In this document: positions 1 through 24,000 of the stretch, in pieces
How the letters are laid out: every line of letters starts with the position of its first letter
Numbering within the stretch: position 1 is the first letter of the stretch
NCBI RefSeq assembly: GCF_000161455.1
Contig: NZ_CM000745.1
Span: 2,699,496-2,723,495, forward strand
From: Bacillus pseudomycoides DSM 12442
Lineage (GTDB): Bacteria; Bacillota; Bacilli; Bacillales; Bacillaceae_G
Reading direction: 5' to 3'
Length of the DNA: 24,000 bases
Made by a program: the position numbers and the translations under genes
Notes under the pieces: model-generated
What the model saw: the letters and a program-made list of their open reading frames with translations, nothing else
What the model was told of the DNA's origin: nothing
Database searches by the model: none

Positions 1-22
1 AAGAACTAGGGAGGCAGAGAGG

Positions 23-3000
23 ATGGCAGTCAGTACATATCAGTTGTTTCAACACCTTAATATGACAGGAGCACAAGAAGAATTAGCATTGCGTTACTTG
101 CAGACGAGAGATGAAGAAGTTTTAAAGCATATAGAACAAACGACCATTCGCGAAAATAAGCGTAGTGATTTTGCTTGGCAGTTCATGAATGACTTTAGGA
201 AAACATATAAGAAAGATCCAGTGTTTTTTCGGTTATTCTATCATTTACTTGAGGATCAATTGTTGAATGTTCTTCTCGTGCGTTTTTCATATATGAGTTT
301 TCCAGATATAAAGGTTTATTTCGAAAAAAGCGGTCTTTCATTCGATAGACTTGTAGTATTTGCTTGTAAGTATTTAACGAATCTTTCGCGTTCTGTAAAT
401 GAAGCGGATGTTTTTCTTAGACAATTAATAAGGGAGAATCCGAAGTATATAGAAGAACAGTTGCAAGTTATAACAGGTCAGCAAAAATTACTTTTGCTTC
501 TAGTTATGTTAGATGCAGATTATGAGAGATTTCTTCCCTATCGTTCTTTACTGGAAGAAGAATTGGAAGAGCATGCGGAGTATATATTGAGGTTAAGTGG
601 AGCGGAAGAGAAGATTGAAGCAGCTCAAAGGTACGTTCGAGGTGAAGCTGTTAGTAAAGTATTTGCTGGGTCATCTTTACCTGACTTTACTTGGCAGCAA
701 ATTTTTCGTATGTATCCGCATTCGGATGTTGCAAGAAGATATATGGAATTGTTAGTGAAATGCTCTGTAAAAAATTTTATGAATTATGCAATTTCACATG
801 TCAGCCATACTCTTGAACAGTCTGGAAATTACAAAAAAACAAAAAGTTTTTATGCACAATTGTATGAAACAACTCGAGATTTGTGTGAACAATTCGGTAT
901 TTCAGAGGAAAGATTTTTTGCATATCGCCTTACGCAGCATCATTTAGGTGTTGTTGATTTTGATCGCGTATATGAATATCAATTGTTGCTTCGAATGGTG
1001 GAAGAACAACCGGAATTTGTGCAGCGTACACTGCAATATTTAAGTCAAAGTCATTACCTTTTCGTATCAATGCTTTTAGCGGAAAAAGGGTACGAGCTAC
1101 ATAGAAACAAAGTACGTGAAGAGTTTTTAACGGTTGTCCTTCAAACGAAATCATCTGACATACGTGGTACATATCGTGACTATCTATTAGGCACTTTATC
1201 ATTTGAGGATATGAAGCAATGGTTCGAAAGCTCGAAGTTTAGAAATAATTACTGGAGAATGCCTGTTTTAGAAATTGCATTACTTTGGGATATAGAGGAA
1301 GCAGCAAAGAGGGAAGCCACTCTTACGCTTCAACTTGGGAAAGGGTATAACTATAGTTTATATGAACTTCTGCAGCGGTATGCTGCTATGGAGAACTCGC
1401 CAGAACAGGTGCTGGAAGATCTGCTTACCTACGGTTTATCGATGGAGAAGCTCGTTTCTTATTCCATTGAACAAGCTTCCGGGCATAGTGAGAAGCGAGA
1501 TAAGGCGACGGAGGCACTCGTTCGTTTGTTTGTAAAAGAACGAGCGTATGTGAAAGGTGAATTTCCTGAGTATTCTGCAGATGAACGGATTTTTATTTTG
1601 GATGAGTTGGCAAAGGATAACGCAGTTCAGACGCGTGATCTTCTCATTCAAAGTCTTGGGGATTCCTCTAAAAAGGTACGTACCGCTGCAGTTGAACTTC
1701 TTACAAAAGATACGGAAGCTGCAGAAGATGTAGCAAAGGAATTAAATCATAAAAAGAAAGTTGTTCGCGAAAATGCAATGCAAACACTTTTATATTATAA
1801 AACTGACAAATATACAAAGCTTGTACAGGAAGCTTTACAAGAAAAGAAAAACGCTTCTTTGACGGAGAAGTTTGCCCCATTGCTTGGTGACGGGGAATTA
1901 GAAGGAGCATCAGGAAGTATAGAAGCTCTTTGCACGCGTATTTTAACGCCGCAAAAAAGGAATGCACTTGTGCAGTGGATCGGATTTGAACCGCAAATTC
2001 GTCTCCGCGATTCCGATACCATTGCAGATGCAATGATTCCTCTTGCATATTTTCAGCAGTACGTATCAGATTCTGTTATTGAGAAGAAGGAAGTAGCAGA
2101 AGCAATAAGCGCTGCTCTTAACGAACAAGATTTGAAGGAAAATATACAAGCGATCTATCAGCTTTGGGTTTCTCAAGGCGCGGAATCGAAGAAACGCGGT
2201 ATTCTTTCGTTGTACGGTATTTACAGTGATGATGAAATGGCGATGCAACTCAAAAAGCAGATTGATGAGTGGGCGCTTGGTATGCGCGGAGCGATTGCTG
2301 CTGCAGCTGTTCAGGCGCTAGCGTTGTCCCAATCACATATTGGGCTAATGTCTATCCATGCGATGGCATTTAAGTATAAACATAAGCAAGTGCGTAATGC
2401 TGCGAAAGAAGCGCTGAGTCTCGCTGCTAAAACGCGTGGTATTACAGAAGAAGAGCTAGAAGATCAGCTTGTCCCAGACCTTGGGTTTAATAAGCGCGGT
2501 GAAAAGACAATTGATTACGGCAGCAGAACATTTACTGCCTATTTAACTCCAAACTTGAAAATTGAGCTAAAAACGGGAGAAGGAAAACGAATAAAGTCGC
2601 TTCCGAAACCAAATGCAAAAGATGATGCGGAAAAAGCTGAGGAGGCTAAGGCGGAGTTATCCTCTATAAAGAAGCAGCTCCGAACTATGATTACGATGCA
2701 AACGCAGCGTCTTGAAACAGCACTTTCTCTGAATCGCTATTGGTCACAAAATACATGGAAGTCTCTGTTTGTAGAAAATCCAATTCTGCAGCAGTTTGCT
2801 ATCTCCCTTATTTGGGGTGAGTATAAGGAAGGAAAGTTGCTTGCGATGTTCCGCTATATGGAGGATGGCACGTTTAATACGATTGAAGAAGAAGAGCATG
2901 AACTTACGCCAGACACTGTTATCGGTCTAATTCATCCGTTAGAATTGTCCGAGGACGAAAGGGAATTATGGAAGGAACAGCTAGAAGATTATGAGGTTAC

Positions 3001-3451
3001 TCAGCCATTTCCGCAAATTGACCGCGAAGTATTTCAGGTTGAGGAGAATGAGGAAGTCACTGTGGAAAGGTTTGCTGGTATCCAGATCAATGGCCGTTCG
3101 CTGTTTGGTAAGATGACGAAGTACGGCTGGAGTCGTGGATCGGTTCAAGATGCCGGTGTATATTATACATTCTATAAAGAAGATACTCGCGCCGGACTAG
3201 GGGCGGAGCTTGCGTTTGAAGGGGCACCGGTTGGATATGAAGGTGAGGAGGATGTGTGCGTTTTTGAAATTCAATTTTACAAAGCAGGCACGGTGAGCCG
3301 CGGTTCATATGACTACGACGAAATTGATCATGAGAGACGCGTTTTACCGAAGCAAGTATCGGAACGCTTTTTCAGTGAAATTTTATATGATATAAAACGG
3401 GCAACAGAATCGAATCTTGGCCGTGATGAAAACTGGCGCAGCAAGCGATAA
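23..3451 (+). CDS. Large (1142 aa) DUF4132-type protein with HEAT-like repeats (YehI/MolR-like)
   Basis: Uninterrupted 3.4-kb ORF with GGGAGG..AGAGG purine-rich SD just upstream of ATG 23. Has HEAT-like helices (KKVRTAAVELL, VVRENAMQTLL, KQVRNAAKEAL). C-terminal third (NPILQQFAISLIWGEY ... WSRGSVQDAGVYYTFYKE) fits my recollection of DUF4132. Same size and position as E. coli yehI relative to yehLMPQ. Family assignment is by recall only. Confidence 0.75.
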   Translation: MAVSTYQLFQHLNMTGAQEELALRYLQTRDEEVLKHIEQTTIRENKRSDFAWQFMNDFRKTYKKDPVFFRLFYHLLEDQLLNVLLVRFSYMSFPDIKVYFEKSGLSFDRLVVFACKYLTNLSRSVNEADVFLRQLIRENPKYIEEQLQVITGQQKLLLLLVMLDADYERFLPYRSLLEEELEEHAEYILRLSGAEEKIEAAQRYVRGEAVSKVFAGSSLPDFTWQQIFRMYPHSDVARRYMELLVKCSVKNFMNYAISHVSHTLEQSGNYKKTKSFYAQLYETTRDLCEQFGISEERFFAYRLTQHHLGVVDFDRVYEYQLLLRMVEEQPEFVQRTLQYLSQSHYLFVSMLLAEKGYELHRNKVREEFLTVVLQTKSSDIRGTYRDYLLGTLSFEDMKQWFESSKFRNNYWRMPVLEIALLWDIEEAAKREATLTLQLGKGYNYSLYELLQRYAAMENSPEQVLEDLLTYGLSMEKLVSYSIEQASGHSEKRDKATEALVRLFVKERAYVKGEFPEYSADERIFILDELAKDNAVQTRDLLIQSLGDSSKKVRTAAVELLTKDTEAAEDVAKELNHKKKVVRENAMQTLLYYKTDKYTKLVQEALQEKKNASLTEKFAPLLGDGELEGASGSIEALCTRILTPQKRNALVQWIGFEPQIRLRDSDTIADAMIPLAYFQQYVSDSVIEKKEVAEAISAALNEQDLKENIQAIYQLWVSQGAESKKRGILSLYGIYSDDEMAMQLKKQIDEWALGMRGAIAAAAVQALALSQSHIGLMSIHAMAFKYKHKQVRNAAKEALSLAAKTRGITEEELEDQLVPDLGFNKRGEKTIDYGSRTFTAYLTPNLKIELKTGEGKRIKSLPKPNAKDDAEKAEEAKAELSSIKKQLRTMITMQTQRLETALSLNRYWSQNTWKSLFVENPILQQFAISLIWGEYKEGKLLAMFRYMEDGTFNTIEEEEHELTPDTVIGLIHPLELSEDERELWKEQLEDYEVTQPFPQIDREVFQVEENEEVTVERFAGIQINGRSLFGKMTKYGWSRGSVQDAGVYYTFYKEDTRAGLGAELAFEGAPVGYEGEEDVCVFEIQFYKAGTVSRGSYDYDEIDHERRVLPKQVSERFFSEILYDIKRATESNLGRDENWRSKR

Positions 3452-3466
3452 GAAAGGAACTGACAT

Positions 3467-4573
3467 ATGCAGTCTATTAAACCATTAATGGAAGAATTAT
3501 ATGAAATAGAATTGAATGCGTTAGAAGCGAATGATTCGTTTCCGAAACCACCTAACTGGCGATTGTCACCGCGTGCCGTTCGGACGTTTATTATTGGACA
3601 AGAAGAACCGCTTCTTTTAGAAGGAAAAGAAGTGGAAATTAGTCGTAAGTTTTATGGTAATGATGCGCTTGTGGAACGAGCAATTGTCACATTAGCAGGA
3701 AACCGAGGACTTATGTTAATCGGAGAGCCAGGAACAGCAAAGACGATGCTAAGCGAGCTGCTTTCTGCCGCAATATGCAGAAATAGCCGTAACACTGTGC
3801 AAGGAACAGCTGCTACGATGGAAGATACGATTAAGTATTCGTGGAACTATGCACTTCTTCTTGCGAAAGGGCCTGTAAGGGGGGCGCTTGTGCCAGGACC
3901 TCTCTTTGTTGGGATGGAACAAGGGATATTAACTAGATTTGAAGAATTGACTCGCTGTCCGCAGGAAGTGCAAGATTCATTGATCAGCGTTCTGAGCGAT
4001 AAAGTACTAAATATTCCGGAGTTTGGGGAGCAAGGAATTCTTACAGCTAAGCCTGGATTTAATATTATTGCGACGGCTAACACACGAGATCGCGGTGTGA
4101 ATGAGATGAGTAGTGCATTGAAGCGTCGTTTTAATTTTGAAACGGTGCATCCGATTAAGGATGTAAAGCTTGAAGCAAAAATAATAGAGTCACAAGTAAC
4201 GCGCTTATTAGGAGCATCAGGCATCACACCCAAAGTGGATGAGACGGTTGTTCAGCTGTTAGCGACTGTTTTTCATGAACTACGGGAAGGTGTAACTGCT
4301 GAAGGAAAACGAATCGATCAGCCATCTTCTGTTATGAGTACTGCAGAAGCAGTATCGGTATATTATCAAAGCGCAATGGATGCGTATTATTATGGAAGCG
4401 GACAAGTGAAGATGGATGCGCTTGTTCGGTATTTATCGGGCACAATTGCGAAAGAAAACAAGGATGATTTAGAAAAGCTGCGCAGTTACTTTACAAGCAT
4501 CGTTAGGGCGCGAGGTCAAGTAGGAGGAGAGGTATGGAAGTCGTTTTTCGAAGCTCGCAATCAGCTGAAGTAA
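3467..4573 (+). CDS. MoxR-type AAA+ ATPase (AAA_5 / YehL-like)
   Basis: 368 aa. Walker A GEPGTAKT; Walker-B-like ILTRFEEL; sensor-1 IIATANTRD; arginine-finger region SALKRRF. Starts 15 nt after the upstream stop. Confidence 0.85.
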   Translation: MQSIKPLMEELYEIELNALEANDSFPKPPNWRLSPRAVRTFIIGQEEPLLLEGKEVEISRKFYGNDALVERAIVTLAGNRGLMLIGEPGTAKTMLSELLSAAICRNSRNTVQGTAATMEDTIKYSWNYALLLAKGPVRGALVPGPLFVGMEQGILTRFEELTRCPQEVQDSLISVLSDKVLNIPEFGEQGILTAKPGFNIIATANTRDRGVNEMSSALKRRFNFETVHPIKDVKLEAKIIESQVTRLLGASGITPKVDETVVQLLATVFHELREGVTAEGKRIDQPSSVMSTAEAVSVYYQSAMDAYYYGSGQVKMDALVRYLSGTIAKENKDDLEKLRSYFTSIVRARGQVGGEVWKSFFEARNQLK

Positions 4574-6846
4574 ATGCATTGTTTCAAAGAGCTTACAATT
4601 TAGATCACAATGTCGTATATGTGCCGATTCGCCATCATAGTCCTGCGTGCTCTTTTCATGTACAAAAGATCGTTAAATTCTATAAACCGGATGCGATTCT
4701 TATAGAAGGACCGATAGATTGCAACCCTCTTATTCCGCATATTGTGAGTGCAGAAAGTGAGGCTCCAATTTGTATATATTGCAGTTATGATGATAAAACG
4801 GATGTGCTTGAAAGAGGAGAAAGTGGAAAGTACCGTGCGTACTATCCCTTTCTCGACTATTCACCGGAACTTGTCGCGCTGCGGGAAGGAGCTGCGCGCA
4901 ATATTCCAGTTTCATTTATTGATCTTCCTTATAAAGAATATTTGTTTGCAACGAAAAATGAGGAAGAGAATGGGAAGTATGACGAGCAATATTTCCGGCA
5001 CAGTCAATATGTCCGTATGCTTTCGGAAAAAACGGGGTGCCGAAGCTTTCATGAATTTTGGGAGAAATACTTTGAGTTGCAAGGCTTTCATATGACAAGC
5101 GAGGAGTTTGTCCGTCAGCTCTTCGATTATTGTTATTATACGCGCGCGGACTATACGCAGGAGATGTTGACAGAAGACGGATGCGAAGCCAGGGAGATAC
5201 ACATGGCAAAGGAAATTGAAAAAGCGCGTAAAGTGTATGACAAGGTGCTCGTTATTACCGGAGGCTTTCATGTGAAAGGGCTTCTTGAATTGGAAGGGAA
5301 AAAGAAAAAGAAAAAGCTGTCCAAAAGCCCATTATCTAAAGCGTATGCCAAAAACTATCTTATGCCGTATTCCTTTTTGGAAAGCGATCAGATGCGTGGC
5401 TATGAGAGCGGTATGCCTGCACCTGCTTTTTACCAACATATTTGGGAGAACAGGGATGAAGCGGTAGCTGAGCAATTTATGATACGAATTGCTAGACAGC
5501 TAAAGGCAGAAGGAATATCAATGGCAGATAAGATTGAAGCTGCGCGAATGATACGTGAACTTGCACTGCTTCGGGGAAAGATGCAACCTGGATTGTATGA
5601 ACTGATGGATGCAGTGCGTAGTGCATTTGTGAAAGGTGAGATATTCTCGGCAGATAAACCTTTAACGCTGCTTCAGAAGAGTTTGCAAGGGACGAAGCGC
5701 GGAAAATTGTCAAAAGAAGCGGATGTGCCGCCGCTCGTGCATGATTTTCGTGCTTCTGTTCGTTCGTTTCGTCTTCCGGCACGTTCTACTGTACCACAGG
5801 AGACGATTCTTGACATATACAAGAAAGAAAGGCACTTGCGTTTAAGTCAGTTCTTTCATTGCCTCGCTTTTTTAGGAGTTCCGTTTTGCGAGAAGCTGCG
5901 CGGTCCGAACCTAGCTAGAAAGCAGAATATTAATCTTATACGAGAAACTTGGAAATATCGTTTCTCAGCGCAGGTGGAAAGTGCTCTTATTGATTTATCT
6001 GTGTATGGCGGAACGGTGAGAGAAGCCGCGCAGGAAATGCTAAGAGCAAAGCTGTATAAGGCGAAAGTGCGTGCGGGAGAGGTGGCTCTTTTATTGCTAG
6101 AAGCCTACTTAAGTGGTTTGTTTTCCGATTTCGCTATGTACAATCAGTTTATAGATGAAGCAATACAGGCGGATGGAGATTTTGCTTCTATGGCAGATTG
6201 TGCTTACTATTTATCACAAATAGAAAAAGAAAATCAGCAAGCGGATCATGCTAGACATAAAGCACTTTCGTTATTTTCTGTTTTAGATGGGGGCGAACCA
6301 GCAATTACTGCGGAAAAACTTATTGATTTGTATACAATGCAGCCTGCAGACCAGCAATTTATTGAAGCACTGGAGCTTTATTTGCAAAGGGAAAAACGAG
6401 AAAGCCAAGTAGAAGGGGCAGTATTTGGGCTGTTAACTTCTTTAGGGAAGCGGAAAATCGATGAGGTAATGCAAGTGGCAGAAGGATATTTTTATGGAAG
6501 TGGCGATATGCAAAAGCAAGCTCCGATATTTTTGAATGGTTTGTTTGCTGGCGCAAAAGATATCTTCTTATATAACGAATCGCTGCTTGACGGAATGTCT
6601 CATGTTCTAGAAGAACTTGATGAAGAGACATTTTTACAAGTATTGCCGCATTTGCGCCTCTTGTTCAGTCAATTCACGCCGCTTGAGGTGGATACGATTG
6701 CTAAACAGATTGCGCGGTTATATGGAGCCACAGAAGAAGTGATAAAAGAAGAAGCAATTTCCGAAGAAGTGCTGACGTATGCAATACAGTTAGATCGCAA
6801 GGCACGGGAAATTTTAATGAGACGGGGGCTAGAAGATGGAGAATAA
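4534..6846 (+). CDS. DUF5682-type protein (YehM-like), 770 aa
   Basis: Long ORF. AGGAGGAG SD at 4522-4529, 4-6 nt before ATG 4534. Overlaps the ATPase gene by 40 nt. Size and position match yehM/DUF5682 in AAA-DUF5682-vWA-SWIM clusters (recall). Confidence 0.7.
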   Translation: MEVVFRSSQSAEVNALFQRAYNLDHNVVYVPIRHHSPACSFHVQKIVKFYKPDAILIEGPIDCNPLIPHIVSAESEAPICIYCSYDDKTDVLERGESGKYRAYYPFLDYSPELVALREGAARNIPVSFIDLPYKEYLFATKNEEENGKYDEQYFRHSQYVRMLSEKTGCRSFHEFWEKYFELQGFHMTSEEFVRQLFDYCYYTRADYTQEMLTEDGCEAREIHMAKEIEKARKVYDKVLVITGGFHVKGLLELEGKKKKKKLSKSPLSKAYAKNYLMPYSFLESDQMRGYESGMPAPAFYQHIWENRDEAVAEQFMIRIARQLKAEGISMADKIEAARMIRELALLRGKMQPGLYELMDAVRSAFVKGEIFSADKPLTLLQKSLQGTKRGKLSKEADVPPLVHDFRASVRSFRLPARSTVPQETILDIYKKERHLRLSQFFHCLAFLGVPFCEKLRGPNLARKQNINLIRETWKYRFSAQVESALIDLSVYGGTVREAAQEMLRAKLYKAKVRAGEVALLLLEAYLSGLFSDFAMYNQFIDEAIQADGDFASMADCAYYLSQIEKENQQADHARHKALSLFSVLDGGEPAITAEKLIDLYTMQPADQQFIEALELYLQREKRESQVEGAVFGLLTSLGKRKIDEVMQVAEGYFYGSGDMQKQAPIFLNGLFAGAKDIFLYNESLLDGMSHVLEELDEETFLQVLPHLRLLFSQFTPLEVDTIAKQIARLYGATEEVIKEEAISEEVLTYAIQLDRKAREILMRRGLEDGE

Positions 6847-7942
6847 CATTTCTTTAAATCGCTGGCGTCTTGTTCTTGGGAAACATGCAGATGACCAAAT
6901 CACATTTCAGGAAGAAGACCCTGCATACAGAGCAATGGATGAGGTACTGGAGTTTTTGTACGAGAGAGAACGCGGAGAAGAACGCGGCGGGTCGTTGGAT
7001 CCCTCTCAGCTAACAGTGCCGACTTGGATTTCGAAAGTGCGGGAGTTATTTCCGAAAGAAACCATTGAGATTATGGAAAATCATGCGCTAGAAAAGTATG
7101 AATTAACGGCTCTATTGCAAGATAAGCAAACGCTTGAAAAAATGGAGCCGAATATGAATTTATTAAAATGCATTTTACAATTTAAAGATTATGTAAAACC
7201 GGATGTATTAGACACAGCTAAACGTATTGTAGCGAAAGTCGCTGAGGAGTTGCGGCGTAATTTAGAGCAAGAAGTGAAGCACGCATTAAGCGGTAGACCA
7301 GATCGAAATCGTTCTAGTCGCGTTCGCACGATGCGCAACTTTGATTTTAAGAAAACGATTCGAAAGAACTTAAAGCATTTTGACAAGGAAACAAACGCCA
7401 TTCATATTGAAAAACCGTACTTTTATGCTGCCACGAAGCACGTTAGCCCATGGCGTGTGATCCTCGCAGTAGACGAGAGCGGAAGTATGATTGATTCTGT
7501 TATTCATAGCGCAGTTATGGCGGGTATTTTTGCAAGCTTACCGACGATTAAGACAGATCTGTTCATCTTTGATACAGCTGTTGTTGATTTAACGGATCGT
7601 ATTGACGACCCGGTGGAAACGCTTATGAGCGTACAGCTTGGGGGAGGAACATATATTGCTCAGGCGCTGCGCTACGCAACGAATAAAATCGAGATGCCTC
7701 ATAAAACAATTGTCGTGCTTGTAACAGACTTATATGAAGGTGGCAGTTACAATGAAATGTACCGAGAAGCGATGAAGATTGTAGAATCAGGAGCAAAGCT
7801 GATCGTGCTAACATCTCTGGATCCGACTGCACAGCCTTTTTATGATAAACAGGCAGCTAAAAAAATGGCGGCGCTCGGTGCTCATGTAGCGGCGTTAACA
7901 CCAGGGAGGTTGGCACAATGGATCGCAACAATCATTTCTTAA
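6836..7942 (+). CDS. von Willebrand factor A (vWA) domain protein with MIDAS (YehP-like)
   Basis: 368 aa. MIDAS DxSxS as ILAVDESGSM, downstream GGGT (QLGGGTYIAQAL) and VLVTDLYEGG. Overlaps the upstream gene by 11 nt. Confidence 0.85.
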   Translation: MENNISLNRWRLVLGKHADDQITFQEEDPAYRAMDEVLEFLYERERGEERGGSLDPSQLTVPTWISKVRELFPKETIEIMENHALEKYELTALLQDKQTLEKMEPNMNLLKCILQFKDYVKPDVLDTAKRIVAKVAEELRRNLEQEVKHALSGRPDRNRSSRVRTMRNFDFKKTIRKNLKHFDKETNAIHIEKPYFYAATKHVSPWRVILAVDESGSMIDSVIHSAVMAGIFASLPTIKTDLFIFDTAVVDLTDRIDDPVETLMSVQLGGGTYIAQALRYATNKIEMPHKTIVVLVTDLYEGGSYNEMYREAMKIVESGAKLIVLTSLDPTAQPFYDKQAAKKMAALGAHVAALTPGRLAQWIATIIS

Positions 7943-9552
7943 ATGTTCTTTCCTCTATTGATGAAACATACTTAATTGCCATGTCTAACAAAGGAACATA
8001 TAAGAGAGCAATGAAGGATTTGGCCGTTGTATCAAATGTCAAAATGGACGTAGAAGAGGGTGCAGCGCAAATACATCTTGATGACGGAATTACTGTAACG
8101 TTTACGGGTGATATACGCAGTTACTCTTGTAGTTGTGAAGCCCGTTCGATTTGTAAACATGTCATTATGGCTCTATTAGAAGCAAAGAAGATGTACGAAG
8201 GTGAAGAGAACATAAAAGTTGATTTCTCTGCTCTTTTGAATGTGAACGTTCGCAATATTGTCTCCGAAAAAATGTGGGCTGAAATGATGTTTCGCGAAAC
8301 ATTTCAGCAAAAGTTTGTTTTAGAAGAAGAGGGGGCTTTAATTGCCACTTTCCGAGAAGAGAATATAACAGTTCGCTTTCTAACAGCTGAATCGGTAGCG
8401 GCTGCGATCTGTACGTGCAAAGCAGAGGGGATATGCCGGCATAAGGCGGAAGCGGTATATTGGTATCAAAAAGAGAAGGGAATCTCGCACGAAACGAAAC
8501 AGATGCATCCTCTTATCATTGCGCCGGATAAGCTATCTATTTTCAAAGAAATGATCGAGCAAATTGTTCACTTTGGATTAACACGCCTTACCGAAAATAC
8601 AATCTATGAAATAGAACAACTTTCTGTAAAAGCACGTTCTTTGAAACTCGCAAAGTTAGAGAATTTATTTCGTAAGCTCGGGGCGGATATTGGGCTATAT
8701 CGGATGAAGCATGCATCTTTTCAAATGGCATCTTATCGGCAAACGGTGTCCGCGATTTATGAACACATTTTGTTGTTGGAACGCCACCATCTGCAAGAGA
8801 GTCCGTTTCGTTCGGAATATTACGAAGTTCCACCACTTATTTTGCATGCTTTTGGTGCATCTGGCTGGCAAACGAAGTCTGGTTATGTTGGTGTGACGTA
8901 TTATTTCTATAATCGAGAACAGGAAAAGTGGATTACATACACACAGTCGCGCCCCATGTTTTATGAAGGGAGCAGCACAACTCCTGAAGAACTCCATGAA
9001 AGGCAAGTTCCATGGGGAATTGCAGGGAAAGGATACGAACTATCTCGTTCATCTGTCCGATTGAAGCAGGCAAAACTTAACGTCGATTTTCAATTGTCAT
9101 CTAGCTCACAGACAGTAGGAGAAGTGGAAGGAAAAACAAATGTGGCAGAGTGGCAATCTCTCTTTTTAACCTCATGGGAAGAACTATTAAAAAAAGTAAA
9201 AGAGCAAAGGTTAGAGGCAAATAAACAAGGAATCTTTTGTATCGAAGTTGCTGAAATAGGAGAATGGAAGTTTCAGAAGCAAGAACAAAAATGGATCATA
9301 CCTCTTATCGATAAGAATGGGAAAACATTGCAAATGCAAATGATGAAACGACCAGAAAATGAGCGAATGATTCGACTTGTAAAAATATATATGGACTCGT
9401 TGCATATAAAGAGAATGCTAGTTCATCCTTATCAGGAAGGAACAAAGCTCGTTGTTACACCTATCATTTTATATACAGAAGCAGGAGAGATTATAAATAC
9501 TACACTGAGTGAAGGGGGAACGTTCTATGATCGAGTTAATGCGCCTAATTGA
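7918..9552 (+). CDS. SWIM zinc-finger protein with two SWIM motifs (YehQ-like)
   Basis: 544 aa. GGGAGG SD 8 nt before ATG 7918. Two CxCx5CxH motifs: CSCEARSICKH (nt 8128-8160) and CTCKAEGICRH (nt 8413-8445). Overlaps the vWA gene by 25 nt. Confidence 0.8.
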   Translation: MDRNNHFLNVLSSIDETYLIAMSNKGTYKRAMKDLAVVSNVKMDVEEGAAQIHLDDGITVTFTGDIRSYSCSCEARSICKHVIMALLEAKKMYEGEENIKVDFSALLNVNVRNIVSEKMWAEMMFRETFQQKFVLEEEGALIATFREENITVRFLTAESVAAAICTCKAEGICRHKAEAVYWYQKEKGISHETKQMHPLIIAPDKLSIFKEMIEQIVHFGLTRLTENTIYEIEQLSVKARSLKLAKLENLFRKLGADIGLYRMKHASFQMASYRQTVSAIYEHILLLERHHLQESPFRSEYYEVPPLILHAFGASGWQTKSGYVGVTYYFYNREQEKWITYTQSRPMFYEGSSTTPEELHERQVPWGIAGKGYELSRSSVRLKQAKLNVDFQLSSSSQTVGEVEGKTNVAEWQSLFLTSWEELLKKVKEQRLEANKQGIFCIEVAEIGEWKFQKQEQKWIIPLIDKNGKTLQMQMMKRPENERMIRLVKIYMDSLHIKRMLVHPYQEGTKLVVTPIILYTEAGEIINTTLSEGGTFYDRVNAPN

Positions 9553-9805
9553 TGAATTGGAAGAAGTTCTAGATGAGATGCTTGTCTCAGGAGCAGGGAC
9601 TGTCCCTCTTTCCTTTTTTCAGGATATAAAACGAGAATGCGAAAAGTATGGTCTTTCTTATGCTGCCACGCAGGTGCTTATCATAGAGGAAGAGCGAAAC
9701 AAGGCCCGCTTTCTTCATAAAGAAGAAACAAACAAACTGACAGAAGCATTTTGTAAGTTGCAGGAATATATTCAAGTTATAAAGGCTGAAATGCTGCATT
9801 TATAA
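9527..9805 (+). CDS. Small (92 aa) predicted helical protein of unknown function, last gene of the operon
   Basis: GAAGGGGGA SD at 9511-9519 then ATG 9527 (the ORF track starts at GTG 9509). Overlaps the SWIM gene by 26 nt. No recognisable motif. Confidence 0.5.
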   Translation: MIELMRLIDELEEVLDEMLVSGAGTVPLSFFQDIKRECEKYGLSYAATQVLIIEEERNKARFLHKEETNKLTEAFCKLQEYIQVIKAEMLHL

Positions 9806-9930
9806 ATAGCTGGGTTAGTAGATGAATATTGAATTTAAATAAAAAGGTTTTCGCTAGAAGTATGCTGAAGAAGAAACGAAAACGCTCGCAGTGGGGAGAA
9901 ATTGTACTGATTTTCCGAAAGTACTAATAA

Positions 9931-9959
9931 TTGCCAAAATATTAATTTGCAAGTATAAT
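9931..9959 (+). promoter_or_regulatory. Sigma-A-type promoter for the Y-RNA array
   Basis: TTGCCA (9931-9936), 17-nt spacer, TATAAT (9954-9959). Predicted start about 9966, roughly 25 nt before the first Y-RNA unit. Confidence 0.55.
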
Positions 9960-9991
9960 AATAGTAAGAACGATGAGTGATAAAAAGAAAA

Positions 9992-10132
9992 GGGCAGTGT
10001 AGGAAAGAATTTCTTCGCCTTTCACGCGGTAGGTCGCAGGTTCGAATCCTTGCCTTCCCTGATGTTTTATTAACATTAGGGGAGTAGCTCAGTTTGGTAG
10101 AGCAACATATTGAGTCTTTCCGCCTATCTCCC
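9992..10132 (+). ncRNA. Y RNA, YrlA-like (unit 1) with circularly permuted tRNA-like module
   Basis: Terminal stem GGG(C)AG..UA..GGAAAGA (9992-10008) pairs with UCUUUCC..UA.CU.CCC (10115-10132). T-arm with GGTTCGAATCC (10039-10049). 7-bp acceptor-like helix CUUCCCU/AGGGGAG capped by hairpin AUGUU-UUAUU-AACAU. D-arm TAGCTCAGTTTGGTAGAGCA (10085-10104). T6 tract follows. Lies next to rsr. Confidence 0.78.
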
Positions 10133-10160
10133 TTTTTTATAATTCATATTTAATAGATTT

Positions 10161-10285
10161 GGGCAGTGTAGAGAAGGATTTCTTCGCTTTGGGTGCCGTG
10201 TGTCATGGGTTCGAATCCCATCCTTCCCATTTTGGAAGGTAGCTCAGTGGTAGAGCAACGTAATGAGCCTTTTCGCTTATCTCCC
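10161..10285 (+). ncRNA. Y RNA, YrlA-like (unit 2) with circularly permuted tRNA-like module
   Basis: Same architecture as unit 1. GGG(C)AG..UA..GAGAAGG (10161-10177) pairs with CCUUUUC..UA.CU.CCC (10268-10285). Perfect T-arm AUGGG-UUCGAAU-CCCAU (10205-10221). Acceptor-like CCUUCC/GGAAGG closed by a short loop. D-arm TAGCTCAGTGGTAGAGCA (10240-10257). Confidence 0.78.
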
Positions 10286-10306
10286 AAATCTTTAAACATT
10301 ATATAT

Positions 10307-10481
10307 AACAGGAACAGTGTAGATAGCCCATGCTTCGTTTGCTAATATTAAGTGCTATAGATTCGATCCTAATCGATGCGGAAAGGTCCGCACCGAATTC
10401 GTACTTTTCTTTGATTCATAACACTAAGGTAGGAGTTACTTCGTCATATAGGGATTGTGTTTGTGGGATTCGATTCCTGTT
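10307..10481 (+). ncRNA. Third, divergent Y-RNA-like/structured RNA unit
   Basis: Perfect 8-bp closing helix AACAGGAA (10307-10314) / TTCCTGTT (10474-10481). Shares the CAGTGTAG motif (10315-10322) with units 1 and 2. Two T-loop-like GATTCGATYC motifs (10359-10369, 10465-10477). Internal hairpin GCGGA-AAGG-UCCGC near 10377-10390. No clear D-arm. Confidence 0.4.
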
Positions 10482-10512
10482 TTGAATATTTCTTAAGTGT
10501 TAGGAATGAGTG

Positions 10513-10545
10513 AAAAAAGGCAACGTATATACGTTGCCTTTTTTA
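10513..10545 (+). terminator. Rho-independent terminator closing the Y-RNA array
   Basis: A-tract, palindrome GGCAACGTAT/ATACGTTGCC (10519-10538), then T6 (10539-10544). Confidence 0.8.
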
Positions 10546-10557
10546 TTTGTATTTCAA

Positions 10558-10581
10558 CCAGCAGTGTCAAAAAATCTCTGG
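10558..10581 (+). promoter_or_regulatory. Mini-hairpin in the rsr leader that mimics the Y-RNA terminal stem and overlaps the SD
   Basis: CCAG(C)AG-UGU...AU-CU-CUGG. Pairs 10558:10581, 10559:10580, 10560:10579, 10561:10578, bulged C10562, then 10563:10577 and 10564:10576. Shares the strings GCAGUGU and AUCUC with units 1 and 2. G10580-G10584 is the SD for ATG 10594. Confidence 0.35.
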
Positions 10582-10593
10582 GGGTAGATCATA

Positions 10594-12063
10594 ATGTCAA
10601 AGTTTAATCATTCTTCTCAAGGAAGCCGTCAAACATATACAAAAGAGGGCGGAAAAGCTTATAAAATGTATGATAAAGATAAATTAGTTACGATGGTATT
10701 AACATCTTTCTTTAATGAGCCAAAATTTTATGGTAATAACAGCGAAGAATTAGTTACTACTGCAAAACAAATCATGGACAGAGACCCTAAATTTGTTGCA
10801 AGTTTAGCAGTCTATGCACGTGAAGTGTTCTACATGCGTTCTGTTACACATGTATTAGCAGTGGAACTTGCAAACCACCCTGAAGGTCGTAAATATGCTC
10901 GTCAAACAGTTTCTCGTATTGCGCAGCGTCCGGATGATGTAACAGAAATAATGGCATATCAATTAGGGGTATATGGTCGGAAAAATCCAATTCCAAACTC
11001 TTTGAAAAAGGGGTTAGCAGATGCCTTTTCTACATTTGATGAATATCAATTAGCAAAATACAATCGCACAGGAAAAGACGTTACATTGAAAGATGTATTC
11101 CGTTTAGTAAGCCCATCTGCCAAAAAAGGAACAGAACGTTACGAACTTTATAAACGTTTGTTAGAAAACACACTGCAAGTACCATATACATGGGAAACAC
11201 AGCTTTCTCAAAAAGGAAACAAAAAAGAAGTGTGGGAAGAATTAATTGATAGCGGAAAAGTGGGTTATATGGCCTTACTTCGTAACCTTCGCAATATCGT
11301 AAATTCAGGTGCCTCAAATATTGATACAGTATATAACATTCTTCGCGATCCTGAGCGAGTAAAAAAATCAAAACAATTACCATTTCGCTTTTTTTCAGCA
11401 TATCGTGTTGTGCAAGAAAAATTACCACAAGCAGGAAGCGAATTATTAGATATATTGAATGACGCAATTGAAGCATCTGTTACAAACATGCCGAGATTAT
11501 CAGGAACAACATTTATGACAGCAGATATCTCAGGATCTATGACATGTTATCCTGTTTCAAAAGATGGGAGTGTTAAATGTGCAGATATTGCTACACTAAT
11601 GATGGCAATGGCACACTCCTTCTGTGATAATTCTATTACATCTGTATTCGCAACTGATTTCAAAGCGATAAATGTTTCTACCCGTTCTGGTATTTTAGAG
11701 AACATGAACACATTTTTATCAGAAGTTAATAAACATGGATATGGAACAAACTTACATCTTTCTATCAAATATTTATTAGATCACAAAATCAAAGTTGACC
11801 GCATTCTTGTCTTCTCTGATGAGCAAGTGTACGGAGATAGGTATGGAGACAATTCTTCACAAATTCTTCTTGAAACATATCGTCGTGAAATGAATCCTGA
11901 TGTTTGGGTTCACTCTTTCAATTTAAATAGTTACGGTAATCAACAATTCGTAGGAGAGAAAACAAATTTAATCGGTGGCTGGAGTGAAAAATGTTTGGAC
12001 TTCATTCATTATGCGGAAGAAGGAACAGGTTCCCTTATTTCAGCTATCGAAAATTATCAATAA
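10594..12063 (+). CDS. rsr: Ro60-related protein Rsr (TROVE domain + C-terminal vWA/MIDAS)
   Basis: 489 aa. N-terminal TROVE-like sequence (KLVTMVLTSFFNEPKFYGN, FVASLAVYAREVFYMRSVTHVL, YMALLRNLRNI, LPFRFFSAY). C-terminal MIDAS TADISGSMT. Adjacent to the Y-RNA-like genes. Confidence 0.9.
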   Translation: MSKFNHSSQGSRQTYTKEGGKAYKMYDKDKLVTMVLTSFFNEPKFYGNNSEELVTTAKQIMDRDPKFVASLAVYAREVFYMRSVTHVLAVELANHPEGRKYARQTVSRIAQRPDDVTEIMAYQLGVYGRKNPIPNSLKKGLADAFSTFDEYQLAKYNRTGKDVTLKDVFRLVSPSAKKGTERYELYKRLLENTLQVPYTWETQLSQKGNKKEVWEELIDSGKVGYMALLRNLRNIVNSGASNIDTVYNILRDPERVKKSKQLPFRFFSAYRVVQEKLPQAGSELLDILNDAIEASVTNMPRLSGTTFMTADISGSMTCYPVSKDGSVKCADIATLMMAMAHSFCDNSITSVFATDFKAINVSTRSGILENMNTFLSEVNKHGYGTNLHLSIKYLLDHKIKVDRILVFSDEQVYGDRYGDNSSQILLETYRREMNPDVWVHSFNLNSYGNQQFVGEKTNLIGGWSEKCLDFIHYAEEGTGSLISAIENYQ

Positions 12064-12376
12064 TTTTTGTTACACTCTTTTTATTTAGAAGACGGAATAA
12101 TTAGGATAACGGCAGGTCTAGTTAACCATGATGCAATAAAAAAGAAACTCATAATCTTTATTTTAAGAAACCAATGATTTTCTAATGAAAGCAGGGTTAC
12201 CTGGAGCTGCTCGTCCATTTCTATGATTTGAGCCGTTAGCTAATCTTGGCGAGGATAGATTAACTACAAAAGCAACTGGATAGTAACAAACAATAAATTG
12301 CCTACTGATAAGATAAAACTAGTTTATGAAATTTTAATAAAGCATGCTGTTAATTCCAGTATTAAGGAGTTTGAAA

Positions 12377-12721
12377 ATGAAAATAAATAATAGTGAGTAT
12401 GGTGGTTTTGTCGTTTCAAAAAATATTCTGGCTGGAAAACCAGTTAGATATTCATTTAGACAAGAAAGTTCTATCCCGCAATTAAATGGCTGGAATTTGT
12501 ATGCTATAGATGATACTGATGACTATGTGAATCATGCAGAAAATTTTATCATCTTAAACGCGGAATCTATTTTTAAAATCGTCCCTGTAATGTTTGAGAT
12601 TTTTGAAGCTCCTTTTGGAACGGATCTATGCTGGCTATATGAAGAAGGAGTTCATATTGGATTTTATGATGTAGTCGCCGATAAAGAAGTGACCATTAAT
12701 GAACTTATAAAACAAAACTAG
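12377..12721 (+). CDS. Small hypothetical protein, possibly DUF2185/Imm33-like
   Basis: AAGGAG SD at 12365-12370, 6 nt before ATG 12377 (the ORF track starts at 12344). Family call is weak recall only. Confidence 0.5.
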   Translation: MKINNSEYGGFVVSKNILAGKPVRYSFRQESSIPQLNGWNLYAIDDTDDYVNHAENFIILNAESIFKIVPVMFEIFEAPFGTDLCWLYEEGVHIGFYDVVADKEVTINELIKQN

Positions 12722-12770
12722 TTTTTTCATGTAGCTCTATTTTATAAGTTCTTTAGTAGATGACAAACAA

Positions 12771-12815
12771 GCCCCTTATAAGCCCCTTCCAACCCCCTTA
12801 TAAACCCCTACCAAG
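12771..12815. repeat. Four tandem 11-bp iteron-like direct repeats
   Basis: GCCCCTTATAA / GCCCCTTCCAA / CCCCCTTATAAA / CCCCTACCAAG. One copy per helical turn, about 185 bp upstream of the DnaD-type replication gene. Confidence 0.55.
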
Positions 12816-12999
12816 TAATAAATCATTAAATAAACAAAAGAAAAAACAACTACAAGAACTACTATGAAAAAATAAAAAAGTAACATTCTAGTACTAGTAA
12901 AAATTATAAAATAAATCCACCAAATTCCTGCCTGCAATCCTATATATAGAAGGAGTAACCAATTCTATATTTACCACTAAAAAGGCGGGAGGAAGAAAC

Positions 13000-13872
13000 A
13001 TGGGAGTATACCGGAGTGTACAGGTGAATTTTTGGCAAGATGAGTTTGTACTTGATTTAACGCCAGAGGAGCGCTATTTTTATATGTATTTGCTGACATG
13101 TTCGAAGACGACACAATGCGGGATTTACTCACTGCCACTACGTTTGGTAGAGATGGAAACGGGGTATAACCGTGAAACTGTTGAGAAGTTGTTGCAAAGG
13201 TTTGTTGCGTATGGAAAGATATTATATGACGCGAAAACGAAGGAGTTATATGTTCTAAATTGGTTACGTTATAACCCTGTTACAAATACGAACATAGAAA
13301 AGTGTGTGTTACGTGAGTTAAAGACTGTGAAAAATAAAGAGTTTGTACATATGTTTCTTCAAAGATGCCTCGAGGAAGAGTTGAATATTCCGTTATTGTT
13401 AGAACATTTCGGAATGCCAGTTGAAGTATCTGATGTGATTCCGCAAGAAGTTTTTCAAGGTTGTGCACAGGATGAGAAAGTAGAAGAAGTAGAAGAAAAA
13501 GCGAATCCAGGTAGCAGTGTATTCACATTTTATGAACAAAACTTCGGTAGTTTGTCATCATATGCAGCGAAGGAATTAAGTGAATGGGTTACGGATTTGT
13601 CGGAGGAGCTTGTACTAAAGGCACTTCAGATTGCCTATGAAAATAATAAGCGGACGCTTGCTTATGTGAAGGGGATTTTACGAGATTGGCATGGGAAAGG
13701 ATATACGAAGCTCAGTGAAATAGAGGAAGCAGCAGCGAAGTTTCGAAAGAAGGAGCCGTCTATTCTTTATGAGACGGAGAAGTTTTTGGAGGAGTGTGAA
13801 GAGTGGAAGAAGAATGTTCCGTCTGAGGAAGAATTACAGAAGTTCTTGCAGGAACAAGGGTGGCAGCCGTGA
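13000..13872 (+). CDS. Phage/plasmid replisome organiser with DnaD-like C-terminal domain
   Basis: 290 aa. GGGAGG SD. N-terminus VQVNFWQDEFVLDLTPEERYFYMYLLT is typical of the phage replisome-organiser N domain. C-terminus FYEQNFG..ELSEW..ALQIAYENNKRTLAYVKGILRDWHGKG is DnaD-like. Confidence 0.85.
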   Translation: MGVYRSVQVNFWQDEFVLDLTPEERYFYMYLLTCSKTTQCGIYSLPLRLVEMETGYNRETVEKLLQRFVAYGKILYDAKTKELYVLNWLRYNPVTNTNIEKCVLRELKTVKNKEFVHMFLQRCLEEELNIPLLLEHFGMPVEVSDVIPQEVFQGCAQDEKVEEVEEKANPGSSVFTFYEQNFGSLSSYAAKELSEWVTDLSEELVLKALQIAYENNKRTLAYVKGILRDWHGKGYTKLSEIEEAAAKFRKKEPSILYETEKFLEECEEWKKNVPSEEELQKFLQEQGWQP

Positions 13873-14057
13873 GTATTCAACATATCGAGGCGGAACAAAT
13901 GGTGTTAGGATCTTTGCTTCTTGATGGTGAACTAATTAAGGAGTGTCACCTGATTGAGCGGTACTTTTCTATGGGTGTGTATCAAACTATATTCAATTCG
14001 ATACGAAAAATAAAGGAAGACGGGCTGCAGTTAGACAAGATAATTTTACTTAAGTAG
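13869..14057 (+). pseudogene. Truncated replicative DNA helicase (DnaB N-terminal fragment, about 62 aa)
   Basis: GTGA start/stop overlap with the DnaD-like gene. IEAEQMVLGSLLLDGELI is the conserved DnaB N-terminal signature. The ORF stops after about 60 codons, whereas DnaB-type helicases are several hundred residues. Confidence 0.7.
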
Positions 14058-14116
14058 ATTAACTTGCATGCTAGTTTTGGATGGAGCTTGAAGAATTAGA
14101 AAAAGGAGATCTTAAA

Positions 14117-14584
14117 ATGATAATAAACGATGCCGTTTTTGGTGAACTTGAATATAATTACGGATGGGTAAGGTACACTACTATAACGTTTTGTGGAAAG
14201 GAAGCTAAGATAGCGTTAATGGTAGATGGCGAAGAGGAAAGTGGATTTGATAAAGAACAATATGAATCATATGATTCATTGATGGAAAATTGGGAGCAAG
14301 TGCAACAAAGTATTTTGCAACCGATTTTAGACTATTATAAACAAAAAAGGTATGAGCTTGGTTATGATATTGAATTTAATGAACATTATCCTTTAATTGA
14401 AACAACTGATCAACTTCTTAATAGGATAAGTTTAGTTGGAATTGTTGTTCCGTATGCGGGTATTTTTGAAGGTCGAGGGATCGGACTCACCTTCGACTGT
14501 ACATGGGATATGGAAAATGGTTTAGGTCTTCTTCTTATAAATGAAAAGGTAACCGAAGTGGGCTATCAGGATGTTGCGATTTGA
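14117..14584 (+). CDS. Hypothetical protein, immunity-protein-like (family uncertain, possibly DUF6985/DUF2004-type)
   Basis: AAGGAG SD 8 nt before ATG 14117 (the ORF track starts at 14081). Small, acidic and cytoplasmic. Sits at the head of the immunity-type gene array. Confidence 0.55.
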   Translation: MIINDAVFGELEYNYGWVRYTTITFCGKEAKIALMVDGEEESGFDKEQYESYDSLMENWEQVQQSILQPILDYYKQKRYELGYDIEFNEHYPLIETTDQLLNRISLVGIVVPYAGIFEGRGIGLTFDCTWDMENGLGLLLINEKVTEVGYQDVAI

Positions 14585-14684
14585 ATAGGGTGAAGTAATA
14601 TAAAGATAGCTTAGAGTTTTCTTTTAAAATATGAAATTGATGAAGAAAAGAAGACGCTCAATTATATTATGTGTAAAGAGTTTT

Positions 14685-14717
14685 AATTTAAATTTAAATT
14701 TAAATTTAAATTTAAAT
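14685..14717. repeat. Hexanucleotide microsatellite (AATTTA) x 5.5
   Basis: Perfect AATTTA repeats from 14685, running into the ATG at 14716. Confidence 0.95.
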
Positions 14718-15234
14718 GAAGCATGAGGTGAATGAATTGTTTACAAAAGATACATACATTAGCTCGGTAAAAGAAAATCTTGAAAAAAATTCAGAAAGGT
14801 TGATTCATAATATAAGGGAAATTCTTAATTTTAATTATTACAGTAAAATAGAGTTAGTAGATTTTATGATTTTTATCGGATCGTTTGACCTTTCTATCAT
14901 GATGTTTTCTATGAATAGAGAAGCAAGTGAGGTTTTTTACGAAGGAAACGATAGCAGTGTTTTTGCAGGAAGTCATGAATTACTCGAACGTATATCATAC
15001 TATAACCTTTCTTATGATAAATCAGACGAGTTCTGGGAGTTTTATGAAGAAAACGATGAGATCATATCGGAAGATGAGGAAAAAATCATTGTGGAATGGT
15101 TTATTGATTGCTGGAATAAAGCAAATGGAGGAAGTATAAAATTACCTGCCTATTGTGGTTTTCATGATGCTAATCAATCATTTGACTTGCAGAAAAATAT
15201 ATGGGTTTCTGATGAGGAAAAGTGGTGGGATTAA
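14716..15234 (+). CDS. Hypothetical acidic protein (172 aa), immunity-protein-like context
   Basis: ORF with Bacillus-like codon usage. The real start may be TTG 14737, 6 nt after GAGGTG (14725-14730). No recognisable motif. Confidence 0.5.
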   Translation: MKHEVNELFTKDTYISSVKENLEKNSERLIHNIREILNFNYYSKIELVDFMIFIGSFDLSIMMFSMNREASEVFYEGNDSSVFAGSHELLERISYYNLSYDKSDEFWEFYEENDEIISEDEEKIIVEWFIDCWNKANGGSIKLPAYCGFHDANQSFDLQKNIWVSDEEKWWD

Positions 15235-15383
15235 TACGCAAAAGATAACGGCTTGTTTTTTAGAGTATCACAGAATAGAGAAAAATGATTTTTACTGAAA
15301 GAGGATATGTCTAACGAACTTATGCCGATGATACACAATCAAAAAGAGATGGTGAAAATAATTTACCAAGGAGTGGAACTACG

Positions 15384-15812
15384 GTGGAGATTGAAGTGAT
15401 TCATGAAAAATTATCATTAGAAGAGTTAGAAGCTTTTGAGGAAAAACATCAGTTGCGATTACCGAAATATTATAGAGAGTTTTTATTAAAATATAATGGA
15501 GGCTATCCAAAGGCAAGTATGTATAAAATCTCTGATGATGCAGGAGAAAGTGTATTAAATATTTTCTATGGAATTGGGAGTATGTATGATAATTTGGATA
15601 AAATAATAGATTTTTTTGATGATCTTTTAGATATGGGATTTATACCAATTGCAGATGATCCTGGCGGTAACCAAATATGTTTGGGGATCAATGAGGAATA
15701 CTGTGAAAAAATCTTTCATTGGGCTCATGATGAAGAGCACGACGGTATGAAAAATATGTATTTTTTAGCCAATAATATAAATGAATTTCTTGATTATTTA
15801 TATGAGGAGTAA
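15384..15812 (+). CDS. SMI1/KNR4 (SUKH-1) family immunity-type protein
   Basis: 142 aa. Typical SUKH signature LPKYYREFLLKYNGG plus later FIPIADDPGGNQICL. AAGGAG SD upstream of GTG 15384. Confidence 0.85.
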   Translation: MEIEVIHEKLSLEELEAFEEKHQLRLPKYYREFLLKYNGGYPKASMYKISDDAGESVLNIFYGIGSMYDNLDKIIDFFDDLLDMGFIPIADDPGGNQICLGINEEYCEKIFHWAHDEEHDGMKNMYFLANNINEFLDYLYEE

Positions 15813-15881
15813 AGTTAAACAGTTATATAGCCTTCAGGGGAATAGAATAAAAATTCATGTGTATAAAGGGGAATTCAAAGA

Positions 15882-16451
15882 ATGATTCATTATGGAGAGC
15901 TGTATTATGACCATTATAGTAAATACCTAGGTGAGCCAATCGACCGGGAAGTATTTAAAAATGGTGAGGACATGCCGAGTATACAAATTTTGAAATATGA
16001 AAATGTATTTGAAGAATGTCTTGTTTTTCATACACTTGGGTTTAGTAGATATGAAGAAATAGTAGGGGATAATGTTGAAGTTTCCATGGTAGTTGATGGG
16101 GCATTTCGTAGTGTAGGATATATTTTGGCAAATGCTTTATTTTATTGTATAGCGAATCGAATAGAAATAGGTCGTGGAACAGCAATTAGTGGCATTGAAA
16201 GTATTGATAAGTCTTTTGTTCGAAAATACAATAAAAGTGCAGTTTACTTTACTGAACCGTTCGCTTTCCCAGAGGAATACAGCTATGTACTGACTGGAAA
16301 TGCAGAAAAGGATGGTAAAGTGTTGCTGGCATTTTTTATTTCGGAGTCGGAATATGAATATTTTCTAAAATACGGAACAGAGAAATTTGAGGAATTATTA
16401 GAAGAGAATCATGTGGATCCTTTTCATGTTAGCAGGGAGTCTATAAATTGA
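15882..16451 (+). CDS. Suppressor-of-fused (SUFU)-like domain protein, immunity-type
   Basis: 189 aa. HYSKYLGEP...IQILKY...FHTLGFS pattern recalled from bacterial SUFU-domain proteins. AAAGGGGA SD. Confidence 0.65.
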   Translation: MIHYGELYYDHYSKYLGEPIDREVFKNGEDMPSIQILKYENVFEECLVFHTLGFSRYEEIVGDNVEVSMVVDGAFRSVGYILANALFYCIANRIEIGRGTAISGIESIDKSFVRKYNKSAVYFTEPFAFPEEYSYVLTGNAEKDGKVLLAFFISESEYEYFLKYGTEKFEELLEENHVDPFHVSRESIN

Positions 16452-16570
16452 GGATTAGCTAGTCCCGATAAAGGTCTATTATGGTTTAAACGAAATAGTA
16501 CATATCATAGAAAAGATAAATTAAAAAACCGAAACATCACCTCGCCAAAAGAATAAAAGGGGAGTATAAG

Positions 16571-16702
16571 ATGAATGAAAAAGTAACAGTATGGATTGGG
16601 AATTTTGAGAGTAATGATGAGTTTGAAAACTATACGAATATTAAATATACAGAAGATGGGGATAGTATACCTTCTATATTCGAACAACATTTGATGGAAT
16701 AA
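16571..16702 (+). pseudogene. Truncated Imm22-like immunity gene (43 codons)
   Basis: AAAGGGGAG SD then ATG 16571. MNEKVTVWIGNFESNDEFENYTNIKYTEDGDSIPS resembles the N-terminus of immunity-22-family proteins (recall). Stops early at 16700-16702. Confidence 0.5.
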
Positions 16703-16733
16703 TAGAATTTTAATTGGAGGAGGGATAGTTAAG

Positions 16734-17072
16734 TTGGTTACTGTGAATGTAGTGGTGCTTCATGATTCGAATTCTAATAAGTATCTGCCTTTGATTAGAA
16801 AGAAAACGTCTAAATCGATAAGTGAAATCAAACAAAATATGAAAACAGAAAAGCCTGTAATGGAATGTAATTATGATGATGCAGATCAATTGAGATCTTT
16901 AGTGAAATGTGCTGAGGAATTACTTTCAATGGGAGCAAGTATAAAAATTTATGAAGAGGAAGAATGGATTACACTTGAGATGGTAAAAAATTTAATTGGG
17001 ACAATAGAAGGGATTGCAAAAGACAGGGAAGTAATTGATGATGTAATATTTGGGAATGATTTCGATGAATAG
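16734..17072 (+). CDS. Hypothetical protein (112 aa), last gene of the immunity-type array
   Basis: GGAGGAGGG SD at 16716-16724 then TTG 16734. Followed by a strong terminator. No motif recognised. Confidence 0.5.
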   Translation: MVTVNVVVLHDSNSNKYLPLIRKKTSKSISEIKQNMKTEKPVMECNYDDADQLRSLVKCAEELLSMGASIKIYEEEEWITLEMVKNLIGTIEGIAKDREVIDDVIFGNDFDE

Positions 17073-17090
17073 TAGTCCCAAAATAAATAA

Positions 17091-17122
17091 AAACTAGCAA
17101 ATTTCATTTTGCTAGTTTTTAT
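17091..17122 (+). terminator. Rho-independent terminator
   Basis: AAACTAGCA (17091-17099) pairs with TGCTAGTTT (17110-17118), followed by a T-run. Confidence 0.75.
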
Positions 17123-17998
17123 TTGTCTTTATTAAATGAACGAAATAAATATCCTCCGTTAGGTCAATTAGTTGACGTGAATGGTGAGAAAATGCATGTG
17201 TATACAAAGGGTGAAGGTGAAAATACTATTGTCTTATTAAGTGGTGCGGGTACGGCAGCACCCGCATTGGATTATGAACCTTTAATGAATGAAATATCAA
17301 AGAATAATAGAATAGTAGTGATAGAGACATTTGGATATGGCTGGAGTGCTATTACAAATAAGGAACGAACAGTTGAAAACATCGTAGAGGAAATAAGAGA
17401 CGCACTTAAAAAAGCCCATATAGAAGGGCCATACATATTAATGCCTCATTCCGTTTCTGGCATTTACAGCATGTATTATGCTAATAAATACCCTGATGAA
17501 ATTGAGGCAATCATAGGTATTGATTGTACTTTTCCGCAAGTGGTGGAGTATTTTAATGAACCTGCTCCAACCATGCCCCGGTATTTGAGCGTTTTATCCC
17601 CGACTGGAATTGCAAGGCTAGCAGTAAATATGAATCCAGAGAAGTACCTTCCCATTACGGATAAAGGAACTTATTCTGATGATAATTTAAAGATGATTAA
17701 GAGCATTTCTGCCTGGAATCTAGCTAATAAAAATATAGTTTCTGAAGTAAATGAAATGAAACATAATATCGATAAAACGATTAATATGTCATTTCCTTCA
17801 GAGATTCCTGTCATGATATTTACTGATAAAGATGCCAGAGTGACGGAAGATGGGAAAACAATTGTATCTTTTTATCAAACGCAAATAAGCCATTTACCTT
17901 CTAATAAGCTCGTTGTATTAGAAGGTCATCACTACCTACATTGGTCTCGTTATAAGGAAATGAGTGAAACCGTTAATGATTTTATAGATGCATTTTAA
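17123..17998 (+). CDS. Alpha/beta-fold hydrolase (possibly 5'-truncated)
   Basis: 291 aa. Oxyanion-region LLSGAGTAAP, nucleophile elbow HSVSG, C-terminal LEGHHYLHW. The ORF opens with TTG directly after the terminator and has no SD. First in-frame ATG is 17192. Confidence 0.75.
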   Translation: MSLLNERNKYPPLGQLVDVNGEKMHVYTKGEGENTIVLLSGAGTAAPALDYEPLMNEISKNNRIVVIETFGYGWSAITNKERTVENIVEEIRDALKKAHIEGPYILMPHSVSGIYSMYYANKYPDEIEAIIGIDCTFPQVVEYFNEPAPTMPRYLSVLSPTGIARLAVNMNPEKYLPITDKGTYSDDNLKMIKSISAWNLANKNIVSEVNEMKHNIDKTINMSFPSEIPVMIFTDKDARVTEDGKTIVSFYQTQISHLPSNKLVVLEGHHYLHWSRYKEMSETVNDFIDAF

Positions 17999-18025
17999 TG
18001 AATAGAATGCTTAAGTATTTTAAAT

Positions 18026-18063
18026 ATGATCAAACTTTTTTATAAAAACTAAACTTAAATGTG
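18026..18063. repeat. Degenerate about 38-bp repeat, copy R1 (ATGATCAAACTTTTTTATAAAAACTAAACTTAAATGTG)
   Basis: Related to R2 (18147-18188) and R3 (19178-19217), all in the same orientation. R3 is contiguous with the IS231-like fragment. Confidence 0.5.
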
Positions 18064-18146
18064 CTGGATAATAAGCCACTTTGGTCAGACTTTTTTCATA
18101 ATGGCTTCTTTTTATGCAGCATAAAATGTAGGTTTGCGAGGTATTT

Positions 18147-18188
18147 TTGATCAATCTTTTTATAAAAGCTACACCTATGTATTTAAGG
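18147..18188. repeat. Degenerate repeat, copy R2 (TTGATCAATCTTTTTATAAAAGCTACACCTATGTATTTAAGG)
   Basis: By-eye alignment suggests roughly three quarters of positions match R1 over the shared core TGATCAA-CTTTTTATAAAA-CTA. Confidence 0.5.
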
Positions 18189-18575
18189 ATTTTAAAGGGT
18201 TTTATATATTTTAGTATTTTCATCACGATATTGAATTTCCGTGCAGCCATAAACATAATAATAATGGTCTAAAGGGATAAAATCCGAATCACAATCACTT
18301 AGACCGTATAAATATATGTTTCCATCATCATCAAGTAACCTAAAACGATAATAGTCAATTAAACAAGTACATTGAATCCTATATAAAAGAAACAGGAATA
18401 AAACGTGAGGATGAAAATAGATTTCAAGAAGAGACAATATAATAGGGGAACCGTCAGGAAAATGCGGATTTACAACGCTAAGCCGATTGTCCTGACGAAT
18501 GTGAAGAGTTGTAAGGAACTACCACAGTAATGGTATTTCATTTTTAAATCAATGATTAAAGGAAGGGATAAAAGG

Positions 18576-18989
18576 ATGAAAACAAAAGGAAAAAGGATTG
18601 CTTATTGGACGGTCACATTACTACTCGCAGCAGCTATTATGTTAAGTGGTATCGGGCAACTGATGCAATATGGGGGAAACGTCGAGTTAGTGACGAATCT
18701 TGGTTACCCATTATACATCTTGACCATTCTCGGAATTTGGAAAGTGCTTGGAGTCATCGCTCTCGTTGTGCCAGGTTTTCCTCGGCTTAAAGAATGGGCT
18801 CACGCTGGTATCTTCTTTTTAATGACTGGTGCGGCTTTATCTCATGCATTTGCTAACGATTATGGTGATTACGGGTTTCATATTATCCTTCCGCTTTCAT
18901 ATGCTGCACTCAATTTCGCTTCATGGGCGTTGAGACCACAAAGCCGCATCTTCTACACCAATAAACGAGGCATTGAGCCAAATTGTTAA
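18576..18989 (+). CDS. DoxX-like family membrane protein
   Basis: GGAAGGG SD 8 nt before ATG 18576 (the ORF track starts at 18552). Four predicted TM helices. YWTVTLLLAAAIMLSGIGQL ... GIWKVLGVIALVVPGFPRLKEWAHAGIFFLMTGAALSH is typical of the DoxX-like family. Confidence 0.75.
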   Translation: MKTKGKRIAYWTVTLLLAAAIMLSGIGQLMQYGGNVELVTNLGYPLYILTILGIWKVLGVIALVVPGFPRLKEWAHAGIFFLMTGAALSHAFANDYGDYGFHIILPLSYAALNFASWALRPQSRIFYTNKRGIEPNC

Positions 18990-19177
18990 TCAAATCTCTC
19001 AAACAAGAAATTAAAGTTTTATATAAAAGAACTAGGAGGCTTTATTTTCAAAAGAATGCGAAATAATGTAGGTGGACTAATTACTAGTGTAAGAGAAGAT
19101 AATAAGCTTATTTGCATCTGTGTTTTTCTTTTTGGTATTCCATTAAAGGGTGCGATTGTGGAACAACATAGGTAGAA

Positions 19178-19562
19178 ATGATCAAACTTTATTTCAAAAT
19201 TACACCGAGTTAAATCGTCAATTAAGTCCCTCAGGACTTAATAAAATTCCTATTGAAGTTTCTAATTGACTACAAAGTTGAGTCAGAGAAGTAGTAGCGA
19301 TTTGCTGATTTAACCATACACACAAAGATAAAAAATGGTGCCCATGGCATTTACGTTTTCGTTTCATTTCGACCACTTCTATGGCTAATTGATTAAGTGT
19401 AGCAGGAGACATATATCGATATAACTCTTCGGAAAATAAAGACAACTCTTGTTTTTGATGTATATTCATAAAAAGCACGTCCCCCTTTCTCATTAACATA
19501 AGAGAATAGTAACGTGCGTTTAACTTCAAAATTAGTCTAAATCCTTAAGTTGATGGATGTGG
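19178..19562 (-). mobile_element. IS4-family (IS231-like) left-end fragment with decayed transposase 5' region
   Basis: Minus-strand terminal sequence CCACATCCATCAACTTAAGG (19543-19562) resembles the IS231 inverted repeat (CATCAACTTAAG core, recall). ORF from ATG 19469: MNIHQKQELSLFSEELYRYMSPATLNQLA..KRKRK..LTQLCSQLE..LSPEGLN resembles the IS231 transposase N-terminus. An in-frame stop at 19218 is followed by recognisable but stop-riddled continuation (N*RFN SV*F*NKV). Confidence 0.6.
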
Positions 19563-19663
19563 AGATACCTCTAAAAGGGATTTATTATTAGATCAATAAT
19601 TTTTTTGGGGTATCAAGTTCTGAATAAGAAGCTAGGCTTCTGTTATACCGTCTATATTGAAAA

Positions 19664-19804
19664 CTAATTATTCTCTTCCTGAGATAAATTCGTATCGACT
19701 TCCTTAAAAATGATGTGATCAGGAACTGCTGCAGAAATAAATTTAGTATAGTTCGAGGAATCATTTTTAATTTCGTTATTATTTTCACAAGGTTTACAAT
19801 CCAT
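19664..19804 (-). CDS. Candidate 46-aa acidic small protein (below the ORF-track size cut-off)
   Basis: Minus strand has AAGGGAGG SD (complement of 19813-19820) 8 nt before ATG 19804. Translation MDCKPCENNNEIKNDSSNYTKFISAAVPDHIIFKEVDTNLSQEENN, stop TAG at 19664-19666. The 79-aa ORF in the track (19588..19827) is in another frame and looks non-coding. Confidence 0.35.
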   Translation of the reverse strand: MDCKPCENNNEIKNDSSNYTKFISAAVPDHIIFKEVDTNLSQEENN

Positions 19805-19979
19805 CGACATAACCTCCCTTTTTTCAAATATATATTATATTGCTGCCTTTACATTTTTGTAAGGATGATCTAGTTTATAGAAAGACATTTTGATATTGGT
19901 TGGAGAAAGGCTCTGAAATTTTTAATGACCAGTAAACAAGGATTATTTTTTCCTATTCACAACAACAGTCATATTTCTT

Positions 19980-21509
19980 TTAATCTGGGGTTGTTATGGT
20001 AAAAAAAACATCAGGATTATCCCGTTGAATAGCGCCTTGAATAATAACATTACGATTATCACCCCAAGAGTGAAGTAAGCAGTTCCCGGGACCAGCAATA
20101 ATTTGATTGTAATCCCCCATATAACAATTGGCAGTATCAGGGCTTGGATTCGTAACCGGCACTGGAGAAAATGCAGTACTTACCATTTTCTCTTTACTTA
20201 ATCCATTACAAAGAGAAAAGCTTTTCAAAAATATCGCAAATGTCCCATCACCTATACCGGCAAGAGTGCCTCCACGGTCATTAAAACGATTATACTGAAT
20301 ATGGGCTCCATTTTTATTAACTGCAACGGACGGGAAGAATGGAAAAGTTCTAGTATTTGAAGTAACATTCACTCTATTCCAAGTATTTCCTTTGTCTGTA
20401 CTATAAGCTAAAAAGATATCAATAAAGGTCGTATCTCCAACCACTCTGCCAGCGTTCCATACGGCATATAAAGTGCCATCTGGTCCAATCGCTGCATGAG
20501 GGAATTCATTCATACGAATCCTTCTGGTGTTATCAACACCGATAGATGGGCGGCCACAAAGTGCTGTATCAGTTGCGGCTGCAGCAAATGGAGTTGAAAC
20601 TGCCACGTTAATTGGGAAAGTATTCCCACCGTCAGTTGATTTAACCATACGAATGGTCCTGTTTGGCTGCCCCAAAGTATTAAATGCCGATATTTCTTCA
20701 TAAAAGACATAGATACCTCCGAGATCATCAACGACCACAAAAGACCCTTGAATAAAATTAGTGCCACCAGTGACAATAATCTGATCTGTAATAATTGGAG
20801 TTAAGTTGACACCAGTAGTATATTTTGAAAAGCGAATATTAGGGCTCGGAGTAGCAGTGAAATCAGTCCACGTAATATATAGTGCTTCATTCCCTGGATT
20901 ATCAGCATCGGGACCTACTGTAATCCAATCCTTATCTTGATTAATATTCGCAGAAGGGTTTTGCCCGCGTCCAACGACTTGAGGCGCATTCATTGTGATT
21001 GTTTCGTTCGGAGTAATGGTTCCTGTTGAAACACTGATAACACCTTGTATAACACTCCCAATAGTTTCTATTCCGATTTGACCATAATAGAAAACACCAT
21101 TTCTATCAACAGCTATAACAGGATCACCGGAATTCAAACCCCCTGGATTTACCGGAAGAGAACCACCATCAGTCCAGGTATTACCTAAATCATTGGAAAA
21201 AGCAAAGCCTGAAAAACTAAAAGTCCCCAGTCCTCCTGTACCAGCATTACTATCATTAAATCCATAAAGTATAAAATCTTTAAAATGGGCAATGCTTGTC
21301 TCACTTTGGGTGATTCGAGGAAAATTAGTTACATCATTTGCCGGATTATTAACCTGTCTCTCTAGTAGTATAGAACAAGCGTCATCATGTTTCTTATCAC
21401 TACAATCGGAATCTTTTTTTTCATGACAATCATCTTCCCTATTTTCGATTGTATCTGTACATTTACTTTTATATTTATAACTTTTGTACTTGTTTCCTTT
21501 ATAGTACAT
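19980..21509 (-). CDS. Asp-box (BNR) repeat beta-propeller protein, sialidase-like fold, no signal peptide
   Basis: 509 aa. Three SxDxGxTW/F Asp-boxes (SNDLGNTW, STDGGNTF, STDKGNTW). N-terminal 50 aa is K/Y/C/D-rich (MYYKGNKYKSYKYKSKC..DDCHEKKDSDCSDKKHDDAC) with no hydrophobic leader. Confidence 0.8.
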   Translation of the reverse strand: MYYKGNKYKSYKYKSKCTDTIENREDDCHEKKDSDCSDKKHDDACSILLERQVNNPANDVTNFPRITQSETSIAHFKDFILYGFNDSNAGTGGLGTFSFSGFAFSNDLGNTWTDGGSLPVNPGGLNSGDPVIAVDRNGVFYYGQIGIETIGSVIQGVISVSTGTITPNETITMNAPQVVGRGQNPSANINQDKDWITVGPDADNPGNEALYITWTDFTATPSPNIRFSKYTTGVNLTPIITDQIIVTGGTNFIQGSFVVVDDLGGIYVFYEEISAFNTLGQPNRTIRMVKSTDGGNTFPINVAVSTPFAAAATDTALCGRPSIGVDNTRRIRMNEFPHAAIGPDGTLYAVWNAGRVVGDTTFIDIFLAYSTDKGNTWNRVNVTSNTRTFPFFPSVAVNKNGAHIQYNRFNDRGGTLAGIGDGTFAIFLKSFSLCNGLSKEKMVSTAFSPVPVTNPSPDTANCYMGDYNQIIAGPGNCLLHSWGDNRNVIIQGAIQRDNPDVFFTITTPD

Positions 21510-21730
21510 AACTTCCCCACCTTTTTTAGTTATTCATTGGTTCTGAAATCATGCTTGAATTTATTGTGGTTTTGAGGTCGCATTCTTTTTGGACAAGAAC
21601 CAATGTACTTCTATCATATGGTTATTACAAAAAAAGGAATGGGCTTCTATTCTTCTTCATTAGCACATTTTTAATAGAATCCAAGAGTTGTTAGATTGCT
21701 GATAATCCTCGATTATGTCAACGAAGAAAG

Positions 21731-21780
21731 GAGATTGGGTACCTTTTGGATGTCTAAAAGGTACCCAATCTCTTTTTGTT
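21731..21780 (+). terminator. Orphan strong stem-loop terminator (17-bp perfect stem)
   Basis: GAGATTGGGTACCTTTT (21731-21747), 8-nt loop, AAAAGGTACCCAATCTC (21756-21772), then TTTTTGTT. No credible + strand ORF ends upstream of it. Confidence 0.7.
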
Positions 21781-21858
21781 GCTGATAATGATAGGTTATG
21801 TAAACTTCACATGAATAAGATATATAATATAAAAATAACGATTAACTGAGGTGAGAGT

Positions 21859-22086
21859 ATGGAAAATACATATGAAATTCCCAAATTAGGAACAAAGCGT
21901 CTTTTATTAAAAAAACTAGATTTTCATGATTTAGATGATTTATTTGAAATCTATTCGGATCTTCAAACAACTACATATGTACTTCGAGAGGTACACAAAA
22001 ATAAAGATGAAACTCGTATTTTTTTAGAAAATACGATTGAAACAGCTAAGAAAGGTCCCTTCGAAGATCTGAAGGGACTTTTTTAA
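21859..22086 (+). pseudogene. Truncated GNAT (RimJ/RimL-type) N-acetyltransferase, N-terminal 75 codons only
   Basis: LGTKRLLLKKLDFHDLDDLFEIYSD is a typical RimJ/RimL-type GNAT N-terminus. The last codons are encoded by a terminator hairpin (GTCCCTTC-GAAGATCT-GAAGGGAC + T7, 22055-22085), and the catalytic core is absent. Confidence 0.6.
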
Positions 22087-22209
22087 GTTTTTAGATATAG
22101 TGACTGCTGGTAAGTGGTGTTATGTTAACGAAGGACAGCTATAAAGTTGTTCTTTTCTTATGTTATAATATTCAAAAACCTTATATACAAATATTAAGAG
22201 GTGATTATT

Positions 22210-22743
22210 TTGTATTATTATAAATGGAGAAGTTTTTATTCGGTTAAACCAACACAAATATATGATGAGAACAACAATATAATAGGTACAATAAAAAAAA
22301 CGTATAGCAATCAGTGTATAAGGATAATAGATTTAATATTATTCAAAGGGACGTATTTTTTGGAATATGAGATATATGATTCTAAAGAGAATTTACAATT
22401 AAAAGCGAAAAAGGATATAGATTTTCGAAAAAGAACACAATTTTTTCTTAACTATTATGCTGAAAGAGAAGAATATCAAATACATTTAATAGATAAAAAG
22501 ACCTTTGATTTTGGTGAAATAACTAAATTTGAATTTGCAGGAGAAATGTATGAATTAAATCAAAGACCTTTTGAATGGGCAAAAATAACCAATTTAAATA
22601 CTAATTTGATTATTGCAGAATGGAAAGAGCCTATTAAGCCTCCTTTTAATATTACTTTTAAATTATTAGAGGAATCTTATAAAGATAAAGTTTTATTATT
22701 GATAGGTATATTCCATTCATATTTACATGCTGCGGGGCATTAA
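22210..22743 (+). CDS. Hypothetical protein (about 177 aa), possibly tubby-C/LURP-one-like (YxjI-type) fold
   Basis: AAGAGGTG SD at 22196-22203 then TTG 22210 (the ORF track starts at GTG 22201, inside the SD). Fold suggestion is weak recall. Confidence 0.5.
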   Translation: MYYYKWRSFYSVKPTQIYDENNNIIGTIKKTYSNQCIRIIDLILFKGTYFLEYEIYDSKENLQLKAKKDIDFRKRTQFFLNYYAEREEYQIHLIDKKTFDFGEITKFEFAGEMYELNQRPFEWAKITNLNTNLIIAEWKEPIKPPFNITFKLLEESYKDKVLLLIGIFHSYLHAAGH

Positions 22744-22802
22744 ATTTAAAAGCATTATTATATATCCGATTTGTTTTTTTTTTTGAGTGAGTTGCTTTTC
22801 TT

Positions 22803-22916
22803 ATGGATAAATTTACAATTGAAGAGAAATTAAAAGCTATAAAACGTTATTTAATGCGCTATGAATTATGTAGTTCAGAAATCAATATGATTATTTGGTG
22901 TCTCTGCTGCCCCTAG
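22803..22916 (+). pseudogene. Possible remnant of an IS3-family OrfA (HTH) N-terminus
   Basis: 37-codon ORF. The first 17 aa, MDKFTIEEKLKAIKRYL, resemble IS3/IS150-type OrfA N-termini (recall). The remainder is unrelated. Confidence 0.3.
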
Positions 22917-22936
22917 CTGGCTAAGACCAGCTAGGG
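22911..22936. repeat. Perfect 10-bp inverted repeat with 6-nt spacer
   Basis: CCCTAGCTGG (22911-22920), CTAAGA, CCAGCTAGGG (22927-22936). No flanking U-tract on either strand. Confidence 0.85.
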
Positions 22937-22982
22937 TGTCCCGATATTGTATCATTCGATAAGAAGTTTTGAGTGGATACAC

Positions 22983-23198
22983 TTAACAATTTTTAGGTTG
23001 ACTAGGAGGTGGTACCGGGACTGGAATACACGGAGGATTACCTGGTGGAATATTTGGTGGTGGACAATCGCAATCATTATTGGAGGATGGGGGGGTATTA
23101 GATGGTGGACCATTGCAATCATTATTGGAAGGTGGTATCAAAAAACTATTATTTAGACTACGCTTAAGATTTCTATGATGTCTTTTTATTTTAATCAC
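22983..23198 (-). CDS. Candidate Pro/Cys/Asn-rich repeat peptide (71 aa)
   Basis: The ORF begins 35 nt downstream of the metalloprotease stop codon. Contains an imperfect 45-nt (15-aa) duplication (PPSNNDCNGPPSN / PPSSNNDCDCPPPN; repeat cores at 23070-23084 and 23115-23129). The only start is GTG 23198, abutting GGGG, so initiation is uncertain. A mirror ORF exists on the + strand. Confidence 0.35.
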   Translation of the reverse strand: MIKIKRHHRNLKRSLNNSFLIPPSNNDCNGPPSNTPPSSNNDCDCPPPNIPPGNPPCIPVPVPPPSQPKNC

Positions 23199-23232
23199 CC
23201 CTTTCTTTGGTTTTTACATAGTTTTCGTGTCA

Positions 23233-23856
23233 TCATTCTGGGCAATTTCGAAAATACGGGCTATTACTTGCTTGCGCGCACTGTTCAGGTGTCAGTCTAT
23301 AAGCATTTTCCGATGCCCCTCCATACATAAGGTTGTTTTCATCGTCTACATGTTCCGGTCCTAATAAAACATGTCCTAATTCATGCGCGAGAGTTTGTCC
23401 GAATCGGAATTGTCCTTCAGGAGCATTTGATATTACGATAACTGGACCATTAGGAGTGTTATAAGGTGCACATCCTACAAAACCACCTGCAAATGGACCT
23501 TGTACAAAATATACAGCAATATCCAGTGTATCAGTTTGTCCATAAGGTCCTGGTCCTGGCGGTCTAACATTCAACCAATATTGAAAATATTCATTGAGGT
23601 CCTCGTATCCGATGCATTGGAGTACATCTTGATCAACAAATGGGTCATTGATCTGTGACATAACCGCTTCTCCTTGGTCATTCCTAAAACGCCATCTTAT
23701 ATCGATGTTACATGGATTTGGTGTTCGATCTCCGTAGAAAGTATTAGGGACTCCATAAACATAATTAACCCAATCAATTTGATTGATAAAAAGGTCTTGG
23801 GTCATATCTGATCCTGGTGTAATATACACGTCTAAAATTAGACAGGGTACTACCAT
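23233..23856 (-). CDS. Zinc metalloprotease, metzincin-like, no signal peptide
   Basis: 207 aa. HELGHVLLGPEH (nt 23350-23385), i.e. HExxHxxxGxxH, one residue longer than the canonical metzincin spacing. Followed by NLMY (possible Met-turn). GGAG-type SD upstream of ATG 23856. Confidence 0.75.
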   Translation of the reverse strand: MVVPCLILDVYITPGSDMTQDLFINQIDWVNYVYGVPNTFYGDRTPNPCNIDIRWRFRNDQGEAVMSQINDPFVDQDVLQCIGYEDLNEYFQYWLNVRPPGPGPYGQTDTLDIAVYFVQGPFAGGFVGCAPYNTPNGPVIVISNAPEGQFRFGQTLAHELGHVLLGPEHVDDENNLMYGGASENAYRLTPEQCAQASNSPYFRNCPE

Positions 23857-24000
23857 TCTTTCATCTCCTTTTATTGTAATACTATAAAATATTCAAAGAT
23901 ATAAAGTATGGCTTGTACAAAAAACTAGTGTTCCTACTAAAAGTTACAAATTATATGCAAAATGATAGACTTAAACGGAGCCATAGAAAAGGATTGGGGT

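Follow-up and report, generated by a model that had tools for sequence, protein, structure and literature searches.

A six-gene MoxR/vWA operon of Bacillus pseudomycoides belongs to the yehI/yehLMPQ and ddrTUVWX family and carries a candidate damage-response promoter box

The operon studied here lies in a window of 24,000 nucleotides from Bacillus pseudomycoides DSM 12442. It is a member of a widespread, known and uncharacterised family that includes yehI/yehLMPQ of Escherichia coli and ddrTUVWX of Deinococcus. Promoter sequences appear to tie this cassette to DNA-damage regulation in four phyla, which is the strongest functional lead and was absent from the first-pass annotation. Such damage-response signals in four phyla would point to a task that follows DNA damage and not to defence against phages.

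Operon structure and encoded proteins

Six ORFs were found on the + strand (Table 1). The recomputed coordinates agreed with the first-pass annotation, which had described the genes at 23-9805 as co-directional and overlapping: a 15-nt gap follows the first ORF, and the next junctions overlap by 40, 11, 25 and 26 nt, the same lengths as given before. A purine-rich SD-like stretch also precedes each internal start. The Walker A motif, the MIDAS motif DESGSM and two CxCx5CxH SWIM fingers were all present, as had been reported, and the Pfam search it had proposed placed all five large proteins above the gathering scores for the expected families. The small 92-aa ORF gave no Pfam match.

Table 1. 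Genes of the operon, with window positions, strand, protein length and Pfam E-values.
Feature	Position	Strand	Protein and Pfam match
DUF4132/HEAT protein, YehI-like, first operon gene	23..3451	+	1142 aa; DUF4132 2.5e-52, HEAT_2 4e-05
MoxR-class AAA+ ATPase, YehL subfamily	3467..4573	+	368 aa; AAA_5 9.4e-32
DUF5682 protein, YehM-like	4534..6846	+	770 aa; DUF5682 3.2e-101
CoxE-type vWA protein, YehP-like	6836..7942	+	368 aa; VWA_CoxE 9.5e-52
Double-SWIM zinc-finger protein, YehQ-like	7918..9552	+	544 aa; SWIM 2.9e-05 (above gathering score)
92-aa helical protein, sixth ORF	9527..9805 (ATG form)	+	longest GTG form 9509-9805

In the first protein, helical/HEAT repeats fill about 850 aa ahead of the C-terminal DUF4132 domain (residues 854-1036); no WGR domain is present. 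The ATPase contains Walker A GEPGTAKT at residue 86, the Walker B-equivalent RFEELTR, sensor-1 ATAN and KRRF. Its presumed adaptor partner, the vWA protein, has an intact MIDAS, DESGS(M), at residue 213 with GGGT and TDL elements downstream. In the SWIM protein, the fingers CSCEARSICKH (residue 71) and CTCKAEGICRH (residue 165) are followed by a helical module at about 205-290 and then by a C-terminal domain, for which a PDB profile search revealed no detectable relatives. The SWIM family comprised 673 cluster representatives among 1.84 billion proteins.

The DUF5682 protein is composed of an N-terminal alpha/beta domain (window 4534-5433), a small alpha/beta middle part and C-terminal helical repeats. 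Thirteen residues were invariant in 39 sequences (R33, H34, H35, S36, C39, E58, E112, D130, E174, E177, R220, E221 and H246), and H42 was nearly so. When AlphaFold models (pLDDT 86 and 87) were compared with the PDB by Foldseek, the top six matches were a Tetrahymena CIV subunit, probably the TraB-family protein reported in complex IV, and structures of the erythromycin-esterase family (EreC/BcR135), with E-values of 0.004-0.1 and TM of about 0.3. Four motifs, namely x-H, hhhE, R-x-x-[MW] and G-x-H, could be lined up in the same order between DUF5682 and the TraB-family protein YbaP of E. coli; hhalign against the TraB/Tiki/erythromycin-esterase superfamily gave a weak match that did not reach sequence-profile significance (E 0.0055, probability 7%). 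The domain departs from this superfamily, which spans TraB/PrgY/GumN, Tiki, erythromycin esterase and ChaN, in its first motif (RHHSPxC in place of G[ST]xH), in its large insertions and in being joined to some 450 aa of additional domains. The N-terminus appears to be an enzyme-like alpha/beta domain, and the motifs and fold ranking tentatively place it in this superfamily, at weak statistical significance.

The sixth ORF is a real component of the operon, its sixth subunit: homologues follow the SWIM gene in other loci, or form the C-terminus of the SWIM protein itself. With a family HMM built from BLAST matches, we found a homologue directly 3' of the SWIM gene in most of 80 surveyed Bacillota loci. 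In about 25 Lachnospiraceae loci the same module forms the last 90 or so residues of SWIM proteins of 680-807 aa (domain E 1e-7 to 1e-16). By these alignments, the 92-aa protein is a free-standing copy of the fused module. It also matched, weakly (E 2e-4), residues 210-258 of the window's own SWIM protein, in the helical module behind the fingers. The first-pass annotation knew of no counterpart in E. coli, and this held: BLASTP against E. coli K-12 gave no match, YehK included. Counterparts are nevertheless present in Bacillota, after the SWIM gene or fused to it, and RefSeq lists the protein as hypothetical protein WP_002161882.1 on a B. mycoides plasmid.

Distribution and gene order

Pfam families and BLASTP (E 2e-07 to 3e-114) confirmed that the operon corresponds in Bacillus to yehI plus yehLMPQ. 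Against K-12, the ATPase matched YehL at 48% (5e-111), with motifs common to both, the vWA protein YehP at 46% (3e-114), the DUF5682 protein YehM at 29% (5e-46), the DUF4132 protein YehI at 32% over the C-terminal 340 aa (4e-47), and the SWIM protein YehQ at 23% in the N-terminal part only (2e-07). YehL gives its name to a subfamily of the MoxR AAA+ proteins. No function assigned to a cassette of this type was found in the literature searched, as had been supposed.

The AAA-DUF5682-vWA-SWIM order of the window and E. coli recurs almost throughout the 80 Bacillota loci; a few have genes inserted or show no detectable SWIM gene. The gene for DUF4132 flanks this core on one side or the other. Some loci contain cargo inside the operon, namely TnpB, RhuM, Schlafen/AlbA and a UvrD helicase. 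The gene set is also present in Streptomyces, where the core order is kept, and in Rhizobiales, where Allorhizobium has the DUF4132 gene inserted between those for DUF5682 and vWA. The DUF4132 protein is 33-34% identical to those of Streptomyces and Allorhizobium, and the ATPase 42-50% identical to those of Deinococcus, Streptomyces and Allorhizobium.

Promoter region and probable DNA-damage regulation

The DNA upstream of the window was read from the identical contig L084. A candidate LexA/Cheo-type box, AGAAACGTATGTTCGT, was found just outside the window at window-relative -135..-120, 157 nt before the ATG, with an extended -10 (TGATATACT) at about -106..-98. The pattern [A/G]AAC-N4-GTTC, 17-18 nt 5' of a TATACT -10, was present in 13/13 Bacillaceae loci and in the source contig, and the candidate box overlaps the -35 in all of the Bacillaceae loci. 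Three of them (L013, L014 and L015) retained it although the rest of the upstream DNA could not be aligned. A Cheo box overlapping the promoter marks the Bacillaceae LexA (SOS) regulon, and the candidate box has this position. The consensus, from Cheo in 1991 and Au in 2005, is reportedly CGAAC-N4-GTTCG. Perfect GAAC-N4-GTTC half-sites occur in L011 and L015; the left half-site in most Bacillaceae loci is AAAC instead of GAAC, one core mismatch that counts against a LexA site. The box showed no enrichment before the cassettes of Clostridia and Lachnospiraceae (6/62; background 7.5% per 300 nt), which counts against the explanation preferred below, as does the Allorhizobium locus, where an alpha-proteobacterial LexA box was looked for and none was seen.

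Damage-type signals were also found before related genes in other phyla. The Deinococcus deserti operon named ddrTUVWX is induced by radiation 5- to 10-fold or more in an IrrE/DdrO-dependent way (PMC5552922), and in the homologous operon of D. taeanensis a perfect RDRM-type palindrome precedes the first gene by 20 nt (0.01 expected by chance). Mitomycin C induces two DdrO targets of D. radiodurans, the DUF4132 protein DRA0166 and the WGR protein DR2173 (PMC8533742). In Streptomyces the DUF4132 gene has a perfect tTGTCRgtg-8nt-TAnnnT PafBC/RecA-NDp motif (consensus quoted in PMC5656591) 36 nt ahead of it, with 0.00 expected by chance, and the divergent S. atratus cassette has a copy with one mismatch. 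The E. coli gene molR (yehF/yehH), a yehI paralogue directly upstream of yehI, appears in a list of genes known to have an SOS box (PMC6590174), and a box-like CTGGATAAAATTACAG lies 10 nt before yehF. This SOS box is placed before molR and may or may not drive yehI-yehQ, which weighs against the preferred explanation.

Proposed function and alternatives

The earlier suggestion of a multi-subunit MoxR/vWA machine is a reasonable one. We favour, at slightly below an even chance, a six-subunit ATP-driven complex of the yehI+yehLMPQ / ddrTUVWX family that remodels or processes proteins and is switched on by DNA damage. LexA would bind the Cheo-type box overlapping the -35 of the operon and be removed upon DNA damage. 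The six proteins would then be made in fixed proportion by translational coupling, as the overlapping genes suggest. By analogy with CoxD/CoxE, CbbQ/CbbO and RavA/ViaA, a YehL-type MoxR ring would act with the CoxE-type vWA protein, whose MIDAS would grip the client. The roles of scaffold and substrate reader might fall to the HEAT/DUF4132 protein and to the SWIM protein together with the 92-aa protein; DNA, damaged nucleoprotein or protein are the candidate substrates. If the tentative fold assignment is right, client processing would be the task of DUF5682, through a hydrolytic or metal-binding centre of the TraB/Tiki/esterase type. In the concrete version that we prefer, the complex would remove or cleave proteins that are trapped on damaged DNA or associated with it. 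Two further points count against this explanation: none of the six proteins contains a recognised DNA-repair domain, and DNA-damage induction is typical of mobile-element and conflict functions too.

A role in conflict or defence, which the first-pass annotation thought plausible, would make the operon an NTP-dependent anti-phage or anti-mobile-element system: MoxR/vWA would sense an invader or prophage induction, SOS would be the alarm, and the DUF5682 hydrolase would be a toxic or protective effector. vWA-MoxR modules have been proposed as conflict systems by comparative genomics, as mentioned in PMC10910872. Within the Bacillus cereus group, occurrence of the cassette is patchy and its flanks are mosaic, and B. 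mycoides carries it on a megaplasmid. Further downstream in the window we found a run of immunity genes of the polymorphic-toxin type (Imm33, DUF6985, SUKH and SUFU) and DnaB_2 phage-replication remnants; a few flanks contain AbiEii-like AAA_21 (4/117) and PLD nucleases, and the cargo inside some operons speaks for this reading as well. Against this, PADLOC gave no hit for the five large proteins, the bpMoxR profile scored 19 bits (cutoff 27), and no VMAP or effector-associated families were found by Pfam. (A HerA fragment match of the small ORF in PADLOC, E 0.003, was rejected as spurious.) In E. coli the locus is near-core, with matches in 5394/5426 complete genomes and an almost invariably chromosomal position, and DUF5682 is present in 42/72,556 plasmid records, mostly megareplicons, and 1/50,697 phage records. 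The neighbourhood survey upheld the expected conservation of the core and the 92-aa ORF, but not a linkage to rsr or any recurrent partner: 117 flanking proteins from about 70 loci fell into 110 Pfam families. In Deinococcus, moreover, the operon shares one regulon with recA, uvrA/B, ssb and gyrA/B (PMC5552922). A defence role is not supported by these results, and we consider a conflict system unlikely.

Less probable again is a chaperone for cofactor insertion or enzyme maturation of the CoxD/CoxE, NorQ/NorD or CbbQ/CbbO type, in which a metalloenzyme would be activated or repaired by MoxR/vWA. MolR was formerly called 'molybdate metabolism regulator', which hints at such a role; the vWA protein has VWA_CoxE as its best Pfam match and the ATPase is an AAA_5 protein; the invariant H34, H35 and C39 of DUF5682 with the nearly invariant H42 could form a metal site; and haem binding is known from ChaN-type proteins of the Tiki/TraB superfamily. 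Yet no client enzyme gene is conserved beside the cassette in 80 loci, every regulatory signal found belongs to the DNA-damage type, and the molybdate genes of D. radiodurans were unchanged in expression with DRA0166 and DR2173 (PMC8533742). As for the genes next to the operon, a TROVE/Ro60 protein (Rsr, 10594-12063) and two sub-threshold YrlA-like RNAs lie 200-800 nt downstream, and Ro60 itself contains a vWA domain, so the operon might be an accessory module of Rsr/Y RNA quality control in which Ro60 and the MoxR machine cooperate on damaged RNA. The accessory context noted earlier is indeed there, with Rsr/Y RNA, immunity genes and phage-replication remnants all in the window, but the Rsr/Y RNA adjacency recurs only in L004 among 14 Bacillaceae loci, and elsewhere the shared DNA stops exactly at window 9806. 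The Y RNAs also possess a promoter-like site of their own, and between them and rsr there is a terminator. Since the linkage is not conserved, this explanation is largely refuted and we give it very little credence.

Comparison with known systems

E. coli yehI plus yehLMPQ contains the same five families in the same AAA-DUF5682-vWA-SWIM order, at identities of 23-48%, and YehL and YehP resemble the window proteins in Walker A, the 'FEE' Walker B-equivalent and the MIDAS motifs. The Bacillus version differs in its compact, overlapping genes, its lack of YehK and of the WGR-domain paralogues (yehF, molR), its shorter SWIM protein and its extra, separate 92-aa subunit. Its distribution in Bacillus is patchy, and once plasmid-borne, whereas the locus is near-core in E. 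coli.

The ddrTUVWX operon (Deide_18730-18690) of the RDR regulon encodes SWIM, MoxR, DUF5682 and CoxE-type vWA proteins together, as in the window. We infer from product names and operon size, not sequence, that the D. deserti operon is the cassette found in D. taeanensis (L088), where BLASTP gave identities to the window of 42% for AAA, 27% for DUF5682 and 33% for vWA; the SWIM proteins have only the finger in common. In Deinococcus the order is SWIM-DUF5691-AAA-(small ORF)-DUF5682-vWA, with a single SWIM finger, and DUF5691 replaces the DUF4132 giant; in the window DUF5691 gave only a faint Pfam match (E 0.005), with DUF4132/HEAT instead. The repressor system is DdrO/IrrE in Deinococcus, while Bacillus has no DdrO/RDRM system and has the candidate LexA-type box instead.

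In CoxD/CoxE, NorQ/NorD, CbbQ/CbbO and RavA/ViaA, a MoxR AAA+ protein is paired with a MIDAS vWA protein encoded nearby, and the window likewise contains a MoxR ATPase and a CoxE-family vWA. Unlike these pairs, it has no linked client gene, with no recurrent enzyme among the flanking proteins, and DUF4132, DUF5682 and SWIM are obligatorily associated. The vWA-MoxR-VMAP ternary NTP-dependent conflict systems reportedly described by Kaur, Burroughs, Iyer and Aravind in 2020 resemble the operon in the MoxR and vWA core, the extra large subunits and, sometimes, the variable genomic regions; the operon lacks their VMAP, bpMoxR and effector-associated domains. In eukaryotes, Cdc48/p97 acts with the Wss1/SPRTN protease in DNA-protein crosslink repair. 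With no homology claimed, this may offer a functional analogy to the Bacillus operon: a damage-linked AAA+ remodeller acting with a putative hydrolase and adaptor/reader subunits.

Operon architecture and family membership

The operon is composed of six ORFs in the same direction, listed in the table below. A 15-nt gap separates the first two, the following ones overlap by 40, 11, 25 and 26 nt, and a purine-rich SD-like stretch was found 5′ of every internal start. The proteins contain the Walker A motif GEPGTAKT, the MIDAS motif DESGSM and two CxCx5CxH fingers. The ORF calls and the Pfam search thus agreed with the first-pass annotation in the co-directional ORFs, their overlaps, the motifs and the five families DUF4132, AAA_5, DUF5682, VWA_CoxE and SWIM. 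The kinship with yehI-yehLMPQ proposed there was also confirmed, as BLASTP against the E. coli K-12 locus showed 23-48% identity to all five proteins: YehL 48%, YehP 46%, YehM 29%, YehI 32% (C-terminal 340 aa) and YehQ 23% (N-terminal part). The YehL-specific Walker B-equivalent RFEE[LI]TR is common to the window ATPase and YehL.

Features of the window, with positions, strand and supporting match
Feature	Position	Strand	Match or remark
ORF1, DUF4132 protein with HEAT repeats	23-3451	+	Pfam DUF4132, 2.5e-52
ORF2, MoxR-class ATPase	3467-4573	+	Pfam AAA_5, 9.4e-32
ORF3, DUF5682 protein	4534-6846	+	Pfam DUF5682, 3.2e-101
ORF4, vWA protein	6836-7942	+	Pfam VWA_CoxE, 9.5e-52
ORF5, SWIM protein	7918-9552	+	Pfam SWIM, 2.9e-05, exceeds gathering score
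ORF6, small protein	9527-9805	+	no Pfam match; longest form from GTG 9509
Near-consensus promoter	9931-9959		TTGCCA-17-TATAAT, 5′ of Y RNA modules
YrlA-like Y RNA module	10002-10124		33 bits
YrlA-like Y RNA module	about 10140-10262		44.7 bits for 10197-10262
Strong terminator	10513-10544		after Y RNA modules, upstream of rsr
rsr (TROVE/Ro60)	10594-12063
Imm33	12344-12721
DUF6985	14081-14584
SUKH/SMI1_KNR4	15384-15812
SUFU-like	15882-16451
Tubby_C_like protein	22201-22743
IrrE/ImmA-like M78 peptidase ORF	23233-23856	-

The cassette (this gene set and its homologues elsewhere) belongs to a known family with no characterised function, including yehI with yehLMPQ and the Deinococcus operon ddrTUVWX, and RefSeq annotation of the Bacillus genes already carries these DUF names. 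We searched the literature on yehL/M/P/Q, DUF4132, DUF5682 and DUF5691 and found no functional study. An NCBIfam search revealed nothing beyond distant sub-threshold ATPase and chelatase matches, and profile searches of PDB sequences with the SWIM protein and the C-terminal 450 aa of DUF4132 gave no significant relatives.

Distribution and neighbours of the cassette

A B. pseudomycoides contig (L084) was identical to window positions 1-9451, and a 5.78-Mb contig also encodes the DUF5682 protein, which places the locus on a chromosome in that case. The 322-kb plasmid p322 of B. mycoides contains a copy with 92.6% identity, and its match stops exactly at window position 9806, where the small ORF ends. 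Alignments with 13 further Bacillaceae genomes do not extend beyond about 1-9806, and the DNA on either side is mosaic. Since the alignments end with the small ORF, the six genes act as one cassette.

For the neighbourhood survey, a DUF5682-alignment scan of one genome per species gave 80 loci from Bacillus, Clostridium, Lachnospiraceae and others. Nearly all keep the order AAA-DUF5682-vWA-SWIM, the exceptions being a few with inserted genes or in which no SWIM gene could be detected. DUF4132 is encoded 5′ of this block in Bacillaceae and some Clostridia but 3′ of it in most Clostridia and Lachnospiraceae. The same gene set was found in Streptomyces, in the order of the window, and in Allorhizobium; Deinococcus differs with the order SWIM-DUF5691-AAA-small-DUF5682-vWA. 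Pairwise identities confirm homology across these three genera, and the cassette with its five large proteins is conserved in at least four phyla. The cassette of a Streptomyces atratus plasmid (L091, 2857-15567) encodes a DUF4132 protein of 288 aa, a 'DNA-binding protein' of 1640 aa, an AAA protein, a DUF5682 protein of 1255 aa and a 623-aa protein.

The nearest flanking genes at about 70 loci (117 proteins) were spread over 110 Pfam families and revealed no recurring partner, and defence-like ones were few (AAA_21 four times, PLD twice). Genes inserted within the operon at some loci were heterogeneous cargo (TnpB, RhuM, GH1, ADP-ribosylglycohydrolase, Schlafen/AlbA and UvrD helicase). In two Clostridium loci (L021, 13256-15798, and L023) a ~2.5-kb insertion with a gene for a TnpB/Cas12f-like protein (IS605-type) interrupts the vWA gene, and in B. 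pfraonensis (L012) the SWIM gene is broken into ORFs of 172 aa and 350 aa; therefore the cassette decays in some lineages. One Lachnospiraceae cassette (L046, 5568-8918) contains a 1117-aa UvrD/REP-family helicase between the AAA and DUF5682 genes, which would suit a role in DNA repair as well as one in defence. Upstream of the window, two divergent ORFs of 179 aa and 100 aa without Pfam match (L084, 4711-5739, minus strand) separate the cassette promoter from a PoNi_C-domain gene, and the 179-aa ORF is also found upstream in the Bacillaceae loci L003, L004 and L012.

The sixth ORF and the SWIM protein

Homologues of the small ORF were collected by BLASTP with the window protein and then with an HMM built from the matches. 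Among the 80 loci, most contain such a homologue directly 3′ of the SWIM gene. In about 25 Lachnospiraceae loci the HMM also matches the last ~90 residues of SWIM proteins of 680-807 aa, with domain E-values of 1e-7 to 1e-16. The first-pass annotation knew of no counterpart for this 92-aa ORF in the E. coli cluster; elsewhere, homologues follow the SWIM gene or are fused to its product, and these two findings make the small protein a conserved subunit. Weaker matches were found in the helical segment behind the SWIM fingers, in the window protein (residues 210-258, E 2e-4) and in a Streptomyces SWIM protein (residues 274-323, E 9e-4), and a search of E. coli YehQ, YehK and the small Deinococcus ORF for the module gave no match. 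By these sequence matches, the small protein appears to be a module of the SWIM protein, split off or duplicated, and from the gene fusion it presumably binds the SWIM protein. An exhaustive representative search aimed at the 92-aa module was dominated by long fused sequences and is useful only for the size of the SWIM family, 673 representatives.

A possible enzymatic domain in DUF5682

Within the N-terminal 300 residues of DUF5682, R33, H34, H35, S36, C39, E58, E112, D130, E174, E177, R220, E221 and H246 are invariant in 39 diverse sequences, a constellation that looks typical of active or metal sites. In the confident AlphaFold models (pLDDT 86 for full length, 87 for the N-terminal domain), an alpha/beta domain is followed by a small middle region of mixed structure and, at the C-terminus, by a helical repeat. 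A Foldseek search with the full-length model gave helical-repeat matches alone, none of them significant, and the N-terminal domain was therefore modelled separately. The top PDB matches of the domain model were Tetrahymena complex IV subunit entries (7w5z_E, 8b6h_DQ and 8bqs_DQ; E 0.004-0.04, probability 0.95-1.0) together with erythromycin-esterase-family structures (3b55, 2rad and 6xcq; E 0.03-0.1). A TraB-family accessory protein is reported from the Tetrahymena complex (PMC10060162), and this is probably the chain matched by the domain model.

Four co-linear motifs were recognised between DUF5682 and YbaP, the TraB-family protein of E. coli: IRHH/GSIH, ILIEG/LIVEA, AREIHM/QRNLAW and ITGGFH/AVGALH. 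The TraB, Tiki and Ere families were reportedly united by Sanchez-Pulido and Ponting in 2013 as one superfamily of hydrolases and binding proteins. In hhalign, the DUF5682 N-terminus aligned with YbaP or with an eight-member TraB/GumN alignment in the last two motifs only, at low probability; sequence-profile tests did not reach significance, and a DUF5682 profile search of PDB sequences revealed no significant relatives. As the profile tests stayed below significance, we regard membership of the modelled domain in the TraB/Tiki/Ere superfamily as tentative, though it is the best available lead.

DNA-damage promoter signals

A LexA/Cheo-type box, [A/G]AAC-N4-GTTC(G), was found in 13 of 13 Bacillaceae loci and the source contig. 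It is located 17-18 nt 5′ of a TATACT -10 element and thus covers the -35 position. In the source the box is AGAAACGTATGTTCGT, 157 nt before the ATG (window-relative -135 to -120), with the -10 region TGATATACT. The box is perfect in B. paranthracis and Ectobacillus, most loci contain one core mismatch, and it is kept in L013, L014 and L015 (Ectobacillus) despite otherwise unrelated upstream DNA. Upstream of the other 62 loci, which include the Clostridia and Lachnospiraceae cassettes, it was found in six, close to the background of 7.5% per 300 nt, and within the window it occurs at chance level.

In E. coli, molR (yehF/yehH) is listed with the LexA genes whose SOS box is known (PMC6590174). 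Its product is a WGR-HEAT-DUF4132 paralogue and the gene is directly upstream of yehI. Our LexA-box scan found CTGGATAAAATTACAG 10 nt before yehF as the sole site, and none before yehI or yehL. The Deinococcus genes ddrTUVWX, which have no known function, are among the most strongly radiation-induced genes, depend on IrrE/DdrO and carry an RDRM (PMC5552922), and the D. radiodurans DUF4132 protein DRA0166 and WGR protein DR2173 are mitomycin C-induced DdrO targets (PMC8533742). In D. taeanensis, TTACGCCAGAAACATAA is found 20 nt 5′ of the first gene of the homologous operon and fits the degenerate RDRM palindrome perfectly; such sites are expected by chance at 0.01 per 19 kb. In Streptomyces sp. 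NBC_01205 we found TTGTCAGTG-8nt-TACTGT 36 nt before the DUF4132 gene, an exact match (0.00 expected by chance) to the PafBC/RecA-NDp consensus tTGTCRgtg-8nt-TAnnnT (PMC5656591), and the divergent S. atratus cassette contains a RecA-NDp-like motif with one mismatch at the same position.

Our main lead is therefore that sites of three repressor or activator systems from different families, LexA, DdrO and PafBC, lie in front of the same cassette, with evidence from four phyla. The basis is experimental in the Deinococcus and molR cases only, the molR box being at most a candidate signal for yehI-yehQ, and consists of sequence motifs in Bacillus and Streptomyces.

Other features of the window

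The two tandem Y RNA modules score below the Rfam gathering score of 69, and no match was obtained at gathering threshold in the whole window. Each contains a tRNA-like domain, and ARAGORN called 10160-10230 as 'tRNA-Pro (tgg)'. Rsr and the Y RNAs are adjacent to the cassette only in the window and L004; a functional link was rejected for this reason, and we take them as an independent neighbour. In the region 12344-16451, immunity genes of the polymorphic-toxin type follow one another without a toxin gene in their vicinity, and GC skew is unusually high (0.35-0.39) over 13000-17000. A DnaB_2 (DnaD-like replication initiation) ORF followed by a 65-aa DnaB helicase N-terminal-domain fragment (13000-14057) resembles the remnant of a replication module of phage or plasmid origin; L003, L007 and L012 share parts of it, there directly 3′ of the cassette. 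The M78 peptidase family includes the Deinococcus protease IrrE, which controls the ddr regulon, and the M78 peptidase ORF of the window is more likely a prophage ImmA-type remnant.

Defence or DNA-damage response

The main rival reading takes the cassette as a conflict system, a role that the first-pass annotation had called plausible. It would suit the patchy occurrence of the cassette within variable regions in the B. cereus group, and SOS control is common for mobile and conflict genes too. However, a PADLOC scan of the six proteins gave nothing meaningful, the ATPase is not bpMoxR-type, and VMAP or effector domains were absent in Pfam. The E. coli locus was found in 5394 of 5426 complete genomes (4009 of the 5394 with at least 80% coverage) and is almost always chromosomal. 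Among 72,556 plasmid records, 42 contained DUF5682, and most of these were megareplicons or chromosomes labelled wrongly; the only match in 50,697 phage records was a contig from a metagenome. These results do not support a defence role, and we consider a conflict system unlikely.

Proposed mechanism and significance

In the damage-response reading, DNA damage would de-repress the operon promoter. The six proteins are encoded by overlapping genes, whose translation may be coupled. Judging from established MoxR/vWA pairs, the MoxR ring (YehL-type) would remodel a client together with the vWA adaptor (CoxE-type). Scaffold and recognition may come from the HEAT/DUF4132 protein and from the SWIM protein plus its 92-aa partner, and the putative TraB/Tiki-like centre of DUF5682 might process the client. 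The WGR domains of the E. coli and Deinococcus paralogues and the 1640-aa S. atratus 'DNA-binding protein' suggest that the recognised feature may be nucleic acid.

We did not find three points, all beyond annotation, stated in searchable papers: the convergence of DNA-damage promoters across phyla, the sixth subunit with its fusion to the SWIM protein, and, tentatively, the enzyme-like TraB/Tiki-type domain in DUF5682. The cassette includes several E. coli K-12 genes without an assigned function; the window locus is an ordinary one within its family, and the family is a sizeable unsolved machine. One hypothesis, that different DNA-damage regulators captured the same machine independently, would join the SOS gene molR of E. 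coli, ddrTUVWX of Deinococcus and the DUF-annotated operons of Bacillus and Streptomyces. Function is now open to simple genotoxin assays in tractable hosts, and candidate catalytic residues are named in DUF5682. If the cassette processes damaged nucleoprotein, a gap in bacterial DNA-damage tolerance would be filled; if not, it still drops off the list of likely phage-defence candidates.

The concrete version that we favour is speculative and, as such, quite improbable: the MoxR ring and vWA protein would extract proteins trapped on damaged DNA, and the putative TraB/Tiki-like hydrolase subunit would cleave them. Its targets would be found among DNA-protein crosslinks, poisoned topoisomerases and stalled complexes, with SWIM, WGR and HEAT subunits as readers of the lesion. 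In that version, the family would be a damage-response machine widespread in bacteria, recruited independently into the LexA, DdrO and PafBC regulons, and would correspond in function to the p97-SPRTN/Wss1 pathway as its prokaryotic analogue.

What the first reader, a model, noticed from the sequence alone, without database searches (positions are those of the whole stretch)
9931..10545. Three tandem Y-RNA-like genes under a single promoter and terminator, immediately upstream of rsr
Seen: TTGCCA-17-TATAAT at 9931-9959. Three structured units follow (9992-10132, 10161-10285, 10307-10481), each opening with the shared motif CAGTGTAG (9995, 10164, 10315). A single strong terminator sits at 10513-10545. 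Established: bacterial Ro60 orthologues (Rsr) are typically encoded next to one or two Y RNAs, for example Salmonella rsr-yrlBA-rtcBA, and Deinococcus. Inference: here the RNAs lie upstream of rsr, number three, and must be cut out of a precursor of about 580 nt. That implies a processing pathway and possibly functional specialisation of the three RNAs.
Basis: partly seen in the sequence, partly recalled or inferred. Interest (0 to 1): 0.7.

Follow-up and report, generated by a model that had tools for sequence, protein, structure and literature searches.

The report
Tandem tRNA-like Y RNA genes beside rsr
Just upstream of a bacterial Ro60 (rsr) gene lie two intact tRNA-mimicking Y RNA genes and the decayed remains of further copies, all apparently made as one transcript; this is a clear but ordinary new example of a known RNA-protein partnership.

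Summary
A near-consensus promoter (9931-9959), three CAGTGTAG-headed units and a strong terminator (10513-10544) precede rsr (10594-12063, TROVE plus Ro60 vWA domains). The block is conserved in six Bacillus species.

- **Units 1 and 2** (9990-10134, 10159-10287) are YrlA-class Y RNAs. They have a terminal stem with a bulged C, then T arm, closed acceptor-like stem-loop and D arm in the permuted order. Across 19 firmicute units, 21 of 29 pairs show compensatory change. Rfam's YrlA model scores only 33 and 45 bits (gathering 69).
- **Unit 3** (10307-10481) is not a third intact gene. It is homologous to two separate units of a relative with 81% Rsr identity. Its stem 2, 3' strand motif and tRNA-like domain are missing. 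It changes at about the synonymous rate with large indels, and its core motif is mutated in two species.
- **What is claimed as new is not.** Upstream position, several copies and a polycistronic precursor are all documented for Deinococcus radiodurans. Phage rsr loci carry arrays of up to about 11 units.

Verdict: new members of a known kind, of moderate interest. Co-transcription, processing and Rsr binding are inferred, not shown.

The parts
9931..9959 (+). Sigma-A-type promoter, TTGCCA-17-TATAAT. The predicted start is near 9966, about 25 nt before unit 1.
   Evidence: It matches 11 of 12 consensus positions. Hexamers and spacing are unchanged in five relatives, while the flanks diverge. 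Homology with relatives begins about 20 nt upstream of the -35.
9990..10134 (+). Unit 1, a YrlA-class Y RNA. Stem 1 is AAGGG with CCCTT, followed by a bulged C and the pair AG/CU, then the GUGUAG loop. Stem 2 is GAAAGAA with UCUUUC. The T arm is 10036-10053, the long acceptor-like stem-loop 10054-10084 and the D arm 10087-10103. The 3' strand is 10112-10134.
   Evidence: Rfam YrlA scores 33.2 bits, E = 2.9e-5, over the full model. The structure is supported by covariation on alignment A2. Identity to distant Bacillus relatives is 92-93%, against 79% at rsr four-fold sites.
10159..10287 (+). Unit 2, a YrlA-class Y RNA and a paralogue of unit 1 (about 72% identical). The T arm is 10204-10222, the short acceptor-like stem-loop 10223-10239 and the D arm 10242-10256. 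The 3' strand is 10265-10287.
   Evidence: Rfam YrlA scores 44.7 bits, E = 1.4e-8. Covariation supports the structure. Identity is 92-94% against a neutral 79%. ARAGORN's 'tRNA-Pro' at 10160-10230 is a miscall on its 5' half.
10307..10500 (+). Unit 3, a degenerate composite. The 5' module of an ancestral unit (AACAGGAA CAGTGTAG ... CTTCG, 10307-10337) is followed by a conserved hairpin (10373-10396). Then come the remains of a second YrlA-type unit: AAGG-TAG-GAGTTACTTCG at 10426-10452, half a T arm at 10463-10477, and the 3' strand GAATATTTCTTAAG at 10484-10499. A closing stem of 10307-10314 with 10474-10481 is possible.
   Evidence: It aligns with two separate units of L011. Model R1 scores them 44 and 89 bits in L011, but only 6.6 and 12.2 bits here. 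Identity is 81-84% with 55-63 gap columns, against a neutral 79%. Only 1 of 33 predicted pairs shows compensatory change. The motif reads CATTGTAG in L002 and L003.
10513..10550 (+). Intrinsic terminator with a 14-pair stem, an A run before it and a T run after it.
   Evidence: 98% identity. It is also present in L011.
10558..10581 (+). Leader hairpin CCAG-C-AG-UGUCAAAAAAU-CU-CUGG, abutting the Shine-Dalgarno GGGGG (10580-10584). It copies the base of a Y RNA: stem, bulged C, AG/CU pair and the AGUGU motif.
   Evidence: It is conserved in all Bacillus loci and in L011. L012 has AAAG with CUUU in place of CCAG with CUGG. R1 scores it at noise level, 7.5 bits. Its function is a hypothesis only.
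10594..12063 (+). rsr, the bacterial Ro60 orthologue (489 aa).
   Evidence: It carries TROVE and vWA_Ro60 domains. It is 94-97% identical to the TROVE proteins of Bacillus arachidis, B. bruguierae, B. bingmayongensis and others.

Best explanation
The interval is a Y RNA gene array belonging to a self-contained cassette of promoter, array, terminator and rsr, in a Bacillus genome (Rsr 94-97% identical to B. arachidis, B. bingmayongensis and relatives).

**What it contains.**
- Units 1 and 2 are intact YrlA-class Y RNAs. In each, a stem formed by the 5' and 3' ends carries the presumed Rsr-binding module: stem 1, a bulged C, an AG/CU pair, a GUGUAG loop, stem 2, then UUnCUUCG. This stem encloses a permuted tRNA-like domain of variable region, T arm, closed acceptor-like stem-loop and D arm.
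- Unit 3 is what remains of two further units. It is probably not a working Y RNA of the same kind.

**How it most likely works (inferred, not shown).**
1. The sigma-A promoter at 9931-9959 makes one transcript of about 580 nt.
2. Most transcripts stop at the terminator at 10513-10544.
3. A fraction reads through to translate rsr, which has no recognisable promoter of its own. The RNAs are therefore made in excess over the protein.
4. The units are released by endonuclease cuts in the A/U-rich spacers, followed by exonuclease trimming up to the stem protected by Rsr.
5. By analogy with D. radiodurans and Salmonella, each Y RNA then tethers Rsr to an effector such as PNPase, or gates access to the Rsr ring. 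The tRNA-like domain is the effector-binding or stabilising end.
For: - **Rfam.** YrlA hits unit 2 (44.7 bits, E = 1.4e-8) and unit 1 (33.2 bits, E = 2.9e-5).
- **Covariation.** In the alignment of 19 firmicute units, 93.6% of cells are paired, against 74.3% in shuffles and 46-58% in slid controls. Compensatory change is seen in 21 of 29 pairs, and 0 of 500 shuffles reach any of the five measures.
- **Tertiary contact.** The Levitt-pair equivalent covaries: G:C in 15 units, A:U in 3, mismatch in 1. The UA linker and the T-loop and D-loop consensus are present.
- **Constraint.** Units 1 and 2 are 92-94% identical between species where rsr four-fold sites are 79%.
- **Position and strand.** A model built from these units finds further, non-training units only next to rsr and on its strand in the first 14 loci. 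In 70 viral rsr loci, all 182 hits with E < 1e-3 are on the rsr strand. An HMM of the 5' motif alone gives 62 hits, all on the + strand.
- **Transcription signals.** Promoter and terminator are conserved, and the scan finds no internal signals.
- **Cassette.** Homology with relatives starts at the promoter, and the flanking genes differ between species.
- **Co-transcription in relatives.** In Clostridium and phage relatives the last unit ends 11-40 nt before the rsr start codon with no terminator visible in the loci I read (L009, L010, L013, L014).
- **Precedent.** D. radiodurans makes a polycistronic Y RNA precursor from genes upstream of rsr (PMC4201824).
- **Unit 3 decay.**
Against: - No hit reaches Rfam's gathering score.
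- The literal Rsr motif of published YrlAs, GNCGAAN0-1G, is absent from the 5' strand. A different conserved motif, GGCAGUGUAG, sits at the equivalent position, so Rsr binding rests on position and on conservation across Y-like units.
- There is no expression, processing or binding data.
- MFE folding of unit 2 alone is unremarkable (z = -0.9).
- The strong terminator between the array and rsr could mean that rsr is expressed in some way I did not detect.
- Unit 3 keeps conserved blocks. It is more similar between the window and L001 (94%) than four-fold sites are (87.5%), so some function for it is not excluded.
Confidence: 0.8

Rival explanations
1. Unit 3 is a working third Y RNA with a new, non-tRNA-like effector module. 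The 5' strand CAGUGUAG, held in place by the closing stem AACAGGAA with UUCCUGUU, binds Rsr. The interior is lineage-specific.
For: - CAGTGTAG is kept in five of seven species, and the 3' strand GTTCCTGTTT is unchanged in all seven.
- The MFE fold uses the closing stem, with z = -2.0.
- The hairpin at 10373-10396 shows one compensatory pair.
- The blocks at 10402-10428 and CGTCATATAGG (10442-10452) are invariant among the Bacillus loci.
- Ro60 mainly contacts the 5' strand of Y RNA (PMC4201824; bioRxiv 10.1101/312249).
Against: - Substitution runs at about the synonymous rate, with 55-63 gap columns.
- The G that is invariant in all 19 intact units is T in L002 and L003.
- Changes in the 5' strand of the closing stem in L007 and L005 are not compensated.
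- Stem 2 and the 3' UAUCU element are missing.
- R1 scores are at noise level.
- The region aligns with two separate intact units in L011.
Confidence: 0.25
2. The whole 600 nt is mainly a cis-acting leader of the rsr mRNA. The terminator acts as a regulated attenuator, and the structured elements sense a signal such as free Rsr or tRNA status, rather than giving trans-acting RNAs.
For: - No promoter is detectable between the terminator and rsr.
- A Y-like mini-hairpin sits on the Shine-Dalgarno sequence.
- In many relatives the last unit abuts the ribosome-binding site.
Against: - In several viral loci the units lie downstream of rsr (L033, L038, L045, L051, L057, L065).
- YrlA-class RNAs are established trans-acting partners of Rsr (PMC4201824).
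- No known riboswitch or leader family matches.
- This reading is compatible with the best explanation rather than exclusive of it.
Confidence: 0.1
3. The units are tRNA genes or tRNA pseudogenes: tandem or dimeric tRNAs misread as Y RNAs.
For: - ARAGORN calls tRNA-Pro at 10160-10230.
- Rfam tRNA gives a weak hit at 9993-10060 (17.5 bits).
- Dimeric tRNAs are a known source of false YrlA hits (PMC4201824, Methods).
Against: - The T arm comes before the D arm, with a closed stem-loop between them.
- There is no anticodon arm, and no second T arm follows the D arm.
- The Rfam tRNA score is below gathering (29 bits).
- ARAGORN calls nothing in the near-identical relatives.
Confidence: 0.03

Closest known systems
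Salmonella Typhimurium YrlA and the YrlA family (Rfam RF02553; Chen et al. 2014, PMC4201824; Wang et al. 2018, bioRxiv 10.1101/312249)
   Same: - A stem formed by the 5' and 3' ends, plus a permuted tRNA-like domain of variable region, T arm, closed acceptor-like stem-loop, UA linker and D arm.
- The T-loop and D-loop consensus, and the Levitt-pair covariation.
- Location within 4 kb of rsr on the same strand.
   Different: - The units score below Rfam's gathering score.
- The 5' strand motif is GGCAGUGUAG...UUnCUUCG instead of GNCGAAN0-1G, and the 3' strand (UAUCU plus stem) is also conserved.
- They lie upstream of rsr under a sigma-A-type promoter, not inside an RtcR/sigma-54 rsr-yrlBA-rtcBA operon.
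- No rtcB or rtcA was found among the 20 window ORFs scanned against Pfam.
Deinococcus radiodurans Yrn1 and Yrn2 locus
   Same: Several small RNAs are encoded upstream of rsr. Yrn2, tRNA-Asp and Yrn1 are made as one polycistronic precursor and processed (PMC4201824, section 9). Both strands of the Rsr-binding helix are recognisable.
   Different: The tRNA-like module of Yrn1 is oriented differently and belongs to a separate lineage. The Deinococcus locus has experimental support; this one has none.
Thermus phage phiLo Yrl1 and Yrl2 (PMC12135203), and the mycobacteriophage and Bacillus phage G Y RNAs cited there
   Same: Two or more Y-like RNAs lie directly upstream of a Ro60 gene on the same strand.
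   Different: Those were identified through a CGAA motif. Binding to Ro60 and PNPase was shown in vitro for phiLo. The window locus does not look like a phage.
Short hairpin Y RNAs: Salmonella and M. smegmatis YrlB, D. radiodurans Yrn2
   Same: Short units of this kind accompany YrlA-type units in the relatives L009, L010, L011 and L014.
   Different: None is intact in the window. Unit 3 is not of this type, and the leader mini-hairpin is much smaller.

Membership tests
YrlA (Rfam RF02553) | Covariance-model score at or above the curated gathering score (69 bits) | tested here: not met
   There is no hit at gathering. Unit 2 scores 44.7 bits and unit 1 scores 33.2 bits, with locally significant E-values. 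Clostridium relatives also score only 39-41 bits, so the Rfam model under-scores the firmicute units in these loci.
YrlA-class Y RNA (Chen et al. 2014) | T arm with a tRNA-like loop (GGUUCGAAUCC) | tested here: met
   The T arms are at 10036-10053 and 10204-10222. The loop is invariant in 19 units, and the stem shows compensatory change in 3 of 5 pairs.
YrlA-class Y RNA (Chen et al. 2014) | D arm (AGCUCAGU-GGUAGAGC) placed after the T arm, with a closed acceptor-like stem-loop between them and a UA linker | tested here: met
   D arms are at 10087-10103 and 10242-10256. All 6 pairs of the acceptor-like stem show compensatory change. The UA linker is nearly invariant.
YrlA-class Y RNA (Chen et al. 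2014) | Levitt-pair equivalent covaries (G15:C48 or A15:U48) | tested here: met
   G:C in 15 units, including both window units; A:U in 3; A:C in 1.
YrlA-class Y RNA (Chen et al. 2014) | Motif GNCGAAN0-1G near the 5' end (presumed Rsr contact) | tested here: not met
   The literal motif is absent from the 5' strands of units 1 and 2. At the same position, the junction of stem 1 and the internal loop, all 19 firmicute units carry G-N-(C/U)-AGUG-(C/U)-A. I read this as a lineage variant, which is an inference.
YrlA-class Y RNA (Chen et al. 2014) | Encoded within 4 kb of rsr on the same strand | tested here: met
   The units lie 307-604 nt upstream of rsr on the same strand.
Y RNA (functional definition) | Bound and stabilised by Ro60/Rsr; tethers or gates an effector | not testable with these tools
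   This needs Rsr immunoprecipitation or EMSA.
Polycistronic Y RNA operon (D. radiodurans type) | Several Y RNAs cut from one precursor | not testable with these tools
   Only the signals could be checked: one conserved promoter, one terminator, and no internal signals.
YrlA-class or short Y RNA, for unit 3 | Intact terminal stem module (stem 1, 5' motif, stem 2, 3' UAUCU strand) | tested here: not met
   R1 scores are 6.6 and 12.2 bits, which is noise. Stem 2 and the 3' element are missing. Only 1 of 33 pairs shows compensatory change.
tRNA | Cloverleaf in the standard order with an anticodon arm; Rfam tRNA at 29 bits or more | tested here: not met
   Rfam tRNA scores 17.5 bits. ARAGORN's tRNA-Pro call at 10160-10230 is not reproduced in any relative.

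The most novel reading that the evidence does not exclude
Two readings more novel than 'more YrlAs' are not excluded.

**(a) Y RNA genes of Firmicutes and their phages form birth-and-death tandem families beside rsr.**
- Arrays run from 2 to about 11 units. They mix short hairpin, permuted tRNA-like and unpermuted tRNA-like forms, and often sit inside phage tRNA islands.
- The window would be a small, partly decayed chromosomal instance.
- Such arrays could supply Rsr with a panel of adaptors or tRNA decoys, for example in conflicts over tRNA cleavage and repair.

**(b) The minimal Y-like hairpin on the rsr ribosome-binding site (10558-10581) is an operator.** Free Rsr would repress its own translation through it. 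It would be the retained stump of the unit that abuts the ribosome-binding site in Clostridium and phage relatives.
Probability: 0.2. Interest if true: 0.6.

Novelty: new member of a known kind. Interest (0 to 1): 0.38.

Why it matters
It adds an unannotated pair of YrlA-class Y RNAs in a Bacillus lineage (relatives include a B. cereus group isolate). Rfam's gathering threshold misses them, and ARAGORN miscalls one as tRNA-Pro. It also defines a firmicute version of the presumed Rsr-binding module, with both strands conserved.

The comparative material shows that tandem Y RNA arrays beside rsr are common. They gain and lose units, which bears on why cells and phages keep several Y RNAs. It also yields a testable idea about Rsr autoregulation through a Y-like leader hairpin. 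None of this changes the current picture of Ro60/Y RNA biology. The value lies in annotation and in a genetically tractable model for Y RNA function.

Tried and rejected
- **Rfam at gathering threshold on the whole window:** nothing.
- **BLASTN of 9900-10600 against plasmids and phages:** no match. The cassette is not a known plasmid or phage sequence.
- **tRNA reading:** rejected, because of the permuted order, the missing anticodon arm, the sub-threshold Rfam tRNA score, and an ARAGORN call that relatives do not reproduce.
- **Small ORFs in the array (10193-10345, 10330-10485):** rejected as coding, because indels between species are not multiples of three (10, 11, 13 and 15 nt).
- **Internal promoter at TATAAT 10138-10143, or terminator at the T run after unit 1:** there is no -35 at usable spacing. 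The T run is interrupted in L002, L003 and L004, and the scan reports neither.
- **Own promoter for rsr in 10545-10593:** only 7 of 12 matches by eye. The 9-of-12 matches that the scan reports in L001 and L011 (GTGYCA...GATAAT) would place the start beyond the ATG.
- **Functional link to the upstream DUF4132, MoxR, DUF5682, VWA and SWIM operon:** rejected as a conserved association. Only one of the relatives with enough upstream sequence shares it.
- **Single-sequence MFE folding:** uninformative for unit 2.
- **Literature:** the Annual Review on bacterial Ro60 (PMC10870794) and the supplementary tables of Chen et al. 2014 are not held. I could not check whether Bacillus or Clostridium loci were already listed there.
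Full report
**1. What is in the sequence**

The interval lies between a small ORF ending at 9805 and a 489-aa ORF at 10594-12063. That ORF carries a TROVE domain (E = 2.4e-40) and the Ro60 vWA domain, so it is rsr.

- TTGCCA-17-TATAAT at 9931-9959 matches 11 of 12 consensus positions and is the best promoter-like site in 9400-12400.
- A 14-pair stem with a T tail lies at 10513-10544.
- The scan reports no other + strand promoter-like or terminator-like site between them.
- CAGTGTAG occurs at 9995, 10164 and 10315 on the + strand, and once more on the - strand at 9500. The expectation is 0.31 per window, and 0 of 100 shuffles reach 4.

**2. Origin and conservation**

Rsr is 94-97% identical to proteins of Bacillus arachidis, B. 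bingmayongensis, B. bruguierae, a B. cereus group isolate and three unnamed Bacillus strains.

- In five of these genomes the whole block is present: promoter, unit 1, unit 2, unit 3, terminator and leader. B. arachidis lacks the promoter and unit 1. In a seventh (L006) the contig ends just upstream of rsr, so only the terminator tail and leader can be seen.
- Homology starts about 20 nt upstream of the -35.
- The flanking genes differ between species. Only Bacillus sp. Xin1 shares the upstream VWA, SWIM and orf98 genes.

The promoter, array, terminator and rsr thus behave as one cassette.

I used four-fold degenerate sites of rsr as a neutral yardstick. The table gives identity between the window and the more distant relatives L002, L003 and L004.

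| Region | Identity | Gap columns |
|---|---|---|
| rsr four-fold sites | 79% | - |
| Unit 1 | 92-93% | 0-1 |
| Unit 2 | 92-94% | 0 |
| Unit 3 (aligned columns) | 81-84% | 55-63 |
| Terminator | 98% | 1 |
| Leader | 96-98% | 0 |

**3. Units 1 and 2 are YrlA-class Y RNAs**

Rfam gives no hit at gathering thresholds. A permissive search of 9800-10650 gives YrlA (RF02553) as the two best hits: unit 2 at 44.7 bits (E = 1.4e-8, tRNA-like core only) and unit 1 at 33.2 bits (E = 2.9e-5, full length). The gathering score is 69.

Clostridium and Blautia rsr loci also give sub-threshold YrlA hits directly upstream of rsr. So do a metagenomic relative with 81% Rsr identity and two phage-like contigs, by inspection and by my own model.

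I aligned 19 such units (alignment A2). RNAalifold returns five helices in this order:
1. stem 1, with a bulged C and an AG/CU pair;
2. stem 2;
3. the T arm;
4. a closed acceptor-like stem-loop;
5. the D arm.

Compensatory change is seen in 21 of 29 pairs. On the named structure, 93.6% of cells pair, against 74.3% in column shuffles and 46-58% when the partners are slid. None of 500 shuffles reaches any of the five measures. The tertiary Levitt-pair equivalent also covaries: G:C in 15 units, A:U in 3, mismatch in 1. Chen et al. reported the same for YrlA (PMC4201824).

The T-loop GGUUCGAAUCC, the D-loop AGCUCAGU(UU)GGUAGAGC and the UA linker are all present.

The literal GNCGAAN0-1G motif of published YrlAs is not. 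At the equivalent place every firmicute unit has G-N-(C/U)-AGUG-(C/U)-A, followed after stem 2 by UUnCUUC. The 3' strand carries (U/A)U(C/U)UC just before stem 1. I take this as the firmicute form of the Rsr-binding module. That is an inference from position and conservation, not a test.

ARAGORN's 'tRNA-Pro' at 10160-10230 combines the 5' stem and T arm of unit 2. It is not called in any near-identical relative.

**4. Unit 3 is not a third equivalent gene**

In the relative L011, the stretch that aligns with unit 3 consists of two separate, intact units. Model R1, built from A2, scores them as follows.

| Locus | Unit 3a part | Unit 3b part |
|---|---|---|
| L011 | 44 bits (unit 3a was not in the training set) | 89 bits (unit 3b, L011_d, was in the training set) |
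| Window | 10310-10415: 6.6 bits (noise) | 10420-10553: 12.2 bits, E about 0.1-0.35 |
| Bacillus sp. Xin1 (L005) | not significant | 24 bits, with many broken pairs |

The alignment shows what was lost in the Bacillus lineage:
- the 3' closing strand of the first unit, apparently deleted between CTTTTCT repeats;
- CAGTG and stem 2 of the second unit;
- most of that unit's tRNA-like domain.

Different Bacillus species carry different indels of 10, 11, 13, 15 and more than 50 nt. The G that is invariant in all 19 intact units is T in L002 and L003 (CATTGTAG). RNAalifold on the seven Bacillus copies finds 1 of 33 pairs with compensatory change, and a covariation term of -0.66 kcal/mol.

Some points go the other way:
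- A closing stem, AACAGGAA with TTCCTGTT, is possible in all seven species. Two 5' strand changes in it are uncompensated.
- Several blocks are invariant.
- Between the window and B. arachidis, unit 3 is more similar (94%) than four-fold sites are (87.5%).

I rate a functional unit 3 at about 0.25.

L011 shows the opposite pattern. Its counterpart of unit 2 is reduced to its two ends, and it has an extra short hairpin unit at the front. B. arachidis and Xin1 carry unit-1-type sequence inside unit 2, which looks like gene conversion. The array therefore gains, loses and homogenises units.

**5. Mechanism**

*Shown:* the RNA architecture, its conservation, the transcription signals, and the strict association with rsr in position and strand.

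*Inferred:*
- One transcript of about 580 nt starts near 9966.
- Termination at 10513-10544 is incomplete. Read-through supplies the rsr mRNA, since no usable promoter lies in 10545-10593.
- The units are excised by cuts in the A/U-rich spacers and trimmed to the Rsr-protected stem.
- Function is by analogy with D. radiodurans and Salmonella, where Y RNA tethers Rsr to PNPase (PMC4201824; bioRxiv 10.1101/312249).

Co-transcription is the more plausible because of the relatives. In Clostridium and phage loci the last unit ends 11-40 nt before the rsr start codon, and the four such loci I read (L009, L010, L013, L014) show no terminator in between.

**6. Comparison with what is known**

They are not.
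- D. radiodurans encodes five small RNAs upstream of rsr. Yrn2, tRNA-Asp and Yrn1 are made as one polycistronic precursor (PMC4201824, section 9).
- Thermus phage phiLo has Yrl1 and Yrl2 upstream of its Ro60 gene (PMC12135203).
- Chen et al. list 355 YrlAs in 276 genomes.

My own survey agrees. In 70 IMG/VR loci encoding Rsr, R1 finds 182 hits with E < 1e-3. All are on the rsr strand, most lie within 2.5 kb upstream, and some lie just downstream. Most loci have two or more. One 182-kb viral contig (L017) has about 11 units by inspection.

I found no paper in the held library that describes such large arrays. The key review and the 2014 supplementary tables are not held, so I do not claim that the arrays are new.

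**7. Verdict**

Units 1 and 2 are real, constrained YrlA-class Y RNA genes, unannotated under Rfam's threshold. They are new members of a known kind. Unit 3 is most likely a vestige.

The finding is sound but ordinary for this system. The points of some interest are the firmicute binding-module variant, the turnover of units within arrays, and the Y-like hairpin on the rsr ribosome-binding site.

Noticed in passing
window 10558-10581 (the leader runs 10547-10593): The hairpin CCAG-C-AG-UGUCAAAAAAU-CU-CUGG copies the base of a Y RNA (stem, bulged C, AG/CU pair, AGUGU) and ends in the Shine-Dalgarno GGGGG. It is conserved in all Bacillus loci and in L011. L012 has AAAG with CUUU instead of CCAG with CUGG. 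In many relatives a full Y unit ends 11-40 nt before the rsr start codon. It may be an operator for Rsr autoregulation, or the stump of a lost unit. R1 scores it at noise level (7.5 bits).
   Followed up: partly
L017:1-2016 (IMG/VR UViG_3300037280_000066, a 182-kb contig): About 11 tandem Y-like units lie upstream of rsr, of mixed types: short hairpin and permuted tRNA-like. Two (167-291 and 1757-1890) have the D arm before the T arm, the normal tRNA order, inside a Y-type terminal stem.
   Followed up: partly
L013:930-2290 and 3827-7623 (Logan SRR17380414, phage-like); also L031 and L045: About 9 Y-like units (motif GAUAGCGUAG...GUUACUUCG) lie upstream of rsr, and 26 tRNA genes follow it directly. 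In phages the Y array and rsr sit inside tRNA gene islands. R1 hits that cover only model positions 47-107 in these islands are probably artefacts of adjacent tRNAs.
   Followed up: partly
L011:413-485: The counterpart of window unit 2 is reduced to its 5' and 3' ends by an internal deletion, while the two units corresponding to window unit 3 are intact. This is the reverse of the pattern in the window.
   Followed up: yes
L001:250-378 and L005:3519-3647: Unit 2 of B. arachidis and of Bacillus sp. Xin1 carries the unit-1-type variable region and T stem (CGCCTGTCACGCGGTAGGTCG...). This suggests gene conversion between the tandem paralogues. B. arachidis lacks unit 1 and the promoter altogether.
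   Followed up: partly
window 10160-10230: ARAGORN calls a tRNA-Pro (UGG) here. It is a false call on the 5' half of unit 2 and would mislead automatic annotation.
   Followed up: yes
window 23-9552: A five-gene operon encodes DUF4132 with HEAT repeats, a MoxR-type AAA_5 ATPase, DUF5682, a CoxE-like VWA protein and a SWIM zinc-finger protein. It lies next to the cassette in the window and in Bacillus sp. Xin1 only, so it is not a conserved partner of rsr.
   Followed up: partly
window 12344-16451 and 19980-23856: Downstream of rsr is a run of immunity-type and conflict-type genes: Imm33, DUF6985, SUKH/SMI1-KNR4, SUFU-like, a weak Tli3-like match, Tubby_C-like and an M78/IrrE-like peptidase, plus a DnaB_2 replication-initiation domain protein. 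This looks like a variable island.
   Followed up: no
L007:4001-5466 (B. bingmayongensis FJAT-13831): rsr is split into two tblastn segments with a frame shift near residue 260-275, while the Y RNA array upstream is intact. It is either a pseudogene or an assembly error.
   Followed up: no
L009:3590-3625 and L010:3700-3735: Two Clostridium loci share the box GCAA(A/G)(G/C)TTTTTGTCTGTAACT upstream of their Y arrays. It may be a promoter or an operator.
   Followed up: no
window 10402-10428 and 10496-10512: TACTTTTCTTTGATTCATAACACTAAG and GTGTTAGGAATGAGTGA are invariant or nearly so among the Bacillus loci and largely kept in L011, although they lie in a spacer or vestige. They could be processing sites or part of terminator control.
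   Followed up: no

Follow-up and report, generated by a model that had tools for sequence, protein, structure and literature searches.

Two tandem YrlA-type Y RNAs with permuted tRNA-like heads lie upstream of a Ro60 gene in Bacillus pseudomycoides

A 24,000-nt stretch of Bacillus pseudomycoides DNA (the window) holds two tandem small-RNA units on its + strand, unit 1 at 9988-10136 and unit 2 at 10157-10289. Comparison with homologous sequences confirms that these units are genuine, conserved small RNAs. They belong to the bacterial YrlA type, which is already known, and do not represent a new class of element. We consider it very probable that they are two paralogous Y RNAs of this type, with the Ro60 orthologue encoded downstream as their partner. 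In each unit the 5' and 3' ends form a bulged stem, which encloses a T arm, then a closed acceptor hairpin and then a D arm. An earlier sequence-only reading of the same DNA had proposed this order (T arm, acceptor 3' strand, cap, acceptor 5' strand, D arm), and direct inspection of both units agrees with it. Its wider claim, that a Ro-binding stem carries a YrlA-type tRNA mimic in circular permutation, is upheld by the Ro60 gene downstream, by YrlA as the best Rfam match and by covariation. A previously blank 600-nt intergenic region in a Bacillus cereus group relative thus gains an annotation of two Y RNAs, and possibly a third.

The presumed protein partner is rsr (10594-12063, + strand), which starts 305 nt 3' of unit 2 and 458 nt 3' of unit 1. 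Its product contains the TROVE (Pfam E = 2.4e-40) and Ro60 vWA (vWA_Ro60, E = 1.8e-8) domains, and its closest solved relative is the Ro60 of phage phiLo (PDB 9KOP/9L5Y, E = 4.9e-35), with Rsr (2NVO) matching at E = 1.6e-4. Upstream of the units, a sigma-70-type promoter-like site (TTGCCA, 17-nt spacer, TATAAT; 9931-9959, + strand) matches the consensus at 11/12 positions, lies about 30 nt 5' of unit 1 and is the sole + strand site that a promoter scan found in 9500-10700; the same scan found no separate promoter-like site for rsr. At the other end of the array, an intrinsic-terminator-like hairpin of 14 pairs followed by a T tract (10513-10544, + strand) precedes the rsr start codon by 50 nt. 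No PNPase or RtcB gene occurs within the 24,000-nt window. Several immunity-type genes for polymorphic toxins are found near the array; neither these nor the upstream operon keep their adjacency to Ro in other loci. We rejected that operon (DUF4132 / MoxR / DUF5682 / VWA / SWIM) as a functional partner, as it stands beside Ro in locus L005 only, while locus L009 has a lone DUF4132. A plasmid or phage origin was also rejected: the DNA had no match in plasmid and phage collections, and identity to phage Ro proteins does not exceed 33%.

Unit 1 (earlier core 9992-10132) begins with the 5' strand of its terminal stem P1, AAAAGGG-C-AG at 9988-9997, with a bulged C at 9995 and its partner at 10128-10136 (CTCCCTTTT); this is the presumed Ro-binding stem. 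The motif AGUGUAG (9996-10002) marks the junction of P1 and an internal loop, the position of the published YrlA motif GNCGAAN0-1G. It is followed by the P2 5' strand GGAAAGA (10002-10008), which pairs with TCTTTCC at 10115-10121 and is recovered by RNAalifold on an alignment made by MAFFT only. A small hairpin, here called V (10016-10028), has the strands CGC and GCG and the 7-nt, anticodon-loop-like loop CUUUCAC. The variable loop AGGTC, with C48 at 10035, and the T arm GCAGG-TTCGAAT-CCTTGC occupy 10031-10053; GGTTCGAATCC is read at 10039-10049, and a bulged U lies within CCTTGC. The closed acceptor hairpin (10054-10084) consists of 7 bp, CTTCCCT (3' strand, 10054-10060) with AGGGGAG (5' strand, 10078-10084), capped at 10061-10077 by a 6-bp extension (GATGTT/AACATT) and the loop TTATT. 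This extension is helical throughout, with neither a single-stranded leader nor an encoded CCA. U8-A9, the D arm GCTC-AGTTTGGTA-GAGC and A26 follow at 10085-10104, together TAGCTCAGTTTGGTAGAGCA, and A27-C28 (10105-10106) pair with G10029-T10030 as a remnant of an anticodon stem.

Unit 2 (earlier core 10161-10285) has the same plan. Its bulged C is at 10164, and its P2 joins GAGAAGG (10171-10177) to CCTTTTC (10268-10274). The segment 10185-10221 comprises the V hairpin (10185-10197; 7-nt loop UUUGGGU), the 3' strand of the anticodon-stem remnant (CGT, 10197-10199), the variable loop GTGTC and the T arm ATGGG-TTCGAAT-CCCAT, with GGTTCGAATCC at 10208-10218. In 10222-10260 it is followed by the closed acceptor CCTTCC / CATTTT / GGAAGG (10222-10239), U8-A9, the D arm GCTC-AGTGGTA-GAGC (TAGCTCAGTGGTAGAGCA at 10240-10257), A26 and ACG, the partner of CGT. 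Both units carry U8, A9, A14, G15, G18-G19, A21, C48 and U54...A58. The tRNA parts are complete: ARAGORN recognizes either unit as a tRNA once its Ro stem is taken away and its acceptor cap is opened. On the native sequence ARAGORN reports a tRNA-Pro(tgg) at 10160-10230, which we rejected as a gene, since what it takes for a tRNA is the 5' half of unit 2, with the Ro-stem strand as acceptor.

Several details of the sequence-only reading can now be refined. It gave one D arm string for both units, but the D loop of unit 2 is 2 nt shorter than in that string. Its contrast between an extended cap in unit 1 and a short loop in unit 2 is seen in the sequence (GATGTT/AACATT with TTATT vs the 6-nt CATTTT). 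The outer stem GGG-C-AG / CT-CCC with its bulged C is identical in the two units as it had stated, but the stem is 4 bp longer than it had drawn, through AAAA/TTTT (9988-9991 with 10133-10136) in unit 1 and the compensatory ATTT/AAAT (10157-10160 with 10286-10289) in unit 2. The permuted tRNA does have its ends at the anticodon position; this region is not simply open, however, because a 2-3 bp anticodon-stem remnant and the 7-nt-loop hairpin persist there. That hairpin was absent from the earlier description of either unit.

The two units are 72% identical on the model alignment, and 10 double and 2 single compensatory changes separate them: three in P1, two plus one in P2, three in the T stem and two plus one in the acceptor. 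The changes already noticed in P2, GGAAAGA/TCTTTCC vs GAGAAGG/CCTTTTC (G-C to A-U, A-U to G-U, A-U to G-C), are real, but that list of compensatory changes was too short. No helix among P1, P2, T and acceptor is broken by the differences, and for each of these four the within-unit helix is 2.3-3.5 kcal/mol better than the stronger cross-unit combination. The V loop, on the other hand, differs in sequence (CUUUCAC vs UUUGGGU). We propose that the paired differences keep each copy self-complementary and would weaken mispairing of neighboring units within one precursor.

To place the units in a family, we used a covariance model, R1, built from 11 non-Bacillus homologues alone. R1 recovers both at full length, unit 2 with 103.9 bits and unit 1 (1-142) with 94.6 bits (E about 1e-23 to 1e-26). 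It also detects 201 relatives in 93 further Ro loci, 197 of which share the strand of Ro. The best 150 of the 201 are all within 3428 nt of Ro, at a median of 298 nt, and 26 of these 150 sit downstream of it. At least 6 Bacillus species keep both units, always beside Ro. The relatives come from contigs related to Clostridia, Bacillus and other groups, and some partial R1 matches in other loci are dimeric tRNAs.

The sequence-only reading had named a lack of covariation among homologues as the outcome that would count against it. Instead, every helix and the Levitt tertiary pair covary. In an alignment (A5) that was itself fitted to the model, 93.5% of cells are paired, compared with 60.8% in shuffles and 41-49% with slid partners, and changes on both sides occur at 36/36 model pairs. 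P1 is 97% paired with double changes at 8/8 pairs and P2 is 95.4% paired, giving double changes at 16/16 pairs over P1 and P2; the T stem (99.1%), acceptor (95.1%) and D stem (98.2%) are equally well kept in the family. The Levitt pair is G15:C48 in 53/94 members and A15:U48 in 31/94, and a separate count of 15:48 gives C:G 52 and U:A 34, 90.6% paired. The variable loop has 5 nt in 87/94 members, and UA stands at positions 8-9 in 85/94. The V hairpin (75.6% paired, 59 double changes at its third pair) and the anticodon-stem remnant (68% paired, 42-45 double changes) are less well supported than the other helices. The V loop has 7 nt in 71/94 members, 56 of which combine U33 with R37.

RNAalifold on the plain MAFFT alignment independently recovers the P2, T, acceptor and D helices, with compensatory changes at 19/23 pairs. 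MAFFT alignments shift the P1 3' strand by up to one column either way, and P1 was assessed on the model-based alignment because of this loss of register. By folding energy alone unit 2 does not stand out (z = -0.25), and the folds supported by covariation lie 5-8 kcal/mol above the minimum free energy (MFE). MFE folding is thus ambiguous, and we did not use thermodynamics alone as evidence. Two further pairings were considered and rejected. A pseudoknot between AGUG and UACU (within the UUAC motif) fails in the Bacillus units, which have UUUC without a compensating change. Extension of V through the invariant UU into a 5-bp 'anticodon stem' reaches 63-70% pairing with no double change, and the 2-3 bp remnant is preferred over it because of its 42-45 double changes.

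In Rfam, YrlA (RF02553) is the best match for both units, with 44.7 bits (E = 3e-8) for unit 2 and 33.2 bits (E = 6.6e-5) for unit 1 in a 1.9-kb search run in E-value mode. Neither unit reaches the YrlA gathering score of 69 bits; nothing in the window passes at gathering, nor does anything in 14 related loci. The units share a number of features with YrlA from Salmonella Typhimurium (crystal structure 6CU1). Like it, they lie beside rsr on the same strand, with the Ro60/TROVE gene within about 4 kb as for the 150 best relatives. A long stem with a Ro site joins their 5' and 3' ends, and its bulged pyrimidine is conserved in the family. [quoted passage not shown] A conserved YUAY follows the lower stem, as UUUC in the window and UUAC in the family. 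One difference lies in the junction, where the 5' part of neither unit contains G-N-C-G-A-A. AGUGUAG stands in place of GNCGAAN0-1G and is a positional analogue only; the family junctions read CAGUGUA (23), CAGUGCA (18), UAGUGUA (14), UGUCGUA (10) and UGCCGUA (8), and remoter members carry GNCGUAG, one base off the published motif. The units also have a 3-bp, 7-nt-loop hairpin inserted ahead of the anticodon-stem remnant, score 33-45 bits against the family cut-off of 69, and lie upstream of rsr with no rtcBA nearby, whereas Salmonella YrlA is downstream of rsr. From these comparisons, we place the units in a YrlA sub-family that the Rfam threshold misses.

Other known RNAs offer further comparisons. 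Mycobacterium smegmatis YrlA/YrlB are also several Y RNAs upstream of rsr, cut from one precursor as we propose here, and the M. smegmatis YrlA acceptor has 7 bp like that of unit 1, which however runs on as a helix and not as single strands. Yrn1/Yrn2 of Deinococcus radiodurans and Yrl1/Yrl2 of phage phiLo likewise have a bulged terminal stem, which is Ro-bound there, upstream of the Ro gene, and the tether of Ro, Y RNA and PNPase serves as a shared working model. Unlike the units, they have a CGAA motif and a T-arm-like element or none, without a full tRNA-like head. RF00019, the metazoan and Deinococcus-type Y RNA with its conserved GGUCCGA/CGAA helix and an effector loop unlike tRNA, gives no match even at E up to 10, and what is shared is architecture only (bulged C, 2 bp, internal loop). 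A canonical tRNA gene does not fit either, with an Rfam tRNA score of 17.5 bits (9993-10060) against a cut-off of 29 and a native order of T before D arm. Red algae and some archaea have circularly permuted tRNA genes that resemble the units: their T-arm half comes first, their acceptor starts out closed, and their two ends come together at the anticodon stem. However, those genes are processed to functional tRNAs via a splicing-type bulge-helix-bulge motif, whereas the units have neither that motif nor a full anticodon stem, and have Ro60 as a conserved partner.

By sequence and comparison, each RNA folds as P1 with a flipped-out C, an internal loop with AGUGUAG, P2 and then a tRNA with a loop-closed acceptor. 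We propose that the array is transcribed from the promoter-like site at 9931-9959 as one precursor; this transcript would end at, or partly read through, the terminator at 10513-10544 and be processed into two RNAs, of about 150 nt and 133 nt. Known members of the YrlA family bind Rsr, carry psi55 and D modifications and adopt a tRNA fold (PMC4201824; 10.1101/312249), and for the phage phiLo Ro, the closest solved one, a PNPase complex is known (PMC12135203). By analogy, the outer surface of Ro60 may bind the 5' strand of the bulged stem and stabilize the RNA, and the L-shaped head could be a substrate of tRNA-modifying enzymes such as TruB and Dus. It would then be a docking site that tethers Ro60 to an effector, as with PNPase in Deinococcus, Salmonella and phage phiLo, and would gate the access of other RNAs to the Ro ring. 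We infer this tethering or gating of Ro60 from the family, and any binding of PNPase or tRNA enzymes by these units from other species.

The position of the array invites another explanation, in which it is a cis-acting leader of the rsr mRNA whose structured RNAs and terminator form an attenuator setting Ro60 expression. The only good + strand promoter-like site is indeed on the far side of the units from rsr, which has no such site of its own in the scan, and the terminator-like hairpin is 50 nt before the start codon. However, 26 of the 150 best family members lie downstream of Ro, and therefore position relative to the ORF is not conserved. What is conserved is the closed Ro-type stem and the tRNA fold, without an alternative terminator/antiterminator pairing, and the characterized relatives are released from precursors as stable RNAs bound to Rsr (PMC4201824). 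We regard a leader function as highly improbable. A different origin of the T-before-D order, namely decayed and functionless tandem (dimeric) tRNA genes in which the T arm of one tRNA precedes the D arm of the next, has a probability we would put close to negligible. Dimeric tRNAs are known false positives of YrlA searches (PMC4201824) and some partial R1 matches are of this kind, while the ARAGORN tRNA-Pro call at 10160-10230 and the 17.5-bit tRNA match at 9993-10060 could be read as such remnants. No tRNA in the window is above the Rfam cut-off, however, and the T-D spacer is a covarying closed helix, with the outer halves covarying at all 16 P1 and P2 pairs; pseudogenes would not keep covarying helices, nor is persistence of both units beside Ro in at least 6 Bacillus species in keeping with decay.

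A third possibility assigns the main role to the heads, which would serve tRNA-directed enzymes (for example anticodon nucleases, RNase P/Z or the CCA-adding enzyme) as substrates, sensors or decoys, with Ro60 just a chaperone; unit 1, for example, might be opened at its 7-bp acceptor as in M. smegmatis YrlA. RNase P cleaves that RNA, whose acceptor also has 7 bp, and CCA is added to it (PMC4201824); unit 1 has a true 7-bp acceptor with an extension. The U33/R37 anticodon-loop pattern in 56/71 family members and the nearby immunity-type genes would also suit such a role. On the other side, the unit 1 extension is all helix and lacks both a single-stranded leader and an encoded CCA, the units do not share a V loop sequence, the immunity genes and upstream operon are not beside Ro in other loci, and nothing links the RNAs to any toxin. 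We find this improbable, and favor paralogous Y RNAs that work with Ro60.

Within the Y RNA interpretation, we also entertain, as an unlikely extension, a distinct Ro-linked sub-family in which both halves of an ancestral tRNA dimer can still be recognized. The 5' half would be a near-tRNA: the Ro-stem strand would stand for the acceptor, AGUGUAG plus P2 for a degenerate D arm, and the hairpin would supply an anticodon-like loop of 7 nt. Some relatives have the opposite circular permutation, a normal-order tRNA in which the Ro stem replaces the anticodon arm (locus L093, 6643-6769). If the extension were true, the anticodon-like loop and differing acceptor caps could recruit different tRNA-binding effectors to Ro60, and the paired differences between copies would have been selected against mispairing of tandem units. 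A published proposal derives YrlA from dimeric tRNAs, and both the tRNA-like 5' halves and the relatives with normal order are relevant to it.

The known picture of Y RNAs is unchanged by these findings. What they add is a large Ro-linked set of tRNA-like Y RNAs (201 matches, 93 loci) that falls below the Rfam YrlA threshold and is therefore missed by standard pipelines. The replacement of GNCGAA by AGUGUAG is a natural variant for testing how Ro recognizes Y RNA; its clade has a Ro60 closest to the phiLo protein, whose structure was solved recently.

Between unit 2 and the terminator-like hairpin is a candidate third RNA (10308-10480, + strand), with a 5' ACAGGAA-C-AGTGTAG, an internal GGTAGGAGTTACTTCG and a T-loop-like GGGATTCGATTCC. 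We rejected it as a family member because R1 gives just 11.6 bits, also with filters off, and there is no covariation. It is possibly a degenerate Y-like RNA of unproven status, and its sequence is conserved in 7 Bacillus loci.

The intergenic region upstream of rsr, the gene for the Ro60 orthologue (10594-12063, same strand as the RNAs; Pfam TROVE 2.4e-40, vWA_Ro60 1.8e-8), contains two RNA units in which a T-arm is followed by a closed acceptor stem and then by a D-arm. This order, claimed for both copies in the sequence-only reading, is seen on reading 9700-10600. In unit 1, the T-arm sequence GGTTCGAATCC (10039-10049) is followed by CTTCCCT (10054-10060), the 3' strand of the acceptor, which pairs with AGGGGAG (10078-10084), its 5' strand. 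Between these strands, GATGTT/AACATT prolongs the helix under a TTATT cap (10061-10077); the D-arm sequence TAGCTCAGTTTGGTAGAGCA (10085-10104) comes last. Unit 2 has the same GGTTCGAATCC (10208-10218), a closed acceptor of CCTTCC, a 6-nt loop and GGAAGG (10222-10239), and the D-arm sequence TAGCTCAGTGGTAGAGCA (10240-10257). The differing acceptor caps had been described correctly; the D-loop string quoted for both units holds for unit 1 and fails for unit 2, whose D loop is 2 nt shorter. The T stem of unit 1 has a bulged U. Directly 5' of each variable loop is a small hairpin whose loop has 7 nt (10016-10028 and 10185-10197), and an anticodon-stem remnant of 2-3 bp forms where bases preceding the variable loop pair with bases following the D stem (10029-10030 with 10105-10106; 10197-10199 with 10258-10260). 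With the Ro stem removed and the acceptor cap opened, both units are called tRNAs by ARAGORN; every tRNA arm is therefore present.

The outer stem P1, GGG-C-AG/CT-CCC with its bulged C, is the same in both units, as had been noted. It is lengthened by four further pairs that are compensatory between the copies (AAAA/TTTT in unit 1, ATTT/AAAT in unit 2), which sets the unit limits at 9988-10136 and 10157-10289. The inner 7-bp helix P2, GGAAAGA/TCTTTCC in unit 1 (10002-10008 with 10115-10121) and GAGAAGG/CCTTTTC in unit 2 (10171-10177 with 10268-10274), differs by exactly the three changes originally listed.

The claim that these helices are real was staked on covariation among homologues, which is clearly present. 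In A5, a model-based alignment of 145 distinct sequences and hence fitted to R1, our covariance model, 93.5% of cells are standard-paired; shuffling the columns lowers this to 60.8%, and displacing the partners by 1-3 columns to 41-49%. All 36 pairs change on both sides. By helix, paired cells amount to 97.0% in P1, 95.4% in P2, 99.1% in T, 95.1% in the acceptor, 98.2% in D, 75.6% in the small hairpin and 67.9% in the anticodon-stem remnant. Because A5 is fitted to R1, a plain MAFFT alignment of 33 sequences was also given to RNAalifold, which predicted the P2, T, acceptor and D helices independently, P2 being exactly the 7-bp helix of the sequence-only reading, with compensatory changes at 19 of 23 pairs. 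The Levitt pair covaries like that of published YrlAs and is 90.6% paired; of 94 full members, 53 have G15:C48 and 31 have A15:U48. Positions 8-9 are UA in 85 of these members, and the variable loop has 5 nt in 87. The original observation is thus correct, and its interpretation as a YrlA-type RNA is supported.

An Rfam scan of the whole window at gathering thresholds reported no family. In E-value mode, YrlA (RF02553) was the top family for both units, whose scores stay below the cut-off of 69: unit 2 reached 44.7 bits (E = 3e-8) and unit 1 reached 33.2 bits (E = 6.6e-5). A regular-expression scan of 93 loci encoding Ro protein relatives found the T arm-hairpin-D arm layout beside Ro in many, with a common core of stem, bulged C or U, AG, UGYA, a 6-8 bp helix and (G)UUACUUCG on the 5' side, and the helix 3' strand, (G)CYUAUU, CU and the stem 3' strand on the 3' side. 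R1, built from 11 homologues, none from Bacillus, matched unit 2 with 103.9 bits and unit 1 with 94.6 bits, both at full length, and nothing else in the 24 kb window at E < 0.1. Across all loci it gave 201 matches at E <= 0.001, 197 of them on the Ro strand. For the best 150, the distance to Ro is at most 3428 nt (median 298 nt), with 124 upstream and 26 downstream of it. Loci mostly have one or two, and as many as five in some. None of 14 related Ro loci has a YrlA match at the Rfam gathering score, and the whole group is therefore a divergent branch overlooked by standard annotation.

Chen 2014 (PMC4201824) counted 355 YrlAs in 254 bacteria, with loci frequently carrying several. By the definition used there, a YrlA lies on the Ro60 strand within 4 kb of that gene and bears GNCGAAN0-1G near its 5' end; it has stem-loops of T, acceptor-like and D type and frequently a fourth, 'V', besides a conserved YUAY and the nucleotides for tRNA tertiary contacts, among them a Levitt pair that covaries. 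The units share every structural feature except the literal GNCGAA motif; at the same junction they have AGUGUAG, and more distant R1 family members have GNCGUAG, one base off the published motif. Their small hairpin is the counterpart of the V element; in 71 of 94 members it has a 7-nt loop, and 56 of these loops show the anticodon-loop pattern of U at position 2 with a purine at position 6. Wang 2018 (10.1101/312249), who solved a YrlA tRNA-like domain (6CU1), compared most YrlAs to circularly permuted tRNAs in which the acceptor stem is closed, and noted long variable regions with short duplexes. The units are thus members of an already known kind, in a sub-family whose Ro-site motif is a variant and which falls below the Rfam threshold.

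On the structural alignment the two copies are 72% identical, and the compensatory changes between them number 10 double and 2 single: three double each in P1 and the T stem, and two double plus one single each in P2 and the acceptor. The D stem is the same in both, and no difference between the copies breaks any of these helices. Both copies, with their own features, occur in at least six related Bacillus genomes, so the duplication predates those species. Within-unit helices are 2.3-3.5 kcal/mol more stable than the stronger cross-unit combination, and the 335-nt precursor folds as two separate units; on these computed energies, the paired changes may also restrict mispairing between tandem units. 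Copies in the unit 2 position at three loci (L001 248-385, L005 9517-9654, L084 4564-4701) resemble unit 1 in sequence near the variable loop and the T stem (GTAGGTCGTGGG..., GAGCGACG), which suggests recombination or gene conversion between paralogues; L001 lacks unit 1.

That the units are decayed tandem tRNA genes is excluded, because the closed acceptor, P1 and P2 all covary. A cis-acting rsr leader is unlikely, because the Y RNAs sit 3' of Ro in other lineages. The units may be decoys or sensors for tRNA-directed enzymes, although no finding of the present analysis favours this. Beyond the sequence, fold, covariation, synteny and plausible transcription signals established here, characterised relatives suggest how YrlA-type RNAs at this locus would work: both would be trimmed out of one precursor, Ro60 would bind the 5' strand of the bulged stem, TruB and Dus would modify the tRNA-like head, and the head would tether Ro60 to an effector and gate the Ro ring. 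In Deinococcus and Salmonella this effector is PNPase, as it is in vitro for phage phiLo (PMC12135203). Since the unit 1 acceptor has 7 bp, it could possibly be opened by RNase P/Z, as in M. smegmatis, but its helical extension argues against this.

The 5' half of the Y RNAs (Ro-stem strand, AGUGUAG, P2, small hairpin, variable loop, T arm, acceptor 3' strand) scores as a near-tRNA at 10160-10230 in the window (ARAGORN tRNA-Pro), L040 4632-4699 and L093 6543-6602 (29.8 and 28.2 bits with the Rfam tRNA model), which fits the dimeric-tRNA origin discussed by Wang 2018. The 'tRNA-Pro(tgg)' itself is a misreading of the 5' half of unit 2, with the Ro-stem strand taken as acceptor and the small hairpin as anticodon arm. 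The tRNA model also matched 127-130-nt stretches at L093 6643-6769 and L027 2163-2292 (47.4 and 43.8 bits). The L093 stretch aligns as acceptor, D arm and T arm in normal order around a 68-nt insert at the anticodon-loop position; by eye, the insert has Ro-stem motifs closed as a hairpin, and the stretch would be circularly permuted in the opposite sense to the window units. The Y RNA array of L036 has a bona fide tRNA gene set into it (4524-4596), as that of L073 probably does (8244-8315), and a match to the Rfam DUF3800-VIII RNA motif (45.4 bits) adjoins the Y RNAs at L027 2718-2781.

A near-consensus promoter-like site (9931-9959) and a terminator-like hairpin (10513-10544) flank the array, and ORFs overlapping the intergenic region are all at most 51 aa. 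Between unit 2 and the terminator, a third conserved stretch (10308-10480) has a Y-RNA-like start (ACAGGAA-C-AGTGTAG), a second GGTAGGAGTTACTTCG (10428-10443), a T-loop-like GGGATTCGATTCC at its end, and pairable ends (ACAGGAA with TTCCTGT); R1 gave it 11.6 bits, no family match, and no covariation was found among its 7 Bacillus homologues. The Ro60 protein shares 94-97% identity with its counterparts in Bacillus arachidis, B. bingmayongensis and relatives, and the window therefore belongs to a relative of the Bacillus cereus group; the protein's nearest solved relative is Thermus phage phiLo Ro60 (9KOP/9L5Y, E = 4.9e-35), Deinococcus Rsr (2NVO) being more remote (1.6e-4). Searches of plasmid and phage records gave no match to the locus or units. 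The L012 Ro protein (57% identical), with weak Y-RNA-model matches upstream, is encoded a few kb from SPbeta-like phage genes (YonJ_N, YonG_N domains), so relatives of the Ro/Y RNA module also travel on Bacillus-type prophages. Directly upstream in the window lies a five-gene operon (23-9552: DUF4132 with HEAT repeats, MoxR-type AAA_5 ATPase, DUF5682, CoxE-like VWA, SWIM zinc-finger). Among Ro loci it recurs in L005 (Bacillus sp. Xin1) only, L009 having a lone DUF4132 homologue, and it is therefore probably not a conserved Ro partner. Small genes of polymorphic-toxin-immunity types (Imm33, DUF6985, SUKH-1/SMI1-KNR4, SUFU-like) and a DnaB_2 replication-type protein gene lie 3' of rsr (12344-16451); Imm33 and DnaB_2 are found downstream of Ro in five close Bacillus loci.

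Follow-up and report, generated by a model that had tools for sequence, protein, structure and literature searches.

A leader hairpin partly resembling the Y RNA terminal module upstream of rsr in Bacillus pseudomycoides, a possible Rsr-binding mimic

Autogenous translational operators that mimic the main RNA ligand of the protein they control are used by the ribosomal proteins S8, S15, L1 and L20 and by E. coli ThrRS, whose thrS operator is tRNA-like. The logic proposed here for rsr, the gene of the Ro60 orthologue Rsr, would be similar: the ribosome binding site would carry a smaller version of the primary ligand, and protein in excess over ligand would repress its own translation. Unlike the ribosomal-protein and ThrRS operators, the putative rsr mimic is much weaker and is not universally conserved.

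Ro60 contacts mainly the 5' strand of the Y RNA (PMC4201824; bioRxiv 10.1101/312249), and a phage Ro60 is bound by a minimal stem-bulge-stem mimic with a KD of ~17 nM (PMC12135203). For bacterial Rsr, the motif GNCGAAN0-1G / CGAA has been described near the 5' end of Y RNAs (PMC4201824, PMC12135203). In its layout of a helix, a one-nucleotide bulge, 2 bp and an asymmetric loop, the terminal module of Firmicute Y RNAs is similar to the bulged helix by which animal Y RNAs are bound by Ro60 (PMC4201824, PMC12135203). Neither Rsr autoregulation nor any regulatory input on rsr translation was reported in the literature searched.

The rsr leader described below has several features in common with the Ro60/Rsr-binding helix of animal Y RNAs, of Yrn1/Yrn2 of D. 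radiodurans and of YrlA/YrlB: base pairs interrupted on the 5' side by one bulged pyrimidine, then a 2-bp step and unpaired conserved bases; like the Y RNAs of this group, it is encoded beside rsr on the same strand. Unlike them, it is a 24-nt element within an mRNA leader, a 4+2 bp stem closed by a loop rather than a helix in which the two ends of an independent small RNA pair, and it lacks both an effector module and GNCGAAN0-1G / CGAA. Closer to hand are the Firmicute-type units, which run from outer helix, Y bulge, AG and UGYA through an inner stem and UUACUUCG to GNYUWU, CU and the closing helix, and which include the mini units found upstream of rsr in Clostridium, where the tRNA-like domain is missing (L009, L010, L020, L036). 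Leader and Firmicute-type units have in common [C/U]AGUG[C/U], AG:CU, the 3' letters (A/U)UCU and a position immediately upstream of rsr. Unlike these units, the leader has no inner stem and no UUACUUCG, carries an A-run where the internal loop has its invariant A and U, lies beyond a terminator that cuts it off from the array and has its 3' strand fused to the Shine-Dalgarno (SD) sequence.

The Y RNA array and the start of rsr

The window, i.e. the whole stretch of DNA that was analysed, comprises 24,000 nt of Bacillus pseudomycoides DSM 12442 (GCF_000161455.1, NZ_CM000745.1 positions 2,699,496-2,723,495, forward strand). The features of the locus, numbered within the window, are:

9931..9959, + strand: promoter-like site of sigma-70 type, TTGCCA-17-TATAAT, where the Y-RNA array begins, 11/12 matches
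9986..10138, + strand: Y unit 1, YrlA-like (Rfam YrlA 33.2 bits; fold z = -3.6)
10155..10291, + strand: Y unit 2, YrlA-like, terminal module as in unit 1 (Rfam YrlA 44.7 bits)
10309..10476, + strand: unit 3, 5' motif GGAACAGUGUAG intact, body decayed (5' PWM 13.9 bits at 10312)
10513..10550, + strand: intrinsic terminator, 14-pair stem and T-run, between Y array and rsr
10558..10581, + strand: leader hairpin CCAG-C-AG-UGUCAAAAAAU-CU-CUGG, which copies the Y terminal module in part
10562..10567, + strand: 5' block C-AG-UGU, fitting the Y-unit hallmark [C/U]AGUG[C/U]
10580..10584, + strand: SD sequence GGGGG, first two G within the 3' strand of the hairpin
10594..12063, + strand: rsr, Ro60 orthologue with TROVE and Ro60 vWA domains, 489 aa

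Judging by its letters, the site at the head of the array is probably the promoter of the Y array, and the promoter-like region is also conserved in L002-L007. Unit 1 is composed of a 9-bp outer helix, a bulged C, AG:CU, a UGUA/GCCUAU internal loop and the inner stem GGAAAGA:UCUUUCC, followed by tRNA-like T and D arms. A tRNA-Pro called by ARAGORN at 10160-10230 is a miscall; the region belongs to Y unit 2. Unit 3 looks like a fusion of two units that L011 still has as separate ones. In the evolution of Y arrays, units arise and decay right in the 5' region of rsr, and decayed units can be seen when unit 3 of the window is set against the L011 units at 506-760 and in a gutted homologue of unit 2 in L011.

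At the gathering threshold, Rfam gave no match in the window, and at the E-value threshold YrlA was matched by units 1 and 2 only. These matches (33 and 45 bits) lie in the tRNA-like part; even true units fall below the YrlA gathering score of 69, and the RF02553 model does not cover the outer bulged module. On the leader, RF02553 had no match up to E = 10, while the Termite-leu and Phe_leader matches found there are noise driven by the terminator. A BLAST search of 9930-12063 against plasmids and phages returned no match, and a scan of viral contigs for the leader pattern gave three matches, none of them an orthologous leader by sequence.

The terminator between array and rsr is kept in L001-L007 and L011, and L027 has one of different sequence at the equivalent place. 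The rsr message probably arises by read-through of this strong terminator, as no promoter fitting sigma-A is present in the 49 nt between it and the ATG. A SigB-like GGGTAG in this spacer is better read as SD and spacer, relatives having GGAGGTAG or GGAGGAUG. The SD sequence, 9 nt upstream of the ATG, is GGAGG in L011, L012, L027 and L029 (GGGGG in the window). A leader peptide from TTG 10547 to TAA 10592-10594 was rejected, since indels disrupt its frame and L011 has a stop in it; its TAA overlaps the rsr ATG as TAATG. Pairing in trans of the leader strands with Y-unit strands was likewise discarded, with no complementarity beyond AG:CU.

Resemblance of the leader to the Y terminal module

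Positions 10558-10581 read CCAGCAGTGTCAAAAAATCTCTGG, as RNA CCAG-C-AG-UGU-CAAAAAA-U-CU-CUGG, in agreement with the stem given in the preliminary description. Four outer pairs are possible (C10558-G10581, C10559-G10580, A10560-U10579 and G10561-C10578), followed by the bulged C10562 and the pairs A10563-U10577 and G10564-C10576. The strings GCAGTGT and ATCTC do recur verbatim, as had been noticed before, in unit 1 (GGGCAGTGTAGG...CCTATCTCCC) and in unit 2 (GGGCAGTGTAGAG...CTTATCTCCC). The view that the leader reproduces the Y terminal stem element for element is nevertheless overstated, because the real units of the window possess 9-bp outer helices, an invariant A13 and U17 and an inner stem of 7-10 bp, while the leader has C in place of A13, A in place of U17 and no inner stem.

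The 3' strand was also said to run into the SD sequence upstream of ATG 10594 and to sequester part of it. The first part holds, with G10580-G10581 common to helix and SD; the second holds only for these two of the five SD bases, and the central ones are predicted to be free. RNAfold gave -7.5 kcal/mol for 10546-10610 with z = 0.00 against shuffles, i.e. no thermodynamic signal. For most orthologues, folding predictions give CCAG:CUGG a high pairing probability. CGAA does not occur in 10546-10593, and the published Rsr motif is not present in the leader; the Y units of the window likewise have no CGAA in their outer modules.

A consensus of the terminal module was derived from 52 parsed Y units in related Firmicute loci and consists of the outer helix, a [C/U/A] bulge, AG, UGYA, the inner stem, GNYUWU, CU and the outer helix. 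In true units, 95.8% of the outer helix cells are paired versus 72% in shuffles, and the helix covaries, with changes on both sides in 7/8 pairs; AG:CU has become AU:AU in L026. Measured against this consensus, the leader keeps a short helix, the one-nucleotide C/U bulge (rarely A in true units), the A-U and G-C pairs of AG:CU and UG(Y). It lacks the long outer helix, having the 4 bp of CCAG:CUGG, which is the minimum seen, versus the 7-15 bp typical of true units. From the 5' loop strand U-G-Y-A, the bases U, G and Y are present in the window, and the invariant A is C in the leaders of the window group, L011 and L012 (the last reading UAC) and A in L027 and L029. The 3' loop strand G-N-Y-U-W-U is not matched, the leaders reading AAAAAU or AAAAUU, and the invariant U three bases before CU is A in every orthologous leader. 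The inner stem of 7-10 bp with the following (U)UACUUCG and effector/loop domain is absent, an A-run joining the loop strands instead.

Tests built from true units only lend weak support to the leader as a Y module. A covariance model built solely from 24 true-unit terminal modules, in which the two internal-loop strands are joined artificially and the calibration is rough, gave the window leader 2.9 bits, which is not significant (E = 0.26 even with 55 nt searched). The leader was not among the 17 matches of this model at E <= 10 in the whole window; the orthologous leaders of L027 and L029 scored 5.3 and 3.8 bits. Among 47,980 window positions, weight matrices from true units placed the 5' block at rank 27, with 6.0 bits, and the 3' block at rank 402. 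Markov simulation gave P ~3e-3 per 50-nt leader for a hairpin with the family-invariant features alone and P ~1.5e-4 for a looser pattern drawn up post hoc; the strict family pattern does not fit the window leader. Taken as a partial resemblance to the Y module, the match has p ~0.003-0.02 (PWM / simulation). By these comparisons of sequence, the resemblance between leader and Y units is real but partial and, for a single sequence, modestly above chance. Conservation in orthologues is the stronger argument.

Conservation among rsr leaders

The motif is kept in the rsr leaders of five lineages: the window group, L011, L027, L012 and L029, with Rsr amino-acid identities of 81%, 75%, 69% and 59% for the latter four. 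Down to 59% protein identity, a block AG[C/U]AGUG...A6-8...U(U)CU[C/U]UGG[A/G]GG is conserved, while across the same lineages four-fold synonymous sites are 39-66% identical (saturated) and flanking intergenic sequence is unalignable. Leader identity amounts to 0.92 in L011, 0.81 in L012 and 0.78 in L029 versus 0.64, 0.66 and 0.39 at four-fold sites, with a baseline of 0.58-0.64 from unrelated leaders. The variable positions, C/U in the bulge and U/C in UGY, show the same alternatives as true Y units. The 5' block is retained in L011, L027 and L029, and L012 reads CAGUAC.

Whether orthologous leaders preserve the pairing, as the preliminary description had asked, receives a divided answer. Bulge and AG:CU are kept in L002-4, L006, L011, L012, L014, L017, L027 and L029. 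On the other hand, L001/L018, L005 and L007 have lost AG:CU despite a protein identity of 96-97% and intact Y units and rsr: these leaders have ACAUCUGG where others have AUCUCUGG, with CG for AG in addition in L001/L018, and form a different 4+4 bp hairpin. In L012 and L029, AA for CC breaks two outer pairs, leaving 2/4. No compensatory change occurs in any pair of the orthologous leaders, only losses or wobble changes, and the 3' strand is constrained anyway because of the SD sequence.

The motif is absent from all rsr leaders examined at <=57% protein identity. A second protein search, from P0005, found no closer relatives in the database, and the motif is absent from four further loci with 57-58% identity to P0005. 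In more distant rsr loci, a Y unit, either full or mini, lies instead 20-60 nt upstream of the start codon; in Clostridia-type loci this is a mini unit without tRNA-like domain, 20-45 nt before the rsr ATG. Such mini units upstream of rsr are a plausible ancestor for the leader element.

Possible function of the leader element

The element may be a Y-derived, clade-restricted mimic of the Rsr-binding site that acts on translation, a reading which we favour tentatively and rate as quite possible, somewhat short of probable. It would be a stripped-down derivative of a Y unit in the rsr 5' UTR of one Bacillus-like clade, in which the part of the module most likely to be read by Rsr has been kept: a short helix, the C/U bulge, the A-U and G-C pairs and the unpaired UG(Y). 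The conservation of UG(Y) despite its being unpaired points to sequence-specific recognition. Rsr that is free of Y RNA would bind this mimic, and bound Rsr would hinder 30S binding and thereby lower rsr translation, since the 3' strand runs directly into the SD sequence and has bases in common with it; the shared G10580-G10581 put the element where an operator abuts or overlaps the ribosome binding site. On this reading the module would be the Rsr site, Rsr would bind the leader and the effect would be repression rather than stabilisation. Against the mimic reading count the leader scores of 2.9-5.3 bits with the covariance model, the lack of compensatory changes, the pairs broken or lost in some orthologues, the short helix, the missing A13, U17 and inner stem, the fold z-score of 0, the absence of the element at <=57% identity and that of CGAA from the leader. 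The fuller proposal, that a minimal mimic fused to its SD lets Rsr gauge how far it exceeds Y RNA, is doubtful; overall, self-control by Rsr is plausible, with computational evidence that is no more than moderate. If the mimic works, it would provide a simple titration mechanism for the Rsr : Y RNA ratio of the kind used by ribosomal proteins, as well as a minimal binding site usable for biochemistry. If true, no autoregulatory circuit would have been described before for a protein of the Ro60 family, and bulge, AG:CU and UGY would define the smallest element (~24 nt) by which Rsr recognises Firmicute Y RNAs.

The decayed units visible in the same arrays (unit 3 of the window and L011) also suggest a relic of a Y unit without any Rsr-related role, left over from the last unit of the array after duplication and decay. 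Such a relic could be a collapsed terminal stem or the first ~25 nt of a unit (GCAGUGU, a purine run, then UUUCUUCG), and the leader indeed aligns to the 5' part of unit 1 about as well as to a collapsed stem; it would persist mainly since its 3' half became SD and A-rich translation initiation region. The weak model scores and the failure of close relatives to keep the fine structure fit this origin. However, AG[C/U]AGUG lies ~30 nt before the ATG, outside the SD, and still persists at 59% protein identity. With four-fold sites at 0.39 and unalignable upstream flanks, decay would be expected of a neutral relic at this distance. A mere relic is considered unlikely.

As Y RNAs upstream of rsr are cut from one precursor in other bacteria (PMC4201824), the motif could also be a processing or stability signal, a Y-unit 5' motif read by the unit-releasing nuclease or by a protective factor and defining or protecting the 5' end of the read-through rsr message; if the protective factor were Rsr, positive feedback would result. 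The 5' motif is common to all units, and the element lies 8-14 nt after the conserved terminator, a useful place for a new 5' end. Such a signal is nonetheless improbable, with no nuclease motif known for these units, a 4-bp helix that alone cannot block a 5' exonuclease, and an overlap with the SD that this role does not need.

The predicted pairing of CCAG:CUGG in most orthologues would also be expected of a plain cis hairpin, which damps translation by pairing the first SD bases independently of any protein, its Y-like letters being due to coincidence or ancestry. In the L001/L005/L007 subclade, the change of UCUC to ACAUC leaves the outer helix as it is and yields a more stable hairpin of 4+4 bp, which suggests that a hairpin as such is kept. 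Yet the coverage of 2/5 SD bases with the central ones predicted free, the fold z-score of 0 and the loss of outer pairs in L012 and L029 all speak against it, and the conserved unpaired UG(Y) is left unexplained, so that this reading appears quite improbable.

A DNA-level signal, be it an operator (CCAG(C)AG-N11-CTCTGG, palindromic as DNA), an rsr promoter or part of an antisense transcript from a minus-strand promoter-like site at 10620-10591 (TTGAGA-18-CATTAT with upstream TG) to the bidirectional terminator, is very improbable, as promoter-like sites occur at chance frequency (10 found versus 9.8 expected), the hexamers on the minus strand fall on the start codon and on conserved codons, the plus strand offers no fitting promoter (from the best candidate, GTGTCA-18-GATAAT in relatives, transcription would begin within the ORF) and the inverted repeat is not kept in L012, L029 and the ACAUC subclade. 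Independent of the mimic, the comparison of Y units provides Firmicute Y RNAs with a consensus of their terminal module, a module that is missed by the Rfam YrlA model.

The rsr locus and its Y-RNA array

The window comes from a relative within the Bacillus cereus group, and its Ro60-type protein Rsr shares 94-97% identity with the Rsr proteins of B. arachidis, B. bingmayongensis, B. bruguierae and others. The rsr gene follows an array of YrlA-like small-RNA units (Y units), arranged as follows.

Features of the rsr locus
9931-9959, plus strand: sigma-70-like promoter upstream of the Y array, 11/12 positions match
9986-10138, plus strand: YrlA-like unit 1 (Rfam YrlA 33 bits, gathering score 69)
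10155-10291, plus strand: YrlA-like unit 2 (Rfam YrlA 45 bits, gathering score 69)
~10309-10476, plus strand: unit 3, partly decayed, good 5' motif kept
10513-10544: strong intrinsic terminator, 14 pairs and a T-run
10594-12063, plus strand: rsr ORF, 489 aa, TROVE and Ro60 vWA domains

A tRNA-Pro(UGG) called by ARAGORN at 10160-10230 is really the 5' stem and T arm of unit 2. Directly 5' of the array lies a five-gene cluster at 23-9552 (DUF4132/HEAT, MoxR-type AAA, DUF5682, VWA CoxE-like and SWIM zinc finger), followed by an unannotated 98-aa ORF at 9509-9805.

The spacer between terminator and ATG is just 49 nt long. No sigma-A promoter fits into it, and the best plus-strand candidate would place the transcription start within the rsr ORF; we therefore infer that rsr is probably transcribed from the array promoter by read-through. 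Terminators of unrelated sequence recur between array and rsr in different lineages (the window, L027 at 1-26 and L037 at ~1040-1130), which suggests repeated selection to uncouple the levels of Y RNA and rsr mRNA. In the window, the terminator is directly preceded by a conserved 21-nt spacer, GUGUUAGGAAUGAGUGAAAAG (10491-10512), whose counterpart in L011 (81% identity) is GUGUUAAGAAUGAGUGAAAAG.

The terminal module of Firmicute Y units

Across the window and 40 fetched loci, 52 distinct Y units were parsed, and they follow one plan. The outer helix (4-15 bp) leads to a one-nucleotide 5' bulge (C or U, rarely A), an A-G that pairs with C-U, the 5' loop strand UGYA, and an inner stem of 7-10 bp followed by (U)UACUUCG and the effector domain. 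The chain then returns through the inner stem, a 3' loop strand G-N-Y-U-W-U, the CU and finally the outer helix. When 24 collapsed modules are aligned without gaps, A8, U10, G11, A13, U17 and U21 never vary. Pairing in the outer helix reaches 95.8%, a figure partly inflated because only units with helices of 4 bp or more were chosen, and 7/8 pairs show two-sided changes. AG:CU is replaced by AU:AU only in two units of L026 (1300-1451), and this compensatory double change supports the reality of the pairs.

This arrangement, in which a helix is followed by a single bulged pyrimidine, two pairs and an asymmetric loop, is similar to the bulged helix described as the Ro60 site in animal Y RNAs (PMC4201824; PMC12135203); the outer module is, by analogy, the probable Rsr site. 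The Firmicute outer modules do not have the GNCGAAN0-1G / CGAA motif published for bacterial Y RNAs (PMC4201824; PMC12135203). Neither the outer bulged module, [C/U]AGUGYA ... GNYUWU-CU, nor (U)UACUUCG is modelled by Rfam YrlA (units at 9986-10291 in the window and in L008-L040).

A Y-like element in the rsr leader

The 24 nt at 10558-10581, CCAGCAGTGTCAAAAAATCTCTGG, were read in the preliminary description as a copy of the Y terminal stem. Direct reading bears out the base pairing with its bulged C and AG:CU block, the sharing of G10580-G10581 with the GGGGG Shine-Dalgarno (SD), and the leader strings identical in units 1 and 2. The copy is nevertheless partial: a 4-bp helix, the bulge, AG:CU, U10/G11/Y12 and U19 are there, while A13 is a C (A in the L027 and L029 leaders), U17 is unmatched, the inner stem and the UUACUUCG motif are absent, and the helix is only as long as the shortest among Y units (9 bp in the window's own).

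A covariance model of true modules only assigns 2.9 bits to the window's leader (E = 0.26 over 55 nt), outside the 17 window matches with E <= 10, and the L027 and L029 leaders 5.3 and 3.8 bits. Position weight matrices from true units, which score 18.6, 18.6 and 13.9 bits at the starts of the window's three units, place the 5' block of the window's leader, at 6.0 bits, 27th among 47,980 positions; the 3' block comes 402nd. In a 20-Mb Markov simulation, a hairpin that needs only the family-invariant features and 4 or more pairs in its helix has P ~3e-3 per 50-nt leader, and the post-hoc pattern P ~1.5e-4; the strict family pattern does not match the leader. Folding energy is unremarkable (z = 0.00). 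Taken as a single sequence, the likeness to the Y module is real, partial and no more than modestly beyond chance.

Orthologous leaders keep the motif in part. Close relatives (94-99%) retain the leader, all with U as the bulge, and the form found in more distant leaders is ancestral.

Leader elements of more distant relatives (Rsr identity to the window)
L011 (81%): CCAG-C-AG-UGC-CAAAAAA-U-CU-CUGG-AGG
L027/L028 (75%): CCAG-U-AG-UGU-A8-U-CU-CUGG-AGG
L012 (69%): AAAG-C-AG-UAC-CA7-U-CU-UUGG-AGG
L029 (59%): AAAG-C-AG-UGC-AAAAAACAAAAAU-U-CU-CUGG-AGG

Identity to the window leader is 0.92 in L011, 0.81 in L012 and 0.78 in L029, against 0.58-0.64 for unrelated leaders under the same alignment; at four-fold synonymous sites it is 0.64, 0.66 and 0.39, respectively. 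At the C/U bulge and the unpaired UG(Y), variation stays within the range of true units. The outer two pairs are lost in L012 and L029 (AA for CC), and no leader pair shows a compensatory change, both of which weigh against a structural reading. The AG:CU block is not kept in the subclade of L001/L018, L005 and L007, where ACAUCUGG replaces AUCUCUGG and the G-C pair is abolished; L001/L018 also have CG in place of AG and so neither pair. At Rsr identities of <=57% the element is absent (L013, L033, L035, L036-L040, Clostridium L009/L010, Blautia-like L008/L023 and L020-L026), including L037 with its terminator; at most loci without it, a Y unit, full or mini, stops 20-60 nt short of the ATG, as a rule without a terminator in between, and a small ORF separates the Y units from rsr in L033 and L035.

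The body of unit 3 looks like a fusion of two units, its counterpart in L011 (506-760) is two separate, intact units, and L011 carries a gutted unit 2 homologue; Y arrays plainly turn over by birth and decay. Clostridia also have mini units without the tRNA-like domain directly before rsr. All this favours a Y unit as the source of the leader element, which could be what is left of a terminal stem after collapse or else the opening ~25 nt of a unit; in the second case AUCUCUGG would match UUUCUUCG. Between the Y units of L038 and L040, ~100-190 nt upstream of rsr, lies a genuine-looking tRNA with anticodon loop CUUGCAA (UGC/Ala) and a CCA end. The rsr homologues of L013, L036 and L039 (52-58% identity) have long Y arrays and phage-like contexts, whose HNH endonuclease, YorF and YonG_N domains are typical of SPbeta-like phages.

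Proposed role of the leader element

The proposal that free Rsr represses its own translation through this leader is supported in part: the element is clade-restricted and Y-derived, with moderate evidence of constraint and a putative autoregulatory role, set against the missing covariation and the unremarkable folding energy. The hairpin alone is predicted to pair only the first two SD bases and to leave the central ones free, so that a strong effect of any kind would depend on a bound factor. The 5' block is conserved, unpaired and identical to that of Y units, which argues for a factor that recognises these, most simply Rsr. Ro60 is reported to make most of its contacts with the 5' strand (PMC4201824; bioRxiv 10.1101/312249), and a phage Ro60 binds even a minimal stem-bulge-stem RNA in the nanomolar range (PMC12135203). 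That the leader is an Rsr-binding mimic is a tentative reading, given somewhat less than even odds. The simplest outcome of Rsr bound next to the SD would be repressed translation, but the bound factor might instead protect the message (positive feedback), and either sign is held with less confidence than binding itself. Full-text literature searches found no report of Rsr/Ro60 autoregulation through its own leader, the autoregulation matches concerning PNPase. If real, this would be ligand-mimic translational feedback, a known principle, in a new variant with a Y-RNA module.

A neutral or near-neutral relic held in place by the SD is an unlikely alternative, weakened by a 5' block that persists at saturated divergence. 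A signal for processing or stability is improbable. Slightly more doubtful still is a hairpin that masks the SD independently of protein: in its favour, the change in the subclade with altered AG:CU creates an alternative 4+4 bp hairpin, CCAG-(2-nt bulge)-GUGU:ACAU-CUGG, yet the energetics are weak and the L012 and L029 leaders speak against it. A leader peptide at 10547-10594 (15 codons, TTG to TAA, TAATG overlap with the rsr ATG) was rejected, having no SD, indels in relatives and a stop in L011. Signals at the DNA level or an antisense transcript are very improbable, as promoter-like sites occur at chance frequency. One such minus-strand site at 10591-10620 (TTGAGA-18-CATTAT, TG upstream) points towards the bidirectional terminator and could give an antisense RNA of ~50-70 nt across the leader, although its hexamers fall on the start codon and conserved codons.
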